From NCBI GenBank assembly GCA_036626215.1, contig JAZKSG010000001.1, positions 5,634 to 69,633 on the forward strand: a stretch of DNA of 64,000 nucleotides, in the 5' to 3' direction. This document shows positions 1 through 64,000 of the stretch, in pieces. Both the position numbers and the translations under genes were made by a program. Source of the DNA: Thermoplasmatota archaeon. Its GTDB lineage: Archaea > Thermoplasmatota > E2 > DHVEG-1. A model generated the notes under the pieces. The model was given only the letters and a program-made list of their open reading frames with translations. It did not search any database and was not told where the DNA came from. Numbering within the stretch: position 1 is the stretch's first letter; every line of letters starts with the position of its first letter.

Positions 1-587
1 ATCAGTAGCGTCATTGATAATGGGATTGGATTTTACTACATAAAAAATCTTTTTATTCGGATGGAGTTTTTTTATTTCCTCAAGAAGTAGTTTATCGAAA
101 AATATTTCACCAGCGTTATCTCCAAGAAATAGAATCTGATCAGATTTTTTTAAAACTTTTTTGAAATAAGGATACGCGTCATGACTAAATTTTTTTTCAA
201 CTGCGTTATCTATCATCTCCTCTAGTTTGAAGCGGTTGCTTGTCCCAAAATCAATAATATTTCCAACGATAGAAAGTTTTATAGCCATAAACAATGGATC
301 ATCAGAGTTTTCAACCAGTTTTTTTAGATGAGTATATTCTTTTTCAGCCATCTTGTTCGACTGTTGTTTAACTTTTTTATAAGGATCTTTATGGCAGGTT
401 ATCTCTCTAATGATAGCATGGGCTTCACGTGAAATCTCTGGAGGAGGGCTATTAAAATCTATGTTTTGGAAATATTTCATAATTTTTTTTATAACCCTCT
501 CTTGAGTTTTTTCGTCAGCATTAGTCATACGTGCTGCTTCTAATGATTGTTTTAGAAAGCAGGGTATGCAGTCTAAATATGTTTTCA
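1..587 (-). CDS. DUF89/ARMT1-like damage-control phosphatase family protein (C-terminally truncated by window edge)
   Basis: Minus-strand ORF starting at ATG 587-585 runs off the window start. N-terminus MKTYLDCIPCFLKQSLEAARM has the CxxC-containing start typical of DUF89 proteins. Confidence 0.5.
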
Positions 588-628
588 TAATTTTTCCACA
601 AAAAAAATAGAAGGTATTGAAATTTTTT

Positions 629-1018
629 TTAAACTCTGTGTCCTCTTTTACCTTGGCCTCTAAAAGCATGTCTCTGACAAGCGTCACTTTCATCTGCTTT
701 CTGAAGCTCTCCGTTCTTGAAAGCTTTCACAGCGTCACGCACCGTCCCATGAGCTCCAATATAGACGTGTATGCCCATTTGGTTGAAAAGGCTTATAGCT
801 TTTCGGCCAAGACCCCGGCATATCATCACATCCACGTTTTCATTTTTCATAATCTCTGGTGGATCGCCTCTACCGCCCATATGATGACTGGTGTTAGGAA
901 CAACTTTTACATCATCAGTTTCAAGATCAACAATTGTGTAATTTGGAACCCGGCCGAAGTGTTCACCAATTTTTTCATCTAAACCTTTTTCACCGTTAGA
1001 AGGGACGCCTATCTTCAT
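629..1018 (-). CDS. NifX/NifB-C-terminal-like dinitrogenase FeMo-cofactor-binding domain protein
   Basis: 129 aa. MKIGVPS...GEHFGR...YTIVDLE pattern of the PF02579 family. Its stop overlaps the start of the next paralog. Confidence 0.7.
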   Translation of the reverse strand: MKIGVPSNGEKGLDEKIGEHFGRVPNYTIVDLETDDVKVVPNTSHHMGGRGDPPEIMKNENVDVMICRGLGRKAISLFNQMGIHVYIGAHGTVRDAVKAFKNGELQKADESDACQRHAFRGQGKRGHRV

Positions 1019-1413
1019 CTTTTTCCTCCATGGCCACTGCCTCGTCTTCCACCTGCACCAAAATGGCTTCCGACGTTGGGTTTTTCTGTTTCATCAAGTT
1101 CACCATTTTTAAACTGTTTAACAACGTTTTTAACAGAACCGTTGGCGCCAGTGAACACTTTTACATCTCCAGCGGACAGAGTTCTGTAGGCGTTTGGGCC
1201 GATATTGCCAGTTATAACGGCCTCGGTTTTTTTATTTACTACATCCTGAGCTGTTTGAACACCGGCTCCACCCATCGCTGAAGCATTTTCATTAGATATC
1301 GCTTCCATATCCATGGTTTCAGTATCAACAAAGATTAGATATTTACATCGTCCAAAACGAGGGTCAACATCTGCTTCGAGATTATTATTTTTTGAAGTTA
1401 CAGCTACTTTCAT
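1015..1413 (-). CDS. NifX/NifB-C-terminal-like dinitrogenase FeMo-cofactor-binding domain protein (paralog)
   Basis: 132 aa. MKVAVTS...PRFGRCKYLIFVDTE with the same fold signature. Tandem paralog with a 4-nt overlap to the downstream gene. Confidence 0.7.
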   Translation of the reverse strand: MKVAVTSKNNNLEADVDPRFGRCKYLIFVDTETMDMEAISNENASAMGGAGVQTAQDVVNKKTEAVITGNIGPNAYRTLSAGDVKVFTGANGSVKNVVKQFKNGELDETEKPNVGSHFGAGGRRGSGHGGKR

Positions 1414-1470
1414 TTTTACTTTACTTCACCTCTAATAAATGTTTTTTTAACTTATATGTAATATTAGTTT

Positions 1471-1668
1471 TCAGGCTCTTACCATCGGGGTTTCACATTT
1501 TGGGCATATTTTAGTATTACAAGGAACGCCTCTCTGATGTGGTTCTTTATGGCCACAGTTAGGGCAGCGGCATTCTCCACCTGGGCCTGCAAATCCAGCG
1601 CCTCGGCCTCTTCCTCGGCCACCAGTAGACTCCTGACCAGTTGGGCCTGTACCATTTCCACCTGGCAT
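1471..1668 (-). CDS. DUF5320-like small protein with C-terminal 4-Cys zinc ribbon
   Basis: 65 aa. N-terminus MPGGNGTGP followed by a GRGRGRG stretch. C-terminus CRCPNCG...CPKCETP (CxCxxC...CxxC). Confidence 0.55.
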   Translation of the reverse strand: MPGGNGTGPTGQESTGGRGRGRGAGFAGPGGECRCPNCGHKEPHQRGVPCNTKICPKCETPMVRA

Positions 1669-1671
1669 ATT

Positions 1672-2526
1672 TTATCTTTCACCTCCTACTTCCTCTTTTT
1701 TATTTAAAATCTTTTCTATATTTTCAACTATTTTGTTAAAAGAATTAACAGTTTCTCTATTCCTGTTTTTTAACATAAAGGTTTTTCCAGTATCTCCCGC
1801 TTCTACAATATGAGGATCCAAAGGTATGCTTCCAAGTAAAGGTATTTGAAAATCTTCTGCTGCTTTTTTTCCACCACCTGTTTTGAAGATATTTATATCT
1901 TCTCCACAATGTGGGCAAGTAAAACCACTCATATTTTCAACAATTCCTAGAATATCAAGATTTAATTTTTTTACAAAATTTATAGATTTTCTAACGCTTA
2001 CCAATGCTACATCTTGAGGAGTAGTTACTACTACGGCTCCATCGATATTTTCAAGGATTTGAGCAATGCTAAGTGGTTCATCACCTGTTCCAGGTGGTAG
2101 ATCTATAATCATGTAGTCAAGTTTCCCCCAGTTTACATCACCAAGAAGCTGTCGTATGACTCCCATCTTCATAGGTCCACGCCAAATAACAGGATCGTCG
2201 TGATTCTGTACTAAAAAACCCATAGACATTACTTTTAAACCATCTTTCGTTTGAATAGGATTTATAGACTTTTGTGTGCCTGTCGGTTTTTTGTCTTCTA
2301 CACCTAGCATTTTCGGTATACTAGGTCCATGCATATCGCTATCTAATAAACCGACTTTGTAGTTTTTTTGTGATAGGGCTACGGCGAGATTAGATGCGAC
2401 AGTGCTTTTTCCAACGCCGCCTTTGCCACTTAGGACAACTATTTTATGTTTTACATTTGGTAGATTGATTTTCATCTTCTTTTTTTGGTTGTCATCTTTT
2501 TTCATCTTTATATTGCTCCGGTTCAC
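1672..2526 (-). CDS. Mrp/NBP35/ApbC-family P-loop ATPase (Fe-S cluster carrier)
   Basis: 284 aa. Deviant Walker A VLSGKGGVGKST, and a CPHCG motif typical of Mrp/NBP35 cluster ligands. Confidence 0.85.
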   Translation of the reverse strand: MNRSNIKMKKDDNQKKKMKINLPNVKHKIVVLSGKGGVGKSTVASNLAVALSQKNYKVGLLDSDMHGPSIPKMLGVEDKKPTGTQKSINPIQTKDGLKVMSMGFLVQNHDDPVIWRGPMKMGVIRQLLGDVNWGKLDYMIIDLPPGTGDEPLSIAQILENIDGAVVVTTPQDVALVSVRKSINFVKKLNLDILGIVENMSGFTCPHCGEDINIFKTGGGKKAAEDFQIPLLGSIPLDPHIVEAGDTGKTFMLKNRNRETVNSFNKIVENIEKILNKKEEVGGER

Positions 2527-2620
2527 GTTTTTTGGTTTTTAATTCTCTTATTTTTCTTCGGTGTTCGTTATAGAAATATAAAAGAGATTTAAAGAACTCC
2601 CCTTATTATTTTTAGGGGCT

Positions 2621-2989
2621 TTATTTTTCTTCTGTGAGATCCACAAGTCTTTCTTTCAGGGCTTTGATTTCTTCTTCTAGATCTTCTATCATTGCTTCAA
2701 GGTATTCTTTTTCCTCTTCTTTGGTTGGTCTGCGATACGGTTCTCGGTAAGCTGGATCAGGATATGGTTCTCTATAGTAGGGATTACGTTCTGGGTATGG
2801 TTGTCTGTAGAATCTTCCTCTACCGAATCCTCTTCCGGATCTATGTCCTCGGCCGAAACCACGACCGTAGCCACGGCCTCGTGGTATTCCTTTGGTAAAA
2901 CCTGGGCTGTTGTATCCCGTGCAGTATCCTAAACCACGTCCGGTCATGGGGCCTCTTCCTTCTGGTCCTGTTCTGTCTCCACCTGGCAT
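2621..2989 (-). CDS. DUF5320-like Arg/Gly/Tyr-rich disordered protein with C-terminal coiled coil
   Basis: 122 aa. N-terminus MPGGDRTGP matches the start of the 65-aa paralog. Contains RGRGYGRGFGRGHRSGRGFGRGR and a (Y)REPY repeat. C-terminus is EEEKEYLEAMIEDLEEEIKALKERL. Confidence 0.55.
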   Translation of the reverse strand: MPGGDRTGPEGRGPMTGRGLGYCTGYNSPGFTKGIPRGRGYGRGFGRGHRSGRGFGRGRFYRQPYPERNPYYREPYPDPAYREPYRRPTKEEEKEYLEAMIEDLEEEIKALKERLVDLTEEK

Positions 2990-2992
2990 ATT

Positions 2993-3349
2993 TTATTTCT
3001 CACCTCCATATTCTTTTTTTCTTTGGATGTAGTCTCCGCCTTCAATGCGGATCGGATAGGCTTTGACTAATGCGCGTGTGATTTTTTTTCTCGCTCTGTG
3101 TAAATCATTCCATAGAGTTTTTCTGGAGACACCCATCATTGCTGCTGCCTCTTGTTGTGTAAGCTCCTCTAGGTCTACAAGGCGTAATGCTTCGAGTTCG
3201 TCTAATGTTATTAATATGGTTTTTTTAGGGATTTCTGGCTTTTCAGTTGGGGTGAACTCGACGGGTTTGATTGTTTTGTCTATCCATCTTTTTCCTCTTC
3301 TGCGCCCACGTCTTCCTCGGCATCTATGTCTCCGACCTGGCATCAGCAA
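2993..3349 (-). CDS. DUF134/UPF0251-family predicted DNA-binding protein (sigma-70 region-4-like HTH)
   Basis: 118 aa. Arg-rich N-terminus MPGRRHRCRGRRGRRRG. HTH segment is LTQQEAAAMMGVSRKTLWNDLHRARKKI. First gene of the minus-strand operon. Confidence 0.6.
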   Translation of the reverse strand: MLMPGRRHRCRGRRGRRRGKRWIDKTIKPVEFTPTEKPEIPKKTILITLDELEALRLVDLEELTQQEAAAMMGVSRKTLWNDLHRARKKITRALVKAYPIRIEGGDYIQRKKEYGGEK

Positions 3350-3374
3350 CTACATCCTATAGTATTTACTCTAA

Positions 3375-3396
3375 TGTGAATTATTATATAAATATT
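3375..3396 (-). promoter_or_regulatory. Candidate archaeal TATA/BRE promoter for the DUF134-DUF5320-mrp-nifX operon
   Basis: ttattatataaatatt lies ~30-45 nt upstream of the start codon at 3349 in a 150-bp divergent intergenic region. Confidence 0.3.
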
Positions 3397-3501
3397 TTGG
3401 TTTTGTTTTAAATATTATAAAACGATTACAGATACTAATATCCCTTCAGAGGAAATTGATTAAATTTATTATTAAAGGCAACATTCACAGAAAAAAGAAT
3501 T

Positions 3502-4266
3502 ATGAAACTCATCTCCTGGAACGTAAATGGAATTAGAGCAGCAAATCGTAAAGGATTTTTTGACTGGTTTCAGAAAGAATCACCAGATGTTTTATGTTTA
3601 CAGGAAATCAAAGCCTTGCCTAAACAAATCCCTCCACATCTTAAGAACACACCCGGATACCACACTTTTTTTAACTCAGCAGAAAGAAAAGGATACAGCG
3701 GTGTGGCCACATATACAAAGAAGCAACCAAAAAACGTAGAAAAAGGGATTTGGAATAAAAAAATTCGATCAAGAAGGAAGAACGCTAATAACAGAATATG
3801 AAGACTTCGTTTTATTCAACATATATTTTCCAAACGGTAAAAAAAATCAAAAAAGATTAGATTACAAACTAGATTTCTACGATACATTCTTAGCATATGC
3901 CGATAACCTAAAAGCTGAAGGAAAAAATATAGTAGTATGCGACGATTTCAACACAGCTCACAAACCAATAGATCTTGCACATCCTAAAGCCAATGAAAAA
4001 ACCTCAGGTTTTTTACCAGTTGAACGAGCATGGATTGATAGATTTATAGACCACGGATACGTTGACACATTCAGACAATTCAACAAACAACCTGAACAAT
4101 ATACCTGGTGGAGTATGCGAACAAGAGCAAGAGAAAGAAACGTTGGATGGAGACTGGATTATTTTTTTGTAAACGAAGGATTTATGCCAAACGTAAAAAA
4201 CGTGTTTATAATGCAAGATGTAAAAGGATCAGATCATTGCCCAGTAGGAATAGAAATAGAAATCTA
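3502..4266 (+). CDS. xth: Exodeoxyribonuclease III (Mth212/ExoA-like AP endonuclease), interrupted by a +1 frameshift in an A7 tract at 3757-3763
   Basis: N-terminus [23 protein letters not shown]...LCLQEIKA...[12 protein letters not shown]. After the A-run the reading frame continues in +1 as [25 protein letters not shown]...[13 protein letters not shown]...[23 protein letters not shown]...[13 protein letters not shown] and ends at 4266. Removing one A gives a continuous ~254-aa ExoIII. Confidence 0.8.
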
Positions 4267-4285
4267 AAAGATAAGGTGGAAATGA

Positions 4286-5794
4286 ATGAAGGACTCACTT
4301 GATTACATATACAAAAAACAAGAGGAACTTTCAACAATTGGAGGAATAGCTGCACTTTTAGGATGGGATCAAATGACATATATGCCTCCTAAAGGAGCTG
4401 CAGCTAGATCGAAACAATCCTCCTATGTTTCTAGGCTTGCGCATGAAAAAATTGTATCTGACAAACTATGGAAACATATACAAAAACTCTCCAAAGAAAG
4501 TAATTTTAAAAAACTATCTGAAGAAGATAAAATCGTTGTTAAAAAACTGAGGAAAGATGTAAAAAAAGCTAGAAAGGTTCCATCTGATTTTGTAGAAAAA
4601 ATGAGTGTGGCAACCACTAAAGGATATGAGGCATGGAAAAAAGCACGTAAAAAAAATAATTTCTCAACTTTTGAACCACATCTGAAAAAAATTGTTGAAT
4701 TGGAACGGGAATATTGTGATTATATAAATATACCTGGTCCAAAATACAACAGTCTCCTAGACGATTATGAAGAAGGGATGACTGTTGATAAACTAAAAAA
4801 AGAATTTGATTTTTTGAAAAAAAGATTAACCATAATATTGGATAAAATCAAAGACAGTCAAGTCTACAAAGGGCAGAGAGGTTTAGACGAAGAATTTGAT
4901 ATAGAAAAACAGAAAAGGATATGCCGTAAGATAATAAGTAAACTTCAGCTGCCGGAGGCAAAGGCTAGGCTAGATGAATCGCCACATCCGTTTACCACGT
5001 CTCTAGATCATGATGATGTTCGTATCACAACCAATTTTGAACACAAAAATCCTTTGTTTTCATTTTTTTCAACTATTCATGAAACCGGGCATGCCCTATA
5101 CGAGCTAGAAATGCCTCAAAAAAAGTATAAAAACACTGTTGTCTCTGACGCCGCATCTGTAGGGCTGCATGAATCTCAATCTCGTTTCTGGGAGAACATG
5201 ATCGGTCGAAACAAAATATTTTGGAAGCACTTCTTTCCATTTTTTAAAAAAATGTTTCATGATAAATTGAGACAGATAGATTTAGAAAGCTGGTATAAAC
5301 TTGTTAATCAAGTGAAACCTGGTTTGATAAGAGTTGAAGCTGATGAGTTAACATATAATTTACATATAATTCTAAGATTCAACCTTGAACTTGATTTAAT
5401 AAATGATAATGTTGATGTTTCTGATCTTCCAGAGATTTGGAATAGAAAAATGGATAATCTACTTGGTGTGAAGCCTTCAAAAGATAGAGAAGGAGTTTTG
5501 CAGGATATGCATTGGAGTCAAGGTCATTTTGGATATTTTCCGACTTATACAATTGGTACAATTTATGCATCTCAACTCTATTCTACTCTTACAGAGAAAA
5601 AATCCTCCATCAGAAGAGACATAGAGAATGGTGATTTTAAAAATATTGTTTCATGGCTCAAAGACAATATACATAATTATGGGAGAACTATGACAGCGGA
5701 TGAAATAATTAAAAATGTTTGCAATAGTGGTTTAAACGCAGAAGAATATATTGATTATCTAAAGAAGAAATATTTTGAAGTATATGAGATATAG
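4286..5794 (+). CDS. Carboxypeptidase Taq-like metallocarboxypeptidase (MEROPS M32)
   Basis: 502 aa. Motifs HPF, DVRITT, HETGHALYE (HExxH), HESQSRFWE, IRVEADELTYNLH, and GYFPTYTIG at the C-terminus. Confidence 0.85.
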   Translation: MKDSLDYIYKKQEELSTIGGIAALLGWDQMTYMPPKGAAARSKQSSYVSRLAHEKIVSDKLWKHIQKLSKESNFKKLSEEDKIVVKKLRKDVKKARKVPSDFVEKMSVATTKGYEAWKKARKKNNFSTFEPHLKKIVELEREYCDYINIPGPKYNSLLDDYEEGMTVDKLKKEFDFLKKRLTIILDKIKDSQVYKGQRGLDEEFDIEKQKRICRKIISKLQLPEAKARLDESPHPFTTSLDHDDVRITTNFEHKNPLFSFFSTIHETGHALYELEMPQKKYKNTVVSDAASVGLHESQSRFWENMIGRNKIFWKHFFPFFKKMFHDKLRQIDLESWYKLVNQVKPGLIRVEADELTYNLHIILRFNLELDLINDNVDVSDLPEIWNRKMDNLLGVKPSKDREGVLQDMHWSQGHFGYFPTYTIGTIYASQLYSTLTEKKSSIRRDIENGDFKNIVSWLKDNIHNYGRTMTADEIIKNVCNSGLNAEEYIDYLKKKYFEVYEI

Positions 5795-5832
5795 AAAAAG
5801 AGAAGGATATAAAATTGATTGCTTTTATTTTT

Positions 5833-6075
5833 TTAGCCTGTTAAACTTCCAGTGCTTACTAGTGTTTTTGTATCTACTACACCTTTTATAGATCTGATTT
5901 TTTTGATAACTACTTTACCGATCATGTCTAGGTTTGCACTCTCGATTTTCACTAGTATATCATATTCACCAAATAAAGGATGGACTTCTATCACTTGCGG
6001 AAGATTTTTCAGGCTTTCGTATACTTCTTTCTCTCTTAATGGACTTATTGTTATTAGTGCGAATCCTGTTGCCAT
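5833..6075 (-). CDS. Stand-alone Lrp/AsnC C-terminal (RAM) ligand-binding domain protein
   Basis: 80 aa with a beta-alpha-beta-beta-alpha-beta-like pattern. VIEVHPLFGEYDILVKIESANLDMIGKVV resembles the AsnC C-terminal domain. Confidence 0.45.
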   Translation of the reverse strand: MATGFALITISPLREKEVYESLKNLPQVIEVHPLFGEYDILVKIESANLDMIGKVVIKKIRSIKGVVDTKTLVSTGSLTG

Positions 6076-6202
6076 AGAACAATGGAATGAAGATTCTATG
6101 TTTAATATTTTTGCTTTAAACTGATTTATTGGACAGTGGTAAAAAATATAAACATGTAGTGTATTGTGTTAACAATTAACCAGCTAAAGGAGGTTTATAG
6201 TT

Positions 6203-6517
6203 TTGGTAGAAAATAAAAATACAAATCTTACAAATGTAGCTGAAAAAGAGATAGATCTTTTAGGGCGACATGTAGAGGTATTGAAAACGGTACAGAAACA
6301 TGGGCCGATAGGGATTATAAGGCTTTCGAAGATGACTGATCAGCCACAACACATGATAAGATACTCTTTACGAAAGTTAGAAAACGATGGCGTCATAGAA
6401 CCATCGCCAAATGGAGCCATGGTAACCAACAAGGCAGCTGAAACATTAGAGTCATTAGAAGATTCTATTGATGAGCTTACGACTACTATGAAAAACCTTA
6501 AAAGCAAACTTAAATAG
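6203..6517 (+). CDS. Small winged-helix transcription regulator-like protein
   Basis: 104 aa. LSKMTDQPQHMIRYSLRKLENDGVIE looks like a wHTH recognition helix plus wing. Has an SD-like aaggagg upstream. Confidence 0.3.
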   Translation: MVENKNTNLTNVAEKEIDLLGRHVEVLKTVQKHGPIGIIRLSKMTDQPQHMIRYSLRKLENDGVIEPSPNGAMVTNKAAETLESLEDSIDELTTTMKNLKSKLK

Positions 6518-6612
6518 AAAGGATAGATAAAATATATCAATTTTAGCTAAATAACTTTTATAAACTAAGTATCATTATAGGGAAAGTAGTCTAAAAGGAG
6601 GAAAAAGCGAGG

Positions 6613-7689
6613 ATGATAAAAAAAACAAAAATTATAGTGCTAGTGATATGCTGTATACTTTTCTTAACAACTATCTCTCTTGGATCAGCAGAAGAGAGTG
6701 CTGCTATAGAAGATGAGGAAAATGATATTTATGATTTTTCAGGTATGGCGCTAGGAGGAGAATATTCAGAAAAAAGTTTTAATAATCCAGCTATCGACAT
6801 AAAAGAAGTGAGCTGTTTTAAAGAGGAAAACGGAAACATTACTGCAACTCTTGAAGTATATGGAGAAATACAGGACAAAGGATCCAACGAGTCTGCCTCT
6901 CTAAATCTTTCAGATATGTCTGCTCTTTTAGAATACACCAAGCCAAATATTTACTATATGGTTCAGATAAACACCTCGCAAAATATCTACACTGTTTCAT
7001 ATATCAACAAAACTTGTAATATTACAAAGGGAGAATACTCTCTATCATCTACGCCAGGGGTCGAAGGGTCTGAGACAATAGAGGTTGATTACGAGAAAGA
7101 CGATGAGAGTAAGATAAGTTTTACTTTTGATACTGGAAATTCAAATGAAACAATTAAAGAAATAACAGGTATTTCAGCATATTTTAAATTTAATCTAACG
7201 GCTATATTACAAATGGAAGGGGGAAAAGGAGGTAGTAACTATATGTCCCTTTTGGACTATTTTGTCGACACAGCCCCTAACCCCGATTTGAGTGGCACTT
7301 TTTACACAGTTTCTGAGGGAAAAGTTGGAGAGGAAATAAATTTTACAGCAAACAGTTTTGGTGGTGCACCGCCATATAGTTTCCAGTGGGATTTTGGTGA
7401 TGGCAATAGCGATACTGGAAGAAAATTAACATACACATATGATGAAAAAGGCAACTATACCGTAAATTTAACAGTGACAGATAATAACGGCAACAAAACA
7501 TACTATACACAGCAAATCAAGATAAAATCTTCCTCAACTTCAACGCCTGACTCAAACGACGACAAAGAAGAAGGGGAGGGGGGCGATGCAGCAGACAATT
7601 TAGAGTCGAACCTGCTGATATTTATAGGATTAATATCCCTAATAGTAATCGTAGGTGTTGCAGTTTTAACATATATCAAAAAAAGATAA
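6613..7689 (+). CDS. Secreted/surface protein with PKD domain and C-terminal transmembrane anchor
   Basis: Signal peptide MIKKTKIIVLVICCILFLTTISLGSA. PKD signature FQWDFGDGNSDTGRKLTYTYDEKGNYTVNLTVTDNNGN. Ser/Thr/acidic linker followed by a C-terminal TM LLIFIGLISLIVIVGVAVL and KKR. Confidence 0.75.
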   Translation: MIKKTKIIVLVICCILFLTTISLGSAEESAAIEDEENDIYDFSGMALGGEYSEKSFNNPAIDIKEVSCFKEENGNITATLEVYGEIQDKGSNESASLNLSDMSALLEYTKPNIYYMVQINTSQNIYTVSYINKTCNITKGEYSLSSTPGVEGSETIEVDYEKDDESKISFTFDTGNSNETIKEITGISAYFKFNLTAILQMEGGKGGSNYMSLLDYFVDTAPNPDLSGTFYTVSEGKVGEEINFTANSFGGAPPYSFQWDFGDGNSDTGRKLTYTYDEKGNYTVNLTVTDNNGNKTYYTQQIKIKSSSTSTPDSNDDKEEGEGGDAADNLESNLLIFIGLISLIVIVGVAVLTYIKKR

Positions 7690-7704
7690 ATGAAAAAACA
7701 ATTC

Positions 7705-7735
7705 TCTTTTTTTACTTTTTTATAAGTTTTTTTAG
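7705..7735 (+). terminator. Oligo-T tracts (archaeal intrinsic terminator candidate) after the PKD-protein gene
   Basis: ctctttttttacttttttataagttttttt immediately 3' of the stop at 7689. Confidence 0.3.
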
Positions 7736-7788
7736 TTATATTTTTATTATGAAAATCTATCACTTCTTCACAGAGAGGATTAATTTTT

Positions 7789-9150
7789 ATGAATAAAAAG
7801 AAAAAAAACGGTGAAAAAGAGAGCAAATATGCATACAAAAGAAAAAACGGATGGACAACACTAGAAAAAAAACATAAAAAAATATATGATTTTTGTGACG
7901 AATATAAAAAGTTTTTAAACGATGCTAAAACAGAAAGAGAGGCAATACAACAGATAAAAAAAGTTGTTGATAAAAAAAATAGAGATATAAAGATAAACAA
8001 CGAAACTTCTGCAGCAATAATAGCTAAAGGAAAAAAACCTGTTGAAGAAGGGTTAAAAATCGTAATTTCGCATGTTGACTCCCCTCGTCTCGATTTAAAA
8101 CAAATCCCGCTTTTTGAAGACAACGACAGTAATTTAGCCTTATTTGAGACACATTACTATGGAGGAATAAAAAAGTTTCATTGGGTAACAATTCCACTTG
8201 CTTTACATGGAATAGTAGTAAAAGAAAATGGAGAAAAAATTGATTTTAGACTGGGTGATAAAAAAGATGACCCCTGGTTTTCAGTTCCAGATTTGCTACC
8301 TCATCTCTCACATGAAGTACAAAACACAAAAAAGATGAACAAAGCAATAAAAGGCGAATCTTTAGATATTATAGTAGGAAGTAAACCTATACAGAATGAA
8401 GAAATCAAGGAGAAAATTAAAGCAGCGGTTTTAGAAAAACTACATAAAGACTATGGTTTAATTGAGGAAGATTTTATTTCAGCTGAACTAGAAGCAATAC
8501 CCGCATATTCCTCCCGGGATATAGGTTTTGATAGATCCATGGTAGGGGGATATGGACAAGATGACCGTGTCTGTGTCTTCAGCGCTTTAAAAGCAATATT
8601 AGATATAAACAAACCAGATTATACAGCTGTGAGTTTATTTGTAGATAAAGAAGAAATAGGCAGCGAAGGAAACTCCTCAGCACAAGTAACCACGTTTCTA
8701 AGATCCATTATCAAAGAGTTGGACTCCGATGCAGATGTAGATAAAGTTATGTTGAATTCAAAAGTTGTATCAGCAGACGTAAATGCTGCAGTAACTCCAA
8801 ACTATACTCAGGTTTTTGAACTAAAAAACGCTTCTTCTCTTGGTAGAGGAGTTGTGATATCTAAATATACAGGCCATGGCGGAAAATATGCTGCCAACGA
8901 CGCAAAAGCAGAATACGTAGCAGAAATAAGGAACATGTTGAACCAAAACGACATACCCTGGCAGACAGGGGAGTTAGGAAAAGTAGACAAAGGCGGAGGA
9001 GGGACAGTAGCCAAATATCTGTCGCGGCTTGGTATGAACGTTATAGATTTAGGGCCGTCAGTTATGAGTATGCATGCTCCTTTTGAAGTAACAAGTAAGG
9101 TAGATGTTTATTCTACCTATTTAGCATACAAAACATTCTTACAGAAATAA
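7789..9150 (+). CDS. M18-family aminopeptidase (aspartyl aminopeptidase-like)
   Basis: 453 aa. VISHVDSPRLDLK, the H-x-D-S-P motif of M18. Also GYGQDDRVC, and MSMHAPFE near the C-terminus. Confidence 0.75.
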   Translation: MNKKKKNGEKESKYAYKRKNGWTTLEKKHKKIYDFCDEYKKFLNDAKTEREAIQQIKKVVDKKNRDIKINNETSAAIIAKGKKPVEEGLKIVISHVDSPRLDLKQIPLFEDNDSNLALFETHYYGGIKKFHWVTIPLALHGIVVKENGEKIDFRLGDKKDDPWFSVPDLLPHLSHEVQNTKKMNKAIKGESLDIIVGSKPIQNEEIKEKIKAAVLEKLHKDYGLIEEDFISAELEAIPAYSSRDIGFDRSMVGGYGQDDRVCVFSALKAILDINKPDYTAVSLFVDKEEIGSEGNSSAQVTTFLRSIIKELDSDADVDKVMLNSKVVSADVNAAVTPNYTQVFELKNASSLGRGVVISKYTGHGGKYAANDAKAEYVAEIRNMLNQNDIPWQTGELGKVDKGGGGTVAKYLSRLGMNVIDLGPSVMSMHAPFEVTSKVDVYSTYLAYKTFLQK

Positions 9151-9283
9151 AATTCTTCTTTTTTTTTAAGACATATCAAAAAGAGTTGTATAAAGTATGT
9201 CCTCTATGCATGGTGATAAATATAACTCTACGAAAAAAGTTAAAATAAACCGTTGTTATTCCCTTCATTGAGTTGATGAAAAG

Positions 9284-9736
9284 ATGGATATACAAATAAT
9301 CATGGGGTCAAAATCAGATACGCCGGTCGCTGAAAAAGCAGAAAAGATTTTAGATCAGTTCAATGTCGAATATAATATTAAGATTGCTTCTGCTCATCGT
9401 ACACCAGAATATTTACAGAAACTAGTTGAAGAATCAGATGCAGATGTGTTTATCGGTATCGCCGGTTTATCAGCAGCTTTACCAGGTTCCATTGCAGCTC
9501 ATACCGCTAAACCAGTTATAGGGGTACCAGTTAGTGGAAAAGTAAACTTCGACTCAATACTATCTATAATACAAATGCCGCCTGGGATACCCGTAGCAGC
9601 AGTAGGATTAGACAGAGGTGACAACGCAGCGTTACTTGCAATACAGATATTATCAATCAAAAATGATGAATTGAAAGAGGAGATCAAACAGTATCGTGAG
9701 AAAAGAAAAAATAAGACTATAAAAGATAATCAATAA
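9284..9736 (+). CDS. purE: N5-carboxyaminoimidazole ribonucleotide mutase / AIR carboxylase PurE
   Basis: 150 aa. [15 protein letters not shown]...ASAHRTPE...[13 protein letters not shown] is canonical PurE. Confidence 0.85.
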
Positions 9737-9758
9737 AAGAATTTTAAGGATATAATCT

Positions 9759-10706
9759 ATGTTTAGAGCAGAAAAATTTATAGAAAAAACTGCTAAGAAG
9801 ATAAGAGAAAAAGTAGATGGTAAAGCACTAATTGCTTTCTCCGGAGGGGTAGACAGTTCTGTCTGTGCAGCTCTAGTAAACAAAGCAATAGGTGACGACC
9901 TTGTAGCAGTACATGTTGACACTGGTTTTATGAGAAAAAATGAGTGTGAAGAAGTTAAAAAATCTATGGAGAAAATGGGGCTTAACTATCGTTTCATAGA
10001 TGCAAAAAATGATTTCTATAGTAGCTTAAAAAACGTTGTTGATCCTGAAGAGAAACGTAAAATTATTGGAGAAAAATTTATCCGTATTTTTGAAGAAGTA
10101 GCTGAAGAAGAAAATATAAAATATTTAGTTCAGGGAACTATCGCCCCTGACTGGATAGAATCAGGCGACGAGCTAAGAGACACCATAAAAAGCCATCATA
10201 ACGTTGGCGGGTTACCTGATAGAATGAATCTTGAAATAGTTGAACCACTGAGAGACCTATATAAGGACGAGGTACGTAAAGTAGCGGACAAAATAGATTT
10301 AGATATATCACATAGACAACCTTTCCCGGGCCCAGGTTTAGCTATCAGAGTTATGGGTGAAGCAACTCCTGAACGTGTAGAGATTGTTCGTGAGAGTTGC
10401 GCTATTGTCGAAGAGGAAATTGAAAAAGCCGCGGATGAGGATGCTATGTCGCTTCCTTGGCAGTATTTCGCTGTTCTTCTACCTGTAAAATCTGTTGGAG
10501 TACATGGAGACAAAAGAGTTTATGGTGAAGTCATAGTGGTTCGAGTTGTTGAGAGTGTAGACGCTATGACTTGTTCATTTAGCCAAATCCCTTACGAAGT
10601 TATGGACAATATTTCAACGAGGATAACAAACCGGTTAGGGGACAAAATAAACCGGGTAGTATATGATACAACAAACAAGCCACCTGGAACAATTGAATGG
10701 GAATAA
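9759..10706 (+). CDS. guaA: GMP synthase (glutamine-hydrolysing) subunit B (ATP pyrophosphatase)
   Basis: 315 aa. PP-loop AFSGGVDSSV and a C-terminal GMP synthase dimerisation region. Split two-gene arrangement typical of Euryarchaeota. Confidence 0.9.
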   Translation: MFRAEKFIEKTAKKIREKVDGKALIAFSGGVDSSVCAALVNKAIGDDLVAVHVDTGFMRKNECEEVKKSMEKMGLNYRFIDAKNDFYSSLKNVVDPEEKRKIIGEKFIRIFEEVAEEENIKYLVQGTIAPDWIESGDELRDTIKSHHNVGGLPDRMNLEIVEPLRDLYKDEVRKVADKIDLDISHRQPFPGPGLAIRVMGEATPERVEIVRESCAIVEEEIEKAADEDAMSLPWQYFAVLLPVKSVGVHGDKRVYGEVIVVRVVESVDAMTCSFSQIPYEVMDNISTRITNRLGDKINRVVYDTTNKPPGTIEWE

Positions 10707-10709
10707 AAA

Positions 10710-11300
10710 ATGGTTAAAGTATATGTAGTTGATAACGGCGGACAGTGGACTCATCGCGAATGGCGTACGTTAAAATATCTAGATGTTGACACCCAGATTG
10801 TACCTAACACCATATCTTTTGATAAATTAGAAAGAGAGAAGGTAGATGGTGTTGTCTTATCCGGTGGAGCCCCACGTATAGGTTTAGAAAATAAGCTTGG
10901 TAACTGTGGTGAAATATTAGAAAAAGCTGATTTTCCGGTGTTGGGTATCTGTGCAGGTCATCAATTTATGGCTCGTTTTTTTGGTGGTGAAGCAAAACCT
11001 GCAGAAAAACCAGAATTTGGCAGAGTAGAGTTAAAACTCGTTGAAAAAAATAATCCTATTTTTAGAGACGTGCCATCTAAATCTATAGTATGGGAGTCGC
11101 ATAACGACAAAGTGTCTGTCCTTCCGGAAAGTTTTATTCATCTTGCAGAGAGTAAAGATTGTAAAATTCAGGCTATGTGCCATAAAGAAAAAGAGTTGTA
11201 TGGTCTGCAGTTTCATCCAGAGGTAGAAAATACAGAATATGGCGAAAAAATTTTTGAAAATTTTGTAAACCTATGCAAAAAAAGTAAAGAACGAATTTAG
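10710..11300 (+). CDS. guaA: GMP synthase subunit A (class I glutamine amidotransferase)
   Basis: 196 aa. GICAGHQ catalytic Cys motif and the His/Glu pair LQFHPE. Lies 3 nt after subunit B. Confidence 0.85.
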   Translation: MVKVYVVDNGGQWTHREWRTLKYLDVDTQIVPNTISFDKLEREKVDGVVLSGGAPRIGLENKLGNCGEILEKADFPVLGICAGHQFMARFFGGEAKPAEKPEFGRVELKLVEKNNPIFRDVPSKSIVWESHNDKVSVLPESFIHLAESKDCKIQAMCHKEKELYGLQFHPEVENTEYGEKIFENFVNLCKKSKERI

Positions 11301-11415
11301 TTTTTCTTTAGCATACAAACTATGTAATAGATCAAGAGAAAAATAGAGATTTAAGTTAAACTCAAAAAAAGTTAAAAATAAAAGAAGTTTTTTTAGATAG
11401 GGGAGGTAGGATAAT

Positions 11416-12177
11416 TTGCTGGAAACTACAGTTAACCCAAGTGTATCCAATGCTTTAGACTTTATAAATTGTAACCATGTTTCAATGCCCGATAAAACAG
11501 TTTTACTTGTCGCTGGCGACTGCATGGTGGACTACAGAGGGAGAGCACGTTCATTTTTAGACTGGGGTGAACGCCTAGTTATAATTAAACAGGATGGTAA
11601 CGTATTGGTGCATCAACCGGTAATGCGTGAACCTATAAACTGGCAGCCAGCAGGAACAAATACAAATTTCAAAGTTGAAGAAAACAATTTAGTTATGAGG
11701 TGTAACCATACAAAACCTCCAGAAAAAATGAAGGTAACATTTAGAAAAATAAAGTTTGTAACTGTAACCAAACTTGTTGACAGAGCAGAACAAATAGTAT
11801 CTGGTATGGAGGCAGATGTAGTTAACAACATAATAGAAAAACCAGAATGTGTTGAAGAAGGGCTACGAATCAAAAATAGAGAAAAACAAGTCAAATCAGG
11901 AATGATAGACCTATTTGGCTATGATCAAGACCATAACCCTGTTATTATAGAAGTGAAGAGAAGTATAGCTAATATAAGCGCAGTGCATCAACTAAGAATG
12001 TATGTAGACGATATAAAAGGAGAAAACGAAGAAGCAGAGGTAAGAGGAATTCTATGTGCACCACACATACCAGACCTGGTTAAACACCTACTAGACGACT
12101 ATGGTCTTGAATGGCAGGAAGTAGAAAGAAAAGTAGTGATACCAGATGATTTTCAGAAAACACTAAAGGATTTCTAA
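11416..12177 (+). CDS. nucS: Endonuclease NucS/EndoMS (mismatch-specific RecB-like nuclease)
   Basis: 253 aa with a TTG start after gggagg. N-terminal ssDNA-binding half. C-terminal PD-(D/E)xK motif GMIDLFGYDQDHNPVIIEVKR. Confidence 0.8.
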   Translation: MLETTVNPSVSNALDFINCNHVSMPDKTVLLVAGDCMVDYRGRARSFLDWGERLVIIKQDGNVLVHQPVMREPINWQPAGTNTNFKVEENNLVMRCNHTKPPEKMKVTFRKIKFVTVTKLVDRAEQIVSGMEADVVNNIIEKPECVEEGLRIKNREKQVKSGMIDLFGYDQDHNPVIIEVKRSIANISAVHQLRMYVDDIKGENEEAEVRGILCAPHIPDLVKHLLDDYGLEWQEVERKVVIPDDFQKTLKDF

Positions 12178-12189
12178 AAATAAAAAAAC

Positions 12190-12744
12190 TTATTTCCAAC
12201 GTTCAAAAAGATCATGATTTAAACCAAGTTGATCAAAAATCTTCCCTACGACAAAGTCAACTAAATCATCAATTTTTTTAGGTTTATGATAAAAACCAGG
12301 TATAGCGGGAAGGACAATAGCTCCAGCCTCATAGGATTTCAACATATTCTTAATATAAGGAAGAGCTAGAGGGGTTTCTCTTGGCACTAAAACCAGTTTG
12401 TTGTTTTCTTTCAAACAACAAGAGGCAGAACGGGAGATAAGTGTGTCGCTATATCCATTAGCGACAGCAGATAAAGTTTTCATGCTACAAGGAACTATCA
12501 CCATTGCATCAATCTTATAAGTGCCGCTTGAAACAGGGGAAAACAAGTCATCATTATCATAAAAATCATCAGCTATTTTTTTCAAATCTTTATAAGTATA
12601 TCTAGTTTCATATTCCAAAATTTTTTTAGCACTCTCAGAAGCAATCATATGGGTTTCAACATTTGAACTATTGTTCAACTCTTCTAAAAGACGTATGCCG
12701 TATATGCTCCCTGAAGCCCCTGTTAAGGCAACCAAAACTTTCAT
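12190..12744 (-). CDS. ubiX: UbiX/Pad1-family flavin prenyltransferase
   Basis: 184 aa. MKVLVALTGASGSIYGIRLLEEL...MVIVPCSMKTLSAVANGYSD. Confidence 0.8.
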   Translation of the reverse strand: MKVLVALTGASGSIYGIRLLEELNNSSNVETHMIASESAKKILEYETRYTYKDLKKIADDFYDNDDLFSPVSSGTYKIDAMVIVPCSMKTLSAVANGYSDTLISRSASCCLKENNKLVLVPRETPLALPYIKNMLKSYEAGAIVLPAIPGFYHKPKKIDDLVDFVVGKIFDQLGLNHDLFERWK

Positions 12745-12798
12745 TCTAAAAACCCTACAATTAATAATCTAGATATATTAAACACAAAACCACTTTTT

Positions 12799-13557
12799 TT
12801 ATTTTTGTATAGCTTCAATTATACCGGTTAGAGTTTTGTCTAACTCAGTGTCTTCTTCTAGAGCAGTACCAGTAACTATTATATCTGCCCCCGCCCGTGT
12901 TTTACTTTCAGCAGTTTCAGCATCTCTGATTCCGCCCCCCACTATCAGAGATATATCAGTATTTTCTTTAACCGCAGAAATCATTTCATCAGAAACCGGT
13001 TGAGAAGCCCCAGACCCTGCTTCCAAATAGAAAAAATTCATACCAAGATATTGAGCTGAAAGAGCATAACCTACAGCGGTACCAACATCATCGCGTTTAA
13101 CCAAATCTACTTCACCGATTTCACCAGCAACCATACCAGGTTCCACAATAAGATAACCCATACTCAACGGCTCCAAACCTGATTTTTTTATAAAAGGAGC
13201 AGCTTTAACATGTTCACGGATCACATAATCAAGATTCCGTGAGTTGAGAAGACTCATAAAAAAAATCCCATCGGCATATCTACTTAGGAATTTAGCAGCT
13301 GATGGAAAGATTACAACGGGGATATTAGTACTTCTTTTTATTGATCTAACAGTTTCATCGACTTGCTCACAGGAAGAAAGAGTGGAGCCGCCTACCATGA
13401 TTGCACTACTACCTGCATCTTCCGCTGTTTTAGCTAACAACCCTGCTCTACGTGGTGTTTGATCCTCAGGATCGAGTAACGCGAAATGAAGTTTCTTATT
13501 TTTTACCTCGTTAATGATGTTCTCTGTTAAACTCATATTAACCCCAAAATAAAACAT
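12799..13557 (-). CDS. Geranylgeranylglyceryl phosphate synthase (PcrB/GGGPS family; archaeal ether-lipid synthesis)
   Basis: 252 aa. HFALLDP, MVGGST, and the C-terminal GADIIVTGTALEE motif. Confidence 0.8.
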   Translation of the reverse strand: MFYFGVNMSLTENIINEVKNKKLHFALLDPEDQTPRRAGLLAKTAEDAGSSAIMVGGSTLSSCEQVDETVRSIKRSTNIPVVIFPSAAKFLSRYADGIFFMSLLNSRNLDYVIREHVKAAPFIKKSGLEPLSMGYLIVEPGMVAGEIGEVDLVKRDDVGTAVGYALSAQYLGMNFFYLEAGSGASQPVSDEMISAVKENTDISLIVGGGIRDAETAESKTRAGADIIVTGTALEEDTELDKTLTGIIEAIQK

Positions 13558-13586
13558 CTCTATAATAAATCTTTAGATTCCCATAT

Positions 13587-14369
13587 TTATGAAATGATTT
13601 CACTAACTAATTCCATGTTGCCTGCTGCAACTATGCTTGTTCTTTCATCTAAACTTAGATTTATATCAAGTTTTTTACCTAATGAATCAGTAACTACTCC
13701 ACCAGCTTCACGTACAATAAGAGTAGAAGCAGCAATATCAGTAACACGTAGATAATCATGACCAACCATATAGAAATCTAAGGCACCGGTAGCCACCATA
13801 CACATCTCAAGAGAAGCAGAACCAAGAGAACGGACTTTGTTTTTCTCAGCGAGACGTATGGTTTTCTCATCATGATTAACACCTAAAGATAGAGAAGACA
13901 AAATGGTTTTCTCTGGAACCTCGGGGACTCCAATGTTTTTATTGTTAAGAAAAGCACCATATCCTCTCTCAGCGATAAATATATCTCCTGTTGGAATGTT
14001 TTTGATTATTCCATACTCGACATCAGAAAGAGTTTCTTTACCCACACCTAGAGACACTGAATAGAAAGGTATACCACGGGCAGCATTACGTGTACCATCT
14101 ATAGGATCTAAAACAAAAGTGTACTCCGCCCGGTTATCCAGAAACCCGGCTTCCTCGCTAAGCAGATTAACATCTGTATCTGATTTATCAATGACATCTA
14201 TAGCGGCATCCTCCGCAAGTTTATCAACCATTTTAGTAGGGGTTCCATCAGCACCTATCCCAACATTGTTTTTGAAACTATGGAAATTATCAGAATGTCT
14301 CTCCTTGATAGTCTGATGAACCTTATCTACAATGTTCTGAGCTAAAATCTTTATTGATTCATTATCCAT
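13587..14369 (-). CDS. suhB: Inositol monophosphatase/fructose-1,6-bisphosphatase family protein (SuhB-like)
   Basis: 260 aa. Motifs LDPIDGT, LSEE and WDxAAG-like (ATGALD). Confidence 0.75.
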   Translation of the reverse strand: MDNESIKILAQNIVDKVHQTIKERHSDNFHSFKNNVGIGADGTPTKMVDKLAEDAAIDVIDKSDTDVNLLSEEAGFLDNRAEYTFVLDPIDGTRNAARGIPFYSVSLGVGKETLSDVEYGIIKNIPTGDIFIAERGYGAFLNNKNIGVPEVPEKTILSSLSLGVNHDEKTIRLAEKNKVRSLGSASLEMCMVATGALDFYMVGHDYLRVTDIAASTLIVREAGGVVTDSLGKKLDINLSLDERTSIVAAGNMELVSEIIS

Positions 14370-14415
14370 ATTTTATTAATCAAAATATAGTAAAGACAGA
14401 CCGATATTAAAAGAA

Positions 14416-15330
14416 TTATGATAAATCAGCTACATCAAAACGAGTGCTATAATGAGATAAAGCTGCAACTAACACAACTCCAACAGCTATAGAAAAAAAG
14501 GTTATAAAAATATTAGACGGATTAGAAACAATATAGCCTCCAGGTTTACGCAATGAACCAATCATCAAACCTATAATAAAAGAAAGAGTCGCAGCATGAT
14601 ATTTTTTGAGTAGAAAAGATAAACCACGAGAGAAAACTAAAAGACCGAAAACTCCTCCTAAAACATAGGCCGATGCGTGAGGTAGAGCTGAAAAATCTAA
14701 CCCAGATATTTTCTTCAAAACGTTCAACATAAATGTATACTGGCCAAGTAAAAGCAAAATAAATGCACCAGAGACACCAGGCAATATCATCGCGCAAAAA
14801 GAAGCTGCTCCTGAAACAAAAACAATCAAAATAGAATGAGAGGCATTAACTGCGTCTAAACCAACGATATAGAAAGCTAATAGAAAACCTGGAACAGCCC
14901 ATAACAATGGAGTCCATCCAACATTTTTCTCAAGACTAAAATAAACAACAAAGGCAGATGAAACAATTAAACCAAGAAAAAAAGCATATGTATAAGATGG
15001 ATAAACATCGGTCAAAAAATCTATCACATTAGCCAACGAAATAAAAGCAACAAGTACACCCAAAGCCAAAGAAACCAGAAAAACAAAATCAATACCCAAA
15101 AAATTCTCCTTAGATTTATGGAAATATTTCCGGTCGACAAAACCTTTAAAAAAATAGGGAATAAACTTCAAATCAATAGAACGTATAGCATCAATTAAAC
15201 GCTCATAGATACCAGTGATCAAAGCTATAGTTCCACCAGAAACACCAGGTATGATGTCGGCGCTACCCATAAAGATGCCTTTAAGGAAAACGACTAACGA
15301 ATCCATCAAGTTTTGTTTTTCCTCTGTCAA
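14416..15330 (-). CDS. DUF368-family polytopic membrane protein (putative polyprenyl-phosphate translocase PopT-like)
   Basis: 304 aa, ~8 TM helices. Duplicated GVSGGTIALITG / PGVSGAFILLLLG motifs characteristic of DUF368. Confidence 0.65.
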   Translation of the reverse strand: MTEEKQNLMDSLVVFLKGIFMGSADIIPGVSGGTIALITGIYERLIDAIRSIDLKFIPYFFKGFVDRKYFHKSKENFLGIDFVFLVSLALGVLVAFISLANVIDFLTDVYPSYTYAFFLGLIVSSAFVVYFSLEKNVGWTPLLWAVPGFLLAFYIVGLDAVNASHSILIVFVSGAASFCAMILPGVSGAFILLLLGQYTFMLNVLKKISGLDFSALPHASAYVLGGVFGLLVFSRGLSFLLKKYHAATLSFIIGLMIGSLRKPGGYIVSNPSNIFITFFSIAVGVVLVAALSHYSTRFDVADLS

Positions 15331-15402
15331 AGACTCAAAATCACCCTTTTATCTAATAAAAAAACGTAGTATCTCTCTTTGTTAAAAACTTATTGAAAAA
15401 AA

Positions 15403-16701
15403 CTATACATTTTTAACAGCTCTACCAAAACCAGCATCAACTACTACATCTCCTTCCTCTATCACTCTTTTGCCTCTAATAAAAACATCAGACGGAAAAA
15501 TACCTTTCCATTCCTCAAAAGGAGTCCAATCACACTTAGAATGGAGATTTTTGGCTTCAACCTTTTTTTCTTTGTTAAGATCAACTACTATGAAATCAGC
15601 ATCAAAACCCTCTTTGATGCACCCTTTAGATACATCCATAATCTCCGCTGGTTTCTCACAAAACAAATTAAATAGTTGCTTCCACGAAATACTTTCTTTT
15701 TTAGCGAGATAAAGAAAAATAGGATACAATGTCTCAACACCAGGTAAGCCAGATGGGGCGTCATCAAAACTTTGTTGTTTCTCGTTCAATGTATGTGGGG
15801 CATGATCAGATTCCAACAACTCCACACTTCCTTGTTTTACTGCTTTAAATAGCTGTTTCATATCAAAGCTTTCACGGACAGGAGGGTTGGTTTTAAAAAA
15901 ACTTTGAGGAGTGTATTTTTCATCAACACATAGAAGACAATGATGAGGAGTGACGCCAGCAGAAACAAAACCATGGTTCCTACGGAAGTGATCAATCAGT
16001 TTGAGAGCATCATAGGAAGAAACATGACAGATATGTATATGTTTTTTAAAATGTTGAGCTGCCGAAAAAACTTTTTTTAAACTATTTGTTTCACAACCCG
16101 ATGGCCTAGACCTAAGATGGTCATAAAGATTTTTTTCTTCATCAAGCCTGTTTTCCTTAAGACACTGTTCGCTTTCAGCATGAAAAAGTACAGGAACATC
16201 AATTTCTTGTAAGTTTTCAAATAAATCTTCTAAATTATCCTCATCTAATAACAAGCTATTAGTTGAACTACCAAGATAAACTTTAAAACCGTTACAAAAT
16301 TTAGATATTTCTTCTAAATCACCAAAGTTGTTATGGGTTATGCCTGCATGAACACCAAAATCAACAAAAGATTTTTTGTCTGCCATATCCATTTTGTTCT
16401 TAGTCTCTCTAACAGAGTTAGTCTGCGGGTTTGTGTTAGGCATATCAAAAACACAGCTTACGCCACCATGAAGAGCCGCAAGGGAACCAGTTGAAAAATC
16501 TTCTTTATATGTATATCCTGGATCCCGGAAGTGAACATGTAGGTCTACACCAGCAGGCAATATAAGTTTTTTACCAAAATCGTAATGTTGATCAGAATGA
16601 AGATTTTTTTTAACAGCAGTTATCCTACCGTTTTCAACGGCTACACATGCTTTTTGAAATGTGCCATCAACAAAAATTTTTCCTTCAACGGTGAAATCCA
16701 T
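15403..16701 (-). CDS. pyrC: Dihydroorotase / cyclic amidohydrolase superfamily protein
   Basis: 432 aa. Metal-binding DLHVHFRDPG near the N-terminus. Downstream His/Asp residues fit the amidohydrolase fold. Confidence 0.7.
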   Translation of the reverse strand: MDFTVEGKIFVDGTFQKACVAVENGRITAVKKNLHSDQHYDFGKKLILPAGVDLHVHFRDPGYTYKEDFSTGSLAALHGGVSCVFDMPNTNPQTNSVRETKNKMDMADKKSFVDFGVHAGITHNNFGDLEEISKFCNGFKVYLGSSTNSLLLDEDNLEDLFENLQEIDVPVLFHAESEQCLKENRLDEEKNLYDHLRSRPSGCETNSLKKVFSAAQHFKKHIHICHVSSYDALKLIDHFRRNHGFVSAGVTPHHCLLCVDEKYTPQSFFKTNPPVRESFDMKQLFKAVKQGSVELLESDHAPHTLNEKQQSFDDAPSGLPGVETLYPIFLYLAKKESISWKQLFNLFCEKPAEIMDVSKGCIKEGFDADFIVVDLNKEKKVEAKNLHSKCDWTPFEEWKGIFPSDVFIRGKRVIEEGDVVVDAGFGRAVKNV

Positions 16702-17297
16702 CAGATTTTTTTCTCCTCTACCTCACCATATGGTTCAACTTCAGTGAAAATCTGACCAGAAAACTTAGAAATCTTTGTATCGCTATCATACCATGAATCA
16801 GGGGTTAAACCTGCTTTCATACATGTATGGTTTAAAAATTCTTCTTCATCCCAATTTTGTTCAACAGGAACCTGCGGCAATAACAACCCCTTCTGATAAC
16901 TTTTTTCGACGATCAAACCGTCTCTACCAACTTTGATTTTGTTAGGATATTCTTTAGGATCATCTACCTTTATTTTTTCTGGTTGAGATAAAACAGTGAC
17001 TTCTACCGCTATCTTATCTAACTCGTTTTCAGTAAGCGGCGGAAAACGAGGATCATTTGTAGCGGAAGAGGCTCCTTCAGCAATAGCATCCTTCAAGCCC
17101 ATAACAGGCATAGGAACACCGATGCATCCTCTTAAATCACCTTTAGGATAGGTATGAAGAGTTACAAAAGCACCATGTTTTTCATCAAAAACGCCACTGA
17201 GTTTGCACCCAGAGACGTAATCGGCTTTCACTTTTTCTTCTATAATGTTTCTTGCAAACTCTACCGCTTTTTTTCCTTCTTCTAAACTAAGCATCAA
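16701..17297 (-). CDS. AMMECR1-domain protein
   Basis: 198 aa. LRGCIGV motif and a conserved C-terminal half. Stop overlaps the start of the upstream gene by 1 nt. Confidence 0.75.
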   Translation of the reverse strand: MMLSLEEGKKAVEFARNIIEEKVKADYVSGCKLSGVFDEKHGAFVTLHTYPKGDLRGCIGVPMPVMGLKDAIAEGASSATNDPRFPPLTENELDKIAVEVTVLSQPEKIKVDDPKEYPNKIKVGRDGLIVEKSYQKGLLLPQVPVEQNWDEEEFLNHTCMKAGLTPDSWYDSDTKISKFSGQIFTEVEPYGEVEEKKI

Positions 17298-17346
17298 AAA
17301 AAAGTATTAAATAAAGAGTTAATAATTATTTGGTAGAAACCAAGTT

Positions 17347-20300
17347 TTATTCCGTATCCCTCGCCAGCATTATATCAATGCTGGTCGACTCAGCTATATG
17401 AACATTATTCTCTTTGTATGTATATGTAACATTTACATCGTTTTCAACTATAGTCTGGTCGACTGAAATATTATACCAACCCGGAGAGAGTTCTACTGAA
17501 TAGTAGCCGTCTTCATCCGAAGAAACAGTTCTACCTATAGCAGCGTTATTCTCAACCGAATAGTCTACTTTGAAATCTACTTCAACATCCCCAACAGCTT
17601 TGTTATTATTCTTGTTTTTAGTATAACCATCAACGGTAACTGAATGTTTCTCCATATCAAGAGTATACATAGTGCTGAGAGATTGGTTAACTATTAGATT
17701 ATCTGTGAAACTATACACTGGTGTATTCTCTTCTTTGTAATCAACTGTTACATTGTATATACCTGGTTTCAAAGCAGTTTTGTAATAACCGTTTTCATCT
17801 GTCGTTGCAGTGGTTTTCTCTGCAGTGTTGCTCCCAACGGATCCATCTGGCATAAATTTGATATTTATGTTTTTAGTTTCTATTGTTTTGTTGTCATATT
17901 CTATATAACCTGTTAGATTATTAGACATGGATAGATTAGTAGATTTGGTTTCATTTTCTGCGGGATAAACTGCGGTTTTCTCTGCTTTGAATCTGCCATC
18001 TTCAGCTATTGCATTTATCGAGTAATTATTGAGATTGTTACCACCTATTTTACCGGGATATATCGAAGTAAAATTATACATCCCGTTTTCATCCGTTGTG
18101 GTATTGGCGACAACATCGCTTTTAGGCATATATCCAGTTTGTCCCCCCATATTATAGGTCAACTTGTAATTGTGATTCAAAGTTACGTCAGCATCTGATA
18201 TTTCTTCACCCTCGTCATACAATCCATTTTGGTTATCATCATAATATACTCTTCCTTCTATGGTTGATTTTTTAGGTATCGAAAAGTTATAATTTTTTAA
18301 ACCAGAGTGTAGAGATAGGGACGTAGCATTGATGTAGTAACCATTGTGTTTTGCAAGGAACTCATATTTACCAGGGAAAAGATCTGTAAAGTTATATGTG
18401 CCATTTACATCAGAGTTGGTGTTTTTGGTTTCGCCATATTGAGCGTTTTGTTGTTGACGTGTGGGAAAGGCAGTAATCTCCCTCAATGAGATGGTGACAT
18501 TCTTCAACGGTTTATTTTTGGTTGAGTTGTATACAAATCCTTTCAACTCTGCAGGAGGAATAGAAAGGTTGCCTAAATTGATTATTCCTTTATCCTGTCG
18601 TCTCATGGCTTTGTCATCAGAAACGGAGAGGGTTATATTTTTCAGAATAAAAACATCGAAAAATTCAAAGGATAAATTTTTCTTAAGGCCTTGATGATAA
18701 AGATTTGAACCAACATAAGCTTCATCCAGATAAGATGAAAACTGTGAAAGTTGTTCAGGATATCTAATTACACGAATTGTAATATCTCCACCACCTGTGA
18801 GAACGCTAAAGTTTCCATCAGATATTTCTTCGCTACCATGATTTATATATAAAGTTTTACCATCTGGCCGAGTCAGATTATTCTGTACCATTATCAACAG
18901 GGATCGATCAGCTGATCCATTACCATAAACTAGTGAGCCATTAACTGTTGCGCCTTCATAATATTTGGCTATAACTACTGGTTTAAGATGCTTTTCAAAA
19001 CGAGCCCCTGTATGGAGGTATTCTGCATAAAAATGTTTCATACCCGAACACGGCAGTTGACCTAAAGGATATTTTTGATCCCGCATAGGAGAAGGCCCTA
19101 AAAATGTTCTATAAAACATGGTGTCATAGTAAAGAGACCGATGTTGCTGTCTTTGATCAACAGGCCGGATATATGTTTTTTCTTCTTCAGAAAGATTGTA
19201 ATAATATTCTGCATCTCTCCAACCTAAATCCTCAGACTCCTTCTCAGGATTGTTAGGAAAAATTCTCTGTAGTTTAAGCTGTGTTTTAACGAAGTCATCC
19301 TGTGGTGCACCCGCCATCACCAGGCTTTTATCTGATAGAAAAGCAAAAATGTTGAAAATCTGCTGATCACGTTGTTCAACACCATAATATCGTATACTGT
19401 AACCAGTAGACTCTTGCAAATCATGGTACAAACTGTTTATCTCTTCATCAGAAAGCCCATGTGTTTTATTAGTCAACATAGAGACTACATCATGATACAA
19501 AGCCATCTCTGGCCATTGCGCACCGACTTTTAAAAACCTTTTATCAACATCTTCTCTAAGATATTCATGATATTTTTTGTCTATAATTTCACCATACGAT
19601 GGTGCAGAAGTTGGAGTTTTAACCCATTTCGTAATTTTATTAGCTTTATTCCCACCTAAATATTCTTCTAAAACTTTTTTGGTGCTCTGTGAAAGAACAC
19701 CTTCATTGTCGTTAGCATCCCCTTCCAGCAATCTTACAATCCATACAGATACTGCTTCTTTTTCACTAGTAGCCGTATGAAAGTTAGATGCAGGAGGTAT
19801 ACCATCCTGGAAGTTATCAGCAACAGTAGGATGATTTCCTGTAGCTACCTCATAAAATCCATAATCCCACCAAGATATAAAGGCAGGTCGATCAACAGAA
19901 TTATTAATATCTTGATCCTGCTCACTAAGCCATTGAAAAGTCGCAGTCCAATAGGCTTCTTGATCATAGCCTAAACCAAATGGATGAGATACCTTTTCAC
20001 CCCAATAATCCTTTTTTTCTTCAAAAGGTACAGCTGAAGTGAAAGCAGGTATGGCATTTAATATCACAACCATGGCAACAAACAGAACGCCGACCAGGTG
20101 GAGAGGTTTAACACCTCTACGGAAACCATGAAGGCCTCCTCCAGCGCTCTTTATGTTACGTATCATCTTAGGGTAATTAAGCCAGCTGACTATTTTATAA
20201 ATCATAAAACCAGCGAAAATAGCTATCACAGGAGCCATATCTGTAATAAAACGACCAGCGATAGAGATAAGCCAAACATTTACAACAAAAAGGACACATA

Positions 20301-21612
20301 AAAACAAATAAGGCTTTTTACTGGTGTCTTTGTAGTATTTATAAAGCAGAAAGAAAAAACCAGCCAACCCAATCCAAAAGAGAGCAGCACCAAAATTCAT
20401 AACAGTTTGACTTATTCCAAAGGACTGAGCTTCACCAATAGTCAGAGAAACTTTTTTACCATAAATCCCGCCGGTTCCACGTATAATATCCGTAAACTTG
20501 GTCAACCTCGAAAAAGGAGCAAAAAACTGAGATAACTCTCTAGCATAATACAGAATTGAAAAACCTATCCCACCGAGTCCAATAACCACCGGTAAAGATA
20601 GAGTCCAAGGAATATTTTTACGATTCAAAAAGTAAGAGATTACGCCAAATAAAGCTACACCCAAACACAGAAAGAGAGGAATATTTATCGGCACGCCATT
20701 ATGTTTTGTAAACAAAACAGGCATTGAAACCAAATAACCTGTAACCATCATAATCAAAGGTGAAGAAAAAGTACGTAGATTTTTTTCTCCTCTTAATAAA
20801 TCTACAAAAATCTGAACGACGGCGTACAAACCGATGACGGTATAAATATACTCATGTTCAACCCATACCATACTTAAACCAGCTATAGAAAGACCGCCAA
20901 GTAAGCCATACAAAAGCGAACGAAGGTCATCTTTTTCTTTGATGCTTTTTATTAGAAACATAAAGGTGGTAAAAAACAATAGAATATTCAATGAATCATG
21001 GTCAAACAAAGAATAAATCGAGCCGTGGCTACCGCCTATAATAGCCACCATCAAAGGGATCCACAACGCAGATAATAAACCTATTTTCTTGTTGAAAATC
21101 TCTTTACCAATAAAATAAATTGGGAATACTAATAGTGCCCCAAATAAACAGGGTATAAACTGCATAGAATACCCTATCGCATCTATCTCACCCATAAAAG
21201 GCGTAAGGAAATTACTGAACCCCAAAGCCATCATGTTGAGCAAGGGAGCACGGCCACCGGACCGGGCAAGAGGGTAGTTCAAAAGTGGATCATTTTCATT
21301 ATAAAATGGATATGTCCCTGTTTCATGTGTTTTTTCAACAAGCCTCATATTGTAATATGGGTCAGTACCAGACAGATAATATTTAGATAATCCTTCACCA
21401 TCTTCATTCACATAAACACCACTCTGCATATTAAAATAAGAATTGTGAAGTAAAACAAGTAAAAATACGCCGATTAACGCTACAGTCACCCACCAGTTTT
21501 TACCTATATTGAACAGACTCTTTCTTTTACTAGTCTCCGCAGAGGTTTTTCTTGTAACATGTTTAGGTTTATCAGATGCAGATTTGCTTTTTCTTTGTGC
21601 ACGTTTTCGCAT
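17347..21612 (-). CDS. aglB: Oligosaccharyltransferase AglB (STT3 family) with long C-terminal extension carrying four Cna-B/CarboxypepD_reg-like repeats
   Basis: 1421 aa. N-terminal 13-TM region followed by the catalytic SWWDYGF motif. C-terminal ~450 aa contain four repeats of DENG-x-Y-x-F...PG-x-Y (GTYNFTDLFPGKYEF, DENGMYNFTSIYPGKI, DENGYYKTALKPGIYNVTV, DEDGYYSVELSPGWYNISV). Confidence 0.85.
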   Translation of the reverse strand: MRKRAQRKSKSASDKPKHVTRKTSAETSKRKSLFNIGKNWWVTVALIGVFLLVLLHNSYFNMQSGVYVNEDGEGLSKYYLSGTDPYYNMRLVEKTHETGTYPFYNENDPLLNYPLARSGGRAPLLNMMALGFSNFLTPFMGEIDAIGYSMQFIPCLFGALLVFPIYFIGKEIFNKKIGLLSALWIPLMVAIIGGSHGSIYSLFDHDSLNILLFFTTFMFLIKSIKEKDDLRSLLYGLLGGLSIAGLSMVWVEHEYIYTVIGLYAVVQIFVDLLRGEKNLRTFSSPLIMMVTGYLVSMPVLFTKHNGVPINIPLFLCLGVALFGVISYFLNRKNIPWTLSLPVVIGLGGIGFSILYYARELSQFFAPFSRLTKFTDIIRGTGGIYGKKVSLTIGEAQSFGISQTVMNFGAALFWIGLAGFFFLLYKYYKDTSKKPYLFLCVLFVVNVWLISIAGRFITDMAPVIAIFAGFMIYKIVSWLNYPKMIRNIKSAGGGLHGFRRGVKPLHLVGVLFVAMVVILNAIPAFTSAVPFEEKKDYWGEKVSHPFGLGYDQEAYWTATFQWLSEQDQDINNSVDRPAFISWWDYGFYEVATGNHPTVADNFQDGIPPASNFHTATSEKEAVSVWIVRLLEGDANDNEGVLSQSTKKVLEEYLGGNKANKITKWVKTPTSAPSYGEIIDKKYHEYLREDVDKRFLKVGAQWPEMALYHDVVSMLTNKTHGLSDEEINSLYHDLQESTGYSIRYYGVEQRDQQIFNIFAFLSDKSLVMAGAPQDDFVKTQLKLQRIFPNNPEKESEDLGWRDAEYYYNLSEEEKTYIRPVDQRQQHRSLYYDTMFYRTFLGPSPMRDQKYPLGQLPCSGMKHFYAEYLHTGARFEKHLKPVVIAKYYEGATVNGSLVYGNGSADRSLLIMVQNNLTRPDGKTLYINHGSEEISDGNFSVLTGGGDITIRVIRYPEQLSQFSSYLDEAYVGSNLYHQGLKKNLSFEFFDVFILKNITLSVSDDKAMRRQDKGIINLGNLSIPPAELKGFVYNSTKNKPLKNVTISLREITAFPTRQQQNAQYGETKNTNSDVNGTYNFTDLFPGKYEFLAKHNGYYINATSLSLHSGLKNYNFSIPKKSTIEGRVYYDDNQNGLYDEGEEISDADVTLNHNYKLTYNMGGQTGYMPKSDVVANTTTDENGMYNFTSIYPGKIGGNNLNNYSINAIAEDGRFKAEKTAVYPAENETKSTNLSMSNNLTGYIEYDNKTIETKNINIKFMPDGSVGSNTAEKTTATTDENGYYKTALKPGIYNVTVDYKEENTPVYSFTDNLIVNQSLSTMYTLDMEKHSVTVDGYTKNKNNNKAVGDVEVDFKVDYSVENNAAIGRTVSSDEDGYYSVELSPGWYNISVDQTIVENDVNVTYTYKENNVHIAESTSIDIMLARDTE

Positions 21613-21717
21613 AACTTTCCACCATTCAGATAAATGTAAAATATTTTAGACAAAAACCCGTAAAAACTATAGCCTTATAAATACCTTGTCTTAAAAATGA
21701 AATATTAAAAGGAAAAA

Positions 21718-22584
21718 TTATTTTTTTATAATCCCTTCCATCTTTCTAGATAAACATGATGATAAGTCTACCTTGTTGAACTCATTTTCGATGCTATCTG
21801 TACAGATTACTTCGTCGCATCCCATTGACTCAAGTTTTTCGACTGCGTTATCTGCAAAAAGTCCATGTGTACAAGCAGCATAGACTTTTTTTGCGTTATG
21901 TTTTTTCAGCTGATTTATTGATTTAGACATTGTTCCACCTGTCGAAATTATGTCATCGATTATAGCCACATTCTGATTTTTCGCATCCAAGTTTTTTGGT
22001 TTTATTTCAACTGTTGAACCATCGATACGTGTTTTTTCCATATAATCATATTCGCAATCAATGATTTCTGATGTTTTTTTGGCTCTTTTAATCGCTCCTT
22101 TATCTGGCGCCAAAACAAGATCTATATTTTTGTCTTTCAGATATTCAGCTATCGCTGGTATCGCCGTGCAGCTATAAGCTGAGCAGTCAAAAAAATCGAG
22201 GATGTATTCTTTATGAGGATCAACAGTGACAACAGTATCCGCATTTAAGCTTATCAGTTTGGCTAATGCTTCAGCGCTTATAGGTTCTCCCGATTCAAAT
22301 TTTTGATCTTGCCGAGCGTAGCCATAATAAGGTATTACAACAGTTGTTTTTTTGGCTCCCGCTCTTTTAACTGCATCTTGTAGTAGAAAAAACTCAACGA
22401 TTTTCTCATCTGGGTATGTAGTCTGAACTATTGCAATATGTTCATCTTTAATGTCTTCAAGGATGCGGACATACTGTTCTCCATCTGGAAAAAATTTATG
22501 ATCCGTCTCTATTAAAGACGTGTTTAATTTTTTGGATAATCCTTCAGCTATGTTTTTTGATGCAGATCCACCAATTATTTTCAT
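21718..22584 (-). CDS. prs: Ribose-phosphate pyrophosphokinase (PRPP synthetase)
   Basis: 288 aa. PRPP-binding loop VAIIDDIISTGGT and N-terminal PRS fold motifs. Confidence 0.9.
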   Translation of the reverse strand: MKIIGGSASKNIAEGLSKKLNTSLIETDHKFFPDGEQYVRILEDIKDEHIAIVQTTYPDEKIVEFFLLQDAVKRAGAKKTTVVIPYYGYARQDQKFESGEPISAEALAKLISLNADTVVTVDPHKEYILDFFDCSAYSCTAIPAIAEYLKDKNIDLVLAPDKGAIKRAKKTSEIIDCEYDYMEKTRIDGSTVEIKPKNLDAKNQNVAIIDDIISTGGTMSKSINQLKKHNAKKVYAACTHGLFADNAVEKLESMGCDEVICTDSIENEFNKVDLSSCLSRKMEGIIKK

Positions 22585-22735
22585 ATATCTACCTAAAGAC
22601 GGGTAATAATAAAAATGTTTTTTACCAGTTTTGGTTTGAAAAAAGATTGAATTTGATAAGAAAAATTTTTATATCTATCTGATGTTGTTAATCTGATATA
22701 AATAAGAATAGGGAATATTTGGGATGTTGTAAACA

Positions 22736-24970
22736 ATGAGAGATTTTAGAAGAGTTTTGATTTTTATACTTTTCATATTAGTTTTATCGTCATTAAACTT
22801 TGCAAGTTTGTCGTCAGCCTCTGACAATCCAGGCGATCAAATAAATGCCGTTTTTACTATCAATTTTAAAGAACCTACTCTTTTAGATATAGAAGTAACA
22901 ATAAACGTTGATAAAATAACTGTAATGGGAGGTACCCAAACATATCTGGGCAGTGAGATAAAGAATGTAGGGCCAGAAACTATAGGTATGATTAAAGAAA
23001 ATATAAGAACTAAACTTAAAAAACAGATAGGATTGGTTTTTTATGAAACAACTGAGGATGCATATGACGATATAACAGCTGAGTCTGAAGTTACACATGA
23101 GGGAAACAACGTTTTTTCAGATAACTTCGAAGTCAAACTTAACTCAGAATTTTTTGGGATACGGAAAAATGTTGAGTCTAATAATCTCATAAAATCTGTC
23201 TTAGATATGGGGGGGAAAGTCGACTATACGCTTGATCTTCAGGCAGAACCAGGATGGACAAACACATATAATATCATTTTGAATAGCTACCACCCCCTGA
23301 AACACCATGGCGAATACACCGATGCATCCGAATTTCATCCTATAATAACTAATCAGGATGGAGAGAAAACAAAAGTAGTTAAGCAGAATTTATCTTTAAA
23401 ACTTGAAGATGCTACAACGCCAACATTATCATCAGAAGACATATTTGTTAAATATTATCTGGACTCAAAAGATATGACAGATACCTCCCTCAACATTTCA
23501 TTGTTATTTAGAAATGTAGATATAAAAAATTATGATTTTTTACCTAAAAGTATAAAACTCGATTTTATACCTGCCGACGGAGTGCGTTTCTTTAACGAAC
23601 TTGGTTTACTCAACTGGAGTGATTTTAAAACAAAAACTGTTGGACCTATTATGGAAGAAATAAAGGAAGCTATTGAAAGCAGTGAGTTTGACCAAATCTT
23701 AAGTTTGTCATTCAAATGGAATAACGCTACAACTACAGAATGTAAAAATCCTTATGATATCAACAACATGGATAACAAATCAGCTATAAAAGCAGAATAT
23801 ACTGATGAAAAAGTTGATCTGAGAATGTTAGGGATAACAGATAAAGCATTCTATGGACTCATAAACTCTGGTGGAATACCAACAAATTTCACAAAAGAAG
23901 ACATCAATTTCGGTGAGAATCTATGGGAAACAGGTTACAACTATGAAATAATAATGATGATGCCTGGGAATATAACGCTCCAAGACAAAAACCCATATGT
24001 TTTGAAGAGAAACGAAACCTTTTCAGGTAGCTTCGATTCAAAAGATGCAAAACATTACAATAAAGAAAACAAAGAGATCTTTATAACTATAGATATAAAA
24101 GAACCGAGTTTAAATCTATTAAGTTTTGTAACAGGTAAAACCCAACTGGAGTTCAACGTAAATGTTGAAGAGATAAACCAGTACTATGTTTTAGATAGAA
24201 ACACATCTGGATTTACTCTTCCATCAGATATAAAACTTGATTATCTATGCGCAGACGCATTTAGATTATGTGTACAAGAGAATGTTTTCAACGAAAGCGA
24301 TATAGATGATTTTCTGAAAAATGAAAAAACTATTTTCAAAAACAGAGTGAAAAACATATGGATAGGATCAGAAATCGGTAAGAACACTAAGGTTGAAGAG
24401 AAATCTTTCAAAAAATCGATATTTAACAAGGAAATCAACATCCAAGAAATGGAGAACGCTCCATCCGTTAAAGTAAATACCAATGCGGATTTTACCAAAC
24501 CTTTACCATTTGATCTTGATTTTATTCCACCAAACTTCGATATAAAGAAACAAAACTATGAGCTAAAAGGATTAGAAGGACACAATGTTACATACAAAAT
24601 CATCTTCCCAAAAGGATTATCTCTCGACACTTCTAACGAATTAGATAAAAATCTAAACATAGATACAACAAAGGATGGAAGAAAATATGTCACTATGAGT
24701 TTTAACAAAACAGAAAGTAACCTCTCTGACACAGTTTCCTGTAAATTAAAACCTTCAGGTTTATTTGTATTAGGTGTATTCACGCCTTGTATAGTCAGCT
24801 TTGTAGTAGCAGTTATCTTAATACTTGTTATTATGTTCTTAAGACGTAAAAGACGAGGCGGAAGGACAAAGGCTTCAAAGAGAAAACCTAGGCAGGAGGA
24901 ACCAAAAGAAGAAGGAGTATATGAAGACGAAGATTTTTATATGCCGCCTCCACCAGGTTCAAAAAAATAA
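22736..24970 (+). CDS. Large secreted/surface-anchored protein of unknown function (signal peptide, C-terminal TM and charged Pro-rich tail)
   Basis: 744 aa. Signal peptide MRDFRRVLIFILFILVLSSLNFASLSSA. No recognisable catalytic motif. C-terminus PSGLFVLGVFTPCIVSFVVAVILILVIMFLRRKRRGG...FYMPPPPGSKK. Confidence 0.6.
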   Translation: MRDFRRVLIFILFILVLSSLNFASLSSASDNPGDQINAVFTINFKEPTLLDIEVTINVDKITVMGGTQTYLGSEIKNVGPETIGMIKENIRTKLKKQIGLVFYETTEDAYDDITAESEVTHEGNNVFSDNFEVKLNSEFFGIRKNVESNNLIKSVLDMGGKVDYTLDLQAEPGWTNTYNIILNSYHPLKHHGEYTDASEFHPIITNQDGEKTKVVKQNLSLKLEDATTPTLSSEDIFVKYYLDSKDMTDTSLNISLLFRNVDIKNYDFLPKSIKLDFIPADGVRFFNELGLLNWSDFKTKTVGPIMEEIKEAIESSEFDQILSLSFKWNNATTTECKNPYDINNMDNKSAIKAEYTDEKVDLRMLGITDKAFYGLINSGGIPTNFTKEDINFGENLWETGYNYEIIMMMPGNITLQDKNPYVLKRNETFSGSFDSKDAKHYNKENKEIFITIDIKEPSLNLLSFVTGKTQLEFNVNVEEINQYYVLDRNTSGFTLPSDIKLDYLCADAFRLCVQENVFNESDIDDFLKNEKTIFKNRVKNIWIGSEIGKNTKVEEKSFKKSIFNKEINIQEMENAPSVKVNTNADFTKPLPFDLDFIPPNFDIKKQNYELKGLEGHNVTYKIIFPKGLSLDTSNELDKNLNIDTTKDGRKYVTMSFNKTESNLSDTVSCKLKPSGLFVLGVFTPCIVSFVVAVILILVIMFLRRKRRGGRTKASKRKPRQEEPKEEGVYEDEDFYMPPPPGSKK

Positions 24971-24981
24971 AAAAACTTTTT

Positions 24982-26181
24982 TTATTTCTTAAAATACGCT
25001 GGAAGAAGCTTTAGTAAAGAGGGTTTCTTAGTTAATAAAGGTCTAACAAGATTAGAAGGATAATCAATATCTCCATATTCGTTTATAACATCTATAACTT
25101 TTGGATCCTGCAGTTTTTTTATGTATTTATCCATCTGCCGGTCGGTGAGTTTACAAAATATTTTCCTAAAATGCAGACTTTTTTTGATTTCTTTGCCTAC
25201 ATCAGCAGTCCATCTTTTATGATACTCTTTTAGAGAATAACTAGAAAGATCTTGTTTTTCAAAAGAACTTGATATAACATCTATAGCATGCTTTGCTGCT
25301 ACTAAACCAGGATAGATGCCGCCTCCGGAGGTGGGTTTTACTTGTGCCGCTGCATCACCTATCAGCAAAATTTGATCTTTATATGTCTCAGGCAGATATC
25401 CAAGAGGTATTACCCCCGCTATCTTTTTGTTTAAAACAGGTTTATCAAAAAATTTACTAGTTTTTTTACTTTCCAAAAATTTTTGAAAACATTTTTTAGA
25501 CGACAGAGATGAACTAGCAGTTGTGCATAGTCCTACTCGTGCTTTCGATCCATCTTTATTGATAGGGATAACCCATGCAAAAAAACCAGGGGCGATGTTG
25601 TTTCCAACAAATATTTCTACAAAATCTGGGTTTAAACAGGTATTCTCTATCTCTGCTCCAATCCCTATTAGTTTCTCCCTGGGTTGGGGAAAATCAAATT
25701 TTTTTCTAACCACAGAGTTTGCCCCATCGGCACCTATGAGAAGTTTGCATTCTACTTGTTTCTTCTTAGGAGTCTCAAAAAAGATTTTTTTGTTTTTTCT
25801 CTTGAATTTTATGGCTTTGTTTTCTGTAAAAAACTTTGCGTTTTGTTTTTTAGCAACTTTAATGATTTCTTTGTCAAACTTTATACGATTTATAACCAAC
25901 GCATGTTTTTTATCTCCACCAACTGAAAGTACGTGATCTGATGGAGGGTGTATGTTCGCACCTTTTATCGTATTTTGAACAGTTTTTGATTTTGAAGCAA
26001 CAGTATAGTCGAAAACCCTTGGTGTTATCAAACCTGCACATTGTAATGGCTCCCCTACAGATGGTTTTTTTTCAAAAACTGCTACAGAATGTTTTTTATC
26101 TGCTAAAACCGCCGCAGTGGTCCCTCCAACAGGACCTCCGCCTATTATCGCTACGTCGTATTCTTCTTTTTTATTGTTCAT
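24982..26181 (-). CDS. Geranylgeranyl reductase-family FAD-dependent oxidoreductase (digeranylgeranylglycerophospholipid reductase-like)
   Basis: 399 aa. FAD-binding YDVAIIGGGPVGGTTA, LIGADGANSVVRK, and GDAAAQVKPTSGGGI near the C-terminus. Confidence 0.8.
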   Translation of the reverse strand: MNNKKEEYDVAIIGGGPVGGTTAAVLADKKHSVAVFEKKPSVGEPLQCAGLITPRVFDYTVASKSKTVQNTIKGANIHPPSDHVLSVGGDKKHALVINRIKFDKEIIKVAKKQNAKFFTENKAIKFKRKNKKIFFETPKKKQVECKLLIGADGANSVVRKKFDFPQPREKLIGIGAEIENTCLNPDFVEIFVGNNIAPGFFAWVIPINKDGSKARVGLCTTASSSLSSKKCFQKFLESKKTSKFFDKPVLNKKIAGVIPLGYLPETYKDQILLIGDAAAQVKPTSGGGIYPGLVAAKHAIDVISSSFEKQDLSSYSLKEYHKRWTADVGKEIKKSLHFRKIFCKLTDRQMDKYIKKLQDPKVIDVINEYGDIDYPSNLVRPLLTKKPSLLKLLPAYFKK

Positions 26182-26284
26182 AGTTTTTTTGTTGTAATGT
26201 CAAAAAGATTTATAACAGAATCGTTGATTCACAGCGTCTAACAACAAAAAGATTGAACAAACAGGCTTTTTACGAGAAGGCGGA

Positions 26285-26638
26285 ATGTTTATGACAAGGA
26301 AGTTAAAAAAGAAAGGAGATATATTCTTTTTTTCCAAGATTTTCGGAGATAAAAAGAAGAGAGATGACAAAGAAGAAAAAGATCATGAAGAGATGTTATG
26401 TCGTTTTGTCTTAGATGGAGCAGGAAAAAAAATCGGTGAAAGCATAGCAGTTGATGATGACTTGCTGATAATTAAATCAGATGATGAATATATGGGTGTG
26501 CCTTTGAAACATCTTGAGAAACAAGATAAAACCTTGTTGGTGAAAGGATTAGTTGATCGAGACCAAGCTGTTAAACTTGGGGAGAAATGGAGAGAAAAAG
26601 CTCATTATGAAATAGACCATCCTGAAAGCGAGGATTAA
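26285..26638 (+). CDS. Hypothetical protein, possible PRC-barrel-like fold
   Basis: 117 aa. Lys-rich N-terminus. Core FVLDGAGKKIGESIAVDDDLLIIKSDD. Stop TAA directly abuts the ATG of pth2, suggesting translational coupling. Confidence 0.3.
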   Translation: MFMTRKLKKKGDIFFFSKIFGDKKKRDDKEEKDHEEMLCRFVLDGAGKKIGESIAVDDDLLIIKSDDEYMGVPLKHLEKQDKTLLVKGLVDRDQAVKLGEKWREKAHYEIDHPESED

Positions 26639-26998
26639 ATGAATTTTGAATACAAAATGGCGATTATCACACGTAAAGATTTAGATCTAACGCCTGGTAA
26701 GTTAGCTGTTCAGGTAGCCCATGCCGCTGTAAACTGTGCCTTTGAAACAAAAAAAAGAAAAAAAGACTGGTTTAAAAAATGGGAGAAAACCGGGGCAAAA
26801 AAAGCTGTTTTAAAAACCGATTGTGTAGAAGATTTTTATTTTTTGAAAGAAAACGCAGAGGAGTTAGAAATAGCTACTTCTCTTGTCAAAGATGCTGGAC
26901 ATACCGAGATCCAAAAAGGCACAAAAACGGTTCTTGGTATAGGACCTGCCCCCAGTAACTTGATAGATAAAGTAACCGGCGATCTAACTCTACTATAA
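26639..26998 (+). CDS. pth2: Peptidyl-tRNA hydrolase, archaeal/eukaryotic type (Pth2)
   Basis: 119 aa. KMAIITRKDLDLTPGKLAVQVAHAAV...KAVLK...LVKDAGHTEI...TKTVLGIGPAP. Confidence 0.85.
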   Translation: MNFEYKMAIITRKDLDLTPGKLAVQVAHAAVNCAFETKKRKKDWFKKWEKTGAKKAVLKTDCVEDFYFLKENAEELEIATSLVKDAGHTEIQKGTKTVLGIGPAPSNLIDKVTGDLTLL

Positions 26999-27057
26999 AA
27001 AACCATAGTAGCGGAGAAAAATATTAGAGGGATCATATCAATATTTTTTAATAACGT

Positions 27058-27630
27058 ATGAAGAAACAGATACGGCTTCTCGGGATAGATGATTCACCTT
27101 TTACATTCTCCGATAAATACAGCAATGTTGTAGGGGCAATTATGAGAGGGGGAGAATATCTTGAATGTGTGCTAAAAAGCCAAGTGATGATTGATGGTGA
27201 GGATGCAACCGCGGTGGTTAAAGAAATGGTGGTAAATACCCGGCATCGTGAACAATTGAAAGCATTGCTTCTAGATGGAATAGCTCTAGGCGGGTTTAAC
27301 GCGGTAGACATCCATGAGATATATGAAACCATCGATTTACCCGTCATAACCGTAACACGAGATAAACCTGATTTTGAAAAAATGAAAACTGCGTTAAAGA
27401 AAAATTTTAAAGACTGGAAAAAACGCTGGAAGCTTCTAGACAGAGGCTCTCTCTACAAAGTTGAAACAAAACATAACCCTATATACATTAAAACTTCAGG
27501 GATATCTTTGGAGGAAGCAAAAGAAATAATAAAGATTTCAACGATACGAGGAGTTATACCTGAACCTATCCGTGTAGCTCATCTAATAGCATCAGGTATA
27601 GCCAGAGGTGAATCATATGGGAAAGCCTAA
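27058..27630 (+). CDS. DUF99/UPF0215-family protein
   Basis: 190 aa. MKKQIRLLGIDDSPF N-terminus typical of UPF0215. Its 3' end overlaps the ferredoxin gene by 23 nt. Confidence 0.55.
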   Translation: MKKQIRLLGIDDSPFTFSDKYSNVVGAIMRGGEYLECVLKSQVMIDGEDATAVVKEMVVNTRHREQLKALLLDGIALGGFNAVDIHEIYETIDLPVITVTRDKPDFEKMKTALKKNFKDWKKRWKLLDRGSLYKVETKHNPIYIKTSGISLEEAKEIIKISTIRGVIPEPIRVAHLIASGIARGESYGKA

Positions 27631-27826
27631 AGCAAAAGTAGACGAAAAACAGTGTTTAGCCTGCGGCGGATGCATAAGTGTTTGTCCTCAAGATGCAATC
27701 TCCATGGAGGGAAGAAAAGCATTTGTGGATTCCAGAAAATGTGTTGGCTGTAAAATCTGTATAAAAACATGCCCAATTGGAGCAATAAAAGAAACAAAGG
27801 GGGAAACAGTAGATGCAGAAATATGA
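27608..27826 (+). CDS. 2x[4Fe-4S] ferredoxin
   Basis: 72 aa. CLACGGCISVCP and CVGCKICIKTCP. Overlaps the upstream DUF99 gene and the downstream GGR gene. Confidence 0.85.
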   Translation: MNHMGKPKAKVDEKQCLACGGCISVCPQDAISMEGRKAFVDSRKCVGCKICIKTCPIGAIKETKGETVDAEI

Positions 27827-29030
27827 TGCAATAGTGGTTGGAAGTGGACCCGCAGGCAGTGTAACAGGACGTTTCGCAGCTGAAAACGATGCAAACGTAC
27901 TGATAATAGATAGAAGACAGACAGTTGGTGTACCCGTTCTATGCGGAGAAGGAATCAGCCGGAAGATAGACGACTGGGATATGTTAAGAGGAGATCGTTG
28001 GATAGCAGGGCGAATGGATGGCGCTAGGATTTATAGCCCTGATGGCACGATGGTTGAACTTTCAGCAGATATAGCGGGTAACGAAACCGGATATGTAGTA
28101 TACAGAGATTTATTTGATCAAGAACTTGCTCATAGAGCTGCAGAAGCAGACGTCGAAATAATGATGAACACCCAAGCAACAGGATTAATCAAAGAAAACG
28201 GAGAGTTAAAAGGTGTTGAAGCAAAAAGATTTAGCGAAAAAGTTGAGATAGAAGCCGACTTAGTAGTAGGTGCAGACGGTGTAGAATCAAAAGTTGGAAA
28301 ATGGGGTGGAATAAATACAACACTTAAACCTGATGAGTTGGAAACCTGTTGCCAGTATACTCTAACCAATGTAGACGTAAAAGATGCATACTGTGATTTC
28401 TACCTTGGAAAAAAAATAGCTCCAGGTGGCTATATATGGGTTTTCCCCAAAGGAAATAACACCGCAAATGTAGGTATCGGGATCTTAGCGAGTCTAAGTA
28501 ACCCTGGTGAAGCAAAAAAACTTCTTGATGAGTTTATCAAAAAAGATAAAAGGCTTAAAAAAGGCCAACCTATCCGTTTTCTCGCTGGAGCTGTACCCGT
28601 AACGACACCTAAGAAAACCGTTAAAGACAATTTAATGTTAGTAGGCGATGCAGCCAGACAGGTAGACCCTATAACGGGAGGAGGATTAACTCATAGTCTT
28701 CAGGCAGGTAAAATAGCTGGTGAAGTCATCGGTGAGGCAGTAGAAAAACAAGATTTCTCAGAAGACTTTCTGATGAAATATGAAAAACAATGGAAACAAC
28801 AGATAGGACAAAAACTTAAAAGAAACAACATGGTAAAAGAAGTAATGTTAGATATGGATGATAAAACGTTTAACATGTTAGCTGACTCACTTAAAGACTA
28901 CAAATTTGAAGAACTCAGCACATTCAGCCTAATAAAAGCACTTGTCACCAAACACCCAACCTTACTCATGAAATTAAAACCCTTATTAAAAGTTTCAAAA
29001 GAAAACAAAAAAAAGAAAAGTAGGGAGTAA
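27813..29030 (+). CDS. Geranylgeranyl reductase-family FAD-dependent oxidoreductase (second paralog; ferredoxin-coupled)
   Basis: 405 aa. YDAIVVGSGPAGS, VVGADGVESKVGK, GDAARQVDPITGGGL. Start overlaps the ferredoxin gene by 14 nt. Confidence 0.8.
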   Translation: MQKYDAIVVGSGPAGSVTGRFAAENDANVLIIDRRQTVGVPVLCGEGISRKIDDWDMLRGDRWIAGRMDGARIYSPDGTMVELSADIAGNETGYVVYRDLFDQELAHRAAEADVEIMMNTQATGLIKENGELKGVEAKRFSEKVEIEADLVVGADGVESKVGKWGGINTTLKPDELETCCQYTLTNVDVKDAYCDFYLGKKIAPGGYIWVFPKGNNTANVGIGILASLSNPGEAKKLLDEFIKKDKRLKKGQPIRFLAGAVPVTTPKKTVKDNLMLVGDAARQVDPITGGGLTHSLQAGKIAGEVIGEAVEKQDFSEDFLMKYEKQWKQQIGQKLKRNNMVKEVMLDMDDKTFNMLADSLKDYKFEELSTFSLIKALVTKHPTLLMKLKPLLKVSKENKKKKSRE

Positions 29031-29039
29031 TAAAACGAT

Positions 29040-29852
29040 ATGAAATGGGGTTTAATATATAATCTACATAACGAAAAAGCTAAAACCCTAGCGCAGGACA
29101 CATATGAATTTCTCAACAAAAACGGTGAAGTATTTCTAGAGAAAAAATTTGATGAAAAACAAAATATAAAAGAATATTCTCTAGAGGAAATAAACAAAAA
29201 ATCAGAGATAATAGTAACCATCGGGGGAGATGGAACAATACTTAGGGCTTTAACCGAAATCGAGAAACCTATCTTCGCTATAAACTCTGGCGGAATGGGG
29301 TTTCTATGTGAATCAGAATCAAAATACGCCCAAAGTGGTCTACAAAAAGTGATAGATGGAGATTATAATGTCGAAGAACGAGCTAAACTAAAAATAACTC
29401 TAGACGGAGAGAGGCTGCCAGACGCAGCAAACGAAGCAACAGTTCAAACCGCACGTATCGCCAAAATAATGTATCTACAAGTTTTCGTGGAAGATGAACT
29501 ACTTGAAACATTAGGTGCGGACGGTGTGATAGTTTCTACGCCTACAGGATCTACAAGCTACTCTCTCAGTGTAGGAGGTCCTATAATGGACCCTTCAGTC
29601 AACGCAATGATAGTTGCGCCATTAGCTCCTTTTAAACTCTCTGCGAGACCATGGGTGGTTCCACTAGACAAAAAAGTTAGGATTAAAGTACTCGCTAAAA
29701 GCAAAGAACCCAGGTTAGTCATAGATGGTGAATCACCACAACAAGTCACTCCAGACAGTGAAATCATAATAACTGGCTCGGAAAAAAAAGCTCGTTTCGT
29801 TCGATTTGGTGAATCTTTTTATCAAATGGTTCGTCTTAAACTTGTTAGATAA
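29040..29852 (+). CDS. nadK: NAD kinase
   Basis: 270 aa. GGDGTILRA motif, NEATV, and DGVIVSTPTGSTSYSLSVGGPI. Confidence 0.85.
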   Translation: MKWGLIYNLHNEKAKTLAQDTYEFLNKNGEVFLEKKFDEKQNIKEYSLEEINKKSEIIVTIGGDGTILRALTEIEKPIFAINSGGMGFLCESESKYAQSGLQKVIDGDYNVEERAKLKITLDGERLPDAANEATVQTARIAKIMYLQVFVEDELLETLGADGVIVSTPTGSTSYSLSVGGPIMDPSVNAMIVAPLAPFKLSARPWVVPLDKKVRIKVLAKSKEPRLVIDGESPQQVTPDSEIIITGSEKKARFVRFGESFYQMVRLKLVR

Positions 29853-29859
29853 AGAAAAA

Positions 29860-30285
29860 ATGTGGTTTTTTAAGAAAAAACGAAACAGAAAAAGAAAAAA
29901 CTCCACTAGGAAACCTTGGAAGATTACTCGAAGGTGTTTGAATCTAATTTTGGAGAATTCCAAAGATTCCTATCCAAACGAATTTGGTGCAATGTTACGT
30001 GTTGATGAAAAAAATAAGAACATTATAACAGAGCTTGTTATGCTGCCCGGTACATTATCAGGAAGCAGTCATGCAATTTTCAAAATGCATATGAAACCCA
30101 TTGATTTCAGCTTAGTGGGAACGGTACACAGCCATCCCTCCAGCTCAAATCATCCATCTAGGGCAGATGTAGAATTTTTTAGAAAACACGGCAAAATCCA
30201 TATAATAGCAGCCTATCCCTTCAACAAACAAAGCTGGCAGAGTTATGATTACAATGGAACCCCAGTAGAGATAGAGGTAATCTAA
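29860..30285 (+). CDS. JAB1/MPN/Mov34 (JAMM) metalloprotease domain protein
   Basis: ~141 aa from ATG 29860. The tracked ORF starts at 29806 inside the nadK 3' end. Complete JAMM motif: E (NEFGAMLRVDE), then HSHPSSSNHPSRAD (H-x-H-x7-S-x2-D). Confidence 0.75.
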   Translation: MWFFKKKRNRKRKNSTRKPWKITRRCLNLILENSKDSYPNEFGAMLRVDEKNKNIITELVMLPGTLSGSSHAIFKMHMKPIDFSLVGTVHSHPSSSNHPSRADVEFFRKHGKIHIIAAYPFNKQSWQSYDYNGTPVEIEVI

Positions 30286-30381
30286 AAAAACTTTTTTTTA
30301 TGCCAACCTCTTTTAGATAGAGAAATGTAATCAGGTTTAAATAAATACAGCTGTATTCCATTCAAAAAACTGAGGAGAAAA

Positions 30382-31452
30382 ATGGGAGATTTATCAATAG
30401 ATGTAATGGTTTTTGCTCCATTAGCCCCTATACTATGCGTCCTATTATTCTGGTTTATACAGCTACTATTCATAGAAAGCGAAAAATATCTACTTGAACA
30501 AGTCCGTCCGAAACATAAACCTCTATGTCGTTTCACCAATTTTTTAGGGATACTATTCCAAACAATCTGCCATGCATTGGGATATACAGTCACAAAAAGC
30601 GGCGTCTCAAATTTCCATATAACTATCCATTATGGGAAAGTAAAGCCTAAAAAAGAGAGAGAAGGAGTTTTTGAATGGATTTCTAATGCGTTCCTCTTCA
30701 TAGGGCCTTTTTTTATTCCTCCTGCTTTGCTACTCATTTGTCTCTTTTTCCTAATACAGGGCAGCTTTGAGATAATATCAGTCTCTCAACTTGTGAACCT
30801 CGAATACAGTTTTGGAGGGCAAACTGTAACATTTGGAGCTAGTCTATACGTTTTTTCAAAAGATTTTCTAGAATTTCTTGTAAATATTGACTTTTTGCAT
30901 CCTGCTCATCTGGGTTTCACCATTTTCATGGTTCTACTCGGTCTTGGTATAAGGCCGTTATATATAAAGGATAAGAGACATCAAAAAGTTGATTTGATTT
31001 ACGATCTACGAAATGTATGGGGCCTAATAAGACAAAAACCGTTGTATTTGTTTTTTCTATTTTTGATGTGTTATATTTTATTCTATCTTTCCTTGTTTCT
31101 GGAGGTTAACTGGTATATAGCGTTGTTTGTAGTTTTTGGTTGGCTTTCAATTACCGCCATAATTTCGATACTGGTTGCAAATTTAGTCCTACTTTTTATA
31201 AAAGCTACAGACGGAATAGAGAGATATAAGAGAATAATTCCTTTTGTTGTAATCCCTATTTCTTATCTATCAATGAGAGTGTTTTTTTATTATTTCCAAT
31301 CTCCATATACTTATAGCATGTCGCTTTTAGTTATGTTGTTGTCAACGTTTCTCGTTGTCCTATTATTACTTAGAAGTAGGACCAATAAATTTAAAACTAA
31401 CTTCAGTATAAATCCGTTTAGTAAATTTAGTAAAAAACGTGGAGAAAAATAA
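30382..31452 (+). CDS. Polytopic membrane protein of unknown function
   Basis: 356 aa, ~8 predicted TM helices, no motifs recognised. Stop abuts the start of the next gene. Confidence 0.4.
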   Translation: MGDLSIDVMVFAPLAPILCVLLFWFIQLLFIESEKYLLEQVRPKHKPLCRFTNFLGILFQTICHALGYTVTKSGVSNFHITIHYGKVKPKKEREGVFEWISNAFLFIGPFFIPPALLLICLFFLIQGSFEIISVSQLVNLEYSFGGQTVTFGASLYVFSKDFLEFLVNIDFLHPAHLGFTIFMVLLGLGIRPLYIKDKRHQKVDLIYDLRNVWGLIRQKPLYLFFLFLMCYILFYLSLFLEVNWYIALFVVFGWLSITAIISILVANLVLLFIKATDGIERYKRIIPFVVIPISYLSMRVFFYYFQSPYTYSMSLLVMLLSTFLVVLLLLRSRTNKFKTNFSINPFSKFSKKRGEK

Positions 31453-32334
31453 ATGGATGAAGATGAGCTTTTAGAGGATGAAGAGTTAGAGAAAGTGCTC
31501 TCACCGCACCCATTGTCTTTTATGGGGCTTCAATCTCTATGTATCTTTCTCCTAGTATGGGGCATCCTCCTAGGATGGTTAGTAAATTTTTCTGATTTTC
31601 GTGGTATTTTAAACTCAAATGAATGGTTTCCCGTTATGGTATGGGGGCTTGTATTATTGGTGGCAGGAGTAATAGCATCTTTAATCGCTATACGGTGGCG
31701 TATCTTTTTCTTTTACCTTGCTGTATTCGCCGCCGGCTTAGGTATAATGTTAGCTTTAGGATGGATGGATGCGGCAGGGGTCTTCATACCGTTCTACACC
31801 GCCTCTATATCTATACTCGGTTTTCTGATGGTGGAACTGTTTAGAAGAAGCCACAAATATATTATTTCAAACAAGAGGTTAAAATTCCAAGGCGGCATAG
31901 TCACCAAAGAGGAACGAACTATAAGATACGACAAAATATCAGATATAAACTCTAAACAAGGAATACTAGGGCAAATATTTGGTTTCGGAACGATAATCCC
32001 TATCAGTCAATCAGGTTTTGGACTAGGGAGCGATAAAACTTTTGCAGGTGGCGGAGTGGGCGGCGGTAAGAAATTAAACCTATTTGGTTTTGCAGGTGGA
32101 GGAAAAGAGGTAAATATACCAAGATCCCGAAGTTATTTTGAATTACACGGCATATATCCGTACAAAGAAGTAAAAAAACTAGTGGAAAAACTTGTACAGG
32201 AAAGAGAGATAACCCCTTATCAACAAGAACAGGTAGCTTTTCAAAAAGAACAGGTAGATGTACAAAAACAAATGCGGGATCTACTTAAAATGCAGGACGA
32301 AAAAAAAGGCAACAGCGAAGAGGTAGAAGAATAA
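31453..32334 (+). CDS. Membrane protein with bacterial-type PH (bPH_2/YdbS-like) domain
   Basis: 293 aa. Three TM segments, then HKYIISNKRLKFQGGIVTKEERTIRYDKISDINSKQG (PF03703-like). Followed by a Gly-rich segment and a QQEQVAFQKEQVDVQKQ tail. Confidence 0.55.
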   Translation: MDEDELLEDEELEKVLSPHPLSFMGLQSLCIFLLVWGILLGWLVNFSDFRGILNSNEWFPVMVWGLVLLVAGVIASLIAIRWRIFFFYLAVFAAGLGIMLALGWMDAAGVFIPFYTASISILGFLMVELFRRSHKYIISNKRLKFQGGIVTKEERTIRYDKISDINSKQGILGQIFGFGTIIPISQSGFGLGSDKTFAGGGVGGGKKLNLFGFAGGGKEVNIPRSRSYFELHGIYPYKEVKKLVEKLVQEREITPYQQEQVAFQKEQVDVQKQMRDLLKMQDEKKGNSEEVEE

Positions 32335-32395
32335 AAAAACAACACAAAGCAAAAAAACTAAAGTTAGCGTTTAGGATAGGTGACTATTTTTTTCT

Positions 32396-32902
32396 ATGGT
32401 TCCAAAAAAAATGTTTTTAACAAAGGGGCTAGGGAGAGATAAAAACAAACTGCAATCTTTCGAAATGGCTTTAAGAGACGCAGGTATAGAAAAATGCAAC
32501 TTGGTAAGAGTTTCTAGTATCGTCCCACCCTCCTGTAAAATCATAAAAAAAGAAGACGGGATAAAAGAGATTACACCAGGTATGATAACATTCTGTGTTT
32601 TATGTAAAAATCAGACCAAAAAAAAAGATGAAACAATAGGTGCAGGAATAGGAGTTGCAACATCTAATAAAAAAAATTTACATGGATATGTTGCTGAACA
32701 AACAGCCTACAATGAAGAATGTAGAAAGTTAGAAAAAAATGTAGAAAAAACAGCTAAAAAAATGCTTGCCACGACAGGCGCCATAAAGAAAGAGGGTTTT
32801 ATGAAAAACAATAAACAAACAATTAACGCTACACAGATAGCTACATGCAAAAAAGAAGGTGTTTGGACGACGGGTGTAGCCGCCGCTGTTTTTATAATAT
32901 AG
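32396..32902 (+). CDS. pdaD: Pyruvoyl-dependent arginine decarboxylase (PdaD family)
   Basis: 168 aa. FLTKGLG...SFEMALRDAGIEKCNLVRVSSIVPP contains the Ser-Ser self-cleavage site context of the PdaD family. Confidence 0.7.
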   Translation: MVPKKMFLTKGLGRDKNKLQSFEMALRDAGIEKCNLVRVSSIVPPSCKIIKKEDGIKEITPGMITFCVLCKNQTKKKDETIGAGIGVATSNKKNLHGYVAEQTAYNEECRKLEKNVEKTAKKMLATTGAIKKEGFMKNNKQTINATQIATCKKEGVWTTGVAAAVFII

Positions 32903-32979
32903 TAATGTTCTATACTTATGAAGAAAGGTTTTATATATGGTTTTTTCTTACCATGCTTCAACTAAGGAGTGAAGTTCAT

Positions 32980-35373
32980 ATGAAAAAAGTGTTCAATATT
33001 TGGTTCGAAGACCTAGGAATGAATGATGTCGCCTCTGTAGGTGGAAAAAATGCTTCTCTAGGTGAAATGATTAGTGCACTCAAAGAAAAAGGAGTAAATG
33101 TTCCCTCTGGCTTTGCAGTAACAGCATATGCATACAAATACACCCTAGAAGAAGCAGGAGTAGATGAAAAAATCAAAGAAATACTCTCCGATCTTGACAC
33201 ACACGATGTCAACAACCTAAAAGAAAGAGGGCAGAAAGTAAGGGAATTAATAAAAAACACCCCGCTACCAGAGGATCTACGTGAGGATATAAAAAAACAT
33301 TATAAAGGGATGGAAGAACGATACGGTGAAAACGTTGATGTAGCAGTAAGAAGTAGTGCTACAGCAGAAGACCTTCCAGATGCCAGTTTCGCAGGACAAC
33401 AAGAAACATATCTAAACGTAACCGGAGAAGAAGAACTATTAAAAAAAGTCCGTGAATGCTTCGCATCACTCTTTACCAACAGAGCAATATCATACAGAGA
33501 AGACAAAGGGTTCGACCATTTCGATGTATATCTCTCAGTAGGCATACAGAAAATGATTAGATCAGACTTGGCAAGCAGCGGAGTTATGTTTTCAATAGAC
33601 ACAGAAAGTGGATTTGAAGACGCCGTATTTATAACCGGAGCATGGGGGCTCGGAGAAAACGTTGTACAAGGAACAGTCAATCCAGATCAGTTCTACGTTT
33701 TCAAACCTACACTTAAAGAGGGATATCGACCAGTAGTGGAAAAGAAACTAGGTAGCAAAGAAAAAAAGATGATCTACTCAGAGGAAGGCACAAAAAATAT
33801 AGATGTTGATCAAGAAGAGAGAGATAAATTTGTAATCAACGATGATGAAATACTACAGCTTGCTAAATGGGCCTGTGCCATTGAAGACCACTATGAAAAG
33901 CCAATGGATATAGAATGGGCAAAAGACGGGGAAACTGGTGAGCTCTTCATAGTTCAAGCTAGACCCGAGACAGTTCACAGTCAAAAAGATGCTGCAACTT
34001 TAGAAACATATGTTCTTGAAGAAAAAAGCGACATTATAGCAGAAGGAGAAGCAGTAGGAAGCAAAATAGGAAAAGGAAAAGTAAACGTGATAGAAAGCGC
34101 CGAAAACATAGATCAATTCAAAAAAGGACAAGTTCTAGTTACCGATATGACCGACCCGGATTGGGAACCAATAATGAAAATCGCCGGAGCAATCGTCACC
34201 AACAGCGGAGGGAGAACCTGTCATGCAGCAATCATAAGCCGTGAACTCGGAATCCCCTGTGTTATAGGGACAGAAAACGGTACAGAAAAAATTAAAGATG
34301 GAGAAGAGGTAACCGTAGACTGCAGCGAAGGAGTAGGAAGAATCTACGAAGGAGGACTTAACTTCAGAGTGGATAAAACACACTTGGAAGAGATACCAGA
34401 TACCAAAACACAAATTCTAATGAATGTTGGAACGCCAGAAAAAGCATTTCAACAAGGACAGATTCCAAACGACGGAGTAGGGCTTGCAAGAGAGGAATTC
34501 ATCATAAACAGCCACATAGGCATACATCCATTAGCATTACTACAATATAAAGAACTGAAAAAGAAAGCAAAAAACGATGAAAAAATCGCAGAAGTAATCA
34601 AAAAGATAGATGAAAAAACCAAAGGATACGAAGACAAAGAAAAATTTTTCATAGACAAACTAACAAGAGGAATAGCAAAAATCGCTTCAGCATTCTACCC
34701 ACGAGACGTCATAGTCCGAATGAGTGACTTCAAAACCAACGAATACGCAAACCTAATAGGCGGATACCTGTACGAACCCGAAGAACACAACCCGATGATA
34801 GGGTGGAGAGGTGCCAGCAGATATTATGACGAAAAATTCAAACCAGCATACGGGCTCGAATGTCAAGCTATCAAAAAAGCAAGAGATGAAATGGGGCTCA
34901 CCAATATCAAGCCAATGATACCGTTCTGCCGTACGCCAGAAGAAGGGAAAAAAGTCATAGAAACAATGGAAGAATTCGGATTGAAACAAGGTGAAAACGA
35001 CCTGGAGATCTACGTAATGTGTGAAATACCAAGCAACGTAGTAGTAGCAGACCAGTTCGCAGAAATATTCGACGGATTCAGCATAGGGAGCAACGACCTC
35101 ACACAGCTAACACTAGGGCTAGACCGTGACTCAGATCTCGTAGCACACATATTTGATGAAAGACAAGACGCCGTAAAAAGACTAGTAAAACAAGTAATAG
35201 AAACCGCCCACAACCATGAACCAAGACGAAAAGTTGGAATATGTGGACAAGCACCGTCTGATTTCCCAGAATTCGCAGAATACCTAGTAGAGTGCGGAAT
35301 AGACAGTATCAGTTTAAATCCCGACACAGTCGTCAAAACCCGACTGACGATAGCAGACGCAGAAAAAAACTAA
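32980..35373 (+). CDS. ppsA: Phosphoenolpyruvate synthase (pyruvate, water dikinase)
   Basis: 797 aa from ATG 32980 after aaggagtg. The tracked ORF 32845 is an upstream extension. N-terminus MKKVFNIWFEDLGMNDVASVGGKNASLGEM. Phosphohistidine swivel motif GGRTCHAAIISRELGIPCVIG. C-terminal PEP-utilising TIM-barrel motifs IGSNDLTQLTLG. Confidence 0.9.
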   Translation: MKKVFNIWFEDLGMNDVASVGGKNASLGEMISALKEKGVNVPSGFAVTAYAYKYTLEEAGVDEKIKEILSDLDTHDVNNLKERGQKVRELIKNTPLPEDLREDIKKHYKGMEERYGENVDVAVRSSATAEDLPDASFAGQQETYLNVTGEEELLKKVRECFASLFTNRAISYREDKGFDHFDVYLSVGIQKMIRSDLASSGVMFSIDTESGFEDAVFITGAWGLGENVVQGTVNPDQFYVFKPTLKEGYRPVVEKKLGSKEKKMIYSEEGTKNIDVDQEERDKFVINDDEILQLAKWACAIEDHYEKPMDIEWAKDGETGELFIVQARPETVHSQKDAATLETYVLEEKSDIIAEGEAVGSKIGKGKVNVIESAENIDQFKKGQVLVTDMTDPDWEPIMKIAGAIVTNSGGRTCHAAIISRELGIPCVIGTENGTEKIKDGEEVTVDCSEGVGRIYEGGLNFRVDKTHLEEIPDTKTQILMNVGTPEKAFQQGQIPNDGVGLAREEFIINSHIGIHPLALLQYKELKKKAKNDEKIAEVIKKIDEKTKGYEDKEKFFIDKLTRGIAKIASAFYPRDVIVRMSDFKTNEYANLIGGYLYEPEEHNPMIGWRGASRYYDEKFKPAYGLECQAIKKARDEMGLTNIKPMIPFCRTPEEGKKVIETMEEFGLKQGENDLEIYVMCEIPSNVVVADQFAEIFDGFSIGSNDLTQLTLGLDRDSDLVAHIFDERQDAVKRLVKQVIETAHNHEPRRKVGICGQAPSDFPEFAEYLVECGIDSISLNPDTVVKTRLTIADAEKN

Positions 35374-35392
35374 AATAAAAAAAAATACAACA

Positions 35393-35417
35393 TTTTCTTT
35401 TTTTCTCTATTTTTTTA
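35393..35417 (+). terminator. Oligo-T terminator candidate after ppsA
   Basis: ttttctttttttctctattttttt 3' of the stop at 35373. Confidence 0.3.
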
Positions 35418-35479
35418 AACATTTTAAAATAGGATAAACTTTTATGTTACATACTATGTTTCTTTTTTTATAGAGAATC

Positions 35480-36082
35480 ATGAAAATTATTCCAGTGATA
35501 CATCTGCAGAAAAGAAAAATATTTGACCACCATAACGGCAAGAATATAGATTTAGAACAAATTTTATCAGAGATAAAAGAAAACAAAGAATTATATCTCC
35601 TAGACTGGGATGCATTAGAAAAAAGTCGACCCAACCTCTGCATATATCAACGATTTTCCTCAATCTTTAACCTATGGGTTGACTCTGGTGTACAAACCAT
35701 GGGAGACACGGTAGATGTTTTAACCGCAGGAGCAGAAAAACTTGTTTTTAGAAGAAAAATATGGCCGAGTCTAAACTTCAAAGATATCAAAGAAATCACG
35801 GATAACGAAATATATAATAAGATAGAATTTGGCAAACACGTCGGAAATAGATTTGAGATACCGACACACAACGATGTCGACGGTTTAGTGATTATGGAAA
35901 GCCGCAGAGAGCTTGAAGAAGACTACAAAGCGATTAATTTATTGAAAACACTTGCAGAGAAACAAAAAATATTTTGTTATGAAAACAACAGCGATAACGT
36001 TCGCTACTGGGAAGATAGAGATATAAAAGGTTTATTAGTTGATTTTAAAGATTTTAAAAGGATAAAAAAATATGGCGACTGA
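35480..36082 (+). CDS. Hypothetical protein with HisA/HisF-like (beta-alpha)-barrel segment
   Basis: 200 aa. MKIIPVIHLQKRKI and IYQRFSSIFNLWVDSGVQTMGDTVDVLTAGAEKLVF resemble the phosphate-binding half-barrel of HisA/HisF. Weak. Confidence 0.3.
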   Translation: MKIIPVIHLQKRKIFDHHNGKNIDLEQILSEIKENKELYLLDWDALEKSRPNLCIYQRFSSIFNLWVDSGVQTMGDTVDVLTAGAEKLVFRRKIWPSLNFKDIKEITDNEIYNKIEFGKHVGNRFEIPTHNDVDGLVIMESRRELEEDYKAINLLKTLAEKQKIFCYENNSDNVRYWEDRDIKGLLVDFKDFKRIKKYGD

Positions 36083-36569
36083 AGAAAAAAACATTATAGC
36101 TTTTCTGTTTAAAAGAAGTGGTAAAGAAAAACTTGAGGTTTCAGAGTTTTATCTACCAATGTCTATGGAACTAAAATGGTGTAAACCCCAACAGGCTAAA
36201 AAATTTGTTCAAAACTCATTAGAAAAAAACTTGTTAGAAAAAGAAAAAGGTCTGTTAAAACCAGGTTTTGACATCGAAAAAGTGGACATCCCTGTGGGCT
36301 TCCAACCCTCAGATGGTTTTTTTGAAACATCTAATAGAGAAAACAAAGAAGAAAGTGAAAACAGTTTTTTGGACTCAGTTATAAACAAAATTAGTGAAAA
36401 ATCGGATGAAAAAACCGAAGTTTTAAGAAGCGAAATTAAAGCGTATGCTAATAAAAAAAATATTTTTCCAGAGGTTGCAGCTTTAATTAAAGCCAAAGAA
36501 TATAAAGTCTCCATTAAAGAATTTGAAGAAAGCCTTGAAAAACTGATTTTTAAAGAAAATAAAGAATAA
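36072..36569 (+). CDS. Hypothetical acidic protein
   Basis: 165 aa with an 11-nt overlap to the upstream gene. No motif recognised. Confidence 0.3.
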   Translation: MATEEKNIIAFLFKRSGKEKLEVSEFYLPMSMELKWCKPQQAKKFVQNSLEKNLLEKEKGLLKPGFDIEKVDIPVGFQPSDGFFETSNRENKEESENSFLDSVINKISEKSDEKTEVLRSEIKAYANKKNIFPEVAALIKAKEYKVSIKEFEESLEKLIFKENKE

Positions 36570-37914
36570 TTGGAAATAACAAGATCCCCATACAATGGCT
36601 TCGGCGTACACCCCACAACACTGGGATCAAACCAATTATTGTGGCAACTAAGAGTACTAAAAGTCCAACTATGCCTGTGAATAGGAAAACTAAAGTTGTT
36701 ACAAAAAGTATTGTTAGGATAACTAAAGGCTGATAAGGTATTTTTGAGAAATGTTTAGCAAAAAATATACCTGTTTTCAAGGTGGAAAAATAAGATAAAA
36801 CACCAGCAAGTAGGACAGCTATCATCAAAAAAGAGAGATTAGAGGGTAATAGTAAGCTACTCCACTCTTCTATTGAAACTAGTTCTGCCGCTGCTATAGC
36901 AGCTCCACTCCTCGGCCTCAAAATCACGAAAAGCATTACCACTACAAAAAAGGCACATGCAGTGTTTACAGCGGATAACGTAGTGATAGTCTGTTTTTTG
37001 TTAGAATCATCCGTATTTTCGCCTCCAGTTTTACCTCGCGCGTTCATAGCTATAACAGTTCCAGTAGCAGAAGTAATACCTGGTATAATAGAGACTAATA
37101 TACCCCCTAAACTACCCGTTATAACAGATATTATTGACGATTTTTTGGTTTTTTTATCAAAATTTGGTTCTGAAATTGACTGCGTAGGTATATCCGGGTT
37201 GTTTTTTAGAGAATGTATTAGAGTTGATATACCAAAAAGACCGGTTAATGCAGGGAAAAGTACAGGTGATTGAAGACCTATCGGTGAATCAACTGTTAAC
37301 TCAAATACTACTACACCGAAGATGCCGGATAAAAAGAAGAGAAACGCTGCGAATGCCATCCCGAGAAAATAAGGTTTTTTTCCTTTTAGGTTGAAATCAG
37401 TAATTTTTCCTTTCTCTGTTAATATCATTATTATGGTTATGCAGATTAGAACCCATAGCATGTTGTCTTTTATCGTTTCATATAGATAGATTGGTTCTCC
37501 TATCACAAAGCGGACGGGTAGGAGGAGCAAAAAACAGAAAAATATGGCGCCTAAACTTCCGGTGGCTGAGAAAAAGACTCCTTCATATGCTTTTCCTTTT
37601 AGAAGTAAGGTATGGGCAGGTAGAACAGATAATGCTGTGTCGGCGTCTGGAGCACCCAGGAAGGAGGATGGAATATAATCGTGAAATGTATGGGAGATGC
37701 TAACACTAGTGATGAATATTGCTATCAATAACAAAATGAAGCTCTCTGTCAACCCTTGTTGATACAAAAATGTTAAAGAACCTACTATAACCCCAGAAAG
37801 AGAAAGTAAGATAAGAGAGATATTGTTTACATGCAACCCCGGTAGCAGCCCAGTTGCTATACCTGTTATCACACCAAAGATACAGAAAATACAAACTAAA
37901 AATAGATCTATCAT
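36550..37914 (-). CDS. TctA-family (DUF112) tripartite tricarboxylate transporter-like permease
   Basis: 454 aa polytopic membrane protein. N-terminal GIATGLLPGLHVNNISLILL and a second internal GSLGGILVSIIPGITSATGTVIAM repeat typical of the TctA duplication. Confidence 0.55.
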   Translation of the reverse strand: MIDLFLVCIFCIFGVITGIATGLLPGLHVNNISLILLSLSGVIVGSLTFLYQQGLTESFILLLIAIFITSVSISHTFHDYIPSSFLGAPDADTALSVLPAHTLLLKGKAYEGVFFSATGSLGAIFFCFLLLLPVRFVIGEPIYLYETIKDNMLWVLICITIIMILTEKGKITDFNLKGKKPYFLGMAFAAFLFFLSGIFGVVVFELTVDSPIGLQSPVLFPALTGLFGISTLIHSLKNNPDIPTQSISEPNFDKKTKKSSIISVITGSLGGILVSIIPGITSATGTVIAMNARGKTGGENTDDSNKKQTITTLSAVNTACAFFVVVMLFVILRPRSGAAIAAAELVSIEEWSSLLLPSNLSFLMIAVLLAGVLSYFSTLKTGIFFAKHFSKIPYQPLVILTILFVTTLVFLFTGIVGLLVLLVATIIGLIPVLWGVRRSHCMGILLFPIILYFL

Positions 37915-37938
37915 TGTTAATCACCAAACAAAATAATG

Positions 37939-38577
37939 TTACACTTGTTTCAGCTGAGTGTTTTTTATTTCGTATCTAAACTGTTTTTTGTTAAAAGAGA
38001 AGGTGCCTGTTAAGTAGATTTTTTGTCCTTTGTTGTGTATCTGTTTTGTATCATTTGGTATATGTATAGGAAGAAGATAGGTTTCGTTTGCATCAGTCAG
38101 ATATAGATAGTCTTCATCTGCTTCTTTTATTATCCCTCTGGTTTGTATTTGTAGTCCTTCATAATGTGAGGGTTTTGTTGCAAGCTCCCATAGTGGTGTT
38201 TCGATTTTGTTCCATTTTTTTATAATTTTTATATTTCTGTTATTATCTACTATTATTTCCATCTCGTTTTGATATTTTTGAACTTCACCTGTAACCTCTA
38301 TTTGGTCTCCAAAATCCAGGTTTAGAGGTGTTTCAAGAAATAATTTAACCGTGTTCTCTTCTTTTTTTATAGTTACTATTTGGTTTCCGTAGGAAGTCAA
38401 GTAATATTCTTTTACTCTTCCATTGGTGGTTATTCTTTTTCCTTCATGTTCCTGTATTTCTCCCAGATCTATCTTTGTGGGTTGGGTTAGTGTTGATATT
38501 GTATATAATATTGTTATTCCAATAATTGCAAAGACTATTAGTAGGTATTTTGGGTTTATTGTCTTTCTGAAATTCAT
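37939..38577 (-). CDS. Membrane-anchored protein of unknown function (possible OB-fold repeats)
   Basis: 212 aa. N-terminal TM YLLIVFAIIGITILYTI, then two beta-rich repeats. Confidence 0.3.
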   Translation of the reverse strand: MNFRKTINPKYLLIVFAIIGITILYTISTLTQPTKIDLGEIQEHEGKRITTNGRVKEYYLTSYGNQIVTIKKEENTVKLFLETPLNLDFGDQIEVTGEVQKYQNEMEIIVDNNRNIKIIKKWNKIETPLWELATKPSHYEGLQIQTRGIIKEADEDYLYLTDANETYLLPIHIPNDTKQIHNKGQKIYLTGTFSFNKKQFRYEIKNTQLKQV

Positions 38578-38699
38578 TTAAACTCATATTTAAATATTAA
38601 TTGTATTATTAAAATTATCTATTATTTATGTTGATGTTTTGGGAAAGGTTTATATGCACCTTATCCTTAATCTGTTAACGATTGTTAACGAAGTGGTGA

Positions 38700-39077
38700 G
38701 TGATGACTATAAAATATGGAAACAACGGAGAAACAACAAGCTTAAACACCTTATCAGAAAAAAAGCTATACGAGATTATAGAAGAAGTTAGAAACAAATT
38801 AAGTGATATAGATTCAGCTCAAAATAAAATAAAAGCTAATTATGATATCATAGAAACAGATAGAGAAATCAATCTTACTATGAATCTCCCTGAGCCTAAC
38901 AAACAAGATATAGATATAAAAACAACAGAAAGCAGTATAAAAATAGTTATTTTCACTCCAAAAAAAATACTAAAGGAAAACATAGAACTACCTCTGAAGA
39001 TAAAACCAAAAGAGACAAAGGCAACATATAAAAATGGTGTGCTTGATTTATCTTTAAAACGTAAAAACAAAAAATGA
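38700..39077 (+). CDS. Hsp20/alpha-crystallin-like small heat-shock protein
   Basis: 125 aa. INLTMNLPEPNKQDIDIKTTESSIKIV...ATYKNGVLDLSLKRK fits the ACD beta-sandwich pattern with the C-terminal 'NGVL-I-LPK' signature. Confidence 0.5.
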   Translation: MMTIKYGNNGETTSLNTLSEKKLYEIIEEVRNKLSDIDSAQNKIKANYDIIETDREINLTMNLPEPNKQDIDIKTTESSIKIVIFTPKKILKENIELPLKIKPKETKATYKNGVLDLSLKRKNKK

Positions 39078-39186
39078 AAAAATTGAATAGCAAAGAAAAT
39101 GTTGATATTTTTTAGGAAATTAATAGGTAGAAAAATTTATATTATATAGATAATTGTTTGAAAGGAAATCTGGTGGAATCATTAAA

Positions 39187-41397
39187 ATGAATAAAGAGGA
39201 AATTACTTTAAAAATATCAGAAGCATTTCAACAAGATGTAGGCTACGGCAGAGCACGTATCGATAATCAAACACGTGTAGAACTCGACTTATCTATAGGA
39301 GATGTCATAGAAATAGAAGGACAAAAAACTACCGCTGCAGTCGTATGGAGAGCACACCCAACCGACGAGGGAAAGAAAATACTGCGCATAGATAATCTTA
39401 CACGTAAAAACTGTGGTGCCGGACTAGGAGACAGAGTGAAAGTAAGAAAAGCAGACATAAACGAAGCTAAACAAGTAACTCTTGCACCTCTTATATCCAA
39501 AGGTCAACAGATACAATTTGGCAGAGGGATAGACAACCTAATCAAAAAAGGACTTCTTAAAAGACCTCTAACCAAAGGAGATAACGTCATAATCCCTGGT
39601 ATAGCCTTATTCGGGAGTTCGCTCCCTTTTGTCATAATCAACACCAACCCTAGCGGCATAGTATCAATTAACGAAAATACTAACATCAAAGTTAAAGAAG
39701 AAGCTGCCAAAACAGAGGATATGGAAGGACCAAGCGTAAGCTACGAAGACATCGGAGGTCTGAACGAAGAGATATCTAGAGTGCGTGAAATGATAGAGCT
39801 GCCTCTAAAACATCCAGAGTTGTTTGACCGACTGGGTATAGACCCGCCAAAAGGAGTTTTACTACATGGTCCTCCAGGAACAGGAAAAACACTGATAGCA
39901 AAGGCAGTGGCAAACGAATCCGGGGCAAACTTCTACACAATAAACGGCCCCGAAATCATGAGTAAATACTATGGGCAGAGTGAAGAAAATCTAAGGAAAA
40001 TTTTTGATGAGGCAGAAAAAAATGCGCCATCAATTGTTTTCATAGACGAAATCGATGCAATAGCCAGTAAAAGAGCTGAAACACACGGAGAAGTAGAAAA
40101 ACGTGTAGTGTCGCAACTTCTAACACTGATGGATGGGTTAAAAGGAAGAGGGAAAGTCATTGTTATAGGAGCCACAAACATACCAGATCAAGTAGACCCC
40201 GCACTTCGCCGGCCAGGCCGATTTGACCGAGAAATACGAATCGATGCACCAGATCGAGGAGGACGTAAAGAAATTCTACAAATACACACCCGTGGTATGC
40301 CAAAAGCAGAAAATATAGACCTTGAACAGCTAGCTGATATCACCTATGGATATGTAGGAGCAGACCTTGCAGCTCTTGCAAGAGAATCAGCGATGAATTC
40401 ACTTAGAAGATACCTACCCGAAATAAACCTAGACGAACCCATACCTGTAGACGTCCTAGAAAAAATGGAAGTCAACATGGATGATTTTAAAGAGGCACAT
40501 CGTGGTATCGAACCATCCGCGATGAGAGAATTTATTGTACAGGTACCAAAAGTATCGTGGGAAGACGTAGGTGGGTTAGAAAACGTTAAACAACAGTTGC
40601 GCGAAGCAGTAGAATGGCCGCTAACCAAAAAAGAAGTCTTTGAAAGAATGGGTATAGAAACACCAAGCGGAATTTTACTTTACGGCCCACCCGGAACTGG
40701 AAAAACATTACTAGCGAAAGCAGTGGCGCATGAATCAAAAGCTAATTTCATTTCAATAAAAGGACCAGAAGTTATGAGCAAATGGGTAGGCGAAAGTGAA
40801 AAAGCAGTAAGAGAATTATTCAAAAAAGCTCGACAGGTTGCACCAACCATAGTTTTCCTTGATGAACTAGACAGCATCGCTCCTCAGAGAGGCACCCACA
40901 CTGGCTCCCATGTCACAGATAGTGTGGTAAACCAACTGCTGACGAGTATCGACGGACTTGAAAGCATGGAAGGAGTCGTTGTAGTCGGTGCTACAAACAG
41001 ACCCGATATAATTGATCCCGGTCTGTTGAGACCTGGCCGTTTCGATAGACTTATATCTATTCCTTCACCAGATCGAAAAGCAAGATTAGAGATACTTAAA
41101 ATCCATACACGTCGTATGCCAATCGCAGATGACGTAGATCTAGAAGAATTAGCCGATAAAACAGAGAATTATTCAGGCGCAGACATTGAAGCATTATGCC
41201 GAGAGGCAGCAATGATAGCAATAAGACAGGACGAAAACGCTGATAAAGTAGAGATGAAACACTTTGATGAAGCCATGGAAAGTGTTAGAGCATCTATAAC
41301 CCCAGATATGAAAAACTTCTATGAGAAAATGTCTGGAGATCTTGGCAAGGGTGTAGCAAACAAAGACATAGAAAAAAGACAGTTAGATGTAGCCTAA
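39187..41397 (+). CDS. cdc48: CDC48/VCP-like AAA+ ATPase (two AAA domains)
   Basis: ~736 aa from ATG 39187. The tracked ORF starts 33 nt earlier at 39154. N-domain [22 protein letters not shown]1 and D2 Walker [10 protein letters not shown] twice. Walker B IVFIDEID / [11 protein letters not shown] motifs present. Confidence 0.9.
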
Positions 41398-41424
41398 AAT
41401 AAAACAGTTGTTCTCTACTCTTCT

Positions 41425-41447
41425 CTACTCTTTTTTTCTATTTTTAG
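41425..41447 (+). terminator. Oligo-T terminator candidate after cdc48, preceded by direct repeat CTCTACTCTTCTCTACTC
   Basis: ctctactcttctctactctttttttctattttt. Confidence 0.3.
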
Positions 41448-41519
41448 GGAAAAAGGATAAAAATAGATACTTCTATTCAATATACGAGATTCATTATAAA
41501 ATAAAGGAGGTAAAAAAAT

Positions 41520-41756
41520 ATGAAAATCACCGAAGATGAACTAAGAGGAAAAACAGTCATGAGTGAAGAAGGACTTTATCTAGGGGTTATGCGTAATTCA
41601 ACTACGGATAAAAAAACAGGTGAACTTGTAAACATTTTAGTAGAACCTTCAGAAGATGTAGACCCGAGACTTTATCATTTGGATGATGGGGGGAATCTTA
41701 TATTTCCATTCAAATCAATAAAATCAGTAAAAGACGTTATAATAATTGGTAACTAA
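41520..41756 (+). CDS. PRC-barrel domain protein
   Basis: 78 aa. LRGKTVMSEEGLYLGVMRNSTTDKKTGELVNILVEP. Upstream aaggagg SD. Confidence 0.5.
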   Translation: MKITEDELRGKTVMSEEGLYLGVMRNSTTDKKTGELVNILVEPSEDVDPRLYHLDDGGNLIFPFKSIKSVKDVIIIGN

Positions 41757-41921
41757 AACCAGTTTGCAGTTTGAAAATATAATTCATAAACCCTATCTTT
41801 TAGACTTTTTCTTAAAAATTTTACGTTTTTTTTTTGATAGATTTATAGTCTTCTATCTATCATGCAACATGATTTTTTTCCTAAAATTTTATCTAGAATA
41901 GAGAATAGTACGATAAAAGAG

Positions 41922-41946
41922 ACACCCCTTCATTTCGACTGGAAGA
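41922..41946 (-). promoter_or_regulatory. Origin recognition box (ORB), minus orientation
   Basis: Reverse complement reads TCTTCCAGTCGAAATGAAGGGGTGT. This matches the archaeal ORB consensus (TCCAGTGGAAA...GGGGT) with a terminal G-string. Confidence 0.65.
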
Positions 41947-42127
41947 GGATCAATGGCGGGGTATAGTTTCATATATAATATGTAAGACGTAAGTATAGAC
42001 AGCAACGTATTCGTTTAATGGTATTTCAATATTCTCATTTTTAAAAATATATTAATAGACAAATCTTTTTATTTTTTATTCAAAATCACAAAATTTGACA
42101 CTTTTTTGGCAACCCACACATTTTTCT

Positions 42128-42148
42128 TTTCCACATGAAACAAAGGCC
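42128..42148 (+). promoter_or_regulatory. mini-ORB-like element
   Basis: TTTCCACATGAAACAAAGGCC has the TCCA...GAAAC core but no G-string. Confidence 0.4.
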
Positions 42149-42264
42149 TATCCCATTATTGTTTTAACCAACTAATATTATAAACTAAAATCAATTTTTT
42201 AAGGAGTACCCTCCTAGAGATAGGTACTGAAAAATATAAACAAGTTTTTAATACCACCCTCCCA

Positions 42265-42288
42265 TTACACATGAAATGAAGGGGGAAT
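42265..42288 (+). promoter_or_regulatory. Origin recognition box (ORB), plus orientation, abutting orc1 start
   Basis: TTACACATGAAATGAAGGGGGAAT shares GAAATGAAGGGG exactly with the inverted ORB at 41922-41946. Confidence 0.6.
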
Positions 42289-42291
42289 ATT

Positions 42292-43554
42292 TTGGCGAAT
42301 AAGAAAAACACTGTTAACAGTGACATATTTGGTAGACTACTAAAATCTAACGGTATTTTTATGAACCGTGAGGCAATGCGCCCATCTTACATGCCTGATG
42401 TTTTACCACATAGGGAAAAAGAAATAGATAACTTAGCTTCTGTTCTTGTACCTGCTCTAAGAGGAGAAACACCTTCAAATGTTTTCATATATGGTAAAAC
42501 TGGAACTGGAAAAACAGCAGTTACTAAGTTTCTAGGGAAAGAACTTTTGAAGAAAGGTGAAGAAACAGGAAAAGACGTTAATTTTATTTATATTAACTGT
42601 GAAGTGGTCGACACACAATATCGTCTTCTCCAGAACATAACTAATCATTTTATTGAAGAGTGGTCTGAAAGAATTCCTTTTACCGGTTGGCCAACTGACC
42701 AAGTTTTTGCTAAGCTTAAAAAGATGATTGAAAAAAACGGTGGAGTAGCTGTCATCATACTCGATGAAATTGACAAGTTAAAAGGAGATGAAGCTCTCTA
42801 TAATCTTTCACGTATCAACAGCGACCTACAAAACGCCAAAGTTTCTATTGTAGGAATTTCAAATGATCTTAAATTCACTGAGTTTCTTGATCCACGGGTA
42901 AAATCTAGTCTCGGTGAAGAAAATATGATTTTTCCACCCTATAACGCTGGAGAACTACAAGACATTCTGCATCAAAGGGTAGATATTGCGTTGAGAGATA
43001 ACGCAGTAAGCGATGATGTGATCCCTCTCTGTGCTGCTCTTGCTGCACAGGAACATGGTGATGCCCGTAGAGCATTAGACCTTCTTCGTATGAGTGCTGA
43101 ACTTGTGGAACGAAGTGATTCTCCTAAAGTTACAAAAAAATTTGTTCGACTAGCTCAAAACAAGATAGAAGTAGATCGTGTTATAGAAGTAGTTAGAACA
43201 CTTCCCACTCAATCTAAACTTATCCTATTCGCTATTTTGTTGCAAGAAAAGCACAACAAGAAGACTGAGTCAGCTGCTGCTATAACTACAGGAGAGGTCT
43301 ATAGCGTCTATAAAAACCTTTGTAAAAGAACTCGGACAGATTGTTTAACCCAGCGAAGGGTGGCAGATCTTATTTCTGAGTTGGATATGCTTGGCATAAT
43401 TACAGCAAGGGTAATATCTAAGGGTAGATATGGCCGGACACGTGAAATCAAGATGTCTTCTTCTTCTGAAGAAATCGCTGATATTCTTAAGGAAGATGAG
43501 GTTTTTGAAGATCTATCTAATTATAAATTCCATGGACAGGCAAGATTGATTTAA
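42292..43554 (+). CDS. orc1: Orc1/Cdc6 replication initiator
   Basis: 420 aa with a TTG start. Walker A YGKTGTGKTA. Walker B VIILDEID. Sensor and C-terminal winged-helix region present. Confidence 0.9.
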   Translation: MANKKNTVNSDIFGRLLKSNGIFMNREAMRPSYMPDVLPHREKEIDNLASVLVPALRGETPSNVFIYGKTGTGKTAVTKFLGKELLKKGEETGKDVNFIYINCEVVDTQYRLLQNITNHFIEEWSERIPFTGWPTDQVFAKLKKMIEKNGGVAVIILDEIDKLKGDEALYNLSRINSDLQNAKVSIVGISNDLKFTEFLDPRVKSSLGEENMIFPPYNAGELQDILHQRVDIALRDNAVSDDVIPLCAALAAQEHGDARRALDLLRMSAELVERSDSPKVTKKFVRLAQNKIEVDRVIEVVRTLPTQSKLILFAILLQEKHNKKTESAAAITTGEVYSVYKNLCKRTRTDCLTQRRVADLISELDMLGIITARVISKGRYGRTREIKMSSSSEEIADILKEDEVFEDLSNYKFHGQARLI

Positions 43555-44009
43555 AAGATAGAAAATTTTCTTTTCCCTTTTTCATTTTATTTCATATTTT
43601 TTCTAAAAAACATTTTAAAAAATCTTGATTAAAAGTGTAATTAAGGGGGCCGGGGAAATTACAGTTTTTTTGTTGTTATCATGAAAGCCATGATTTCTTT
43701 TTGTTAGGAATCGGGAATTTTGGTAAGCCCCATCCTTTTACCCTCTCTTTCTTCTTTAACTCGTTCCACCGGTTTTCCCCCAAAAATTTACAAATAGAAT
43801 GTAATACGGAACGCATTATTAAACTTTTACAAATAAATTGATGCCGCCGTTGATAAGATAATGTTAGACTTAGAAACTATGCCTAAAATGCCAAAGCAAC
43901 GATTAATATCTGGGCATAATAAATATTTACTTTTATGTAACAAAGTTTATAAAATATAAAAACAAATATTATTATAGAAAGATATAATAAAATGATGGAT
44001 TGAAGGTAT

Positions 44010-44459
44010 ATGATAAAAAATAAAGAAATCATTGGACCGTTAATTATGACATTTCTTTTGATATCACTGTTTTGTATAATGCCTGTTTCTTCAGAAAAAG
44101 AAAAAAATTTTAAAAAAGAAGAGTTAAACAACTCAGGTATATTCGATAAACTTTCGGTTTTTTGCAAGATTAATTCTTCTGGGAAAGCCAGAATAGTAAC
44201 TGGAGGGGAAGGGTATCCTTCAAAGAATTCAAGTTTGACTATACTTATAGATATAGATTGCAGCGGAGAAGAATCCTACGGGGAGACTAATATAACCCCT
44301 ATGCTTGGATATGCTCCTTGGAATAAAAAAATAAATGGATCACATAGACTCATAATTTGGGGTTTCTGGGGTGATTTTCAGCGAGAAAATCTTGAAACCT
44401 CATCTGGACCCGTAGATTATACTTTGAATGGAAAAGCTCTATTTGTCCAAATAATATAA
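44010..44459 (+). CDS. Small secreted hypothetical protein
   Basis: 149 aa. Signal/TM IIGPLIMTFLLISLFCIMPVSS. No motif. Confidence 0.3.
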   Translation: MIKNKEIIGPLIMTFLLISLFCIMPVSSEKEKNFKKEELNNSGIFDKLSVFCKINSSGKARIVTGGEGYPSKNSSLTILIDIDCSGEESYGETNITPMLGYAPWNKKINGSHRLIIWGFWGDFQRENLETSSGPVDYTLNGKALFVQII

Positions 44460-44515
44460 AAAAACACATATTTTTTCTGTAAATATCTATAAAGAAATAA
44501 TAAAGAGGATGTTTT

Positions 44516-46537
44516 TTATTGCGGGTATCCTCCAATTTTTAGGCTCGGGTCTCCAAGTAAAACCCATTGTTGAACTGTTTTAGCATGACCTGCAGGGACA
44601 TCTGACATGTCGAAAGTGTCAACATAGGTTTTTATTGATTCCATGAAAGCTTCTCCCAGTATTTCGTGGCCATGTTCACCATATTGTCTAAAGAATTCTA
44701 TAGTTATCCATCCGTCCCCACCATCAGTTGTGGATATTTTACCTATACGTCCATATCCTAATCCGGTGTTTCCTATAGTGGCTATAGCTCCCCCTTCTTT
44801 CAAACGTACAATATTCCAGCTGAAACATTCAGGTACAGGTGAACCATATGTCCACATCTGGTTGTCTTTTCCAAGCTGATAGTATAAGATGTGCATGATA
44901 GTTGGAATTAATGACACGTTGAACTGACTGTTATGGCATCCTCCTATAACCATCACAGGTAGCTTATCATCATTAGAAAGTTTATTCATTGGGTAATACG
45001 GGCGGTCAAGGAAGGATTTGAGTCTGTGTGGTTTTAGAGTTGTTACACGTAGACCTGTAACACTACCACCACTACGATCTCCTGGTACGCCGGGGTAATG
45101 GTCTGCCCAAACATTAGGGCTTCCATGTCCGGACATAAATACAAAACCATTTCCTTCGTTTAATGCCTCCATGACATCTTTTTCACCGGAGAAGCCGCCG
45201 TTTGAAGCCCAGAGTATATTCTTTTTGAATTCATCTGGCATATAGTATAATGCTCCTCCTCTACCCATCAGTTTTTTGTCGCCAGTTACCCATTCACCTT
45301 CATAGTACATTTCGGTGTTGTTTCTCCATTCGTTGAAAACCTTCTCACCGTCTTCGTTCTCTACCCATATATGCATATTTGTTGTGTTTCCATATGGTTT
45401 TGGGTCATATGATTTACCCCGTATATGCATTGTTTTGTTTTCGTAGCTGACGTTTGCCCAACCTGTAAATTCATTACAATAATCATTTGCTTGTGGGTCA
45501 AAAGATACATCATCTTTCCCTAAGACATCTCCATCTGATGGTGAAGTAATCTCTGCTATTGGTAGGGCAGGATATTGATTCACCTGTAGATTATCGTCAT
45601 GATTGAAAGTAACAGATGATTCTGATGAATGATTAACAGTTACTTTAACTATATCCAGATTTCCTTTTACTCCTTCTTTGTTGGTGCTTTGTCCATAAAT
45701 AGTATATTCACCAGATGGTAGACCACTACTGTTCCATTGGAAATCAAGGTCTTCTTGATCGAGGAAACCATCCCCGGATACCACTGTCATCTTTTTAAAC
45801 CATTCTTTTCCATACGTATTTTTCTCATAGTGAATTATTTTATCTACAACGTTTTTTACCTCTAGACGATTTCTGCATGCTAGACGACCAACTGCTATCT
45901 CTGGCGAGTAGTCTATGCCGCTGTCGTTTTTTTCAACACCAGGTTTATCATATACTGCAAAATAATCATCATTATTTGGATCCCAGCTGCTGAAAGTATC
46001 ATTTTCATCATATATATCTGCGTAGTATAAATCACTTATTACACCAGGGTCGTGAACATCTGAGGCAGATGCTGTAACAGTATTCAACGGATGCTTAGGG
46101 TTGTCATAAAAATTGGTATAACGAACAGGAACATACCAATGATCTGCTCCATAGTTTGCTGTGTCTCTAGGCCTAGCATATATTTTTGATTTTAAACCTC
46201 CAACCAGCAATAGGTATTTGATATTCCATTCATCATAGGCATGTTTCACAAAATATTTGATTTTCTCTGGTTTGTCTCGGCCGTCGTAGTTTTGATAGAT
46301 GTTGTCTGTCGTCTCCATAATTGTTTTTATGCCCATTTCTTCTTTATGATCAACTAACCTTTGTAATTGCCGGGTAAACGTTTTGTGGGTAATTATCAGC
46401 AAATCATATTCTGAATTTGTTGATGATTTTTCTATATTGTTACTCGTTGTTTCATTTGACTCTATTGCGAAAGCCCCAGCTGCGTTCAATAAAAACAGGC
46501 CTGCCACCAAAATAGGCAGTATTTTTTTTATATTCAT
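44516..46537 (-). CDS. Secreted clan-CD-like cysteine peptidase (gingipain C25 / clostripain C11-like) with C-terminal beta-rich extension
   Basis: 673 aa. Signal peptide MNIKKILPILVAGLFLLNAAGAFA. Candidate His-Gly / Cys dyad: FVFMSGHGSPNVW ... VMVIGGCHNSQFN, each preceded by a hydrophobic beta-strand, as in clan CD. Confidence 0.4.
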   Translation of the reverse strand: MNIKKILPILVAGLFLLNAAGAFAIESNETTSNNIEKSSTNSEYDLLIITHKTFTRQLQRLVDHKEEMGIKTIMETTDNIYQNYDGRDKPEKIKYFVKHAYDEWNIKYLLLVGGLKSKIYARPRDTANYGADHWYVPVRYTNFYDNPKHPLNTVTASASDVHDPGVISDLYYADIYDENDTFSSWDPNNDDYFAVYDKPGVEKNDSGIDYSPEIAVGRLACRNRLEVKNVVDKIIHYEKNTYGKEWFKKMTVVSGDGFLDQEDLDFQWNSSGLPSGEYTIYGQSTNKEGVKGNLDIVKVTVNHSSESSVTFNHDDNLQVNQYPALPIAEITSPSDGDVLGKDDVSFDPQANDYCNEFTGWANVSYENKTMHIRGKSYDPKPYGNTTNMHIWVENEDGEKVFNEWRNNTEMYYEGEWVTGDKKLMGRGGALYYMPDEFKKNILWASNGGFSGEKDVMEALNEGNGFVFMSGHGSPNVWADHYPGVPGDRSGGSVTGLRVTTLKPHRLKSFLDRPYYPMNKLSNDDKLPVMVIGGCHNSQFNVSLIPTIMHILYYQLGKDNQMWTYGSPVPECFSWNIVRLKEGGAIATIGNTGLGYGRIGKISTTDGGDGWITIEFFRQYGEHGHEILGEAFMESIKTYVDTFDMSDVPAGHAKTVQQWVLLGDPSLKIGGYPQ

Positions 46538-46620
46538 TTCTATAGCCTCCCTACTAATTCAAAATTATTAATAATATAATTGCTTATAAATATTATGTAT
46601 GTTTTTTCAAATACCAGTTT

Positions 46621-48096
46621 TTATAGAGATAACTCTCCTTTTCTAAGAGCTTCTACCGGTGGGAGCATAGATGCTTTTTTAGCAGGTATAGCTGCTGCTA
46701 ATACTGACAAAAGTACAGGTAGGAGCAAAGCCACCAACAAGGTAAGCCAGTTAACTATAAAACCAATTTTCAGTTGTGTGCCTGCAATAAACTCTACGCT
46801 TAGACCATACCAGTTAACTATATTCATTACAATCAAAGAGAGAACAATCCCAACCACACCAGCTATAAAACCGATTATTAACCCCTGGTATAAAAATATT
46901 TTAAATATCGTCCTATCACGCGCTCCAAATGCTTTTAAACTCCCTATTTCTCGGGTTTTCCGCATTATAATTGAACCCATCACATATTTTATTGCTGCTC
47001 CGCATAAGAACAATGTAACTCCTATGCTTCCCCAGAGCATAATTGTTACAACATCTTGCATGCTCCCTGTGATATATATCAAAAAATCATGCCAGCTAAA
47101 AACTTTATAATTTGGTACAGCATCACTAATCTCTTCTTTTATCTCCTGGGAGCGCCCTGCAGGATTTAGCCTGTGTAAAGGCTCTGGTGCTTTAACTAAT
47201 ACGGCATCTCCTCGGCTTCTATCTACTTCTATGGGGTGGTATCCTTTAAATGTTCCAACCCCCGGGATATACCAATCTTTACCAGTTATTTCCCCGTATC
47301 CTTTGATTTCTCTTACGCTGTCGGCATGCATAAACCATATCATAGCTTCCAATGTTGGCGTTCCGCTAGTGTATAACCCAATTACTTTTACAGGTACGGT
47401 TGCATAACTGGCTTGATTTCCGGAAACACTTAGCGTTAAGGATATTGTTTTACCTACATCTATATACGGATGGATTTTAGCTGCAGTTTCACCTACAATA
47501 ATAGGATAAGGTTCTTCGTTCTCAAACGGTTTTTCGCTACTTCCATATGTAAAATCTGGGAGATCACCAGGTCCTTTAACTTCTATATATAATGGTGTGT
47601 GCCCTCGCAAAACAGGGTCATTTTCTCGAAAAAAACGTCCTTTAACTATTTTATCCTGTATGTTAGAAACAAGTTTTTCTTTTTCTGGGTTGATCCCTTG
47701 GACTGTACAGGCATCCATCATGCCTTCTTCAGCTCCCAAACCATAAGCTCCTTGAGCCGTTACTCTGATACTTGTCATATACTCAGGAAATCTATTTTCG
47801 ATTTTTTTTGCTATTTCGCCTGCATCCTTTAATTCAGGCTCTGTACCATATATGTCTCTGGCATTGCAGCTTGGATCAACGATTATTGCGTCACTGGTAA
47901 CCAGTTTTGTAGTGTCATCAACTACTTGCATCATATAGTTTAGATATGCGTTTTCCAACATGAAGGAAGACATAGTCAACGCTATAACTAAGATAATAAC
48001 TCCATAAATCCGTTTATGGTCTCTTAATTCACCAATTGCGAGACGGCTACTAACACCCAATTTTAAACTCCCTCCTTCCTTCTGAGTTAGAATCAT
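46621..48096 (-). CDS. ABC transporter permease, FtsX/MacB-like (large extracytoplasmic domain)
   Basis: N-terminal TM, ~250-aa extracytoplasmic domain, then a C-terminal 3-TM FtsX domain (FKIFLYQGLIIGFIAGVVGIVLSLIV...). Start is ambiguous: ATG 48096, or TTG 48060 preceded by GGAGG. It overlaps the ATPase gene end. Confidence 0.7.
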   Translation of the reverse strand: MILTQKEGGSLKLGVSSRLAIGELRDHKRIYGVIILVIALTMSSFMLENAYLNYMMQVVDDTTKLVTSDAIIVDPSCNARDIYGTEPELKDAGEIAKKIENRFPEYMTSIRVTAQGAYGLGAEEGMMDACTVQGINPEKEKLVSNIQDKIVKGRFFRENDPVLRGHTPLYIEVKGPGDLPDFTYGSSEKPFENEEPYPIIVGETAAKIHPYIDVGKTISLTLSVSGNQASYATVPVKVIGLYTSGTPTLEAMIWFMHADSVREIKGYGEITGKDWYIPGVGTFKGYHPIEVDRSRGDAVLVKAPEPLHRLNPAGRSQEIKEEISDAVPNYKVFSWHDFLIYITGSMQDVVTIMLWGSIGVTLFLCGAAIKYVMGSIIMRKTREIGSLKAFGARDRTIFKIFLYQGLIIGFIAGVVGIVLSLIVMNIVNWYGLSVEFIAGTQLKIGFIVNWLTLLVALLLPVLLSVLAAAIPAKKASMLPPVEALRKGELSL

Positions 48097-48784
48097 CAAC
48101 GATTTTACCGTCTTGTAATGTTATCGTACGTCTGCCATATCTCGAAATATTTTCTTCATGGGAAACAAATACATAAGTCACGTTTCTTTTTTTATTGAGT
48201 TTAACTAACAGCTTCATAATGGCTTTGCTGCTTTCTGAGTCTAAGGCCCCTGTTGGTTCATCAGCTAAAACTATTACAGGGTCATTAATCAAAGCTCTAG
48301 CTATAGCCACACGTTGCTGTTCTCCTCCAGAGAGATGTATTCCTTTATGGTCTGCACGGTGTGAGATGCCCACATCTTTTAACAAAGATAAAGCTCTTTT
48401 TTTAAGCAAACCCTCATCTTTATTCATTATACGTCCAGGTAGCAAAATATTTTCTAGAACAGTTAAACGAGGAATCAAATTATAACTCTGGAAGACAAAA
48501 CCAATTTTTTCTCCTCTAAGTAGAGCTATCTCTTTACCACTTATCTTAGAAGCATCTTTACCTTCGACATAGAGGGTTCCTTTAGTTGGTTTATCTAACA
48601 GACCCATACAATGAAGAAGTGTTGATTTACCGCTGCCGGATGCACCAACTACAGATACAAATTCACCAGTATAAATCTTTAATGAAACATCATCTAAAGC
48701 CTTTACTTTGTTTCCATATTCTTTGTATATTTTAGAAATTTGCTCGAGGTGAAGAATCGGTTTTTTAGATGGCCTCTCTGGCAT
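48050..48784 (-). CDS. ABC transporter ATP-binding protein (MacB/LolD-like)
   Basis: 244 aa. Walker A GASGSGKST, signature LSGGEQQRVAIARAL, Walker B VLADEPTGALD. Confidence 0.9.
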   Translation of the reverse strand: MPERPSKKPILHLEQISKIYKEYGNKVKALDDVSLKIYTGEFVSVVGASGSGKSTLLHCMGLLDKPTKGTLYVEGKDASKISGKEIALLRGEKIGFVFQSYNLIPRLTVLENILLPGRIMNKDEGLLKKRALSLLKDVGISHRADHKGIHLSGGEQQRVAIARALINDPVIVLADEPTGALDSESSKAIMKLLVKLNKKRNVTYVFVSHEENISRYGRRTITLQDGKIVDDSNSEGRREFKIGC

Positions 48785-48883
48785 TAAGAAATCAAGTATA
48801 AAAAAAGGGATAAGACATATAAAAATTTAATGAGTAAATTATTATAAAAAGAATAATAAAATACGGAATATCTCTTTGTTTTT

Positions 48884-49165
48884 TTATCCTACGTAATGCG
48901 AAACACCTTTATCGTCATCCTCTTCTAAGTTTTCTTTTGCCTTTAATATGTCTATAGCGAGTATGACATGTAAAGGAATAATTCTTTTCTTTCCGGATAA
49001 CTCGTCATGATTTTCATCAAGCTCCATTAAGACGGCATTTTCATCTATCCCAATGGATATAAAACCTCTAAATATTCCTTGAGTTTCTATTGTTTTGTTT
49101 CTTCCACCTAATGAGGTTATCTTATATTCTGATCCTTCGGTTAGTTCCTTTTCTGCTTTTTTCAT
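48884..49165 (-). CDS. Hypothetical small acidic protein
   Basis: 93 aa. ATGA overlap with the upstream wHTH gene points to an operon. Confidence 0.3.
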   Translation of the reverse strand: MKKAEKELTEGSEYKITSLGGRNKTIETQGIFRGFISIGIDENAVLMELDENHDELSGKKRIIPLHVILAIDILKAKENLEEDDDKGVSHYVG

Positions 49166-49608
49166 TCTACTTCGCTCCTCTGTTTTTCAATTAAATTTTG
49201 GAGATGTTCAACAGTTTTTCCATAATTCTCTATAGCTACTTTAATGTGCGCTTCAACAAAATTCCAAGCTTTTTCCAGATTTCCATATCTTAAACGATAT
49301 GCCTTCTTGTTCTGTTGTGTATTTTCATCGAAGACTTGTATCTCTTCAAGTATATCTAAACCCTTCAATTTGTTCAGATGTCGGTATACGGTGGGTTTTG
49401 ATGTATCAAGATTGGATGCTATCTCTTCTACGTACCATGCTTTGGAGGGATGGCTAAGAAAGAAATCATTAAAAATTTTGAAAGGAATATCTGGATTTGA
49501 TCCTTTAGAAAGGTATCCTATTTGTTCAAAAAATTTTTTAGCTACCTCTTCAGGGTCATCTTCTCCAACTAACGGCGTGTTGCTAACAACTTTGATTTCA
49601 AATCCCAT
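49162..49608 (-). CDS. Winged-helix (ArsR/TrmB-like) transcription regulator
   Basis: 148 aa. WYVEEIASNLDTSKPTVYRHLNKLKGLDILEE is HTH recognition helix-like. Confidence 0.4.
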   Translation of the reverse strand: MGFEIKVVSNTPLVGEDDPEEVAKKFFEQIGYLSKGSNPDIPFKIFNDFFLSHPSKAWYVEEIASNLDTSKPTVYRHLNKLKGLDILEEIQVFDENTQQNKKAYRLRYGNLEKAWNFVEAHIKVAIENYGKTVEHLQNLIEKQRSEVE

Positions 49609-49723
49609 GTTTATTCCGCCACCTTAGACGATATCTAAATATACGAGGAGATTTATAACATTTACTTAACAAAGGCAACATCTTCTATTAAAAAGTATAC
49701 TTTCAACTTTAAAAAGACTTTTT

Positions 49724-51061
49724 TTATAAGACCGGTATATATTTGTCTATCTCCCATTTTGTGACTTGTGTTCTATATTTCTCCCATTCTTCATTTTTTA
49801 CATGAAGAAAATTATTGAATATGTGGCTGCCTAACGTCTCCTTCATAAAAGCACTTTCTTCCATCAGGGAAATGGCATGGCCTAGACTCTCCGGTAGTTG
49901 TTTAATACCATGCTTTTTTCTTTCACCTTCTGTTAATTCGTATATGTTTTCTTCAACTGGTTTAGGCGGCACAATTCTATTTTCAATTCCCTCTAAACCT
50001 GCAGAGAGCATTACTGCAAACTGTAGATAAGGGTTACCAGATAAATCCGGGCTTCTAAGTTCTACTCTTGCTCCTTTGCCTTTGCTTGTAGGGATACGAA
50101 TTAGAGCACTTCTGTTTCTTTTTGCCCAGGAGATATACGTTGGCGCCTCGTAACCAGGCACCAGTCTTTTATAAGAGTTTACTGTAGGATTGCAAATACA
50201 GGTTATTTCTTTTATATGTTTCAGCAAGCCCCCTATGAAAAATTTTGCTGTATCACTAAGCATATCTTCACTATCTGGATTGTAAAAACCGTTTTTCCTG
50301 TTAGAATCGAAGAGAGACATATGTGTATGCATACCAGATCCATTCAAACCAAAAATAGGTTTAGGCATAAAAGATGCATGGAGATTGTGTTTGTTTGCTA
50401 TCACCTTGGTAACGTATTTTAATGTTATCGTCCTGTCTGCTGTGGTTAACGCATCGGAATAACGGAAATTTATCTCATGTTGACCCTCAGCTACCTCATG
50501 GTGGGAGGTGTATGTCTGTATCCCAAGTTCATCCAAAGCAAGCGATATATCTGCTCTTACCCCCTCAGCTAAATCTCTATGAGAAAGTTCGAAATATCCT
50601 GCATGATCATTAGGTCTTAGAGTTGAAACACCATCCTCCTTTTTAAAAAGAAAAAACTCACATTCTGGACCAGTATTAAAGACATATCCTTTCTTCTCTG
50701 CTTTCTGCATAGTTCTTTCAAGAACATATTTAGAGTCACCTTCAAATCGCGAACCACTTGGATCAAAGATATCACAGTTTAATTTAGCAGTTTTTCTCTT
50801 TTCTATCTCCTCTGGAATTATTACAAAACTTTTAGGGTCTGGCTTAGCAATATAATCTGATTCTTCGATTGTGGCATATCCTGCTATTGAAGACCCATCG
50901 AAAGATATGCCTTCTTCTAAAGCCTCTTCTAATCTACTGTTAGGGATTACAATATTTTTTGGAAAACCAAGTATATCTACAAATTGTAGTCTAATAAAAT
51001 CAACTTTTTCTTGATTACAAACTTCTAAAACTTTTTCTTTGGTGCAACCACAGGATTCCAT
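49724..51061 (-). CDS. glnA: Glutamine synthetase type I
   Basis: 445 aa. GS beta-grasp N-terminus FVDILGFPK. Catalytic motifs MPKPIFGLNGSGMHTHMSLF and NPYLQFAVMLSAGLEGIE. RSPD lies upstream of the adenylylation-loop region. Confidence 0.9.
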   Translation of the reverse strand: MESCGCTKEKVLEVCNQEKVDFIRLQFVDILGFPKNIVIPNSRLEEALEEGISFDGSSIAGYATIEESDYIAKPDPKSFVIIPEEIEKRKTAKLNCDIFDPSGSRFEGDSKYVLERTMQKAEKKGYVFNTGPECEFFLFKKEDGVSTLRPNDHAGYFELSHRDLAEGVRADISLALDELGIQTYTSHHEVAEGQHEINFRYSDALTTADRTITLKYVTKVIANKHNLHASFMPKPIFGLNGSGMHTHMSLFDSNRKNGFYNPDSEDMLSDTAKFFIGGLLKHIKEITCICNPTVNSYKRLVPGYEAPTYISWAKRNRSALIRIPTSKGKGARVELRSPDLSGNPYLQFAVMLSAGLEGIENRIVPPKPVEENIYELTEGERKKHGIKQLPESLGHAISLMEESAFMKETLGSHIFNNFLHVKNEEWEKYRTQVTKWEIDKYIPVL

Positions 51062-51325
51062 CTTAAACCATTATCCTCCATGACTAAAAAACTTATAGTT
51101 TCACTTAAAAAACTTGGAACATTAATTGTAAACCAAATTTTCTTATTAAAACCTATTTAATTCTACAAAAATTGATAAAAATATTAGTAAAAATGTAGAA
51201 CCAGCAGTAGTTTTTTTATACATTTTAACTAAAATGTTGCAATAAAGTTTTAATAAGGATGTTTTATAAGGAGACCACTGAAATTATGAAAATTGAAACC
51301 TATTATTGGGAGGTTTTATAAAAAA

Positions 51326-52672
51326 ATGAATGCAGAAAACGTCAAATGTTTTATGGATGAGTGCTGTAAGAGAAAGAACCCTGGTCAGGAGGAATTCCAT
51401 CAGGCGGTGCGTGAAGTTGTAGAGAGTATTATGCCTTTTGTGGAAAAACATCCTAAATATAAAGAACATAAAATCTTAGAAAGAATAATTGAACCTGAAA
51501 GAGTTATTATGTTCCGTGTTCCATGGCTTGATGATAATGGCGAACCGCAGATAAACCGTGGTTATCGAATCGAGATGAACAGTGCGATAGGTCCATATAA
51601 AGGAGGGTTACGTTTTCATCCAACTGTTAACCTTAGCATTTTAAAATTCCTTGCTTTCGAACAGATTTTCAAAAACAGTCTTACCACCCTCCCGATGGGT
51701 GGCGGAAAAGGCGGGTCTGATTTTAATCCTAAAGGAAAGTCTGATAACGAAGTTATGAAGTTCTGTCAGAGTTTTATGACTGAACTCTGCCGTCATATTG
51801 GTCCGGATACTGATGTCCCAGCAGGAGATATAGGAGTTGGTGGACGTGAAGTAGGATATCTTTTTGGTCAATACAAAAGAATTAGAAACGAGTTCACTGG
51901 TGTTCTAACAGGTAAAGGACTTGGATGGGGTGGAAGCCTTATACGTCCGGAAGCAACAGGATATGGTTCAACATATTTTGCTCAGGAAATGTTGAAAACG
52001 CGTAACGAGAAAATAAAAGGAAAAACTGTAACCATCTCTGGATCTGGAAACGTAGCACAACATACCTGTGAAAAAGTTTTACAGTTAGGTGGAAAAGTAG
52101 TCACTCTATCTGACTCCTCAGGCATGATACATGATCCAGAGGGAATTGATAGAGAGAAACTTGATTTCGTGATGGAGCTTAAAAATGTTAAACGTGGCCG
52201 GATAAGAGAATATGCTGAAGAGTTTGATGACGTTACTTATGAGGATGGAAAAAGACCTTGGAACATTCCTTGTGACATAGCGTTCCCATCAGCCACTCAA
52301 AACGAGATAAGTGAAGATGATGCCAAGGCACTGGTTGATAATGGATGCATATGCGTATCAGAAGGAGCTAACATGCCTACAGTACCAGAGGGAATAGACG
52401 TATTCTTAGAAAACAAAATCCTTTACGGCCCTGGAAAAGCAGCTAACGCAGGCGGCGTATCAGTTAGCGGTCTTGAAATGTCTCAGAACAGTTTACATAT
52501 GAATTGGTCTAGGGAAGAAGTAGATAACAAACTCCAGAACATCATGAAATCCATACATGAGACATGTCTAAAATATGGTAAAGAAGATGGTTTTTGCAAC
52601 TATGCAAAAGGGGCCAACATCGGTGGGTTCGTAAAAGTTGCAGATGCAATGATAGACCAAGGACTCGTCTAA
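51326..52672 (+). CDS. gdhA: Glutamate dehydrogenase, large bacterial (E. coli GdhA-like, NADP-type) family
   Basis: ~448 aa from ATG 51326 after gggagg. The tracked ORF 51293 is an extension. Contains PGQEEFHQAVREV and the catalytic Lys loop LPMGGGKGGSDFNPKGKSD. Rossmann GSGNVAQH. Confidence 0.9.
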   Translation: MNAENVKCFMDECCKRKNPGQEEFHQAVREVVESIMPFVEKHPKYKEHKILERIIEPERVIMFRVPWLDDNGEPQINRGYRIEMNSAIGPYKGGLRFHPTVNLSILKFLAFEQIFKNSLTTLPMGGGKGGSDFNPKGKSDNEVMKFCQSFMTELCRHIGPDTDVPAGDIGVGGREVGYLFGQYKRIRNEFTGVLTGKGLGWGGSLIRPEATGYGSTYFAQEMLKTRNEKIKGKTVTISGSGNVAQHTCEKVLQLGGKVVTLSDSSGMIHDPEGIDREKLDFVMELKNVKRGRIREYAEEFDDVTYEDGKRPWNIPCDIAFPSATQNEISEDDAKALVDNGCICVSEGANMPTVPEGIDVFLENKILYGPGKAANAGGVSVSGLEMSQNSLHMNWSREEVDNKLQNIMKSIHETCLKYGKEDGFCNYAKGANIGGFVKVADAMIDQGLV

Positions 52673-52745
52673 AAAAACATTTTTTTTCTCTTTTTTTATT
52701 TTTTTGTGAAAAGAATAAAATACAGCAATTTTTTTATTTGGTTTT

Positions 52746-53783
52746 ATGGAACTTTTGGAAGATGATCTAAATCTTTACCTTCTTCGCTACCTAGTTTCCG
52801 GTGAAGGGGTTTCAGTTAATATTCGTTCTGTAGCACGTGAGCTTGATATTCATCGTGCTACTGCCAAAAGAAGGATTAGTTTTTTGTATGATAAAAAAAT
52901 CCTTAACCCTCCCTTTTATTCTTTTCCCCAGCTCTATAAGGAGTACCCTTTACTTATCTTGGTTAAAGCAGATATGCCTAGAACTCAAGAGGTTAAAGAT
53001 TTTTTAAAAGATGATTCTCATGTTTTTGCTGCTTTTTCTTGTATGGAAGGGCCGTATAATACTTTTTTAATGGAGTTTTTTGAAGATTTAAAATCATATC
53101 ATTCTTGGCGTGAACAGATTGTGGCGGATAAAAAAATTCCTACTAGGCATAATCGAGCGGCTGCTTCTGCCAATATTTTCAGTAATAATCTAACGTTCAA
53201 GTATGAACCTAATTGTTTTGTAAAAGAACTGAGGAAGGAATTTGATAGAGATGGTTTTGTTCAGATAGGTGATGTAAGGCTTGGATATGAAAAGTTTAGT
53301 ATTATGTATGATTTGACCCAGGGTAAACATCTTCAGAGAAATGATTCTTTTTTATCAAGAGAGTTGGGTGTGAATAGAAAAACAATCAAACATCGTGTTG
53401 GTACATTGCTTGATGCAGGTGTTATAGATCCTCCTAAATGTTTTTTTCCAAACTTGTTTATCCCTCCGACATATAACTTGGTTGTTTCTTTGATTGAGGT
53501 AAAATCAGGGGTTGATGATGTTAAAAAGTATATTATGGATAATAATAATATTTCTCGTGCGCAGGAAGCTAGCACTGGGCGGTATAACTTTTTGATTTTT
53601 TCTGCTTTTAAAACCATTGAACATTTTTTTGATACGGGTCGAGAACTAATTTCACGTTTTCCCAACGCCATAGGAGATATTTCTAATACTATTTTGTCTT
53701 CAAAGATGATTCATACTATCAAACCTCAGAAACTTTCTCTTGGTTGGATTGAGAGAAAGCTTTGGGAATTGAAACAAAAATAG
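52746..53783 (+). CDS. Tandem-duplicated Lrp/AsnC-like transcription regulator (two HTH + RAM-like units)
   Basis: 345 aa. Unit 1 HTH IRSVARELDIHRATAKRRISFL plus LLILVKADMP. Unit 2 HTH LSRELGVNRKTIKHRVGTLLDAGVI plus VVSLIEVKSG. Confidence 0.45.
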   Translation: MELLEDDLNLYLLRYLVSGEGVSVNIRSVARELDIHRATAKRRISFLYDKKILNPPFYSFPQLYKEYPLLILVKADMPRTQEVKDFLKDDSHVFAAFSCMEGPYNTFLMEFFEDLKSYHSWREQIVADKKIPTRHNRAAASANIFSNNLTFKYEPNCFVKELRKEFDRDGFVQIGDVRLGYEKFSIMYDLTQGKHLQRNDSFLSRELGVNRKTIKHRVGTLLDAGVIDPPKCFFPNLFIPPTYNLVVSLIEVKSGVDDVKKYIMDNNNISRAQEASTGRYNFLIFSAFKTIEHFFDTGRELISRFPNAIGDISNTILSSKMIHTIKPQKLSLGWIERKLWELKQK

Positions 53784-53924
53784 ACACCATAGAATATTTG
53801 TCCATTAAAAAGATACTTTTTTACCCAAGCTGTACATAGATTAAATATTTTTTTATAACCCAACTATATATATCACTTTAATAATGCGACGAAAAAATCA
53901 AAAACATAAGGAGCAATCTGAGAT

Positions 53925-55214
53925 ATGGTAGAAGAAGGATACAACCCATTTAAAATGGCACAAAAACAATTTGATAGAGTCGCAGAGAAACTAGAATTAG
54001 ACGACTCAGTAAGAGAATTTTTGAGAGAACCAATGAGAGAATATCATTTTTCTATACCTGTCAAGATGGATGATGGCAAAGTCAAAACTTTTAAAGGATT
54101 CAGAGTACAGCATAACGACGCCCGCGGCCCTTGTAAAGGAGGGATAAGATTTCACCCTCAGGAAACAATTGACACGGTTAGGGCATTGGCTATGTGGATG
54201 ACTTGGAAATGTGCAGTAATAGACATCCCTCTTGGAGGTGGGAAAGGAGGAGTTATATGTGATCCACATGATCTTTCGGAAGATGAACAGGAAAAACTGT
54301 GCAGAGGGTGGATCCGTCAGTTGTCACAAGACATTGGCCCAGTAAGAGATGTTCCAGCACCGGATGTAATGACCAATAGCCAACATATGCTTTGGATGAT
54401 GGATGAATATCAAGCAATCCATGGAGGACAATACCAGCCTGGAGTTATAACGGGTAAACCCGTTGCACAAGGCGGGTCTCTTGGAAGAAAAGAAGCTACC
54501 GGCTATGGGTTAGTATACATTTTAAGAGAATGTTTGAAGGAAATGGATATCGACATAAACAAGGCAACTGCATCAATACAGGGTTTTGGAAATGTGGCAC
54601 AACATGCCGCAGAATTATTCATAGATTTAGGGGGAACTGTAGTTTCCGTTTCTTGTTGGAATCAAAAAGACAGCAAGCCCTATTCCTTTTATAAAGAAGA
54701 CGGAATCGATTTGAAAGAATTATTAAAAATCACAGATCATTTCGGCACAATCGATAAAAAAGAAGCGGAAAAACTTGGGTATGAAGTTCTTCCGGGAGAA
54801 GACTGGATTAAACATGATGTAGATATTCTTATACCCGCTGCTTTGGAAAACGCTATAACAAAAGACAATGTGGACAAAATACAGCCAAGTGTAAAACTTA
54901 TCATATCTGGTGCAAACGGCCCTATAACTCCTGAAGCAGACGACACATTAAATGAGAAAGAAGTAGTAGTTATACCAGATTTTTTAGCTAACGCTGGAGG
55001 TGTAGTATGTAGTTATTTCGAACAAGTACAGAGCAATCAAAACTATTACTGGCCTAAAGAAGAAGTACTAGGAAAACTTGATAATAAAATGACAGATGCG
55101 TTCTACAAAGTATGGGAGTTATCTCAACGTAGAAAAATAAGAGTAAGCGATGCAGCTTATATGATCGCTATTTCAAGAGTGGCAGAATCCTGTCAGATTA
55201 GAGGATGGGTCTAA
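53925..55214 (+). CDS. gdhA: Glutamate dehydrogenase (archaeal ~420-aa type), paralog 2
   Basis: 429 aa. GFRVQHNDARGPCKGGIRFHP, IPLGGGKGGV, Rossmann QGFGNVAQHAA. Confidence 0.9.
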   Translation: MVEEGYNPFKMAQKQFDRVAEKLELDDSVREFLREPMREYHFSIPVKMDDGKVKTFKGFRVQHNDARGPCKGGIRFHPQETIDTVRALAMWMTWKCAVIDIPLGGGKGGVICDPHDLSEDEQEKLCRGWIRQLSQDIGPVRDVPAPDVMTNSQHMLWMMDEYQAIHGGQYQPGVITGKPVAQGGSLGRKEATGYGLVYILRECLKEMDIDINKATASIQGFGNVAQHAAELFIDLGGTVVSVSCWNQKDSKPYSFYKEDGIDLKELLKITDHFGTIDKKEAEKLGYEVLPGEDWIKHDVDILIPAALENAITKDNVDKIQPSVKLIISGANGPITPEADDTLNEKEVVVIPDFLANAGGVVCSYFEQVQSNQNYYWPKEEVLGKLDNKMTDAFYKVWELSQRRKIRVSDAAYMIAISRVAESCQIRGWV

Positions 55215-55235
55215 AAAGAGAATTATGAATATAAA

Positions 55236-58229
55236 ATGATAGAAGAAAATAAAGAAGAAAAAATTTTATCAAAAATTGAGGAGATTACAGGGATAAAACC
55301 CCATAAGGAAGAAGAGAGATATACAGATAAAACAGAAAAACTTAGAAAATACGAAATCGACAGCGTTCTAATCGTTTCTTCTTCCTATGATTATTTTCTT
55401 TTGGAAGAAGAGGGAAGATTAAGCAATCTCTTCTCGGAACTATATTCTCCTTCTGGAAAAAACCCTCCCAGTGTTTCACATGTCGAAACAGAGGAGAGTG
55501 CTCTTAAAAAACTCTCTGACAAAACCTTTGATTTAACAATTATTTTCAACAAACCTGAAGATATAGGGGTTCTCGATTTAGCTAAAAAGATTAGAGACCA
55601 TTCTAAATCCAAGATAGTTATATTAAACAACGATATCGAAAAAATCAGAAAAATATCAGAAGCAGATGAAGACAATCTAATCACAGAGTTTTTTACTTGG
55701 AATGGCGATGGGAAAGTAGTTTTAGGGATAGTTCAGCTAATAGAAGACTCAGTTAACTTAGAGAAAATCAAAAAAGGAGAAAAATGTAGATGCATTCTTC
55801 TAATAGAAGACTCGATACAACATTATTCTAACTATATAACATTGATATATGATGAAATTAGAGAATTTTTAGATGAGATAATAGATAAGAATTTAACTGA
55901 TAAACAAAAAGACATCCGTTTTGATAGGAGGCCTTTTGTTTTTCATGCTAAAGATCTTGACACATCTATCCATTTTTTTGAAAAATTCAAAGATGATTTA
56001 GTTTGTATAATAACTGACAACCATTTAGGCGATGCCGAAAATAGGGTTGAAAACGCAGGTGTAGAGTTTACCAAAAAAATAATTGATGAGGGCTATGATA
56101 TTCCTATAGCTATTCAGTCTTCGGAACCGATCCATGATTGTGATTTCCCAAGTAAAAAAATACAGTTTCTCTCTAAAAACTCAGCAAATCTAATCGGGAA
56201 ATTGAAAAGATTTATAGAGAAAAGCATAGAGCCAAAGAAAATCAGATATAAACCCAATGACGGCGAAGTTAAAGTTATGGACGATATATCTGATTTGCAG
56301 GATTTTTTACTGTTTGAAGATAGTTATTTGGTTGTAAATCTCGCTAAAAAAAATGTTTTTTCTAATTGGTTCAACTCTTTGGGTGAATTTGAGCTATCTG
56401 AAAAGTTTCGTTTCTTTGAGAACGGTTTTGAAAAACCTGATAAATTACAGAAAAATTTATTGGATGTTATAGAAAACTACAGATATTCTTTGAATCAGGT
56501 AGCTATTAAAAAATTTGAACGACGGGAAGATGAAGAAAAAACTAAGATTAGATGTATAGGCGATGGTGCATTGGGCGGTAAAGCTCGTGGTTTGGCTTTC
56601 CTCTCTAAAATTTTTTCTAAATATGTATCTGAAGATATGCTTCCTGGTCTTCGTGTTACGATTCCTCGTAGTATTGTTTTATCTACTGATGTTTTTGATT
56701 CTTTTTTAGAACGCAATGATTTGCTTGAAGAACCTCTCTTTGAGTTGTCTGATGAACGCATAGCTTCTAAGTTTATGAAATCAGACCTTCCTGCTATCGT
56801 CCTTGGTGATTTACGTTCTTTTGTTAGAAACACCAGGAAACCTTTGATCATCCGGTCGTCAGGCGTTCTCGAGGATTCTTTATTGCAGCCTTTTGCAGGT
56901 GTTTATGCCTCTATGCTTCTTCCAAATGAATCTTGGGAGACAGATCTTCGTTTCCAGGAGGCATGTAACGCCATTAAATATGTTTATGCTTCTACATATT
57001 TTGAAAGAGCTCGTAACTATGTCAGATCTACTCCTAAAAGTATAACCGATGAGAAGATGGGGGTGCTTATACAGGAGGTTGTAGGTAAAAAGTATGGAAC
57101 CTATTTTTATCCGGATGTTTCTGGGGTAGCAAAATCTTATAATTATTACCCCTCCGGTGATTGCAAACCAGAGGATGGAATTGTTTATCTGGCTTTGGGG
57201 TTAGGAAAATCAATTGTTGAAGGCGGGAGTAGTTTTTGTTTTTGCCCTGAAAAACCTAAAAAACCTTTGGCAGGAACGCCAAAAGATTTCATGAGATATT
57301 CTCAAAGAGATTTTTATGCCTTGAATCTTAGATCTGTTTATCGGATAGTAAACAAAAACGAAGAAAGTTCCTTAGATAAATTAGATCTTGATGTCGCAAA
57401 AAAACACGGTGTTTTAGATAAACTTGTATCTACCTATGATCCTCGAGACGACCGACTCTATCCAGGATATTCAAATGAGGGTCATCCTGTCTTAGATTTC
57501 AGTCCTATTGTAAAATATAATGAGATCCCTCTTTCCAAAGCAATGAAACTTTTACTAAATGTCTGCGAAATCATTTTAGGTTATCCTGTAGAGATAGAGT
57601 TTGCAGTTAACTTATTTAAAGAAAAAGACAAACCCGCAGAGCTAACAATTCTACAGATTAGAAACATGCGCCCCCCTGGAGAATCACCAACATTATCAAA
57701 TAAAGATTTAAAATCCAACGATGTTTTGTGTTATAGTAAACACGCTTTGGGTAATGGAGTCATAAAAAATATTAAAGACATAGTATTTGTTAAATCAGAA
57801 AAATATGATATGTCGAATTCAATGCAGGTTGTAGACCAAGTCAAAAAAATTAACAGAAAACTCATGGATGAGGACAAACCTTACATCCTTGCTGGACCCG
57901 GGCGTTGGGGGTCAGCAGACCAATGGCTTGGAATACCTGTAGCGTGGGGAGATATAGCAGGCGCAAAAGTAATAATAGAGACGCCTTTTGAAAGAAGATC
58001 TATAGATTTCTCCCAAGGGTCACACTTTTTCCATGATATGCTTTCCTCTAACGTTGCATATCTAAAAACTGAAAAAGGAGAAGGAAACCTTGATTGGAAT
58101 CTGCTAAATTCGTTTCAGACTGTTGACGAAATAGGGGAGATAAAACATGTAAAAACCCCCTATCCTTTAGAGGTCGTAGTTGATGGAAAAAATGGAAAAG
58201 CAGTTATTAAAAAAGATAAAGAAAAATAA
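55236..58229 (+). CDS. Multidomain protein: N-terminal receiver-like repeats + PEP synthase N-terminal-type ATP-grasp (PPDK_N) domain + conserved C-terminal module
   Basis: 997 aa. The core aligns by eye with the ppsA N-domain in this window: IGDGALGGKARGLAFL ~ VGGKNASLGEM; LIIRSSGVLEDS ~ VAVRSSATAEDL; LIQEVVG...DVSGVAKS; IEFAV...LQIRNMR ~ DIEWAK...VQARPE. It lacks the GGRTCHAAI swivel motif and instead has GPGRWGS...GDI...SQGSHFFHD. The N-terminal 430 aa contain two CheY-like alpha/beta stretches (DSVLIVSSSYD..., CRCILLIEDS...). Confidence 0.55.
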   Translation: MIEENKEEKILSKIEEITGIKPHKEEERYTDKTEKLRKYEIDSVLIVSSSYDYFLLEEEGRLSNLFSELYSPSGKNPPSVSHVETEESALKKLSDKTFDLTIIFNKPEDIGVLDLAKKIRDHSKSKIVILNNDIEKIRKISEADEDNLITEFFTWNGDGKVVLGIVQLIEDSVNLEKIKKGEKCRCILLIEDSIQHYSNYITLIYDEIREFLDEIIDKNLTDKQKDIRFDRRPFVFHAKDLDTSIHFFEKFKDDLVCIITDNHLGDAENRVENAGVEFTKKIIDEGYDIPIAIQSSEPIHDCDFPSKKIQFLSKNSANLIGKLKRFIEKSIEPKKIRYKPNDGEVKVMDDISDLQDFLLFEDSYLVVNLAKKNVFSNWFNSLGEFELSEKFRFFENGFEKPDKLQKNLLDVIENYRYSLNQVAIKKFERREDEEKTKIRCIGDGALGGKARGLAFLSKIFSKYVSEDMLPGLRVTIPRSIVLSTDVFDSFLERNDLLEEPLFELSDERIASKFMKSDLPAIVLGDLRSFVRNTRKPLIIRSSGVLEDSLLQPFAGVYASMLLPNESWETDLRFQEACNAIKYVYASTYFERARNYVRSTPKSITDEKMGVLIQEVVGKKYGTYFYPDVSGVAKSYNYYPSGDCKPEDGIVYLALGLGKSIVEGGSSFCFCPEKPKKPLAGTPKDFMRYSQRDFYALNLRSVYRIVNKNEESSLDKLDLDVAKKHGVLDKLVSTYDPRDDRLYPGYSNEGHPVLDFSPIVKYNEIPLSKAMKLLLNVCEIILGYPVEIEFAVNLFKEKDKPAELTILQIRNMRPPGESPTLSNKDLKSNDVLCYSKHALGNGVIKNIKDIVFVKSEKYDMSNSMQVVDQVKKINRKLMDEDKPYILAGPGRWGSADQWLGIPVAWGDIAGAKVIIETPFERRSIDFSQGSHFFHDMLSSNVAYLKTEKGEGNLDWNLLNSFQTVDEIGEIKHVKTPYPLEVVVDGKNGKAVIKKDKEK

Positions 58230-58249
58230 TGAAGGCGGACAATTAAAAA

Positions 58250-61200
58250 ATGAATGATCGAAATAAAGAATTTGAAAACATAAAGAACAAACTTGATAAA
58301 CAAGTCCCTGAAGCGTTGCAAGAGAGAGTAAAAGAACTTAATTGCCTGTATGGTCTTACTAATATAGTTAAAGATAAATCTCTGTCTAAAGATGAGGCTT
58401 TGCAGAAAATAGTTGATTTAATTCCTCCTTCTTGGCAGTATCCAGACATAACTTGTGCGCGAATAAAATTAAAAGATGAGGGAGTGTATAAAACAGATAA
58501 TTTCAGGGAGACGAAATGGAGTCAAATCAGCAATATTTTTTCTGACGACAAAAAAATTGGTACACTTGAAGTATATTATCTTGAAGAAAAACCAAAGTTA
58601 GATGAAGGTCCTTTCCTTAAGGAGGAAAGATGGTTAATTGATGCTATAGCAGACTTAATTGGAAAATATATTGGTGAAATACAGATAAAGGAAGAATTGA
58701 AGCAGCATAAGGAAAAACTTGACCAGGTTGAAAAAACAGGACAAAAATTTGAAGAAGCCGAGATCACAGACAAGAAGCATGATTGGGAGGTAATTATTGA
58801 TCTTCTGATTAAAACCGACCCTCGTATGCTTCTTCGTATAACCCGGAAGATGGTATATCATCTGTATCGTTTTGAAAATGAAAAAATCAACAATCTTTTA
58901 AGTACTGTTTGTCCAGTGGATAGAGATTCTTCTTCAACCCAATGGTGCGGTATTAACATGCCTAACCCCCGTCAAAATATAGAATCTCTCAAAAGAGTCC
59001 AACAGCAGGTTTTTGAATTAGCAAAAGAATGTTTTACTCCAGAAGAACTCTCTCGGCTATTCCATTACTATATTAAACAAGATAAAGTACGTCCATTGTT
59101 GCTGACATCTCAGAAACACGGAGTCCCTCTTGTTGAAATAACAAATGAGCTTATTCGTTTCTTTGACAAAGCTGATGAGGAAATTGAGATTTCACCTGAA
59201 GATCGCCTGAGTATTACCACGGCGTTAATCAGGCGTTTTTTTACGGATAGACTTGATTATGTTAATGTCGCTAAACAGTTTATCAATGTTGAAGATTTTA
59301 TTCCTCTTCTGAAACATGTGGTGGGCCCTGCGCAGGGAGCTGGCAAGTTAGGAGGTAAAACCTCTGGAGTATATTTGGCTGAGAAAATTATAAAAGAGGA
59401 AATGGAAACGAAGGATGTGCTTAGCGACATTGCCTTCCCGCGTAGTTGGTATCTCACCTCTGATGCAATACATAATTTTATACATTATAACGATCTCGAT
59501 GAAGTATTTCATCACAAATATTTGGATCCAGAAGAAATACGACAAGAGCAGGTTTTTTTAGAGCAAATCTTTAAAAACGCTGTTTTTCCACCAGAAATCG
59601 TGGAAAACCTAAGAAAAATCATCCATGATATCGACGATAAACCTATAATCGTCCGCTCATCAAGTTTACTAGAAGATAGCTTCGGAGCGGCTTTCAGTGG
59701 AAAATATAAAAGTCTGTTTGTCCCTAACACAGGGTCAGAAGAAGAAAGACTTTATGCTTTAATGGATGCAATAGCTGAGGTTTATGCCTCTACTTTTGGC
59801 CCTGATCCTATAGAGTATCGACGGGAGAGAGGCTTACTTGATTTCAGTGAAGAAATGGGAGTTCTCATACAGGAAGTAGTTGGTATCAAGGTCGGCAAGT
59901 ATTATATGCCGATGTTTGGAGGAGTAGCTTTCAGCAGAAACGAATTCCGATGGTCTCCACGGATAAGAAGAGAAGACGGCGTAATTCGTTTGGTACCTGG
60001 TCTTGGAACCAGAGCTGTAGACCGGGTAAGTAATGATTACCCTATCCTGGTTTCACCGAGCAGACCCGAGCTACAGGTAAATACTTTGGTTGAAGAAAGA
60101 ATCCGTTACTCACCTCATTATATGGACGTTATTAATCTTGAATCTGGAGCAATAGAAACGATAGATGCAATAGAGTTATTCAAACAACACCCAGACGAAT
60201 TTCCGAAATTAAATCAGATTATTTCAATAAATAAAGATGGGCGCTTAGCTAAACCATCTGGCCTGTTGCTCAATCCTGAAGAAGAGGATATGGTGGTAAC
60301 ATTCTCAAATTTATTTGATAAAACAGATTTTCTTGAAAAAATAGAGACACTGCTTGATATATTAGAGGAAAACATTGGCACACCTGTCGATGTAGAATTT
60401 GCATCTGATGGAGAAAAACTTTATTTCCTTCAATGTAGACCCCAGAGTCAATCTTTGGATATCGAACGTGTACCTATACCTAAAAACATTCCAGATAAGA
60501 GAAAACTGTTCTCCTCAGATAAATATGTTACAACTGCTCAAATAGAAAACATCGAATACATTGTATATGTGAAACCGGAGGGATATGCAAATCTACAAGA
60601 TAGGGAGGAAATGCAAAAGATTGCGACTATTGTAAACCGTCTAAACGCTAAACTCCCTAAGAGAAAATTTATTTTAATGGGTCCTGGACGTTGGGGTAGC
60701 CGTGGCGACATTAAATTGGGTGTTCCAGTTAAATATGGAGACATAAACAACACTTCTCTCTTGGTAGAAGTTGCAAGAGAAAAAGGAGATTATACACCAG
60801 AACTTTCCTTTGGAACACATTTCTTCCAGGATCTCGTAGAAGCAGATATAAAATATCTGCCATTATATCCCGATCATCCTAACAACTTGTTCAACGAAAA
60901 ATTGTTATTAGATGCAGAGAACAAACTTTCGGAGATAACTCCATCTTTCAAAGATTATGAAGAGGTAGTAAAAATAGTTAAAGTATCTGACCTAGTTGAT
61001 GGCGGAACTTTGTCTGTGATTATGGATGGAGAAGCCGGAAAGGCATTAGCCTTCCTTAAACCTCCTGATCACTGGAGTTGGAGGATGCAACAAGTAAAAA
61101 AAATAGCGGATGATCTAGACCCTGAAGTTTACTCTATAGATTCATTATATCTGGTTGGGAGTACTAAAGATGGTAGCGCTGGTCCAGGTAGTGACATAGA

Positions 61201-61444
61201 TTTAATCGTACATTTCTCAGGAAACGAAGAACAAAAAGAGAAACTTTTAGCTTGGTTTGACAAATGGAATAAAAAACTAGAAAAAGAAAACCAAGAAAGA
61301 ACAGGTATGAAAACCAAAGATATGTTAGATGTACACATAATTACAGATGAAGACATAAAAAACAAAACTTCTTGGGCGACACATATAACATCAAGATACA
61401 AATCAGTTAGAGAGATACCAATAAAAAAGGATGAAAAGAATTAA
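58250..61444 (+). CDS. Multidomain protein: N-terminal sensor-like domain + PPDK_N ATP-grasp domain + conserved C-terminal module + Pol-beta-type nucleotidyltransferase domain
   Basis: 1064 aa. Paralog of 55236-58229 across the ATP-grasp (GAGKLGGKTSGVYLA, IIVRSSSLLEDSFGAAFSG, VLIQEVVG, VEFASDGEKLYFLQCRP) and the C-module (GPGRWGSRGDIKLGVPVKYGDI...SFGTHFFQD). C-terminus YLVGSTKDGSAGPGSDIDLIVHF matches the GS-x(9-13)-DxD nucleotidyltransferase signature. Confidence 0.55.
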   Translation: MNDRNKEFENIKNKLDKQVPEALQERVKELNCLYGLTNIVKDKSLSKDEALQKIVDLIPPSWQYPDITCARIKLKDEGVYKTDNFRETKWSQISNIFSDDKKIGTLEVYYLEEKPKLDEGPFLKEERWLIDAIADLIGKYIGEIQIKEELKQHKEKLDQVEKTGQKFEEAEITDKKHDWEVIIDLLIKTDPRMLLRITRKMVYHLYRFENEKINNLLSTVCPVDRDSSSTQWCGINMPNPRQNIESLKRVQQQVFELAKECFTPEELSRLFHYYIKQDKVRPLLLTSQKHGVPLVEITNELIRFFDKADEEIEISPEDRLSITTALIRRFFTDRLDYVNVAKQFINVEDFIPLLKHVVGPAQGAGKLGGKTSGVYLAEKIIKEEMETKDVLSDIAFPRSWYLTSDAIHNFIHYNDLDEVFHHKYLDPEEIRQEQVFLEQIFKNAVFPPEIVENLRKIIHDIDDKPIIVRSSSLLEDSFGAAFSGKYKSLFVPNTGSEEERLYALMDAIAEVYASTFGPDPIEYRRERGLLDFSEEMGVLIQEVVGIKVGKYYMPMFGGVAFSRNEFRWSPRIRREDGVIRLVPGLGTRAVDRVSNDYPILVSPSRPELQVNTLVEERIRYSPHYMDVINLESGAIETIDAIELFKQHPDEFPKLNQIISINKDGRLAKPSGLLLNPEEEDMVVTFSNLFDKTDFLEKIETLLDILEENIGTPVDVEFASDGEKLYFLQCRPQSQSLDIERVPIPKNIPDKRKLFSSDKYVTTAQIENIEYIVYVKPEGYANLQDREEMQKIATIVNRLNAKLPKRKFILMGPGRWGSRGDIKLGVPVKYGDINNTSLLVEVAREKGDYTPELSFGTHFFQDLVEADIKYLPLYPDHPNNLFNEKLLLDAENKLSEITPSFKDYEEVVKIVKVSDLVDGGTLSVIMDGEAGKALAFLKPPDHWSWRMQQVKKIADDLDPEVYSIDSLYLVGSTKDGSAGPGSDIDLIVHFSGNEEQKEKLLAWFDKWNKKLEKENQERTGMKTKDMLDVHIITDEDIKNKTSWATHITSRYKSVREIPIKKDEKN

Positions 61445-62295
61445 AGAGCTTTCTCCACCCTTTTTGCATCCTTGATATCGTCTGTATCGAACATTATAAA
61501 ACAGGCTTTACTTTTTTTGCATGCTCCGTTGAAAGAAAAAGCATCACCAATTCTCTGTTTCCACCTTCCAGTCATATCGGTTGATTCATGGACATGTCCA
61601 TGTAGTGTTAGAAGAGGCTGTTTTTTCTTGATAAAACGTTTTATGGCTATACTTCCAACGTGTACATCAACTGGTGCATGATCTACTTTTTTACCATCTA
61701 GATCTGCTCTATCAAGATAGGTTTGATAGGGAGGTGAATGAAATAAGAATATTGTTTTGTCTAACGGAGAGTTTTGAGAAATTTTCTCTAAATCTTTTTT
61801 TATAGTTGAATATCTTTTTTTATCAGAGGAAATCGACACAGTCCGTTTTCCCTCCTCAGGAGAAATAGCACCTACATCTACATGGCGCGACACATCATAT
61901 TTCTCCCAGTCTTTCAGACGGAAAGGAGTAGGAGGCACAAAAGAATAACCAGTTATATACAAACCATTGTGTCTAACCGTTTTTTCATTAACGTATTCTA
62001 TTAAACCATCATTATGAGCTTTTTTGAATACTTTTTCATATATGCGAGGGTCATCATTCCCCATAATCAAAAAAAATTTTATCCTGTTTTTACAGTTTTT
62101 TTTACATTCTCTAATTTTATCAAAAATATGTTTCTCTATAAACTCTTCCATGGTCATATTTTTAGGAGGTTTTAGAGGTAGAAGGTCGCCACCTAAAAAA
62201 ACACCATCTGGAGCATTTTTTATTATTTCTTGAAAAAAAACATTATATTTTTTTTGCTTTCCATGAAAATCTGTTGCAAATATGTATTTCAACAA
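61441..62295 (-). CDS. Calcineurin-like metallophosphoesterase
   Basis: 284 aa. ATDFHG, GGDLL, IMGNDD (GNHD-like), HSPP, and GHVHE motifs in canonical order. Its stop overlaps the stop of the convergent upstream gene (shared TTAA). Confidence 0.7.
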   Translation of the reverse strand: MLKYIFATDFHGKQKKYNVFFQEIIKNAPDGVFLGGDLLPLKPPKNMTMEEFIEKHIFDKIRECKKNCKNRIKFFLIMGNDDPRIYEKVFKKAHNDGLIEYVNEKTVRHNGLYITGYSFVPPTPFRLKDWEKYDVSRHVDVGAISPEEGKRTVSISSDKKRYSTIKKDLEKISQNSPLDKTIFLFHSPPYQTYLDRADLDGKKVDHAPVDVHVGSIAIKRFIKKKQPLLTLHGHVHESTDMTGRWKQRIGDAFSFNGACKKSKACFIMFDTDDIKDAKRVEKAL

Positions 62296-62434
62296 TATAA
62301 CCTCATCTAATTTCTATGGTTTCTCTCTATGTTTTATGGATAAAGAGATACATAGATAAAAGTTACCGGTTTTTTTACAAAAGCTTTATATCTATAGAAT
62401 TGAATCTTGAGGTATATCGGAAATAATATTTGAT

Positions 62435-63715
62435 TTGTATGGGGGAATTAGTATAGCGCAGACTTTTTATGAAAGTGTTTTAGAGCAGATTGACTCAATC
62501 GCTGAGAGAACGGATTTAGATAAAGGCATACATAAAAAAATCCGTCAACCTGAACGCGAGTTGACAGTTAGCATCCCGATTGAAACCGATGAAGGCGAAA
62601 TAGATGTTTTCACAGGTTACAGGGTACAGCATTCTAGTGCACGTGGGCCTTGTAAAGGAGGGATACGTTATCATCAGGATACTAACTTGGATGAAGTTAA
62701 AGCTTTAGCTACGTTGATGTCTTTGAAATGTGCTGTTGCAAATGTTCCTTATGGCGGAGCAAAAGGCGGTGTTACATGTGATCCTTCAAATTTATCAAAA
62801 AAAGAGATTCAACGTTTAACTAAACGTTATGCTACTGCGATATTGCCCATCATTGGTCCTCGTGCTGATATTCCGGCACCAGATGTTAACACTAATGCTG
62901 AAACCATGGGTTGGATTATGGATGCTATAAGTATGCATAGAGGCTCTACAGTTCTGGATATTGTTACAGGCAAACCTATTGATTTAGGAGGGTCTCTTGG
63001 CCGTAATGAGGCCACAGGGCGAGGCGTCATGCTTAACACCATGGAGATGTTAGATAAATTAAATAAAAACCCTAAGGAAACGAGTGTTGCTGTTCAAGGT
63101 TTTGGTAACGTAGGATCTATTGGTTCTGCTTTGCTTTATGGTGAAGACTGTCAAATCAATGCGGTTAGCGACGTCTCTGGCGGGTTGCACAATCCTAATG
63201 GTTTAGATATCCCTGATTTAATCAGATACATTAATTCTCAGCCTCGTCTGCCTCTATTAAAAAACTATGATCATGGTAAAAATGATGAGTTTATTTCTAA
63301 TGAGGAGCTTTTAGAGTTGGATGTGGATGTTTTGATACCTGCAGCTCTTGAAAACCAGATTCATAGCGATAATGCAGACGATATAAAAGCAGATATCATT
63401 GTTGAAGGTGCAAATGGGCCAGTTACTAAACAAGCTGATGAGATACTAAATGAAAAAGATGTTTATGTAGTTCCAGATATACTTGCTAACAGTGGAGGAG
63501 TAATAGTATCCTATTTTGAATGGGTACAAAGCATACAGTCATTTTTCTGGGATATCGACGAGGTAAACAAAAACCTTAGAGATATTATGTTAAAAAGTTT
63601 TGCAGATGTATGGAGCATCTCTCAAAAAGAAAAATCGTCTCTAAGAGATGCAGCTTTTATCGATGCCATACAGAAAATTTCGAGAGCTATAGAACTCAGA
63701 GGTATTTTTCCATAA
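62435..63715 (+). CDS. gdhA: Glutamate dehydrogenase, paralog 3
   Basis: 426 aa. GYRVQHSSARGPCKGGIRYH, VPYGGAKGGV, QGFGNVGS. Confidence 0.9.
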   Translation: MYGGISIAQTFYESVLEQIDSIAERTDLDKGIHKKIRQPERELTVSIPIETDEGEIDVFTGYRVQHSSARGPCKGGIRYHQDTNLDEVKALATLMSLKCAVANVPYGGAKGGVTCDPSNLSKKEIQRLTKRYATAILPIIGPRADIPAPDVNTNAETMGWIMDAISMHRGSTVLDIVTGKPIDLGGSLGRNEATGRGVMLNTMEMLDKLNKNPKETSVAVQGFGNVGSIGSALLYGEDCQINAVSDVSGGLHNPNGLDIPDLIRYINSQPRLPLLKNYDHGKNDEFISNEELLELDVDVLIPAALENQIHSDNADDIKADIIVEGANGPVTKQADEILNEKDVYVVPDILANSGGVIVSYFEWVQSIQSFFWDIDEVNKNLRDIMLKSFADVWSISQKEKSSLRDAAFIDAIQKISRAIELRGIFP

Positions 63716-63821
63716 AAAAACTTACATTTTTTACAGGTTTTTTACATTCACGACATAAAGTTTTAAAAAACCCTCTTGTTTCAGGTTATCTGTCAAAAAA
63801 ATTTGTTTTGATGTGTTTCAC

Positions 63822-64000
63822 ATGTATGAGATTGTTGATAAAAAGACATTGTCAGAAAACGTTAAGCAGATGAAAATAAAGGCGCCTATGGTGGCTCGGA
63901 AGGCTAAACCCGGGCAGTTTATCATCTTACGTATCGATGAAAAAGGGGAGCGTATCCCTCTTACGATTGCAGATTATGATGAGGATAGAGGCACCATAAC
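63822..64000 (+). CDS. FAD/NAD(P)-binding oxidoreductase subunit (PyrK/GltD-small-subunit/sulfide-dehydrogenase-beta-like), 5' partial
   Basis: MYEIVDKKTLSENVKQMKIKAPMVARKAKPGQFIILRIDEKGERIPLTIADYDEDRGTI is the typical N-terminus of ferredoxin-NADP-reductase-like electron-transfer subunits. Truncated by the window end. Confidence 0.5.
   Translation, partial: MYEIVDKKTLSENVKQMKIKAPMVARKAKPGQFIILRIDEKGERIPLTIADYDEDRGTI

Follow-up and report, generated by a model that had tools for sequence, protein, structure and literature searches.

Where on the chromosome does DNA replication begin in an uncultured Thermoplasmatota archaeon, and is the long intergenic gap in front of its orc1/cdc6 gene the place? 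A first-pass annotation of a 64-kb stretch of its genomic DNA (64,000 nucleotides, hereafter the window) proposed a replication origin at 41757-42291, with an inverted pair of origin recognition boxes (ORBs) around AT-rich DNA. The interval itself was drawn correctly, as sequence reading gives a gap of 535 bp between a PRC-barrel gene and orc1, whose TTG start codon stands at 42292. The arrangement ORB(-)/duplex-unwinding element (DUE)/ORB(+) has been described as the minimal functional archaeal origin, and according to reviews opposed ORBs direct MCM loading between them. The features of the locus are collected in Table 1.

Table 1. Features in and around the orc1-upstream gap, in window coordinates
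Feature	Coordinates	Strand	Remarks
PRC-barrel protein gene, 78 aa	41520..41756	+	Pfam PF05239, E 7e-6; conserved left neighbour of the predicted origin
T10 tract, 3' of the PRC-barrel gene	41826..41835	+	from sequence reading
ORB-L, full origin recognition box TTCCAGTCGAAATGAAGGGG	41925..41944	-	2 mismatches to consensus; 27.0 bits
Non-ORB motif GACGTAAGTA, clade consensus GACGT(N)AGTA	41986..41995	+	position conserved in relatives
AT-rich block GGTATTTCAATATTCTCATTTTTAAAAATATATTAATAGACAAAT, holding palindrome ATTTTTAAAAAT	42020..42064		79% identical to 11 relatives
ORB-R1 TTCCACATGAAACAAAGGCC	42129..42148	+	28.1 bits, top ORB score in the window; inverted partner of ORB-L
TATA-box-like TTTTTAATA of the orc1 promoter	42245..42253	+	aligns with the conserved TACATAAnnTTTAATAT of relatives
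ORB-R2 TTACACATGAAATGAAGGGG	42265..42284	+	1 mismatch to consensus; 25.9 bits; same orientation as ORB-R1
orc1/cdc6, Orc1-1 type initiator, 420 aa	42292..43554	+	Pfam and structure-sequence matches; TTG start

The protein encoded next to the gap is, to judge from its sequence, clearly an Orc1-1 orthologue and not an Orc1-2-type regulator. It carries the Pfam domains AAA/AAA_22, Cdc6_lid and Cdc6_C (the C-terminal winged helix), and it matches Orc1-1 of S. solfataricus (2qby_A, E 1e-112) and ORC1 of A. pernix (2v1u_A, E 2e-101), both of which are structures solved on ORB DNA. The alignment to 2qby_A spans residues 20-408, nearly the full length, and inspection of it finds the TQRRV recognition helix, the GRYG(K/R)T wing and PFTG conserved. 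An NCBI entry under the name 'ORC1-type DNA replication protein', from a Thermoplasmatota MAG, is 100% identical to the protein, and metagenomes supply hundreds of others at about 80% identity to it. Its TTG follows a GGGGG run by 6 nt and is the first canonical start of orc1, because an in-frame TGA occupies 42277-42279.

Does this initiator have binding sites in the gap? All three ORB-like elements quoted in the first-pass annotation are present, letter for letter and where it had placed them: a minus-strand element at 41922-41946 (TCTTCCAGTCGAAATGAAGGGGTGT), a plus-strand element at 42265-42288 (TTACACATGAAATGAAGGGGGAAT) and what it called a mini-ORB at 42128-42141 (TTTCCACATGAAAC). The window was searched with the 20-nt consensus TTCCACANGAAAYRAAGGGG at up to 3 mismatches, and 100 dinucleotide-preserving shuffles served as the null. 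Three matches were found in 64 kb, namely ORB-L, ORB-R1 and ORB-R2, all of them in the orc1-upstream gap and within 2 mismatches of the consensus; the chance expectation is 0.09 per window and none of the 100 shuffles reached three, so that ORBs occur here above chance, as in the oriC class. A 20-nt weight matrix, trained on ORBs of relatives only with the window left out, scores these sites at 25.9 to 28.1 bits, compared with 17.1 bits for the next best site in the rest of the window and a null maximum of 14.2 +/- 2.8 bits per 64 kb. In addition, the 12-mer GAAATGAAGGGG, which ORB-L and ORB-R2 share exactly, has exactly two copies in the 64 kb, inverted and both in the gap. Two further candidates, a weak ORB-like repeat 3' of orc1 (43628-43649) and a dyad at 45732-45751, were at chance level.

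The individual elements differ in form and polarity. ORB-L shares 20 of 23 positions with the published archaeal consensus CTTCCAGTGGAAACGAAAGGGGT, and its spacing is 1 nt shorter than in that consensus, as in the ORBs of Methanomassiliicoccales. Its G-string faces outward and its dyad end faces the AT-rich spacer; ORB-R1 and ORB-R2 on the plus strand are opposed to it, with G-strings likewise outward, and this gives the inverted pair of the oriC class. Which of the two is the partner of ORB-L? The annotation had chosen the site at 42265-42284. The shared 12-mer and the inversion hold, but that site is not the conserved partner, which is ORB-R1 at 42129-42148. The two true partners lie 184 bp apart, enclose the conserved AT block at 42020-42064 and sit 150-370 bp from the orc1 start codon. 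ORB-R1 is mini-ORB-like because its G-string is degenerate (GGCC, then a C-rich tail to 42154), and the lack of a proper G-string was counted against the origin reading.

The spacer between ORB-L and ORB-R1 (41947-42126) is 73% AT, compared with 64% for the window, and thus has the AT-rich composition of a DUE. The earlier description of this DNA was too strong: in place of more than 80% AT over about 320 bp, 71.7% was measured for the 318 bp between the pair then proposed, and 'nearly devoid of G/C' overstates a gap of 72.0% AT in a window of 64%. Values of 81-88% AT are confined to a core of about 50-90 bp at 42025-42110, in which 42025-42074 reaches 88% and 42029-42078 ranks as the sixth least stable 50-bp stretch of the window by nearest-neighbour duplex stability. 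This ranking puts 43901-44080, 3' of orc1, lowest in stability, and the gap is equalled or exceeded in AT-richness or instability by several further intergenic stretches of the window. AT-richness alone therefore does not single out the origin, and two traits of the spacer were counted against the origin reading, its AT content of only 73% and the existence of less stable DNA elsewhere in the window. Within the spacer, the block at 42020-42064 is the candidate core of the DUE.

A stronger test comes from relatives, of which 86 loci were compared, including 4 from a genome-contig scan with a single protein and 80 from a metagenome scan with an alignment. The order ORB(-)/AT-rich spacer/ORB(+) recurs in 26 related Thermoplasmatota loci, with the ORB(+) present in most, not all, close relatives. 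Where upstream DNA is covered, relatives with 69-84% Orc1 identity almost all have a full minus-strand ORB at -279 to -352 of the orc1 start (at -590 in L003), and most close relatives also have one on the plus strand, at about -114 to -185. Sites with up to 3 mismatches in the flanks of close relatives are confined to the orc1-upstream region, with the sole exception of one at +968 in L032. In the alignment of 12 upstream regions (A2), CCCCT, TTTC and TGGA of ORB-L and TCCA, GAAA and AAGG of ORB-R1 are invariant. From left to right, the common order in A2 is ORB(-), a GTGAGTAT-like motif, GACGT(R)AGTAT and a 45-bp AT-rich block (GTATTTGAATATTCnCATTTTTAAAAATATA...); then ORB(+) with a weak G-string (GGCC or CCCC), CTCCC and a purine-rich patch; and finally TATA-like TTTAATAT, ATTACA, a GGAGG Shine-Dalgarno sequence and the start codon.

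The degree of identity sets these elements apart from their surroundings. ORB-L is 82% identical to the relatives, ORB-R1 83% and the AT block 79%, the last with a run of invariant columns at 42022-42051 in A2, compared with 23-48% for the spacers, including those that flank the AT block. Between the window and its relatives, identity at the four-fold-degenerate sites of orc1 is 29-44%, which means that neutral sites are saturated; that the elements keep 79-83% identity despite this saturation supports the origin reading. By this comparison the ORB/AT-block layout is under purifying selection in the relatives. Rfam and tRNA scans found no Rfam family and no tRNA in the whole 64-kb window, and the conserved blocks are therefore not explained by an RNA gene. 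The T10 tract lies outside the conserved origin core, and the flank 41880-41924 is only 33% identical to relatives; the tract resembles an archaeal oligo-T terminator and may act as one.

Besides the ORBs, two internal elements are conserved in the spacer. In the origin gaps of 27 close loci, 11 kb in all, the motif GACGT(N)AGTA has 18 occurrences, versus two in 199 kb outside; it is always on the plus strand and at a fixed position, and has one copy in the 64-kb window. This motif (GACGTAAGTA in the window) and the AT block are candidates for a site of an accessory factor. A wider proposal, speculative and at present rather doubtful, takes two observations jointly: GACGT(N)AGTA and the GTATTTGAATATT-N3-ATTTTTAAAA block, strictly positioned and origin-specific, could bind an accessory origin factor in a ucm/UBP-like role, and the ACG or ATT orc1 starts of many relatives, described below, would throttle translation of the initiator.

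ORB-R2 raises a question of its own, as it sits on the leader of orc1. It stands downstream of the TATA-like box (42245-42253) and upstream of the TTG at 42292, overlapping the ATTACA element and the predicted transcription start region, and its G-run at 42281-42285 (GGGGG) doubles as the Shine-Dalgarno sequence. The distance from the 24-nt element to the TTG, earlier given as 4 nt, is 3 nt. TTTTTAATA is a putative TATA box, judged by its distance of about 45 nt from the start codon. ORB-R2 thus lies where an Orc1 operator would, over the predicted transcription start and the ribosome-binding site. No sampled relative has a counterpart of this element: the site is 50% identical, and relatives carry ATTACA-N(9-14)-GGAGG at its position, that is, promoter-proximal sequence and a Shine-Dalgarno. 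Under a 29-nt matrix with clade-specific flanks ORB-R2 scores only 3.6 bits (versus 25.9 bits with the 20-nt core matrix); an A replaces the C that is invariant among relatives, and the 3' extension of the clade is missing. The poor flank score, the non-conservation and the A for C were counted against it. Its middle part, CATGAAATGAA, fits the ORB consensus at every specified position, which the leaders of relatives do not, and this full fit marks ORB-R2 as a genuine third ORB in this genome. TTACA variants are also present among predicted Methanomassiliicoccales ORBs.

What might ORB-R2 do? On the alignments it is a lineage-specific gain, and it is not a conserved requirement, since all sampled relatives lack it. 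Its most likely contribution is an additional site for Orc1, by analogy with ORB1 in Sulfolobus oriC1. In the distant lineages L034-L037 an ORB lies at -17 to -19 with its G-run as the ribosome-binding site, independently of the window, so that an ORB on the orc1 leader is a recurring arrangement. Autoregulation, which the first-pass annotation had suggested, can be put forward tentatively on grounds of position: Orc1 might repress its own gene through ORB-R2, and this is plausible because Orc1 bound there would sit over the predicted transcription start and the Shine-Dalgarno.

The window differs from many relatives both in this extra ORB on the leader and in its TTG start. The orc1 starts of relatives deserve a description in their own right. 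In 10-11 of about 24 distinct close loci, the stretch from the in-frame upstream stop to the conserved N-terminal VNSDIFG contains none of the codons ATG, GTG and TTG; these residues are clearly coding, because they evolve with synonymous changes. The codon about 8-11 nt after the Shine-Dalgarno is ACG at about 12 distinct loci, ATT at 3, ATG at 3 and GTG at 1; more distant groups have ATG at the equivalent spacing. Gene calls for orc1 in databases are accordingly too short, as in P0057 (392 aa), which starts at Met29. These sequences suggest non-canonical initiation of orc1 in the relatives, with TTG in the window itself. The literature search found nothing relevant on ACG start codons in archaea.

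With ORBs unique in the window, an Orc1-1 orthologue beside them and an architecture conserved in relatives, the proposal of a replication origin stands. At a probability of about 0.85, 41757-42291 is the chromosomal replication origin, of oriC1 type and Orc1-1 dependent, of this uncultured Thermoplasmatota archaeon, and every feature by which the Orc1-dependent oriC class is recognized at the sequence level is found at the locus. It is unlikely, by comparison, that real Orc1 sites mark an inactive locus, either a dormant or vestigial origin or only an operator of orc1, with replication starting elsewhere or otherwise. Dormant origins that had been correctly predicted are known in Haloferax mediterranei, and some archaea carry dormant or dispensable origins, so firing in vivo is not to be assumed. 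Orc1 paralogues (Orc1-2) can regulate transcription, ORB-R2 lies on the orc1 promoter, and the spacer is not exceptionally unstable. Nor is a skew switch detectable in the window. Cumulative GC skew, proposed earlier as a check, does not invert at 42 kb, but it tracks the coding strand and covers 64 kb only: the coding strand of nearly every gene has G in excess by +0.1 to +0.2, and the raw curve therefore reflects how the genes are oriented, and plus-strand GC3 skew averaged over both gene orientations is about +0.03 on the left and about +0.04 on the right, with a per-gene SD of 0.09-0.19 in this 64-kb fragment. The finding that was to speak against an origin was a missing inversion together with frequent ORBs elsewhere; as the search found no ORB copy in the 64-kb window beyond the orc1-upstream gap, this rule leaves the origin reading unrefuted. 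Against an inactive locus stands the conserved unit of opposed ORBs and conserved AT block, located some 100-250 bp ahead of the promoter, an arrangement that a simple operator does not need. Moreover, the protein is of the Orc1-1 and not of the Orc1-2 type, and conservation across numerous lineages known from metagenomes speaks for an essential role.

Origin and orc1 could also have come with an integrated plasmid or virus-derived element and so not be the primary chromosomal origin, as a review holds that archaeal secondary origins are derived from captured extrachromosomal elements, and the visible portion of the genome is 64 kb only. This is very improbable. The surrounding genes are housekeeping genes, namely Cdc48, Hsp20, a PEP-utilising enzyme (PEP synthase/PPDK-type), glutamine synthetase, glutamate dehydrogenase, NAD kinase and Pth2, and the order Cdc48 - PRC barrel - origin - orc1 is kept in relatives, with the PRC-barrel gene also upstream in L001, L004, L016-L024 and L085; the locus is chromosomal on the strength of these neighbours and this conserved synteny. 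The roughly 80% identity of Orc1 across hundreds of metagenome sequences points the same way, and no integrase, tRNA or repeat boundary was seen in the window. A coincidental likeness to ORBs, produced by the promoter, leader and Shine-Dalgarno of orc1 and by terminator sequences of the upstream gene, is effectively refuted. It could draw on ORB-R2, which is built on ATTACA and a GGGGG Shine-Dalgarno that relatives share, in an organism that uses strong Shine-Dalgarno sites. It fails on the excess of matches over the chance expectation, on the 82-83% conservation of ORB-L and ORB-R1 at a distance of 150-370 bp from the start codon, and on the full consensus fit of CATGAAATGAA that other leaders lack.

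How would an origin at this locus work? By extension from Sulfolobus, Aeropyrum and Pyrococcus, one Orc1 monomer would bind each ORB in fixed polarity (41925-41944 and 42129-42148), with its winged-helix domain on the TTCCA...GAAA dyad and its AAA+ initiator-specific motif on the G-string. Two opposed, ATP-bound monomers would then recruit MCM hexamers into the DNA between the ORBs, melting would occur in the T5A5-containing block, and bidirectional replication would follow.

A close experimental counterpart to this scheme is oriC1 of Sulfolobus (Saccharolobus). There, Orc1-1 binds as one monomer per ORB with defined polarity, neither of the inverted boxes ORB2 and ORB3 can be dispensed with, MCM is brought into the DUE between them by ATP-bound Orc1-1, and an 11-bp non-ORB motif in the DUE, ucm, bound by the protein UBP, is also required. 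The locus described here likewise adjoins orc1-1 and has three ORBs, two of them inverted around an AT-rich DUE, and a conserved non-ORB motif inside the DUE. It differs in its 184-bp ORB-to-ORB spacer (ORB3-DUE-ORB2 measures 130 bp in all), in ORBs that are 1 nt shorter between dyad and G-string, in a second half-site CGAAA or TGAAA in place of GGAAA, and in the placement of the third ORB on the orc1 promoter and leader. Predicted origins of Methanomassiliicoccales, known from computational prediction only, share the 22-nt ORB form (for example GTTCCAGTGGAAATGA-AGGGGT), natural TTACA and TTGCA variants that resemble ORB-R2, and inverted ORB pairs adjoining orc1/cdc6.1; unlike the window, they have the GGAAA half-site and the GGGGT G-string in both partners, with spacings of 39-256 bp.

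Haloarchaeal oriC1 (Halobacterium, Haloferax, Haloarcula) also has inverted ORBs around an AT-rich region upstream of cdc6/orc1. The ORB core there, judged from loci L068-L083, is TTCCACNCGAAAC(G/A)AAGGGG and nearly as in the window clade, and haloarchaeal-type loci have the same ORB polarity as the window. Their ORBs differ in an extended G-string, GGGGTGGGGG, on which function depends, and in a distance of 600-1700 bp from the gene, in genomes that are GC-rich. Finally, the 'Type I, initiator-adjacent' oriC of Ori-Finder-Arch / DoriC, a pipeline with 17,472 predicted oriCs, Thermoplasmatota included, is a Cdc6-adjacent intergenic region with ORB motifs, an inverted pair and an AT-rich stretch between, and the window locus has no structural difference from it. 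Specific to the clade are a second half-site of CGAAA/TGAAA, a right ORB with degenerate G-string and the conserved internal motifs; the extra ORB is specific to this genome.

No concept is changed by this locus, as orc1-adjacent origins of such architecture are textbook matter and have been annotated by the thousands. The interest of specialists in following it up is limited to the conserved non-ORB motifs and to the apparent non-AUG orc1 starts of the relatives. For the organism itself, a probable replication start point has been fixed in an uncultured Thermoplasmatota lineage, and a clade-specific ORB consensus, TTCCACAYGAAAYRAAGGGG, and an origin map have been obtained. These can serve to orient genomes, to estimate growth rates from metagenome read depth and to inform origin-prediction tools.

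Besides the origin recognition boxes (ORBs) themselves, the unwinding region of the origin contains two further conserved elements that are not ORBs (Table). The motif GACGT(N)AGTA is enriched about 160-fold in origin gaps compared with their flanks, and the 45-bp block, in which the palindrome ATTTTTAAAAAT lies, keeps 79% identity among relatives with saturated neutral sites. Both are possible accessory-factor sites, for which the non-ORB motif ucm of Sulfolobus and its binding protein UBP are proposed as an analogue.

At the left ORB, the G-string of relatives (loci L001, L008, L011, L013, L019, L023, L024 and others) continues so as to form a palindrome, GGGG-T/A-CCCC(C), resembling the enhancing G-rich inverted repeat reported at oriC1 of Haloarcula hispanica; the window's ORBs are without this extension (GGGGTGTCTC; 41919-41924 compared). 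Between ORB-R1 and the TATA box, the spacer contains additional sequence relative to most relatives and includes small palindromes. To the left, the order Cdc48, small PRC-barrel protein, origin and orc1 is conserved (window 39154-41756; loci L085, L001, L004 and L016-L024). PRC-barrel proteins have been linked to FtsZ-based archaeal cell division. Because an extra gene, whose product matches the Pfam 2-oxoacid_dh family, separates the PRC-barrel gene from the origin in L085/L086, and a gene is apparently also inserted there in L011, the origin region has a variable left boundary.

Features in and around the origin in the window, and the orc1 start of relatives
Feature	Position	Strand	Remark
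GACGT(N)AGTA	41986-41995		unwinding region
45-bp block	42020-42064		unwinding region
Spacer, ORB-R1 to TATA box	42175-42244		
Small palindromes AGGAG-TACC-CTCCT; AGTACC...GGTACT	~42203-42230		in spacer
ORB-like repeat	43628-43649		rejected
AT-rich intergenic DNA	43901-44080		just 3' of orc1
Mini-ORB-like dyad TTCCATTGGAAATCAAGGTC, near-perfect	45732-45751	+	within C25 peptidase gene 44516-46537 (-)
orc1 start, loci L003, L004/L005, L006, L011, L012, L014, L017, L019, L023, L024	~3989 or 2489 (locus)		no canonical start codon

The least stable and most AT-rich 100-180 bp of the window lie in the intergenic DNA downstream of orc1, where ORBs are absent. With a weight matrix built from relatives' ORBs only, the dyad TTCCATTGGAAATCAAGGTC reaches 17.1 bits and ranks fourth among the window's ORB scores; this value lies inside the spread of the null maximum per 64 kb (14.2 +/- 2.8), so its ORB likeness is probably chance. 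The repeat at the 3' side of orc1 is weak and not significant. Raw GC skew simply follows gene orientation in this genome, as the coding strand of nearly every ORF in the window is richer in G than in C, with an excess of +0.1 to +0.2.

The initiator gene itself starts with TTG in the window (42281-42297 compared). In many relatives, the stretch from the in-frame stop to the Orc1 N-terminus, which is conserved and clearly coding, lacks ATG, GTG and TTG alike. About 12 distinct loci have ACG as the codon at Shine-Dalgarno spacing (~8-11 nt), three have ATT, three ATG and one GTG. Since a canonical start is missing in relatives, database gene calls are truncated; the database protein P0057 begins at Met29. 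This suggests that translation of the initiator gene in these relatives begins by non-canonical (ACG/ATT) initiation.

Follow-up and report, generated by a model that had tools for sequence, protein, structure and literature searches.

A glutamate dehydrogenase cluster in an uncultured Thermoplasmatota archaeon and the family of its PPDK_N giants

Why should an uncultured Thermoplasmatota archaeon encode, within ~14 kb of the 64-kb window (the whole stretch of DNA analysed here), a glutamine synthetase gene (glnA), three glutamate dehydrogenase (GDH) genes of two families, two giant PPDK_N proteins, a metallophosphoesterase and the start of an NfnA-like gene? An earlier note on this DNA had named and located all of these genes correctly, as judged from the window's open reading frames and profile searches, and the peptide motifs it quoted are all present in the translations. 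The clustering is not due to chance: the same gene order is seen in at least 12 related contigs. Typically, glnA diverges from GDH1, and GDH2, PPDK1, PPDK2 and a metallophosphoesterase on the minus strand follow (11 loci); in the distant contig L167 (55% GC), a tandem array runs from GDH3-, GDH1- and GDH2-type genes to one giant of PPDK1 type and one of PPDK2 type. The term "island" used previously is thus misleading for what is a core cluster, vertically inherited across the Thermoplasmatota lineage. No signatures of mobile elements were seen, and the composition of the cluster is native. We lean, with modest confidence in the explanation as a whole, towards a vertically inherited "glutamate node" whose giants would form a non-canonical signal-transduction system dedicated to GDH control, with a chemistry that we infer.

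The three dehydrogenases (plus strand, as are all features below unless marked minus) differ considerably. GDH1 (448 aa, 51326-52672) is a bacterial-type NADP-specific GdhA, as had been proposed (PRK09414, 761 bits against a cutoff of 536). Its open reading frame spans 51293-52672, but translation most likely begins at the ATG of 51326, preceded by a GGGAGG ribosome-binding site and in line with the orthologue starts; a T-rich terminator-like run lies 3' of the gene. The nearest solved structures are the NADP-GDHs of C. glutamicum and E. coli (PDB 5gud and 4fcc, E 1e-174), and GDH1 has the E. coli-like GSGNVA...SDSSG motif. In our tree the GDH1 sequences of Thermoplasmatota fall into a single clade, which lies within a set of Bacteroidota, Omnitrophota and Planctomycetota sequences, each 73-79% identical. 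The suggestion of horizontal acquisition therefore holds as to a bacterial origin, but not as to a gain by this genome: the transfer is ancient and common to the whole lineage, the synteny of GDH1 with glnA is conserved and its composition is native (GC 0.41, with GC and codon usage resembling GDH2 and GDH3).

GDH2 (429 aa, 53925-55214) is a short Thermococcales-like enzyme, nearest to Thermococcus/Pyrococcus structures (1euz, E 2e-127), and GDH3 (426 aa, 62435-63715) a short Thermotoga-like one (1b26 and 2tmg, E 1e-139); each has both ELFV domains, and the best NCBIfam model for each is the short archaeal type. With identities of 32% (GDH1/GDH2), 30% (GDH1/GDH3) and ~40% (GDH2/GDH3), different nearest structures, and for each its own 65-80% orthologues in sister MAGs (65-79% in Thermoplasmata MAGs for GDH3), the three are on these comparisons old, non-orthologous copies of two families rather than recent in-paralogues, much as the earlier note had supposed. 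Its division of labour between NAD and NADP is clear only for GDH1, which carries the NADP motif. After strand beta-B, GDH2 carries an insertion specific to its clade, VSVSCWNQKDSKPYSFY, which 10 orthologues retain and the NAD-specific enzyme 2yfq also has, but in GDH2 a Cys stands where the discriminating Glu is expected. Downstream of GDH3, the window end cuts an open reading frame (63822-64000) whose product matches, at 81% identity, the first part of a 275-aa NAD_binding_1/DHODB_Fe-S_bind protein of a relative. It is the start of an NfnA/PyrK-like FAD/NAD(P)-binding subunit, in keeping with the NAD(P)H-flavin oxidoreductase predicted there; in relatives a GltD-like Fer4_20/Pyr_redox_2 protein follows the 275-aa protein to make an NfnAB-like pair, and GDH3 is preceded by its own REC-PPDK_N giant. 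The M32, M18 and C25 peptidases encoded in the window and the linkage of GDH3 to NfnAB fit glutamate catabolism at least as well as the "assimilation" formerly assigned to the cluster. We propose that, with three isoenzymes of differing cofactor use, the cell could operate the glutamate/2-oxoglutarate/ammonia node both ways, the direction probably being mainly catabolic in a peptide-degrading organism.

At the other end of the cluster, glnA (minus, 49724-51061, 445 aa) encodes a type I glutamine synthetase (Gln-synt_C, 435 bits; TIGR00653, 522 bits against a cutoff of 429). Immediately downstream lies a gene that had been overlooked, encoding an ArsR-type winged-HTH protein (minus, 49162-49608, 148 aa; HTH_20 30.4 bits, HTH_5 27 bits). 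It recurs at 75-82% identity in eight related loci, always adjoining glnA, and is a candidate glnA-linked regulator. Its stop is overlapped by 4 nt by the start of a 93-aa open reading frame (minus, 48884-49165) that belongs to no Pfam family and occupies the same position, at 50-64% identity, in seven related Thermoplasmatota loci. The divergent spacer between glnA and GDH1 (51062-51325) is 264 bp long and AT-rich (22.7% GC against 36% for the window). The 25-nt partial palindrome reported within it, cTTGGaacattaattgtaaaCCAAa, does exist, but at 51113-51137 rather than 51134-51158, an error of 21 nt; a five-genome alignment of the spacer reveals no conservation of the palindrome in relatives, where a TATA-like, AT-rich block for glnA takes up this site. 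The alignment has a single long stretch of conservation, a footprint at 51239-51278, GCAATAAAGTTTTAATAAGG-N-TT-ATA-GG-GACCAC, which, judged by the archaeal BRE/TATA consensus, probably holds the BRE/TATA box and the initiator or operator of the promoter for GDH1. The failure to find an NrpR-type operator is borne out for the whole 64-kb window, in which GGAA-N6-TTCC has no match (1.46 expected by chance). Finally, the "tandem Lrp-like regulator" (HTH345, 345 aa, 52746-53783) is indeed an internally duplicated HTH protein, its halves aligning at E 3e-12, but it falls under the Pfam cutoffs (HTH_24, 20.8 bits against 21.9). It has no homologue in any related locus; being specific to this genome, it is not a conserved part of the system.

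These results bear on the idea, which we consider possible though doubtful, that the cluster is simply a nitrogen-assimilation island in which an acquired NADP-GDH1 is anabolic, the archaeal-type GDH2 and GDH3 are catabolic, and classical Lrp-like or NrpR-like regulators co-regulate all of them with nitrogen status. The divergence of glnA and GDH1 from a spacer with one strongly conserved promoter block, the NADP type of GDH1 and its nesting among bacterial sequences, and the presence of HTH genes are all consistent with it. However, GDH1 goes back to an ancient transfer common to the lineage and is native in composition, HTH345 has no counterpart in relatives, the palindrome shows no conservation and NrpR operators are absent from the 64 kb, while peptidases and NfnAB indicate catabolism. 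This idea also fails to explain the conserved giants, which occupy 6.2 kb of the 14 kb.

Since GDH2, PPDK1 and PPDK2 are separated by gaps of only 20-21 nt, they look like one transcription unit. PPDK1 (997 aa, 55236-58229) starts 21 nt after the GDH2 stop and comprises a pseudo-receiver (residues 43-155, 55362-55700), a receiver (REC2; residues 186-315, 55791-56180) with intact E191 D192, D261, S295 S296 and K314, a helical linker, a PPDK_N ATP-grasp (residues 440-812, 56553-57671) and a novel C-terminal domain with GPGRWGS and SQGSHFFHD motifs (residues 815-997, 57678-58226). PPDK2 (1064 aa, 58250-61444) starts 20 nt after the PPDK1 stop and has a novel sensor domain between long helices (residues 22-150, 58313-58699), separated by a helical region from its PPDK_N ATP-grasp (190 bits; residues 367-740, 59348-60469). 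There follow the C-terminal domain also present in PPDK1, here with GPGRWGS and FGTHFFQD (residues 745-940, 60482-61069), and a minimal MNT-type nucleotidyltransferase (NTP_transf_2, 34.6 bits; residues 945-1050, 61082-61399) with an invariant GS...DID. PPDK2 orthologues are 67-81% identical. The AF2 models of the giants are moderately confident (pLDDT 71 and 77; 70.7 for PPDK2), and Foldseek matches PPDK2 to RPH (5e-9), MNT (probability 0.99-1.0) and, weakly, GAF. Archaeal and bacterial giants invariantly share the REC2 residues, the ATP-grasp motifs GGK.RG, RSS...EDS, E.EF and LQ.R, and the motifs GPGRWG and G.HFF. By these shared features they are a distinct family that unites a catalytically intact ATP-grasp of the PEP-synthase/rifampin-phosphotransferase type with a unique C-terminal domain carrying invariant GPGRWG and G[ST]HFF. 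To this core are added a phospho-acceptor receiver, the new ~130-aa sensor domain and, in PPDK2, the nucleotidyltransferase, in architectures of 580, 710, 1000, 1150-1540 and 1640 aa. The sensor domain occurs in one to three copies fused to bacterial giants; it is also joined to a PAS-GerE regulator beside GDH in L163 and, in L042, to what a reading by eye of the match sequence shows to be a probable H-box segment of histidine-kinase dimerisation. The receiver, sensor and nucleotidyltransferase modules agree with the signalling role given to the giants before.

Alternatively, though rather improbably, the giants might be small-molecule dikinases or ligases (compare rifampin phosphotransferase, phenylphosphate synthase, HpeI and PigC) acting on a metabolite of the glutamate/2-oxoglutarate branch, with a receiver that only tunes activity and a GDH linkage due to a shared pathway. 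There are weak NCBIfam matches to PigC and RedH, and some bacterial loci have redox or 2-oxoacid neighbours (NuoE/F-like, OFOR beta and GltD-like), but neither Pfam nor hhalign recognises a substrate-binding or swivel domain in the giants, and no further pathway enzymes are conserved with them. Moreover, the sensor, REC and nucleotidyltransferase modules and the tight pairing with LuxR-type regulators described below are hallmarks of signalling.

In the signalling system that we favour from domain content and gene neighbourhood, the sensor domain would read a metabolite and the ATP-grasp would load a phosphoryl group from ATP, the acceptor being probably the invariant His of the C-terminal domain, as in dikinases. 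This phospho-histidine chemistry is a guess; the C-terminal domain gave no Pfam match to the phospho-histidine domain of PEP-utilisers at E<1 and an hhalign probability of 1.8%. The signal would then pass to receiver domains: REC2 of PPDK1 in archaea, and an internal REC and/or a flanking LuxR-type response regulator in bacteria. The output could be an adjusted GDH expression in bacteria and/or, in archaea, a covalent modification of GDH or GS, a mark that the PPDK2 nucleotidyltransferase may write and the metallophosphoesterase erase. The latter (minus, 61441-62295, 284 aa; Metallophos, 42.7 bits) is convergent with PPDK2, their stops overlapping by 4 nt, and holds the same position in eight related loci. 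Toxin-antitoxin and defence systems, too, typically contain minimal nucleotidyltransferases. That these two proteins make and break a nucleotide second messenger, or form a toxin-antitoxin/defence module placed in a GDH cluster by coincidence, seems to us quite unlikely. An MNT-like fold (8xeh, 2rff), weak PADLOC candidate-system matches (nucleotidyltransferase PDC-S09, 1.6e-5; phosphoesterase PDC-S10, 2.9e-8) and a weak phosphodiesterase match would accord with it. However, a HEPN partner is lacking, the genes keep a stable synteny with GDH2 and PPDK1, composition is native with no mobile-element signatures, and the nucleotidyltransferase forms one protein with a 940-aa sensor/ATP-grasp part that is conserved at 67-81% in many genomes, which sets it apart from defence genes with their fast evolution.

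The most informative feature, the linkage of giants to GDH across domains, had gone unnoticed. A metagenome scan with an alignment of 18 giants yielded 80 loci, 57 of them informative; a GDH lies within 1.2 kb in 35 of the 80 (median gap 293 bp) and within 3 kb in five more, that is, in 40 of the 57 informative loci, 35 of them directly adjacent, though, with many of the fetched loci phylogenetically related, these loci cannot be counted as independent events. No other neighbour family comes close to GDH, which is found in 35 loci (the next family in 13). No GDH is nearby in 17 of the 57, all of them with 2 kb or more of flank on either side, and giants lacking the sensor are GDH-linked in only 13 of 43. 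Among six representatives of the C-terminal domain that were looked up, four adjoin GDH (L163, L164, L166 and L167); in the other two the giant is at, or within ~60 nt of, a contig end, with one flank missing. In relatives each GDH type has a giant beside it (GDH1 in four, GDH3 in two); in this window giants adjoin only GDH2, the GDH1- and GDH3-linked ones being absent. By gene neighbourhood, then, archaeal and bacterial members of the family are preferentially encoded beside GDH genes, which come from at least four clades. That one ancestral gdh-giant pair merely spread by descent and transfer, its adjacency carrying no functional information, is the least probable account: many sampled loci are related, and GDH1-linked archaeal giants are nearer bacterial giants (41-42% identity) than PPDK1 (32-34%), which suggests co-transfer of a gdhA-giant pair, but giants pair with GDHs from two families and at least four clades (a 73-79% GdhA clade, a 58-63% paralogous GdhA clade, and the GDH2 and GDH3 types), in differing orientations (divergent or tandem, upstream or downstream) and architectures, and a linkage retained through so many rearrangements argues for selection.

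The occurrence of one uncharacterised giant family beside GDH genes, in archaea as well as in bacteria, suggests that this central enzyme is subject to an as yet undescribed system of control. No DNA-binding partner occurs at the archaeal giant loci, and no canonical histidine kinase or Hpt partner of the giants was found at the loci. Bacterial giants often have a LuxR-type response regulator at their flank as well; a REC+GerE regulator of this type directly abuts the giant in 13 metagenome loci and in L165 and L166, and a GerE-only regulator takes its position in L168. In the tandem cases the giant and the LuxR-type regulator are 0-20 nt apart or have overlapping open reading frames, a spacing that resembles that of a kinase-regulator pair.

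A cluster of three glutamate dehydrogenase (GDH) genes is, taken alone, of a known kind; what is new here is the association of such genes with the two giants, PPDK1 (55236-58229, plus strand) and PPDK2 (58250-61444, plus strand), proteins of about 1000 residues that carry a PPDK_N ATP-grasp domain. The window and more than 100 related loci bring to light a distinct family of what appear to be large ATP-grasp signalling proteins, kept beside GDH genes of several clades, with an adjacency that has been retained through many rearrangements and in two domains of life. A literature search returned nothing relevant on the giant-GDH pairing or on the GDHs of this lineage, and within the literature searched this cross-domain association is previously unreported. 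On balance we lean towards the giants being a signalling system dedicated to GDH.

Every gene named in the earlier note was recovered by ORF listing and profile searches, and its claim of two GDH families within one cluster holds. GDH1 (51326-52672, plus strand) passes the curated NADP-GdhA model PRK09414 (761 bits, cutoff 536) and matches the Corynebacterium glutamicum (5gud) and Escherichia coli enzymes at E 1e-174, with the catalytic GGGKGG lysine motif and their GSGNVA...SDSSG coenzyme motif aligned; by motif and curated model, it is of the NADP type. Its mechanical ORF begins with a TTG at 51293, but we have placed the start at 51326 because the ATG there follows a GGGAGG site and coincides with the starts of the orthologues in the alignment. 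The two short enzymes, GDH2 (53925-55214, plus strand) and GDH3 (62435-63715, plus strand), are full-length ELFV dehydrogenases that match solved hexameric GDHs at E 1e-127 and 1e-139, respectively. Identities are 32% for GDH1-GDH2, 30% for GDH1-GDH3 and about 40% for GDH2-GDH3, and both short enzymes fall below the archaeal GdhA equivalog NF040817 (488 and 484 bits, cutoff 750). Their description as the archaeal, Pyrococcus type is right as to length and suits GDH2, whose nearest solved relatives are the Thermococcus/Pyrococcus enzymes (1euz, E 2e-127), but for GDH3 the best match is the Thermotoga enzyme (1b26, E 1e-139), the AVSDxxGG pattern of which it retains. Inspection of the coenzyme sites likewise bears out only part of the proposed NADP/NAD split: GDH1 is NADP-type, but the cofactor of GDH2 cannot be called from its sequence. 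The GDH2 clade has an insertion, VSVSCW(D/N)QKD..YS(Y/F)Y, after strand beta-B (window 54620-54670, residues about 233-249), present among solved GDHs only in the NAD-specific Peptoniphilus enzyme 2yfq (AIAEWDRNEGNYALY). GDH2, however, has a Cys at the position of the cofactor-discriminating Glu of 2yfq, a residue reported in the mutagenesis literature to exclude NADPH.

The alternative that survives best is a classical nitrogen-regulon island, and it survives in part. The glnA gene (49724-51061, minus strand) does encode a type I glutamine synthetase (GS), scoring above the curated cutoff of TIGR00653 (522 bits, cutoff 429) and matching Pfam Gln-synt_N and Gln-synt_C at 92.8 and 435 bits. The order ABC transporter, small ORF, ArsR-type HTH gene, glnA (minus), GDH1 (plus) ... 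GDH2-PPDK1-PPDK2-metallophosphoesterase (minus) recurs, however, in twelve related loci. When GDH1 was scanned against one genome per species, Thermoplasmatota MAGs (74-78% identity) were directly followed by Bacteroidota, Omnitrophota and Planctomycetota (73-79%), and in a neighbor-joining tree without bootstrap a single Thermoplasmatota clade is nested within the bacterial sequences. In the same tree the GDH1 of the window joins by a long branch beside the main Thermoplasmatota clade rather than within it, and we do not take this unresolved position to indicate a transfer of its own. The GC content and codon usage of GDH1 match those of its neighbors and carry no signal of recent horizontal transfer. 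Together, the nested clade, the recurrent order and the native composition argue that GDH1 is a bacterial-type xenologue gained before the lineage diversified, and that the cluster belongs to the core and has been passed on vertically. The horizontal origin proposed for GDH1 is thus upheld as regards its bacterial type but not as a recent event, the gene being common to the lineage. The "island", with the same order inherited across the Thermoplasmatota relatives, must be abandoned, which corrects the simpler tale of an island made by recent transfer. Orthologues of GDH3 occur at 65-79% identity in many Thermoplasmata MAGs, and the closest relatives that bear a name, "Thermoplasmatales archaeon SG8-52-3" and "SG8-52-4", are sediment archaea of the MBG-D type.

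The regulatory DNA of the cluster was compared by aligning the glnA-GDH1 intergenic regions of five genomes. The divergent spacer (264 bp, 22.7% GC) contains a single long conserved block, GCAATAAAGTTTTAATAAGG...TT.ATA.GG..GACCAC (window 51239-51278), which we read as the predicted BRE/TATA box plus the initiator or an operator of GDH1, and a second, AT-rich and TATA-like element on the glnA side. The best partial palindrome of the earlier note lies at 51113-51137 and not at 51134-51158; it overlaps the glnA-side AT-rich block, but we have rejected it as an operator because it is unconserved in the four related spacers. The absence of an NrpR-type operator from the glnA/gdh region, already remarked on, extends to the entire 64-kb window, which has 0 matches to GGAA-N6-TTCC. 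A T-run lies 3' of GDH1. By comparison, GDH2, PPDK1 and PPDK2 probably form one transcript, since the gaps between them are just 21 and 20 nt and have no T-run. The protein previously called a tandem Lrp-like regulator (HTH345, 345 aa; 52746-53783, plus strand) is instead an internally duplicated HTH protein, its two halves aligning at E 3e-12. It stays below the Lrp/AsnC thresholds (HTH_24 20.8 bits against 21.9; LysM 19 against 180) and has no RAM domain. The loci of the relatives contain no homologues of it, and in other genomes the GDH1-GDH2 spacer carries unrelated small genes. The ArsR-type HTH gene 3' of glnA (148 aa; 49162-49608, minus strand; 75-82% identical in relatives) is more promising than HTH345 as a conserved regulator and may form a regulator pair with the 93-aa ORF after it (48884-49165, minus strand; 50-64% identical); in the relatives both always come after glnA. 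These two genes sit outside the stretch that the earlier note had delimited.

The label of "assimilation" also needs qualification. In its favor are glnA and the NADP-type GDH1, but the window also encodes an M32 carboxypeptidase (4286-5794), an M18 aminopeptidase (7789-9150) and a C25 gingipain-like protease (44516-46537), a gene content that fits an archaeon living on peptides, and GDH3 is linked to NfnAB. The gene entering the window in its last 179 nt (63822-64000, plus strand) had been taken for an NAD(P)H-flavin oxidoreductase subunit, and the data fit this: although only 59 of its residues lie inside the window, it appears NfnA/PyrK-like and is 81% identical to its orthologue in the related locus L082, where NAD_binding_1/DHODB_Fe-S_bind domains are followed by a Fer4_20/Pyr_redox_2 protein. 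In L082 the GDH3 orthologue precedes NfnA-like and NfnB/GltD-like genes. The peptidases and this GDH3-NfnAB linkage argue, short of proof, for a role of the cluster, or at least of some of its genes, in oxidizing glutamate during peptide fermentation rather than in assimilating ammonia. An NfnA-like gene also lies about 2 kb upstream of gdhA in many Omnitrophota and Planctomycetota loci (fourteen were noted), suggesting that GDH and NfnAB (NADPH) are widely linked, independently of the giants. Elsewhere the window encodes Cdc48, AglB, geranylgeranyl reductases and an Orc1/Cdc6 protein (42292-43554). The 0.9-kb spacer before orc1/cdc6 has ORB-like repeats at 41925-42284 (TTCCACATGAAACAAAGG, TTACACATGAAATGAAGG and a third, inverted copy with the reverse complement TTCCAGTCGAAATGAAGGGG), and this region is probably a replication origin. 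The window has no tRNA genes, and two of its ORFs (744 aa, 22736-24970, and 356 aa, 30382-31452, both on the plus strand) match no Pfam family at E<=0.001.

Another alternative, and an unlikely one, is that the giants lie beside GDH genes by historical accident. When GDH1 was used as the query, PPDK1-like giants were found to adjoin gdhA in ten bacterial loci, nine from Bacteroidota and one from a Prolixibacteraceae. These giants are 31-35% identical to PPDK1 over their full length and have one to three copies of the PPDK2-type sensor domain at the N-terminus. Among the archaeal relatives, GDH1 has a giant of its own in four loci (L004, L016, L022 and L162) and GDH3 in two (L081 and L082); the window has lost the GDH1- and GDH3-linked giants and kept the GDH2-linked pair. 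From the side of the giants, a scan of metagenome contigs that used 18 aligned giants as the query yielded 80 loci. A GDH gene lies within 1.2 kb of the giant in 35 of them (median gap 293 bp) and within 3 kb in 5 more; only 17 loci flanked by 2 kb or more on each side are without one. On a rough estimate, for genomes of a few Mb that each carry one or two GDH genes, a GDH would fall within a few kb by chance in about 1% of cases. Ranked by frequency, the neighbor families are GDH (35 loci), LuxR-type REC+GerE regulators (13), NuoE-like (12), OFOR-beta (9) and NuoF-like proteins (8). We also looked up the context of six diverse representatives of the giants' C-terminal domain (L163 to L168). 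In L163 a PAS-GerE regulator and a GDH2-type gene precede a fused double giant; L164 has the end of a GDH2-type gene and then a minimal giant; in L166 a giant is followed by a LuxR regulator, GdhA, a ferredoxin and a sigma-54 activator. In L167 (an ENA contig, 1-8914, 55% GC) GDH3-, GDH1- and GDH2-type genes and then PPDK1- and PPDK2-type genes stand in tandem on one strand. The organism of L167 is compositionally distant. The remaining two, L165 and L168, are contig ends with only the giant and a regulator (REC+GerE and GerE only, respectively). The linkage therefore holds for four or more GDH clades, in either orientation and across several architectures. For this reason we favor a functional tie, and it is difficult to account for the linkage otherwise. 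In sixteen bacterial loci, including L165, L166 and L168, a LuxR-type regulator directly abuts the giant, the spacing in the tandem cases being 0-20 nt or an overlap of the ORFs, and by analogy such a couple looks like a cognate kinase-regulator pair.

The make-up of the giants bears on a further and rather unlikely alternative, that they are metabolic dikinases. Pfam detects only PPDK_N in PPDK1 (997 aa). Its Response_reg score is below threshold, but residues 186-315 have the CheY-like fold, acidic pair, acceptor Asp, Thr/Ser and Lys of a receiver (REC) domain, and among 51 orthologues E191 D192, D261, S295 S296 and K314 vary little or not at all; this is the second of two receivers, the first being without the acidic pocket. 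PPDK2 (1064 aa; AF2 model with a pLDDT of 70.7) begins with a domain of some 130 aa (residues 22-150) flanked by long helices, for which Foldseek gives weak GAF matches (probability 0.98-0.99 but E 0.36) and Pfam nothing at E<1. The same sensor-type domain is also found as a module elsewhere among signalling proteins. The ATP-grasp of PPDK2 is like that of PPDK1 (structural match to rifampin phosphotransferase, RPH, E 5e-9), and at the C-terminus there is an NTP_transf_2 domain (34.6 bits, threshold 21; MNT folds at a Foldseek probability of 0.99-1.0) in which G970 S971 ... D982 I983 D984 do not vary across 51 sequences. The two giants have in common a C-terminal domain of about 180 aa, marked by invariant GPGRWG and G[ST]HFF motifs. 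This domain and the sensor domain match no Pfam or NCBIfam model; Pfam found nothing credible at E<=1 in the isolated N- and C-terminal pieces, and a PDB sequence search with PPDK1 and PPDK2 gave no match. In 1.84 billion representative proteins the C-terminal domain forms 1,447 clusters (50% identity) at E<=1e-3. In full-length matches it follows a stretch of about 400 residues, the size of an ATP-grasp and confirmed as PPDK_N in the six looked up, and the proteins range from roughly 580-aa minimal forms through roughly 1000-aa REC forms to double forms of 1500-1650 aa.

Of the three-domain set of PEP synthase/PPDK, the giants have PPDK_N, but the PEP-utilisers swivel and PEP-utilisers_C were not found in them, and the NCBIfam PEPS models give them 52-56 bits against cutoffs of 598-883. 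As a homologue of the PEP-synthase swivel, the shared C-terminal domain was rejected at the sensitivity of hhalign (probability 1.8%). Nor are the giants the cell's PEP synthase, because a genuine enzyme with all three domains (PPDK_N, PEP-utilizers and PEP-utilizers_C) is encoded at 32845-35373 (plus strand). A second-messenger or defence module is likewise an unlikely alternative; PADLOC gave only weak and generic matches.

How a GDH-dedicated signalling system might operate can be sketched by analogy. The sensor domain would bind a metabolite; the ATP-grasp would then phosphorylate the C-terminal domain on its invariant His, as in dikinases, this style of loading standing in for a HisKA/HATPase kinase, and the phosphoryl group would pass to the receiver domains. 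In bacteria, control of GDH could be exerted via the abutting LuxR-type regulator. In the archaeon it might be exerted via PPDK1 and the nucleotidyltransferase of PPDK2, with the convergent metallophosphoesterase (61441-62295, minus strand) as a possible eraser, so that GDH (or GS) would carry a reversible mark in response to the metabolite sensed by the new domain. Support in hand consists of the domain composition, the intact ATP-grasp, receiver and nucleotidyltransferase motifs, the operon-like spacing and the conserved neighborhood. This particular scheme, with an ATP-loaded phospho-His and sensor-triggered, reversible modification of GDH or GS, is tentative and rather doubtful in its details. 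GDH sits where carbon and nitrogen metabolism meet, and we know of no prokaryotic signalling systems dedicated to it beyond a few allosteric or FHA-type cases. If the scheme were true, it would amount to a new class of signal-transduction enzymes common to Archaea and Bacteroidota and a GDH counterpart of the GlnD/GlnE cascade. The family is a concrete, testable candidate for control of the glutamate node in uncultured peptide-fermenting archaea and anaerobic Bacteroidota. Bacteroides GDH is said, in old reports, to be reversibly inactivated by ammonia in vivo, for which a giant-based modification could account.

With respect to known systems, the giants resemble PEP synthase, PPDK and rifampin phosphotransferase in that their PPDK_N ATP-grasp has all of the usual nucleotide-binding motifs, their top structural matches are RPH (5hv3, 5hv6), HpeI and PPDK, and the invariant His of the downstream domain could be a phospho-carrier. 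In contrast to these dikinases, they are without a swivel, PEP/pyruvate or substrate domain, having the unique GPGRWG/G[ST]HFF domain instead, and they add REC, sensor and nucleotidyltransferase modules. The tandem receivers of PPDK1, one of them degenerate, before an enzymatic domain recall PleD (REC-REC'-GGDEF) and the hybrid kinases; PleD is the top Foldseek match of PPDK1 and the Asp/Ser/Lys set of the receiver is also conserved. As in two-component systems, the bacterial giants are paired in operon-like fashion with a LuxR-type REC+GerE regulator. However, an ATP-grasp takes the place of GGDEF or HisKA/HATPase as the output or kinase module, and neither an Hpt domain nor a canonical kinase was found with the giants. 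The control of methanogen glnA by NrpR and 2-oxoglutarate shares an archaeal glnA promoter context, but the conserved glnA-GDH1 footprint here is a predicted BRE/TATA plus GACCAC block.

Dedicated GDH regulators include the Thermus thermophilus GdhA/GdhB hetero-complex with its APRT-like subunit (3aoe) and the FHA proteins GarA and OdhI. There too, extra proteins encoded with GDH isoenzymes control their activity and several GDH paralogues act together, but the regulators in question are small proteins, allosteric or of the FHA type, that do not use ATP and have no sequence or domain relation to the giants. Finally, GlnE and GlnD control bacterial nitrogen assimilation by covalent modification. 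PPDK2 differs from them in that its nucleotidyltransferase domain is of the minimal MNT type (PF01909), it is archaeal and it is linked to GDH, not GS. Nevertheless, it too fuses a nucleotidyltransferase of the polymerase-beta superfamily to sensory parts and is encoded together with GS and GDH, and the nearby metallophosphoesterase could undo the mark, much as GS is adenylylated and deadenylylated.

Follow-up and report, generated by a model that had tools for sequence, protein, structure and literature searches.

In a Thermoplasmatota archaeon, two adjacent giant genes lie immediately downstream of a glutamate dehydrogenase (GDH) gene, and their products contain the nucleotide-binding domain of PEP synthase. 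Do these proteins make PEP, act on some other metabolite, or regulate their neighbor? We analyzed the genes, here called ORF A and ORF B, within a stretch of 64,000 nucleotides (the window). A preliminary description had suggested a regulatory system for nitrogen or central carbon metabolism, likened to GlnE and GlnD.

ATP-grasp core and C-terminal module

The coordinates of both genes were confirmed (Table 1). As first described, the proteins are paralogs with a PPDK_N ATP-grasp core, which Pfam matches in both: residues 442-990 of A align with residues 363-933 of B at 30% identity (pairwise alignment, E 4e-52). ORF A and ORF B are 100% identical to P0121 and P0001, respectively, which are encoded on the same contig of a 'Candidatus Thermoplasmatota archaeon' MAG.

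Table 1. Features of ORF A, ORF B and neighboring genes, in window positions
Feature	Position	Strand	Basis or remark
345-aa protein, two wHTH-like stretches	52746..53783	+	weak HTH matches; peripheral
Cassette GDH, 429 aa	53925..55214	+	21 nt upstream of A; ELFV_dehydrog_N + ELFV_dehydrog
ORF A, 997 aa	55236..58229	+	pseudo-receiver + receiver + linker + PPDK_N ATP-grasp + C-module
A N1, res 43-147, pseudo-receiver	55362..55676	+	hhalign; Response_reg in homologs
A N2, res 185-318, receiver domain	55788..56189	+	residue conservation; Response_reg in homologs
A N2 candidate acceptor D261	codon 56016-56018	+	
A N3, res 336-440, linker region	56241..56555	+	weakly DUF5752-like in homologs
A ATP-grasp nucleotide-binding domain (PPDK_N), res 445-812	56568..57671	+	Pfam PF01326, E 4.8e-31
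A C-module, res 815-997	57678..58226	+	GPGRWGS at 887-893; invariant His930 (codon 58023-58025)
ORF B, 1064 aa	58250..61444	+	GAF + helical domain + PPDK_N + C-module + NTase
B N1, res 21-160, GAF sensor domain, then long helix 124-162	58310..58729	+	
B N2, res 178-356, all-alpha domain	58781..59317	+	AF2 secondary structure
B ATP-grasp nucleotide-binding domain (PPDK_N), res 367-740	59348..60469	+	Pfam PF01326, E 6.9e-56
B C-module, res 741-935	60470..61054	+	GPGRWGS at 811-817; invariant His857 (codon 60818-60820)
B minimal Pol-beta/MNT-type NTase	61055..61441	+	GS...SDIDL, D982/D984; Pfam NTP_transf_2
Metallophosphoesterase, 284 aa, convergent	61441..62295	-	Pfam Metallophos, E 1e-10; stop overlaps B stop by 4 nt

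The window also encodes a PpsA (32980-35373), in which Pfam matched all three domains: PPDK_N, PF00391 (PEP-utilizers) and PF02896 (TIM barrel). The block-by-block similarity of the core to this protein was recovered for B, in the RSS..ED block (E 2e-9) and the EFA..LQxR block (E 3e-4). In each family, GGK, RSS..ED, E[FW]A and Q.R are found in 117-120 of about 120 members by regular expressions, which are not position-specific, and the ATP-grasp catalytic motifs are intact in both families. Like PEP synthase and PPDK, A and B have a homologous PPDK_N with all nucleotide- and Mg-binding motifs and a small domain directly after it, but they lack, as had been noticed, the swivel motif and the PEP/pyruvate barrel: the canonical GGxTSHAA motif is absent from both, and neither PF00391 nor PF02896 gave a Pfam match at E<=0.1. 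A and B are not PEP-forming enzymes.

The small domain (C-module) is common to A and B and has no Pfam match. Among 149 representatives, clustered at 50% identity, the motifs GxGRWG[ST] and G[STA]HFF are near-invariant, far beyond chance. The module always lies C-terminal to PPDK_N. About 2,000 clusters at 50% identity bear it, and the minimal protein form, of about 570 aa, consists of PPDK_N and the C-module alone. The preliminary description, which had called it a novel module of about 120 aa, was right about its existence and its motifs; it is nevertheless about 190 aa long and, rather than being an orphan, weakly matches the swivelling beta/beta/alpha fold, a class that includes phosphohistidine carrier domains. 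The invariant His of G[ST]HFF is at the N-terminus of a helix, and the module is placed where PEPS carries its phosphohistidine domain. Its end, an 'hVhhDGxxG' strand, resembles PEP-utilizers, with an alignment of only E 0.065. The C-module probably corresponds to the swivel domain in a strongly diverged form and is not an unrelated novelty. Because this weak swivel fold occurs at the PEPS phosphohistidine-domain position, A and B are better called truncated dikinases. A phospho-carrier role of the His is slightly more likely than not; against it, the invariant polar residues of the module outnumber the needs of a passive carrier.

An alternative is that A and B are non-covalent regulators or energy sensors, in which the ATP-grasp domain merely binds ATP or AMP, GDH is controlled allosterically or a ligand is hydrolyzed, and the C-module, instead of being a phospho-carrier, resembles metal-dependent hydrolases (of the cyclase or kynurenine-formamidase type). 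We consider this improbable, since all studied PPDK_N domains operate via a His carrier, the C-module lies exactly at the carrier-domain position and ends in the strand mentioned above, and mere binding would not need the full set of catalytic residues that is kept.

Sensor, receiver and nucleotidyltransferase domains

Two receiver-like segments had been noticed in the N-terminus of A, and both were recovered, the first without and the second with an acceptor Asp. The N1 segment matched Spo0F (E 1.4e-4) and CheY (E 6e-4) in hhalign and coincides with Response_reg matches in homologs; its acidic pair is replaced by SS and its acceptor Asp by F104, a position that is F in 129 of 148 sequences. 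In N2, the acidic pair, acceptor Asp, Ser/Thr and Lys are all at canonical receiver positions (E191, D192, D261, S295/S296 and K314), and these residues are kept in 133-144 of the 148 sequences. The hhalign match of N2 to CheY is weak (E 0.015), and Response_reg was matched at 235-302 in the homologs P0200 and P0212. Scores for PF00072 were 28-33.5 bits in A homologs, the 33.5 bits being that of P0212, against a cutoff of 30.2, and only 14.4 bits in ORF A itself, where the match is within N1. For N3, weak PF19027 matches were found in P0200, P0207, P0212 and P0265.

In B, the N-terminus that had been called sensor-like has a GAF fold. The N2 domain that follows is found in all B-type proteins and is conserved in B-type representatives, with no match in Pfam or PDB. 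The C-terminus is, as proposed earlier, a Pol-beta nucleotidyltransferase (NTase): NTP_transf_2 was matched at residues 949-1010 (E 2.5e-8; 34.6 bits against a cutoff of 21), and the catalytic motif hG[GS]...D.D, in the form GS...SDIDL, is shared by 234/239 B proteins (120/120 from archaea and 114/119 from bacteria).

These domains bear on the possibility that A and B, singly or as an HpeHI-like pair, phosphorylate and/or nucleotidylate a GDH-related metabolite, with an acceptor site in the all-alpha N2 of B or in the C-module and with a phosphoesterase acting on the product. Characterized PPDK_N relatives without a PEP barrel are mostly small-molecule kinases, and rifampin phosphotransferase, PigC/RedH and HpeHI/MarK likewise combine ATP-grasp with a His swivel and no PEP barrel. 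In addition, weak NCBIfam matches to RPH, PigC and RedH were found, the invariant polar residues of the C-module look like an active site, and HpeHI is an example of a small-molecule dikinase function split over two proteins (PMC12167813). However, in those enzymes the acceptor is bound by a domain of its own and the swivel domain is canonical; they are not known to be fused to GAF, receiver or NTase domains, nor to be linked to GDH. Searches of Pfam and PDB revealed nothing like the RIF-binding or HpeH-type acceptor domains, the minimal A-type protein (A') has nothing besides ATP-grasp and the module, and inputs of the GAF, receiver and pseudo-receiver kinds typify signaling proteins. We also know of no phosphorylated Glu or 2-OG derivative that would fit. 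On this evidence, a small-molecule pathway is unlikely.

The NTase of B resembles MntA-type NTases in size and motif type, and weak PADLOC matches connect the NTase and the phosphoesterase with the candidate systems PDC-S09 and PDC-S10, with a further weak match to MntA. A defense or toxin-antitoxin-like element around this NTase is nonetheless extremely improbable: a HEPN partner is absent, a housekeeping GDH remains syntenic from phylum to phylum, and sequence conservation within Thermoplasmatota is about 70%, with no mobile-element features.

The GDH cassette

The neighborhood was confirmed to contain glnA, three ELFV (Glu-type) dehydrogenases and a Metallophos protein. The GDH next to A, whose translation shows the motifs K(GG), GGGKGG and PAPD, has a mean identity of 63% to 48 cassette-linked GDHs of other loci versus 32-40% to its paralogs in the window; by this measure of sequence, the cassette GDHs form an ortholog group of their own. 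Archaeal relatives also have the 345-aa protein with wHTH-like stretches ahead of their cassette GDH; in loci L001 and L005 a homolog takes the same position.

The conserved order is GDH, A-type gene, B and, optionally, metallophosphoesterase, and it is found in Thermoplasmatota, Cloacimonadota, Ignavibacteria, Zixibacteria and Calditrichia. Among 79 metagenome loci, 30 of the 34 informative cases have a co-directional GDH upstream; an A-type gene directly precedes B in 26/46 loci, and B carries the NTase in 63/76. For example, an archaeal ortholog, 69% identical, has the order GDH-A-B-Metallophos, and GDH, A' (579 aa), B (1053 aa) and Metallophos follow one another on a bacterial contig of 1.5 Mb, where stops and starts overlap. 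There are also fusion proteins of 1617-1655 aa that join an A-type to a B-type unit in the order of the genes, and certain lineages have B without an A-type gene. One locus without GDH has glutamate-synthase-type genes upstream instead.

A functional link of A and B to GDH, or to the Glu/2-OG node, is very probable. The proposed connection to nitrogen or central carbon metabolism is strongly backed with respect to GDH, through the synteny and the separate ortholog group, but not with respect to glnA, which adjoins only in the window, 4 kb upstream, and in one of 80 metagenome loci (L008). This also weighs on the possibility that the NTase of B adenylylates or uridylylates GS or a distant PII-like protein, with glnA as the partner. 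Control through an NTase is the classical paradigm for GS; however, GDH is the nearly constant neighbor, the NTase of B is of the minimal MNT type (about 120 aa), and Pfam and NCBIfam searches gave no match to GlnE/GlnD families, including the GlnE repeats and the GlnD HD and ACT domains. The likeness to GlnE/GlnD was therefore not upheld as homology, and control of this type is very unlikely.

The metallophosphoesterase (PF00149, 42.7 bits against a cutoff of 21.5) is calcineurin-like, with the metal-binding motifs DxH, GD, GNDD and GHxH readable in translation. In 25-26 loci it lies downstream of B at a distance of up to 2.5-3 kb. Fewer than half of the loci have it, mostly on the opposite strand. 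The suggestion that it could act as a demodifying enzyme gains support from its occurrence only beside NTase-bearing B, in 25/46 loci versus 0/12 without the NTase (Fisher p 5.7e-4, loci counted regardless of kinship). The two might work as a cycle, which we propose tentatively. By analogy, this would resemble the GlnE/GlnD cycles, in which a Pol-beta-fold NTase and a removing activity switch a nitrogen enzyme on and off, except that removal would be by a calcineurin-type phosphoesterase and that there is no homology.

A proposed regulatory role

Domain calls and GDH synteny agree with the earlier suggestion that A and B are signaling proteins rather than PEP synthases. No characterized member of either family was found. 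We lean toward a regulatory rather than a metabolic role; note that operon linkage to an enzyme gene, which is typical of small-molecule pathways, suits a metabolic role equally.

The closest known parallel, VadK (Rv1127c), is a regulatory histidine (di)kinase of Mycobacterium tuberculosis and has the form of a truncated PPDK; it autophosphorylates His422 in dependence on ATP and Mg, binds enzymes of adjacent pathways and tunes flux (PMC13400623). In architecture, A and B share with it an ATP-grasp domain and the lack of the PEP/pyruvate barrel; the counterpart of its His-bearing domain would be the C-module, a putative carrier by its weak fold match and by the invariant His at a helix N-terminus. 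VadK makes no PEP and acts on or binds enzymes of nearby pathways, and by analogy the same logic may apply to A and B with GDH. However, VadK works as one protein, of about 490 aa, with a recognizable PPDK phosphohistidine domain and without sensor domains or NTase. A and B, which occur in other phyla, differ in their divergent module and their GAF and receiver inputs, in being paralogs that act as partners, and in the NTase and the associated phosphoesterase. Another partial parallel is Enzyme I-Ntr (PtsP), in which GAF is fused to a PEP-utilizing phosphohistidine enzyme of nitrogen signaling; unlike B, which has ATP-grasp and no evident HPr-like partner, it is charged by PEP via the barrel and passes the phosphate to NPr.

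Because A and B adjoin a dedicated GDH in many archaea and bacteria, we propose an undescribed switch on GDH. Our preferred, still tentative reading is that A and B are the regulatory proteins of a GDH-dedicated cassette, namely truncated dikinases of the VadK kind that are under sensor control and are accompanied by an NTase/phosphodiesterase pair. Signals would enter through the GAF domain of B and, in this archaeal lineage, also through the receiver of A (D261). The ATP-grasp domain would use ATP to (pyro)phosphorylate the C-module His (H930 in A, H857 in B), and phosphorylated A and B would act on the co-encoded GDH by phosphotransfer or state-dependent binding, as has been suggested for VadK and methylcitrate synthase. 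The NTase of B would attach a nucleotide to a protein target, and the metallophosphoesterase would take it off. In this scheme we infer that His is phosphorylated and that GDH is targeted directly, and likewise the ligand and the writer/eraser chemistry. A bolder version is doubtful: a new type of signaling in which ATP-grasp and His swivel replace a histidine kinase, the phosphate passes to D261 and/or GDH, and the NTase and phosphodiesterase form a second, nucleotidylation cycle, giving a two-layer covalent switch. The hosts concerned are anaerobic amino-acid-degrading archaea and FCB-group bacteria.

GDH is a junction of carbon and nitrogen metabolism, and it is central to the protein-degrading anaerobes that bear the cassette (sediment Thermoplasmatota, Cloacimonadota, Ignavibacteria, Zixibacteria and Calditrichia). 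In these groups, GDH is not known to be controlled post-translationally. The association of a dedicated GDH with two sensor-equipped truncated dikinases, an NTase and a phosphoesterase makes such control directly testable, and the C-module, with its two near-invariant motifs, is defined here as a domain family new to Pfam. As far as we know, VadK is the sole PPDK-derived regulatory kinase described so far, so that a second, widespread lineage would extend the class of regulatory dikinases.

Domain anatomy of the paralogous pair

The adjacent forward-strand genes ORF A and ORF B (hereafter A and B; see the table) encode paralogs that can be aligned over ~570 residues with 30% identity (E 4e-52). 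Each matches, at 100% identity, an NCBI protein encoded on a 74-kb contig of a Candidatus Thermoplasmatota MAG. Pfam places the PPDK_N ATP-grasp domain at residues 445-812 of A (E 5e-31) and at residues 367-740 of B (E 7e-56), and finds neither the PEP-utilizers mobile domain nor the PEP-binding barrel in either protein; PPDK_N, PEP-utilizers and the barrel are all present in PpsA, the genuine PEP synthase of the window. Lacking two of the three domains that define PEP synthases and PPDKs, A and B are neither. The ATP-grasp motifs listed in the preliminary description are kept by virtually every member of the two families and, judging from the sequences, the nucleotide-site residues of A and B are intact. 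The Pfam domains, the paralogy and the retained motifs confirm what that description had observed of the pair, including its coordinates and the two missing domains. Its comparison of the pair to GlnE and GlnD did not hold, as A and B are neither of these enzymes.

The two proteins differ in the domains attached to this core. A carries two receiver-like domains, of which the first (N1) is a pseudo-receiver, where the acidic pair is replaced by SS and the acceptor Asp by F104 in 129 of 148 sequences; the second (N2) has the complete receiver set (E191, D192, D261, S295/S296 and K314). B begins with a GAF unit, which is modular and is fused ahead of A-type proteins too, and ends with a nucleotidyltransferase (NTase) of the minimal MNT type (NTP_transf_2 at residues 949-1010 in Pfam), whose GS...SDIDL motif is found in 234 of 239 B proteins; a catalytically active NTase is a plausible prediction. 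The all-alpha N2 segment of B and the linker N3 of A show no significant relation (E 0.011), and searches of PDB sequences with full-length A, full-length B, a profile of the B N-terminus and the NTase gave no useful match.

Coordinates of the pair, its neighbours and other features of the window
Feature	Position	Product	Remark
ORF A	55236-58229	997 aa	20 nt from ORF B
ORF B	58250-61444	1064 aa	
Cassette glutamate dehydrogenase (GDH) gene	53925-55214		ORF A starts 21 nt after
Metallophosphoesterase gene	61441-62295		convergent; 4-nt stop/stop overlap with ORF B
GDH paralog beside cassette	51293-52672		
GDH paralog beside cassette, other side	62435-63715		
Winged-helix-like (HTH) protein gene	52746-53783 (+)	345 aa	winged-helix-like stretches at residues 9-53 and 183-228
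Antisense ORF within ORF A	56495-56851 (-)	118 aa	
Antisense ORF within HTH gene	53333-53671 (-)	112 aa	
PpsA ORF	32845-35373		listed start 32845; PpsA-like sequence from ATG at 32980 (MKKVFNIW...)
Cdc48 gene	39154-41397		near the pair
Cdc6/Orc1 gene	42292-43554		preceded by ~900 nt without ORF >=120 aa
Peptidase_C25 gene	44516-46537		gingipain-type

The shared C-terminal module

The second region common to the paralogs is a module of ~190 aa (residues 815-997 of A and 741-935 of B), which directly follows PPDK_N in every protein checked; the smallest module proteins, of ~570 aa, consist of PPDK_N and the module and nothing else. A profile search of 1.84 billion representatives recovered 2,090 clusters at 50% identity, 1,528 of them at E<=1e-10, and the motifs GxGRWG[ST] and G[STA]HFF are near-invariant. 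The isolated module and 23 of its members had no Pfam match even at E<=10, and the module profile gave chance matches alone against PDB sequences.

In a confident AlphaFold2 model of the module (pLDDT 88.8), the invariant His (H930 in A, H857 in B) lies at the N-terminus of a helix, preceded by a strand and a G-[ST] pair. This placement resembles that of the catalytic His in the GGxTSHAA motif, and the C-terminal 'hVhhDGxxG' strand resembles that of PEP-utilizers. We lean somewhat towards reading the module as a divergent phosphohistidine swivel domain. Two results speak against it: Foldseek against the PDB was silent (best E 0.036), and the profile comparisons with PEP-utilizers were not significant. 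Kinship at the sequence level was rejected: hhalign gave no significant alignment with the PpsA of the window or with six PEP-utilizers sequences from PDB alignments, where the terminal DG strand alone was aligned (E 0.065).

Linkage to a dedicated glutamate dehydrogenase

The order GDH, A, B, metallophosphoesterase recurs in an archaeal ortholog (69% identical) on a 295-kb contig, which also contains an additional GDH-plus-paralog unit upstream and GltD-like genes downstream. On a bacterial 1.5-Mb contig with Por_Secre_tail genes, the four genes share a strand and overlap at their stops and starts; they encode GDH (427 aa), an A-type protein of minimal form (579 aa), B (1053 aa) and a metallophosphoesterase (290 aa). 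By means of the module motifs, 80 metagenome loci were retrieved out of more than 585 in existence. Of the 34 with sufficient flanking sequence, 30 had a co-directional GDH gene no more than 6 kb upstream of B; an A-type gene separated GDH from B in 26 of 46, and B carried the NTase in 63 of 76. Since there are few GDH genes per genome, we infer that chance would produce such adjacency in <1% of cases. The cassette GDH, directly upstream of A, belongs to a separate ortholog group, with a mean identity of 63% to 48 cassette-linked GDHs versus 32-40% to the two other GDH paralogs of the window. In addition, natural fusions of 1617-1655 aa join an A-type unit and a B-type unit in gene order. The metallophosphoesterase adjoins 25 of 46 NTase-bearing B genes versus none of the 12 that lack the NTase (Fisher p 5.7e-4, uncorrected for phylogeny). 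The linkage of the pair to a dedicated GDH is tight and ancient, and that to the phosphoesterase is conditional; both the association with GDH and the domain make-up are well established. Named relatives belong to Thermoplasmatota, Cloacimonadota, Ignavibacteria, Zixibacteria, Calditrichia and Bacteroidales, with annotations that are all generic.

Glutamate-synthase-type genes replace GDH upstream in one of the four GDH-less loci. Locus L069 (2057-7546) has no GDH: its B-like gene lacks the NTase and follows genes for a NuoF/GltD-like fusion, a 2Fe-2S/4Fe-4S protein and a Glu_synthase-domain protein, which represent a different enzyme of the glutamate / 2-oxoglutarate node. Two other contexts were rejected: glnA as a partner, because its adjacency is not conserved across loci, and a defence system, because the PADLOC matches were weak and to candidate systems alone.

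Several observations concern the surroundings. GDH genes of the GDH1 type (copies 57-77% identical) occur near the cassette in at least eight other loci, and GDH3 shares 40% identity with the cassette GDH. Relatives (L001 1414-4443; also L047, L063, L078 and L080) encode, immediately behind a GDH1-type gene, a third paralog of 1009 aa with a receiver-type N-terminus, a weak DUF5752 match, PPDK_N and the module; it is missing from the window, where the gap at 52672-52746 is 73 nt. Further units of GDH followed by a receiver-type A occur among relatives. The winged-helix-like protein matches Csa3/CasR, LysM and HTH_24, all weakly, has a homolog at the same position upstream of the cassette GDH in the archaeal relatives L001 and L005, and could be the cluster's transcription factor. 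The two antisense ORFs, with Ser/Lys-rich, low-complexity translations, are most likely not genes, and the 45 codons ahead of the PpsA ATG look like read-through of a mechanical ORF call. The gap ahead of Cdc6/Orc1 could be a replication origin, and the Peptidase_C25 protease fits a protein-degrading lifestyle.

Precedents and a possible mode of action

Literature searches on DUF5752, on this set of domains and on GDH together with a dikinase yielded no account of the cassette. The closest precedent is VadK of M. tuberculosis, a PPDK truncated to its ATP-grasp and His domains, which is autophosphorylated at His422 and adjusts the flux through enzymes of the methylcitrate cycle, to which it binds (PMC13400623). 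By analogy, A and B would work most like such regulatory dikinases, and their logic also resembles that of EI-Ntr, which combines GAF with a phospho-His enzyme; however, the divergent module, the paralog pair, the NTase/phosphoesterase accessory and the GDH linkage set them apart from both. The main rival is that A and B are small-molecule dikinases, as are RPH and the two-component HpeHI (PMC12167813), but a domain for binding an acceptor is absent from the minimal A-type protein, and inputs of the GAF and receiver kind suggest signalling. Fusion proteins of a minimal A-type and a full B-type unit (P0416-P0423 and P0241-P0243, some named Ignavibacteriae) would be useful as single-chain constructs.

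For the regulatory reading, every studied PPDK_N enzyme suggests that the module His would be phosphorylated in an ATP-dependent manner. The GAF ligand, joined in this lineage by the receiver of A, would determine the phospho-state. The NTase and the phosphoesterase may form a nucleotidylation cycle acting on GDH or on A and B themselves, and the phospho-state of the pair would control GDH through phosphotransfer or state-dependent binding.
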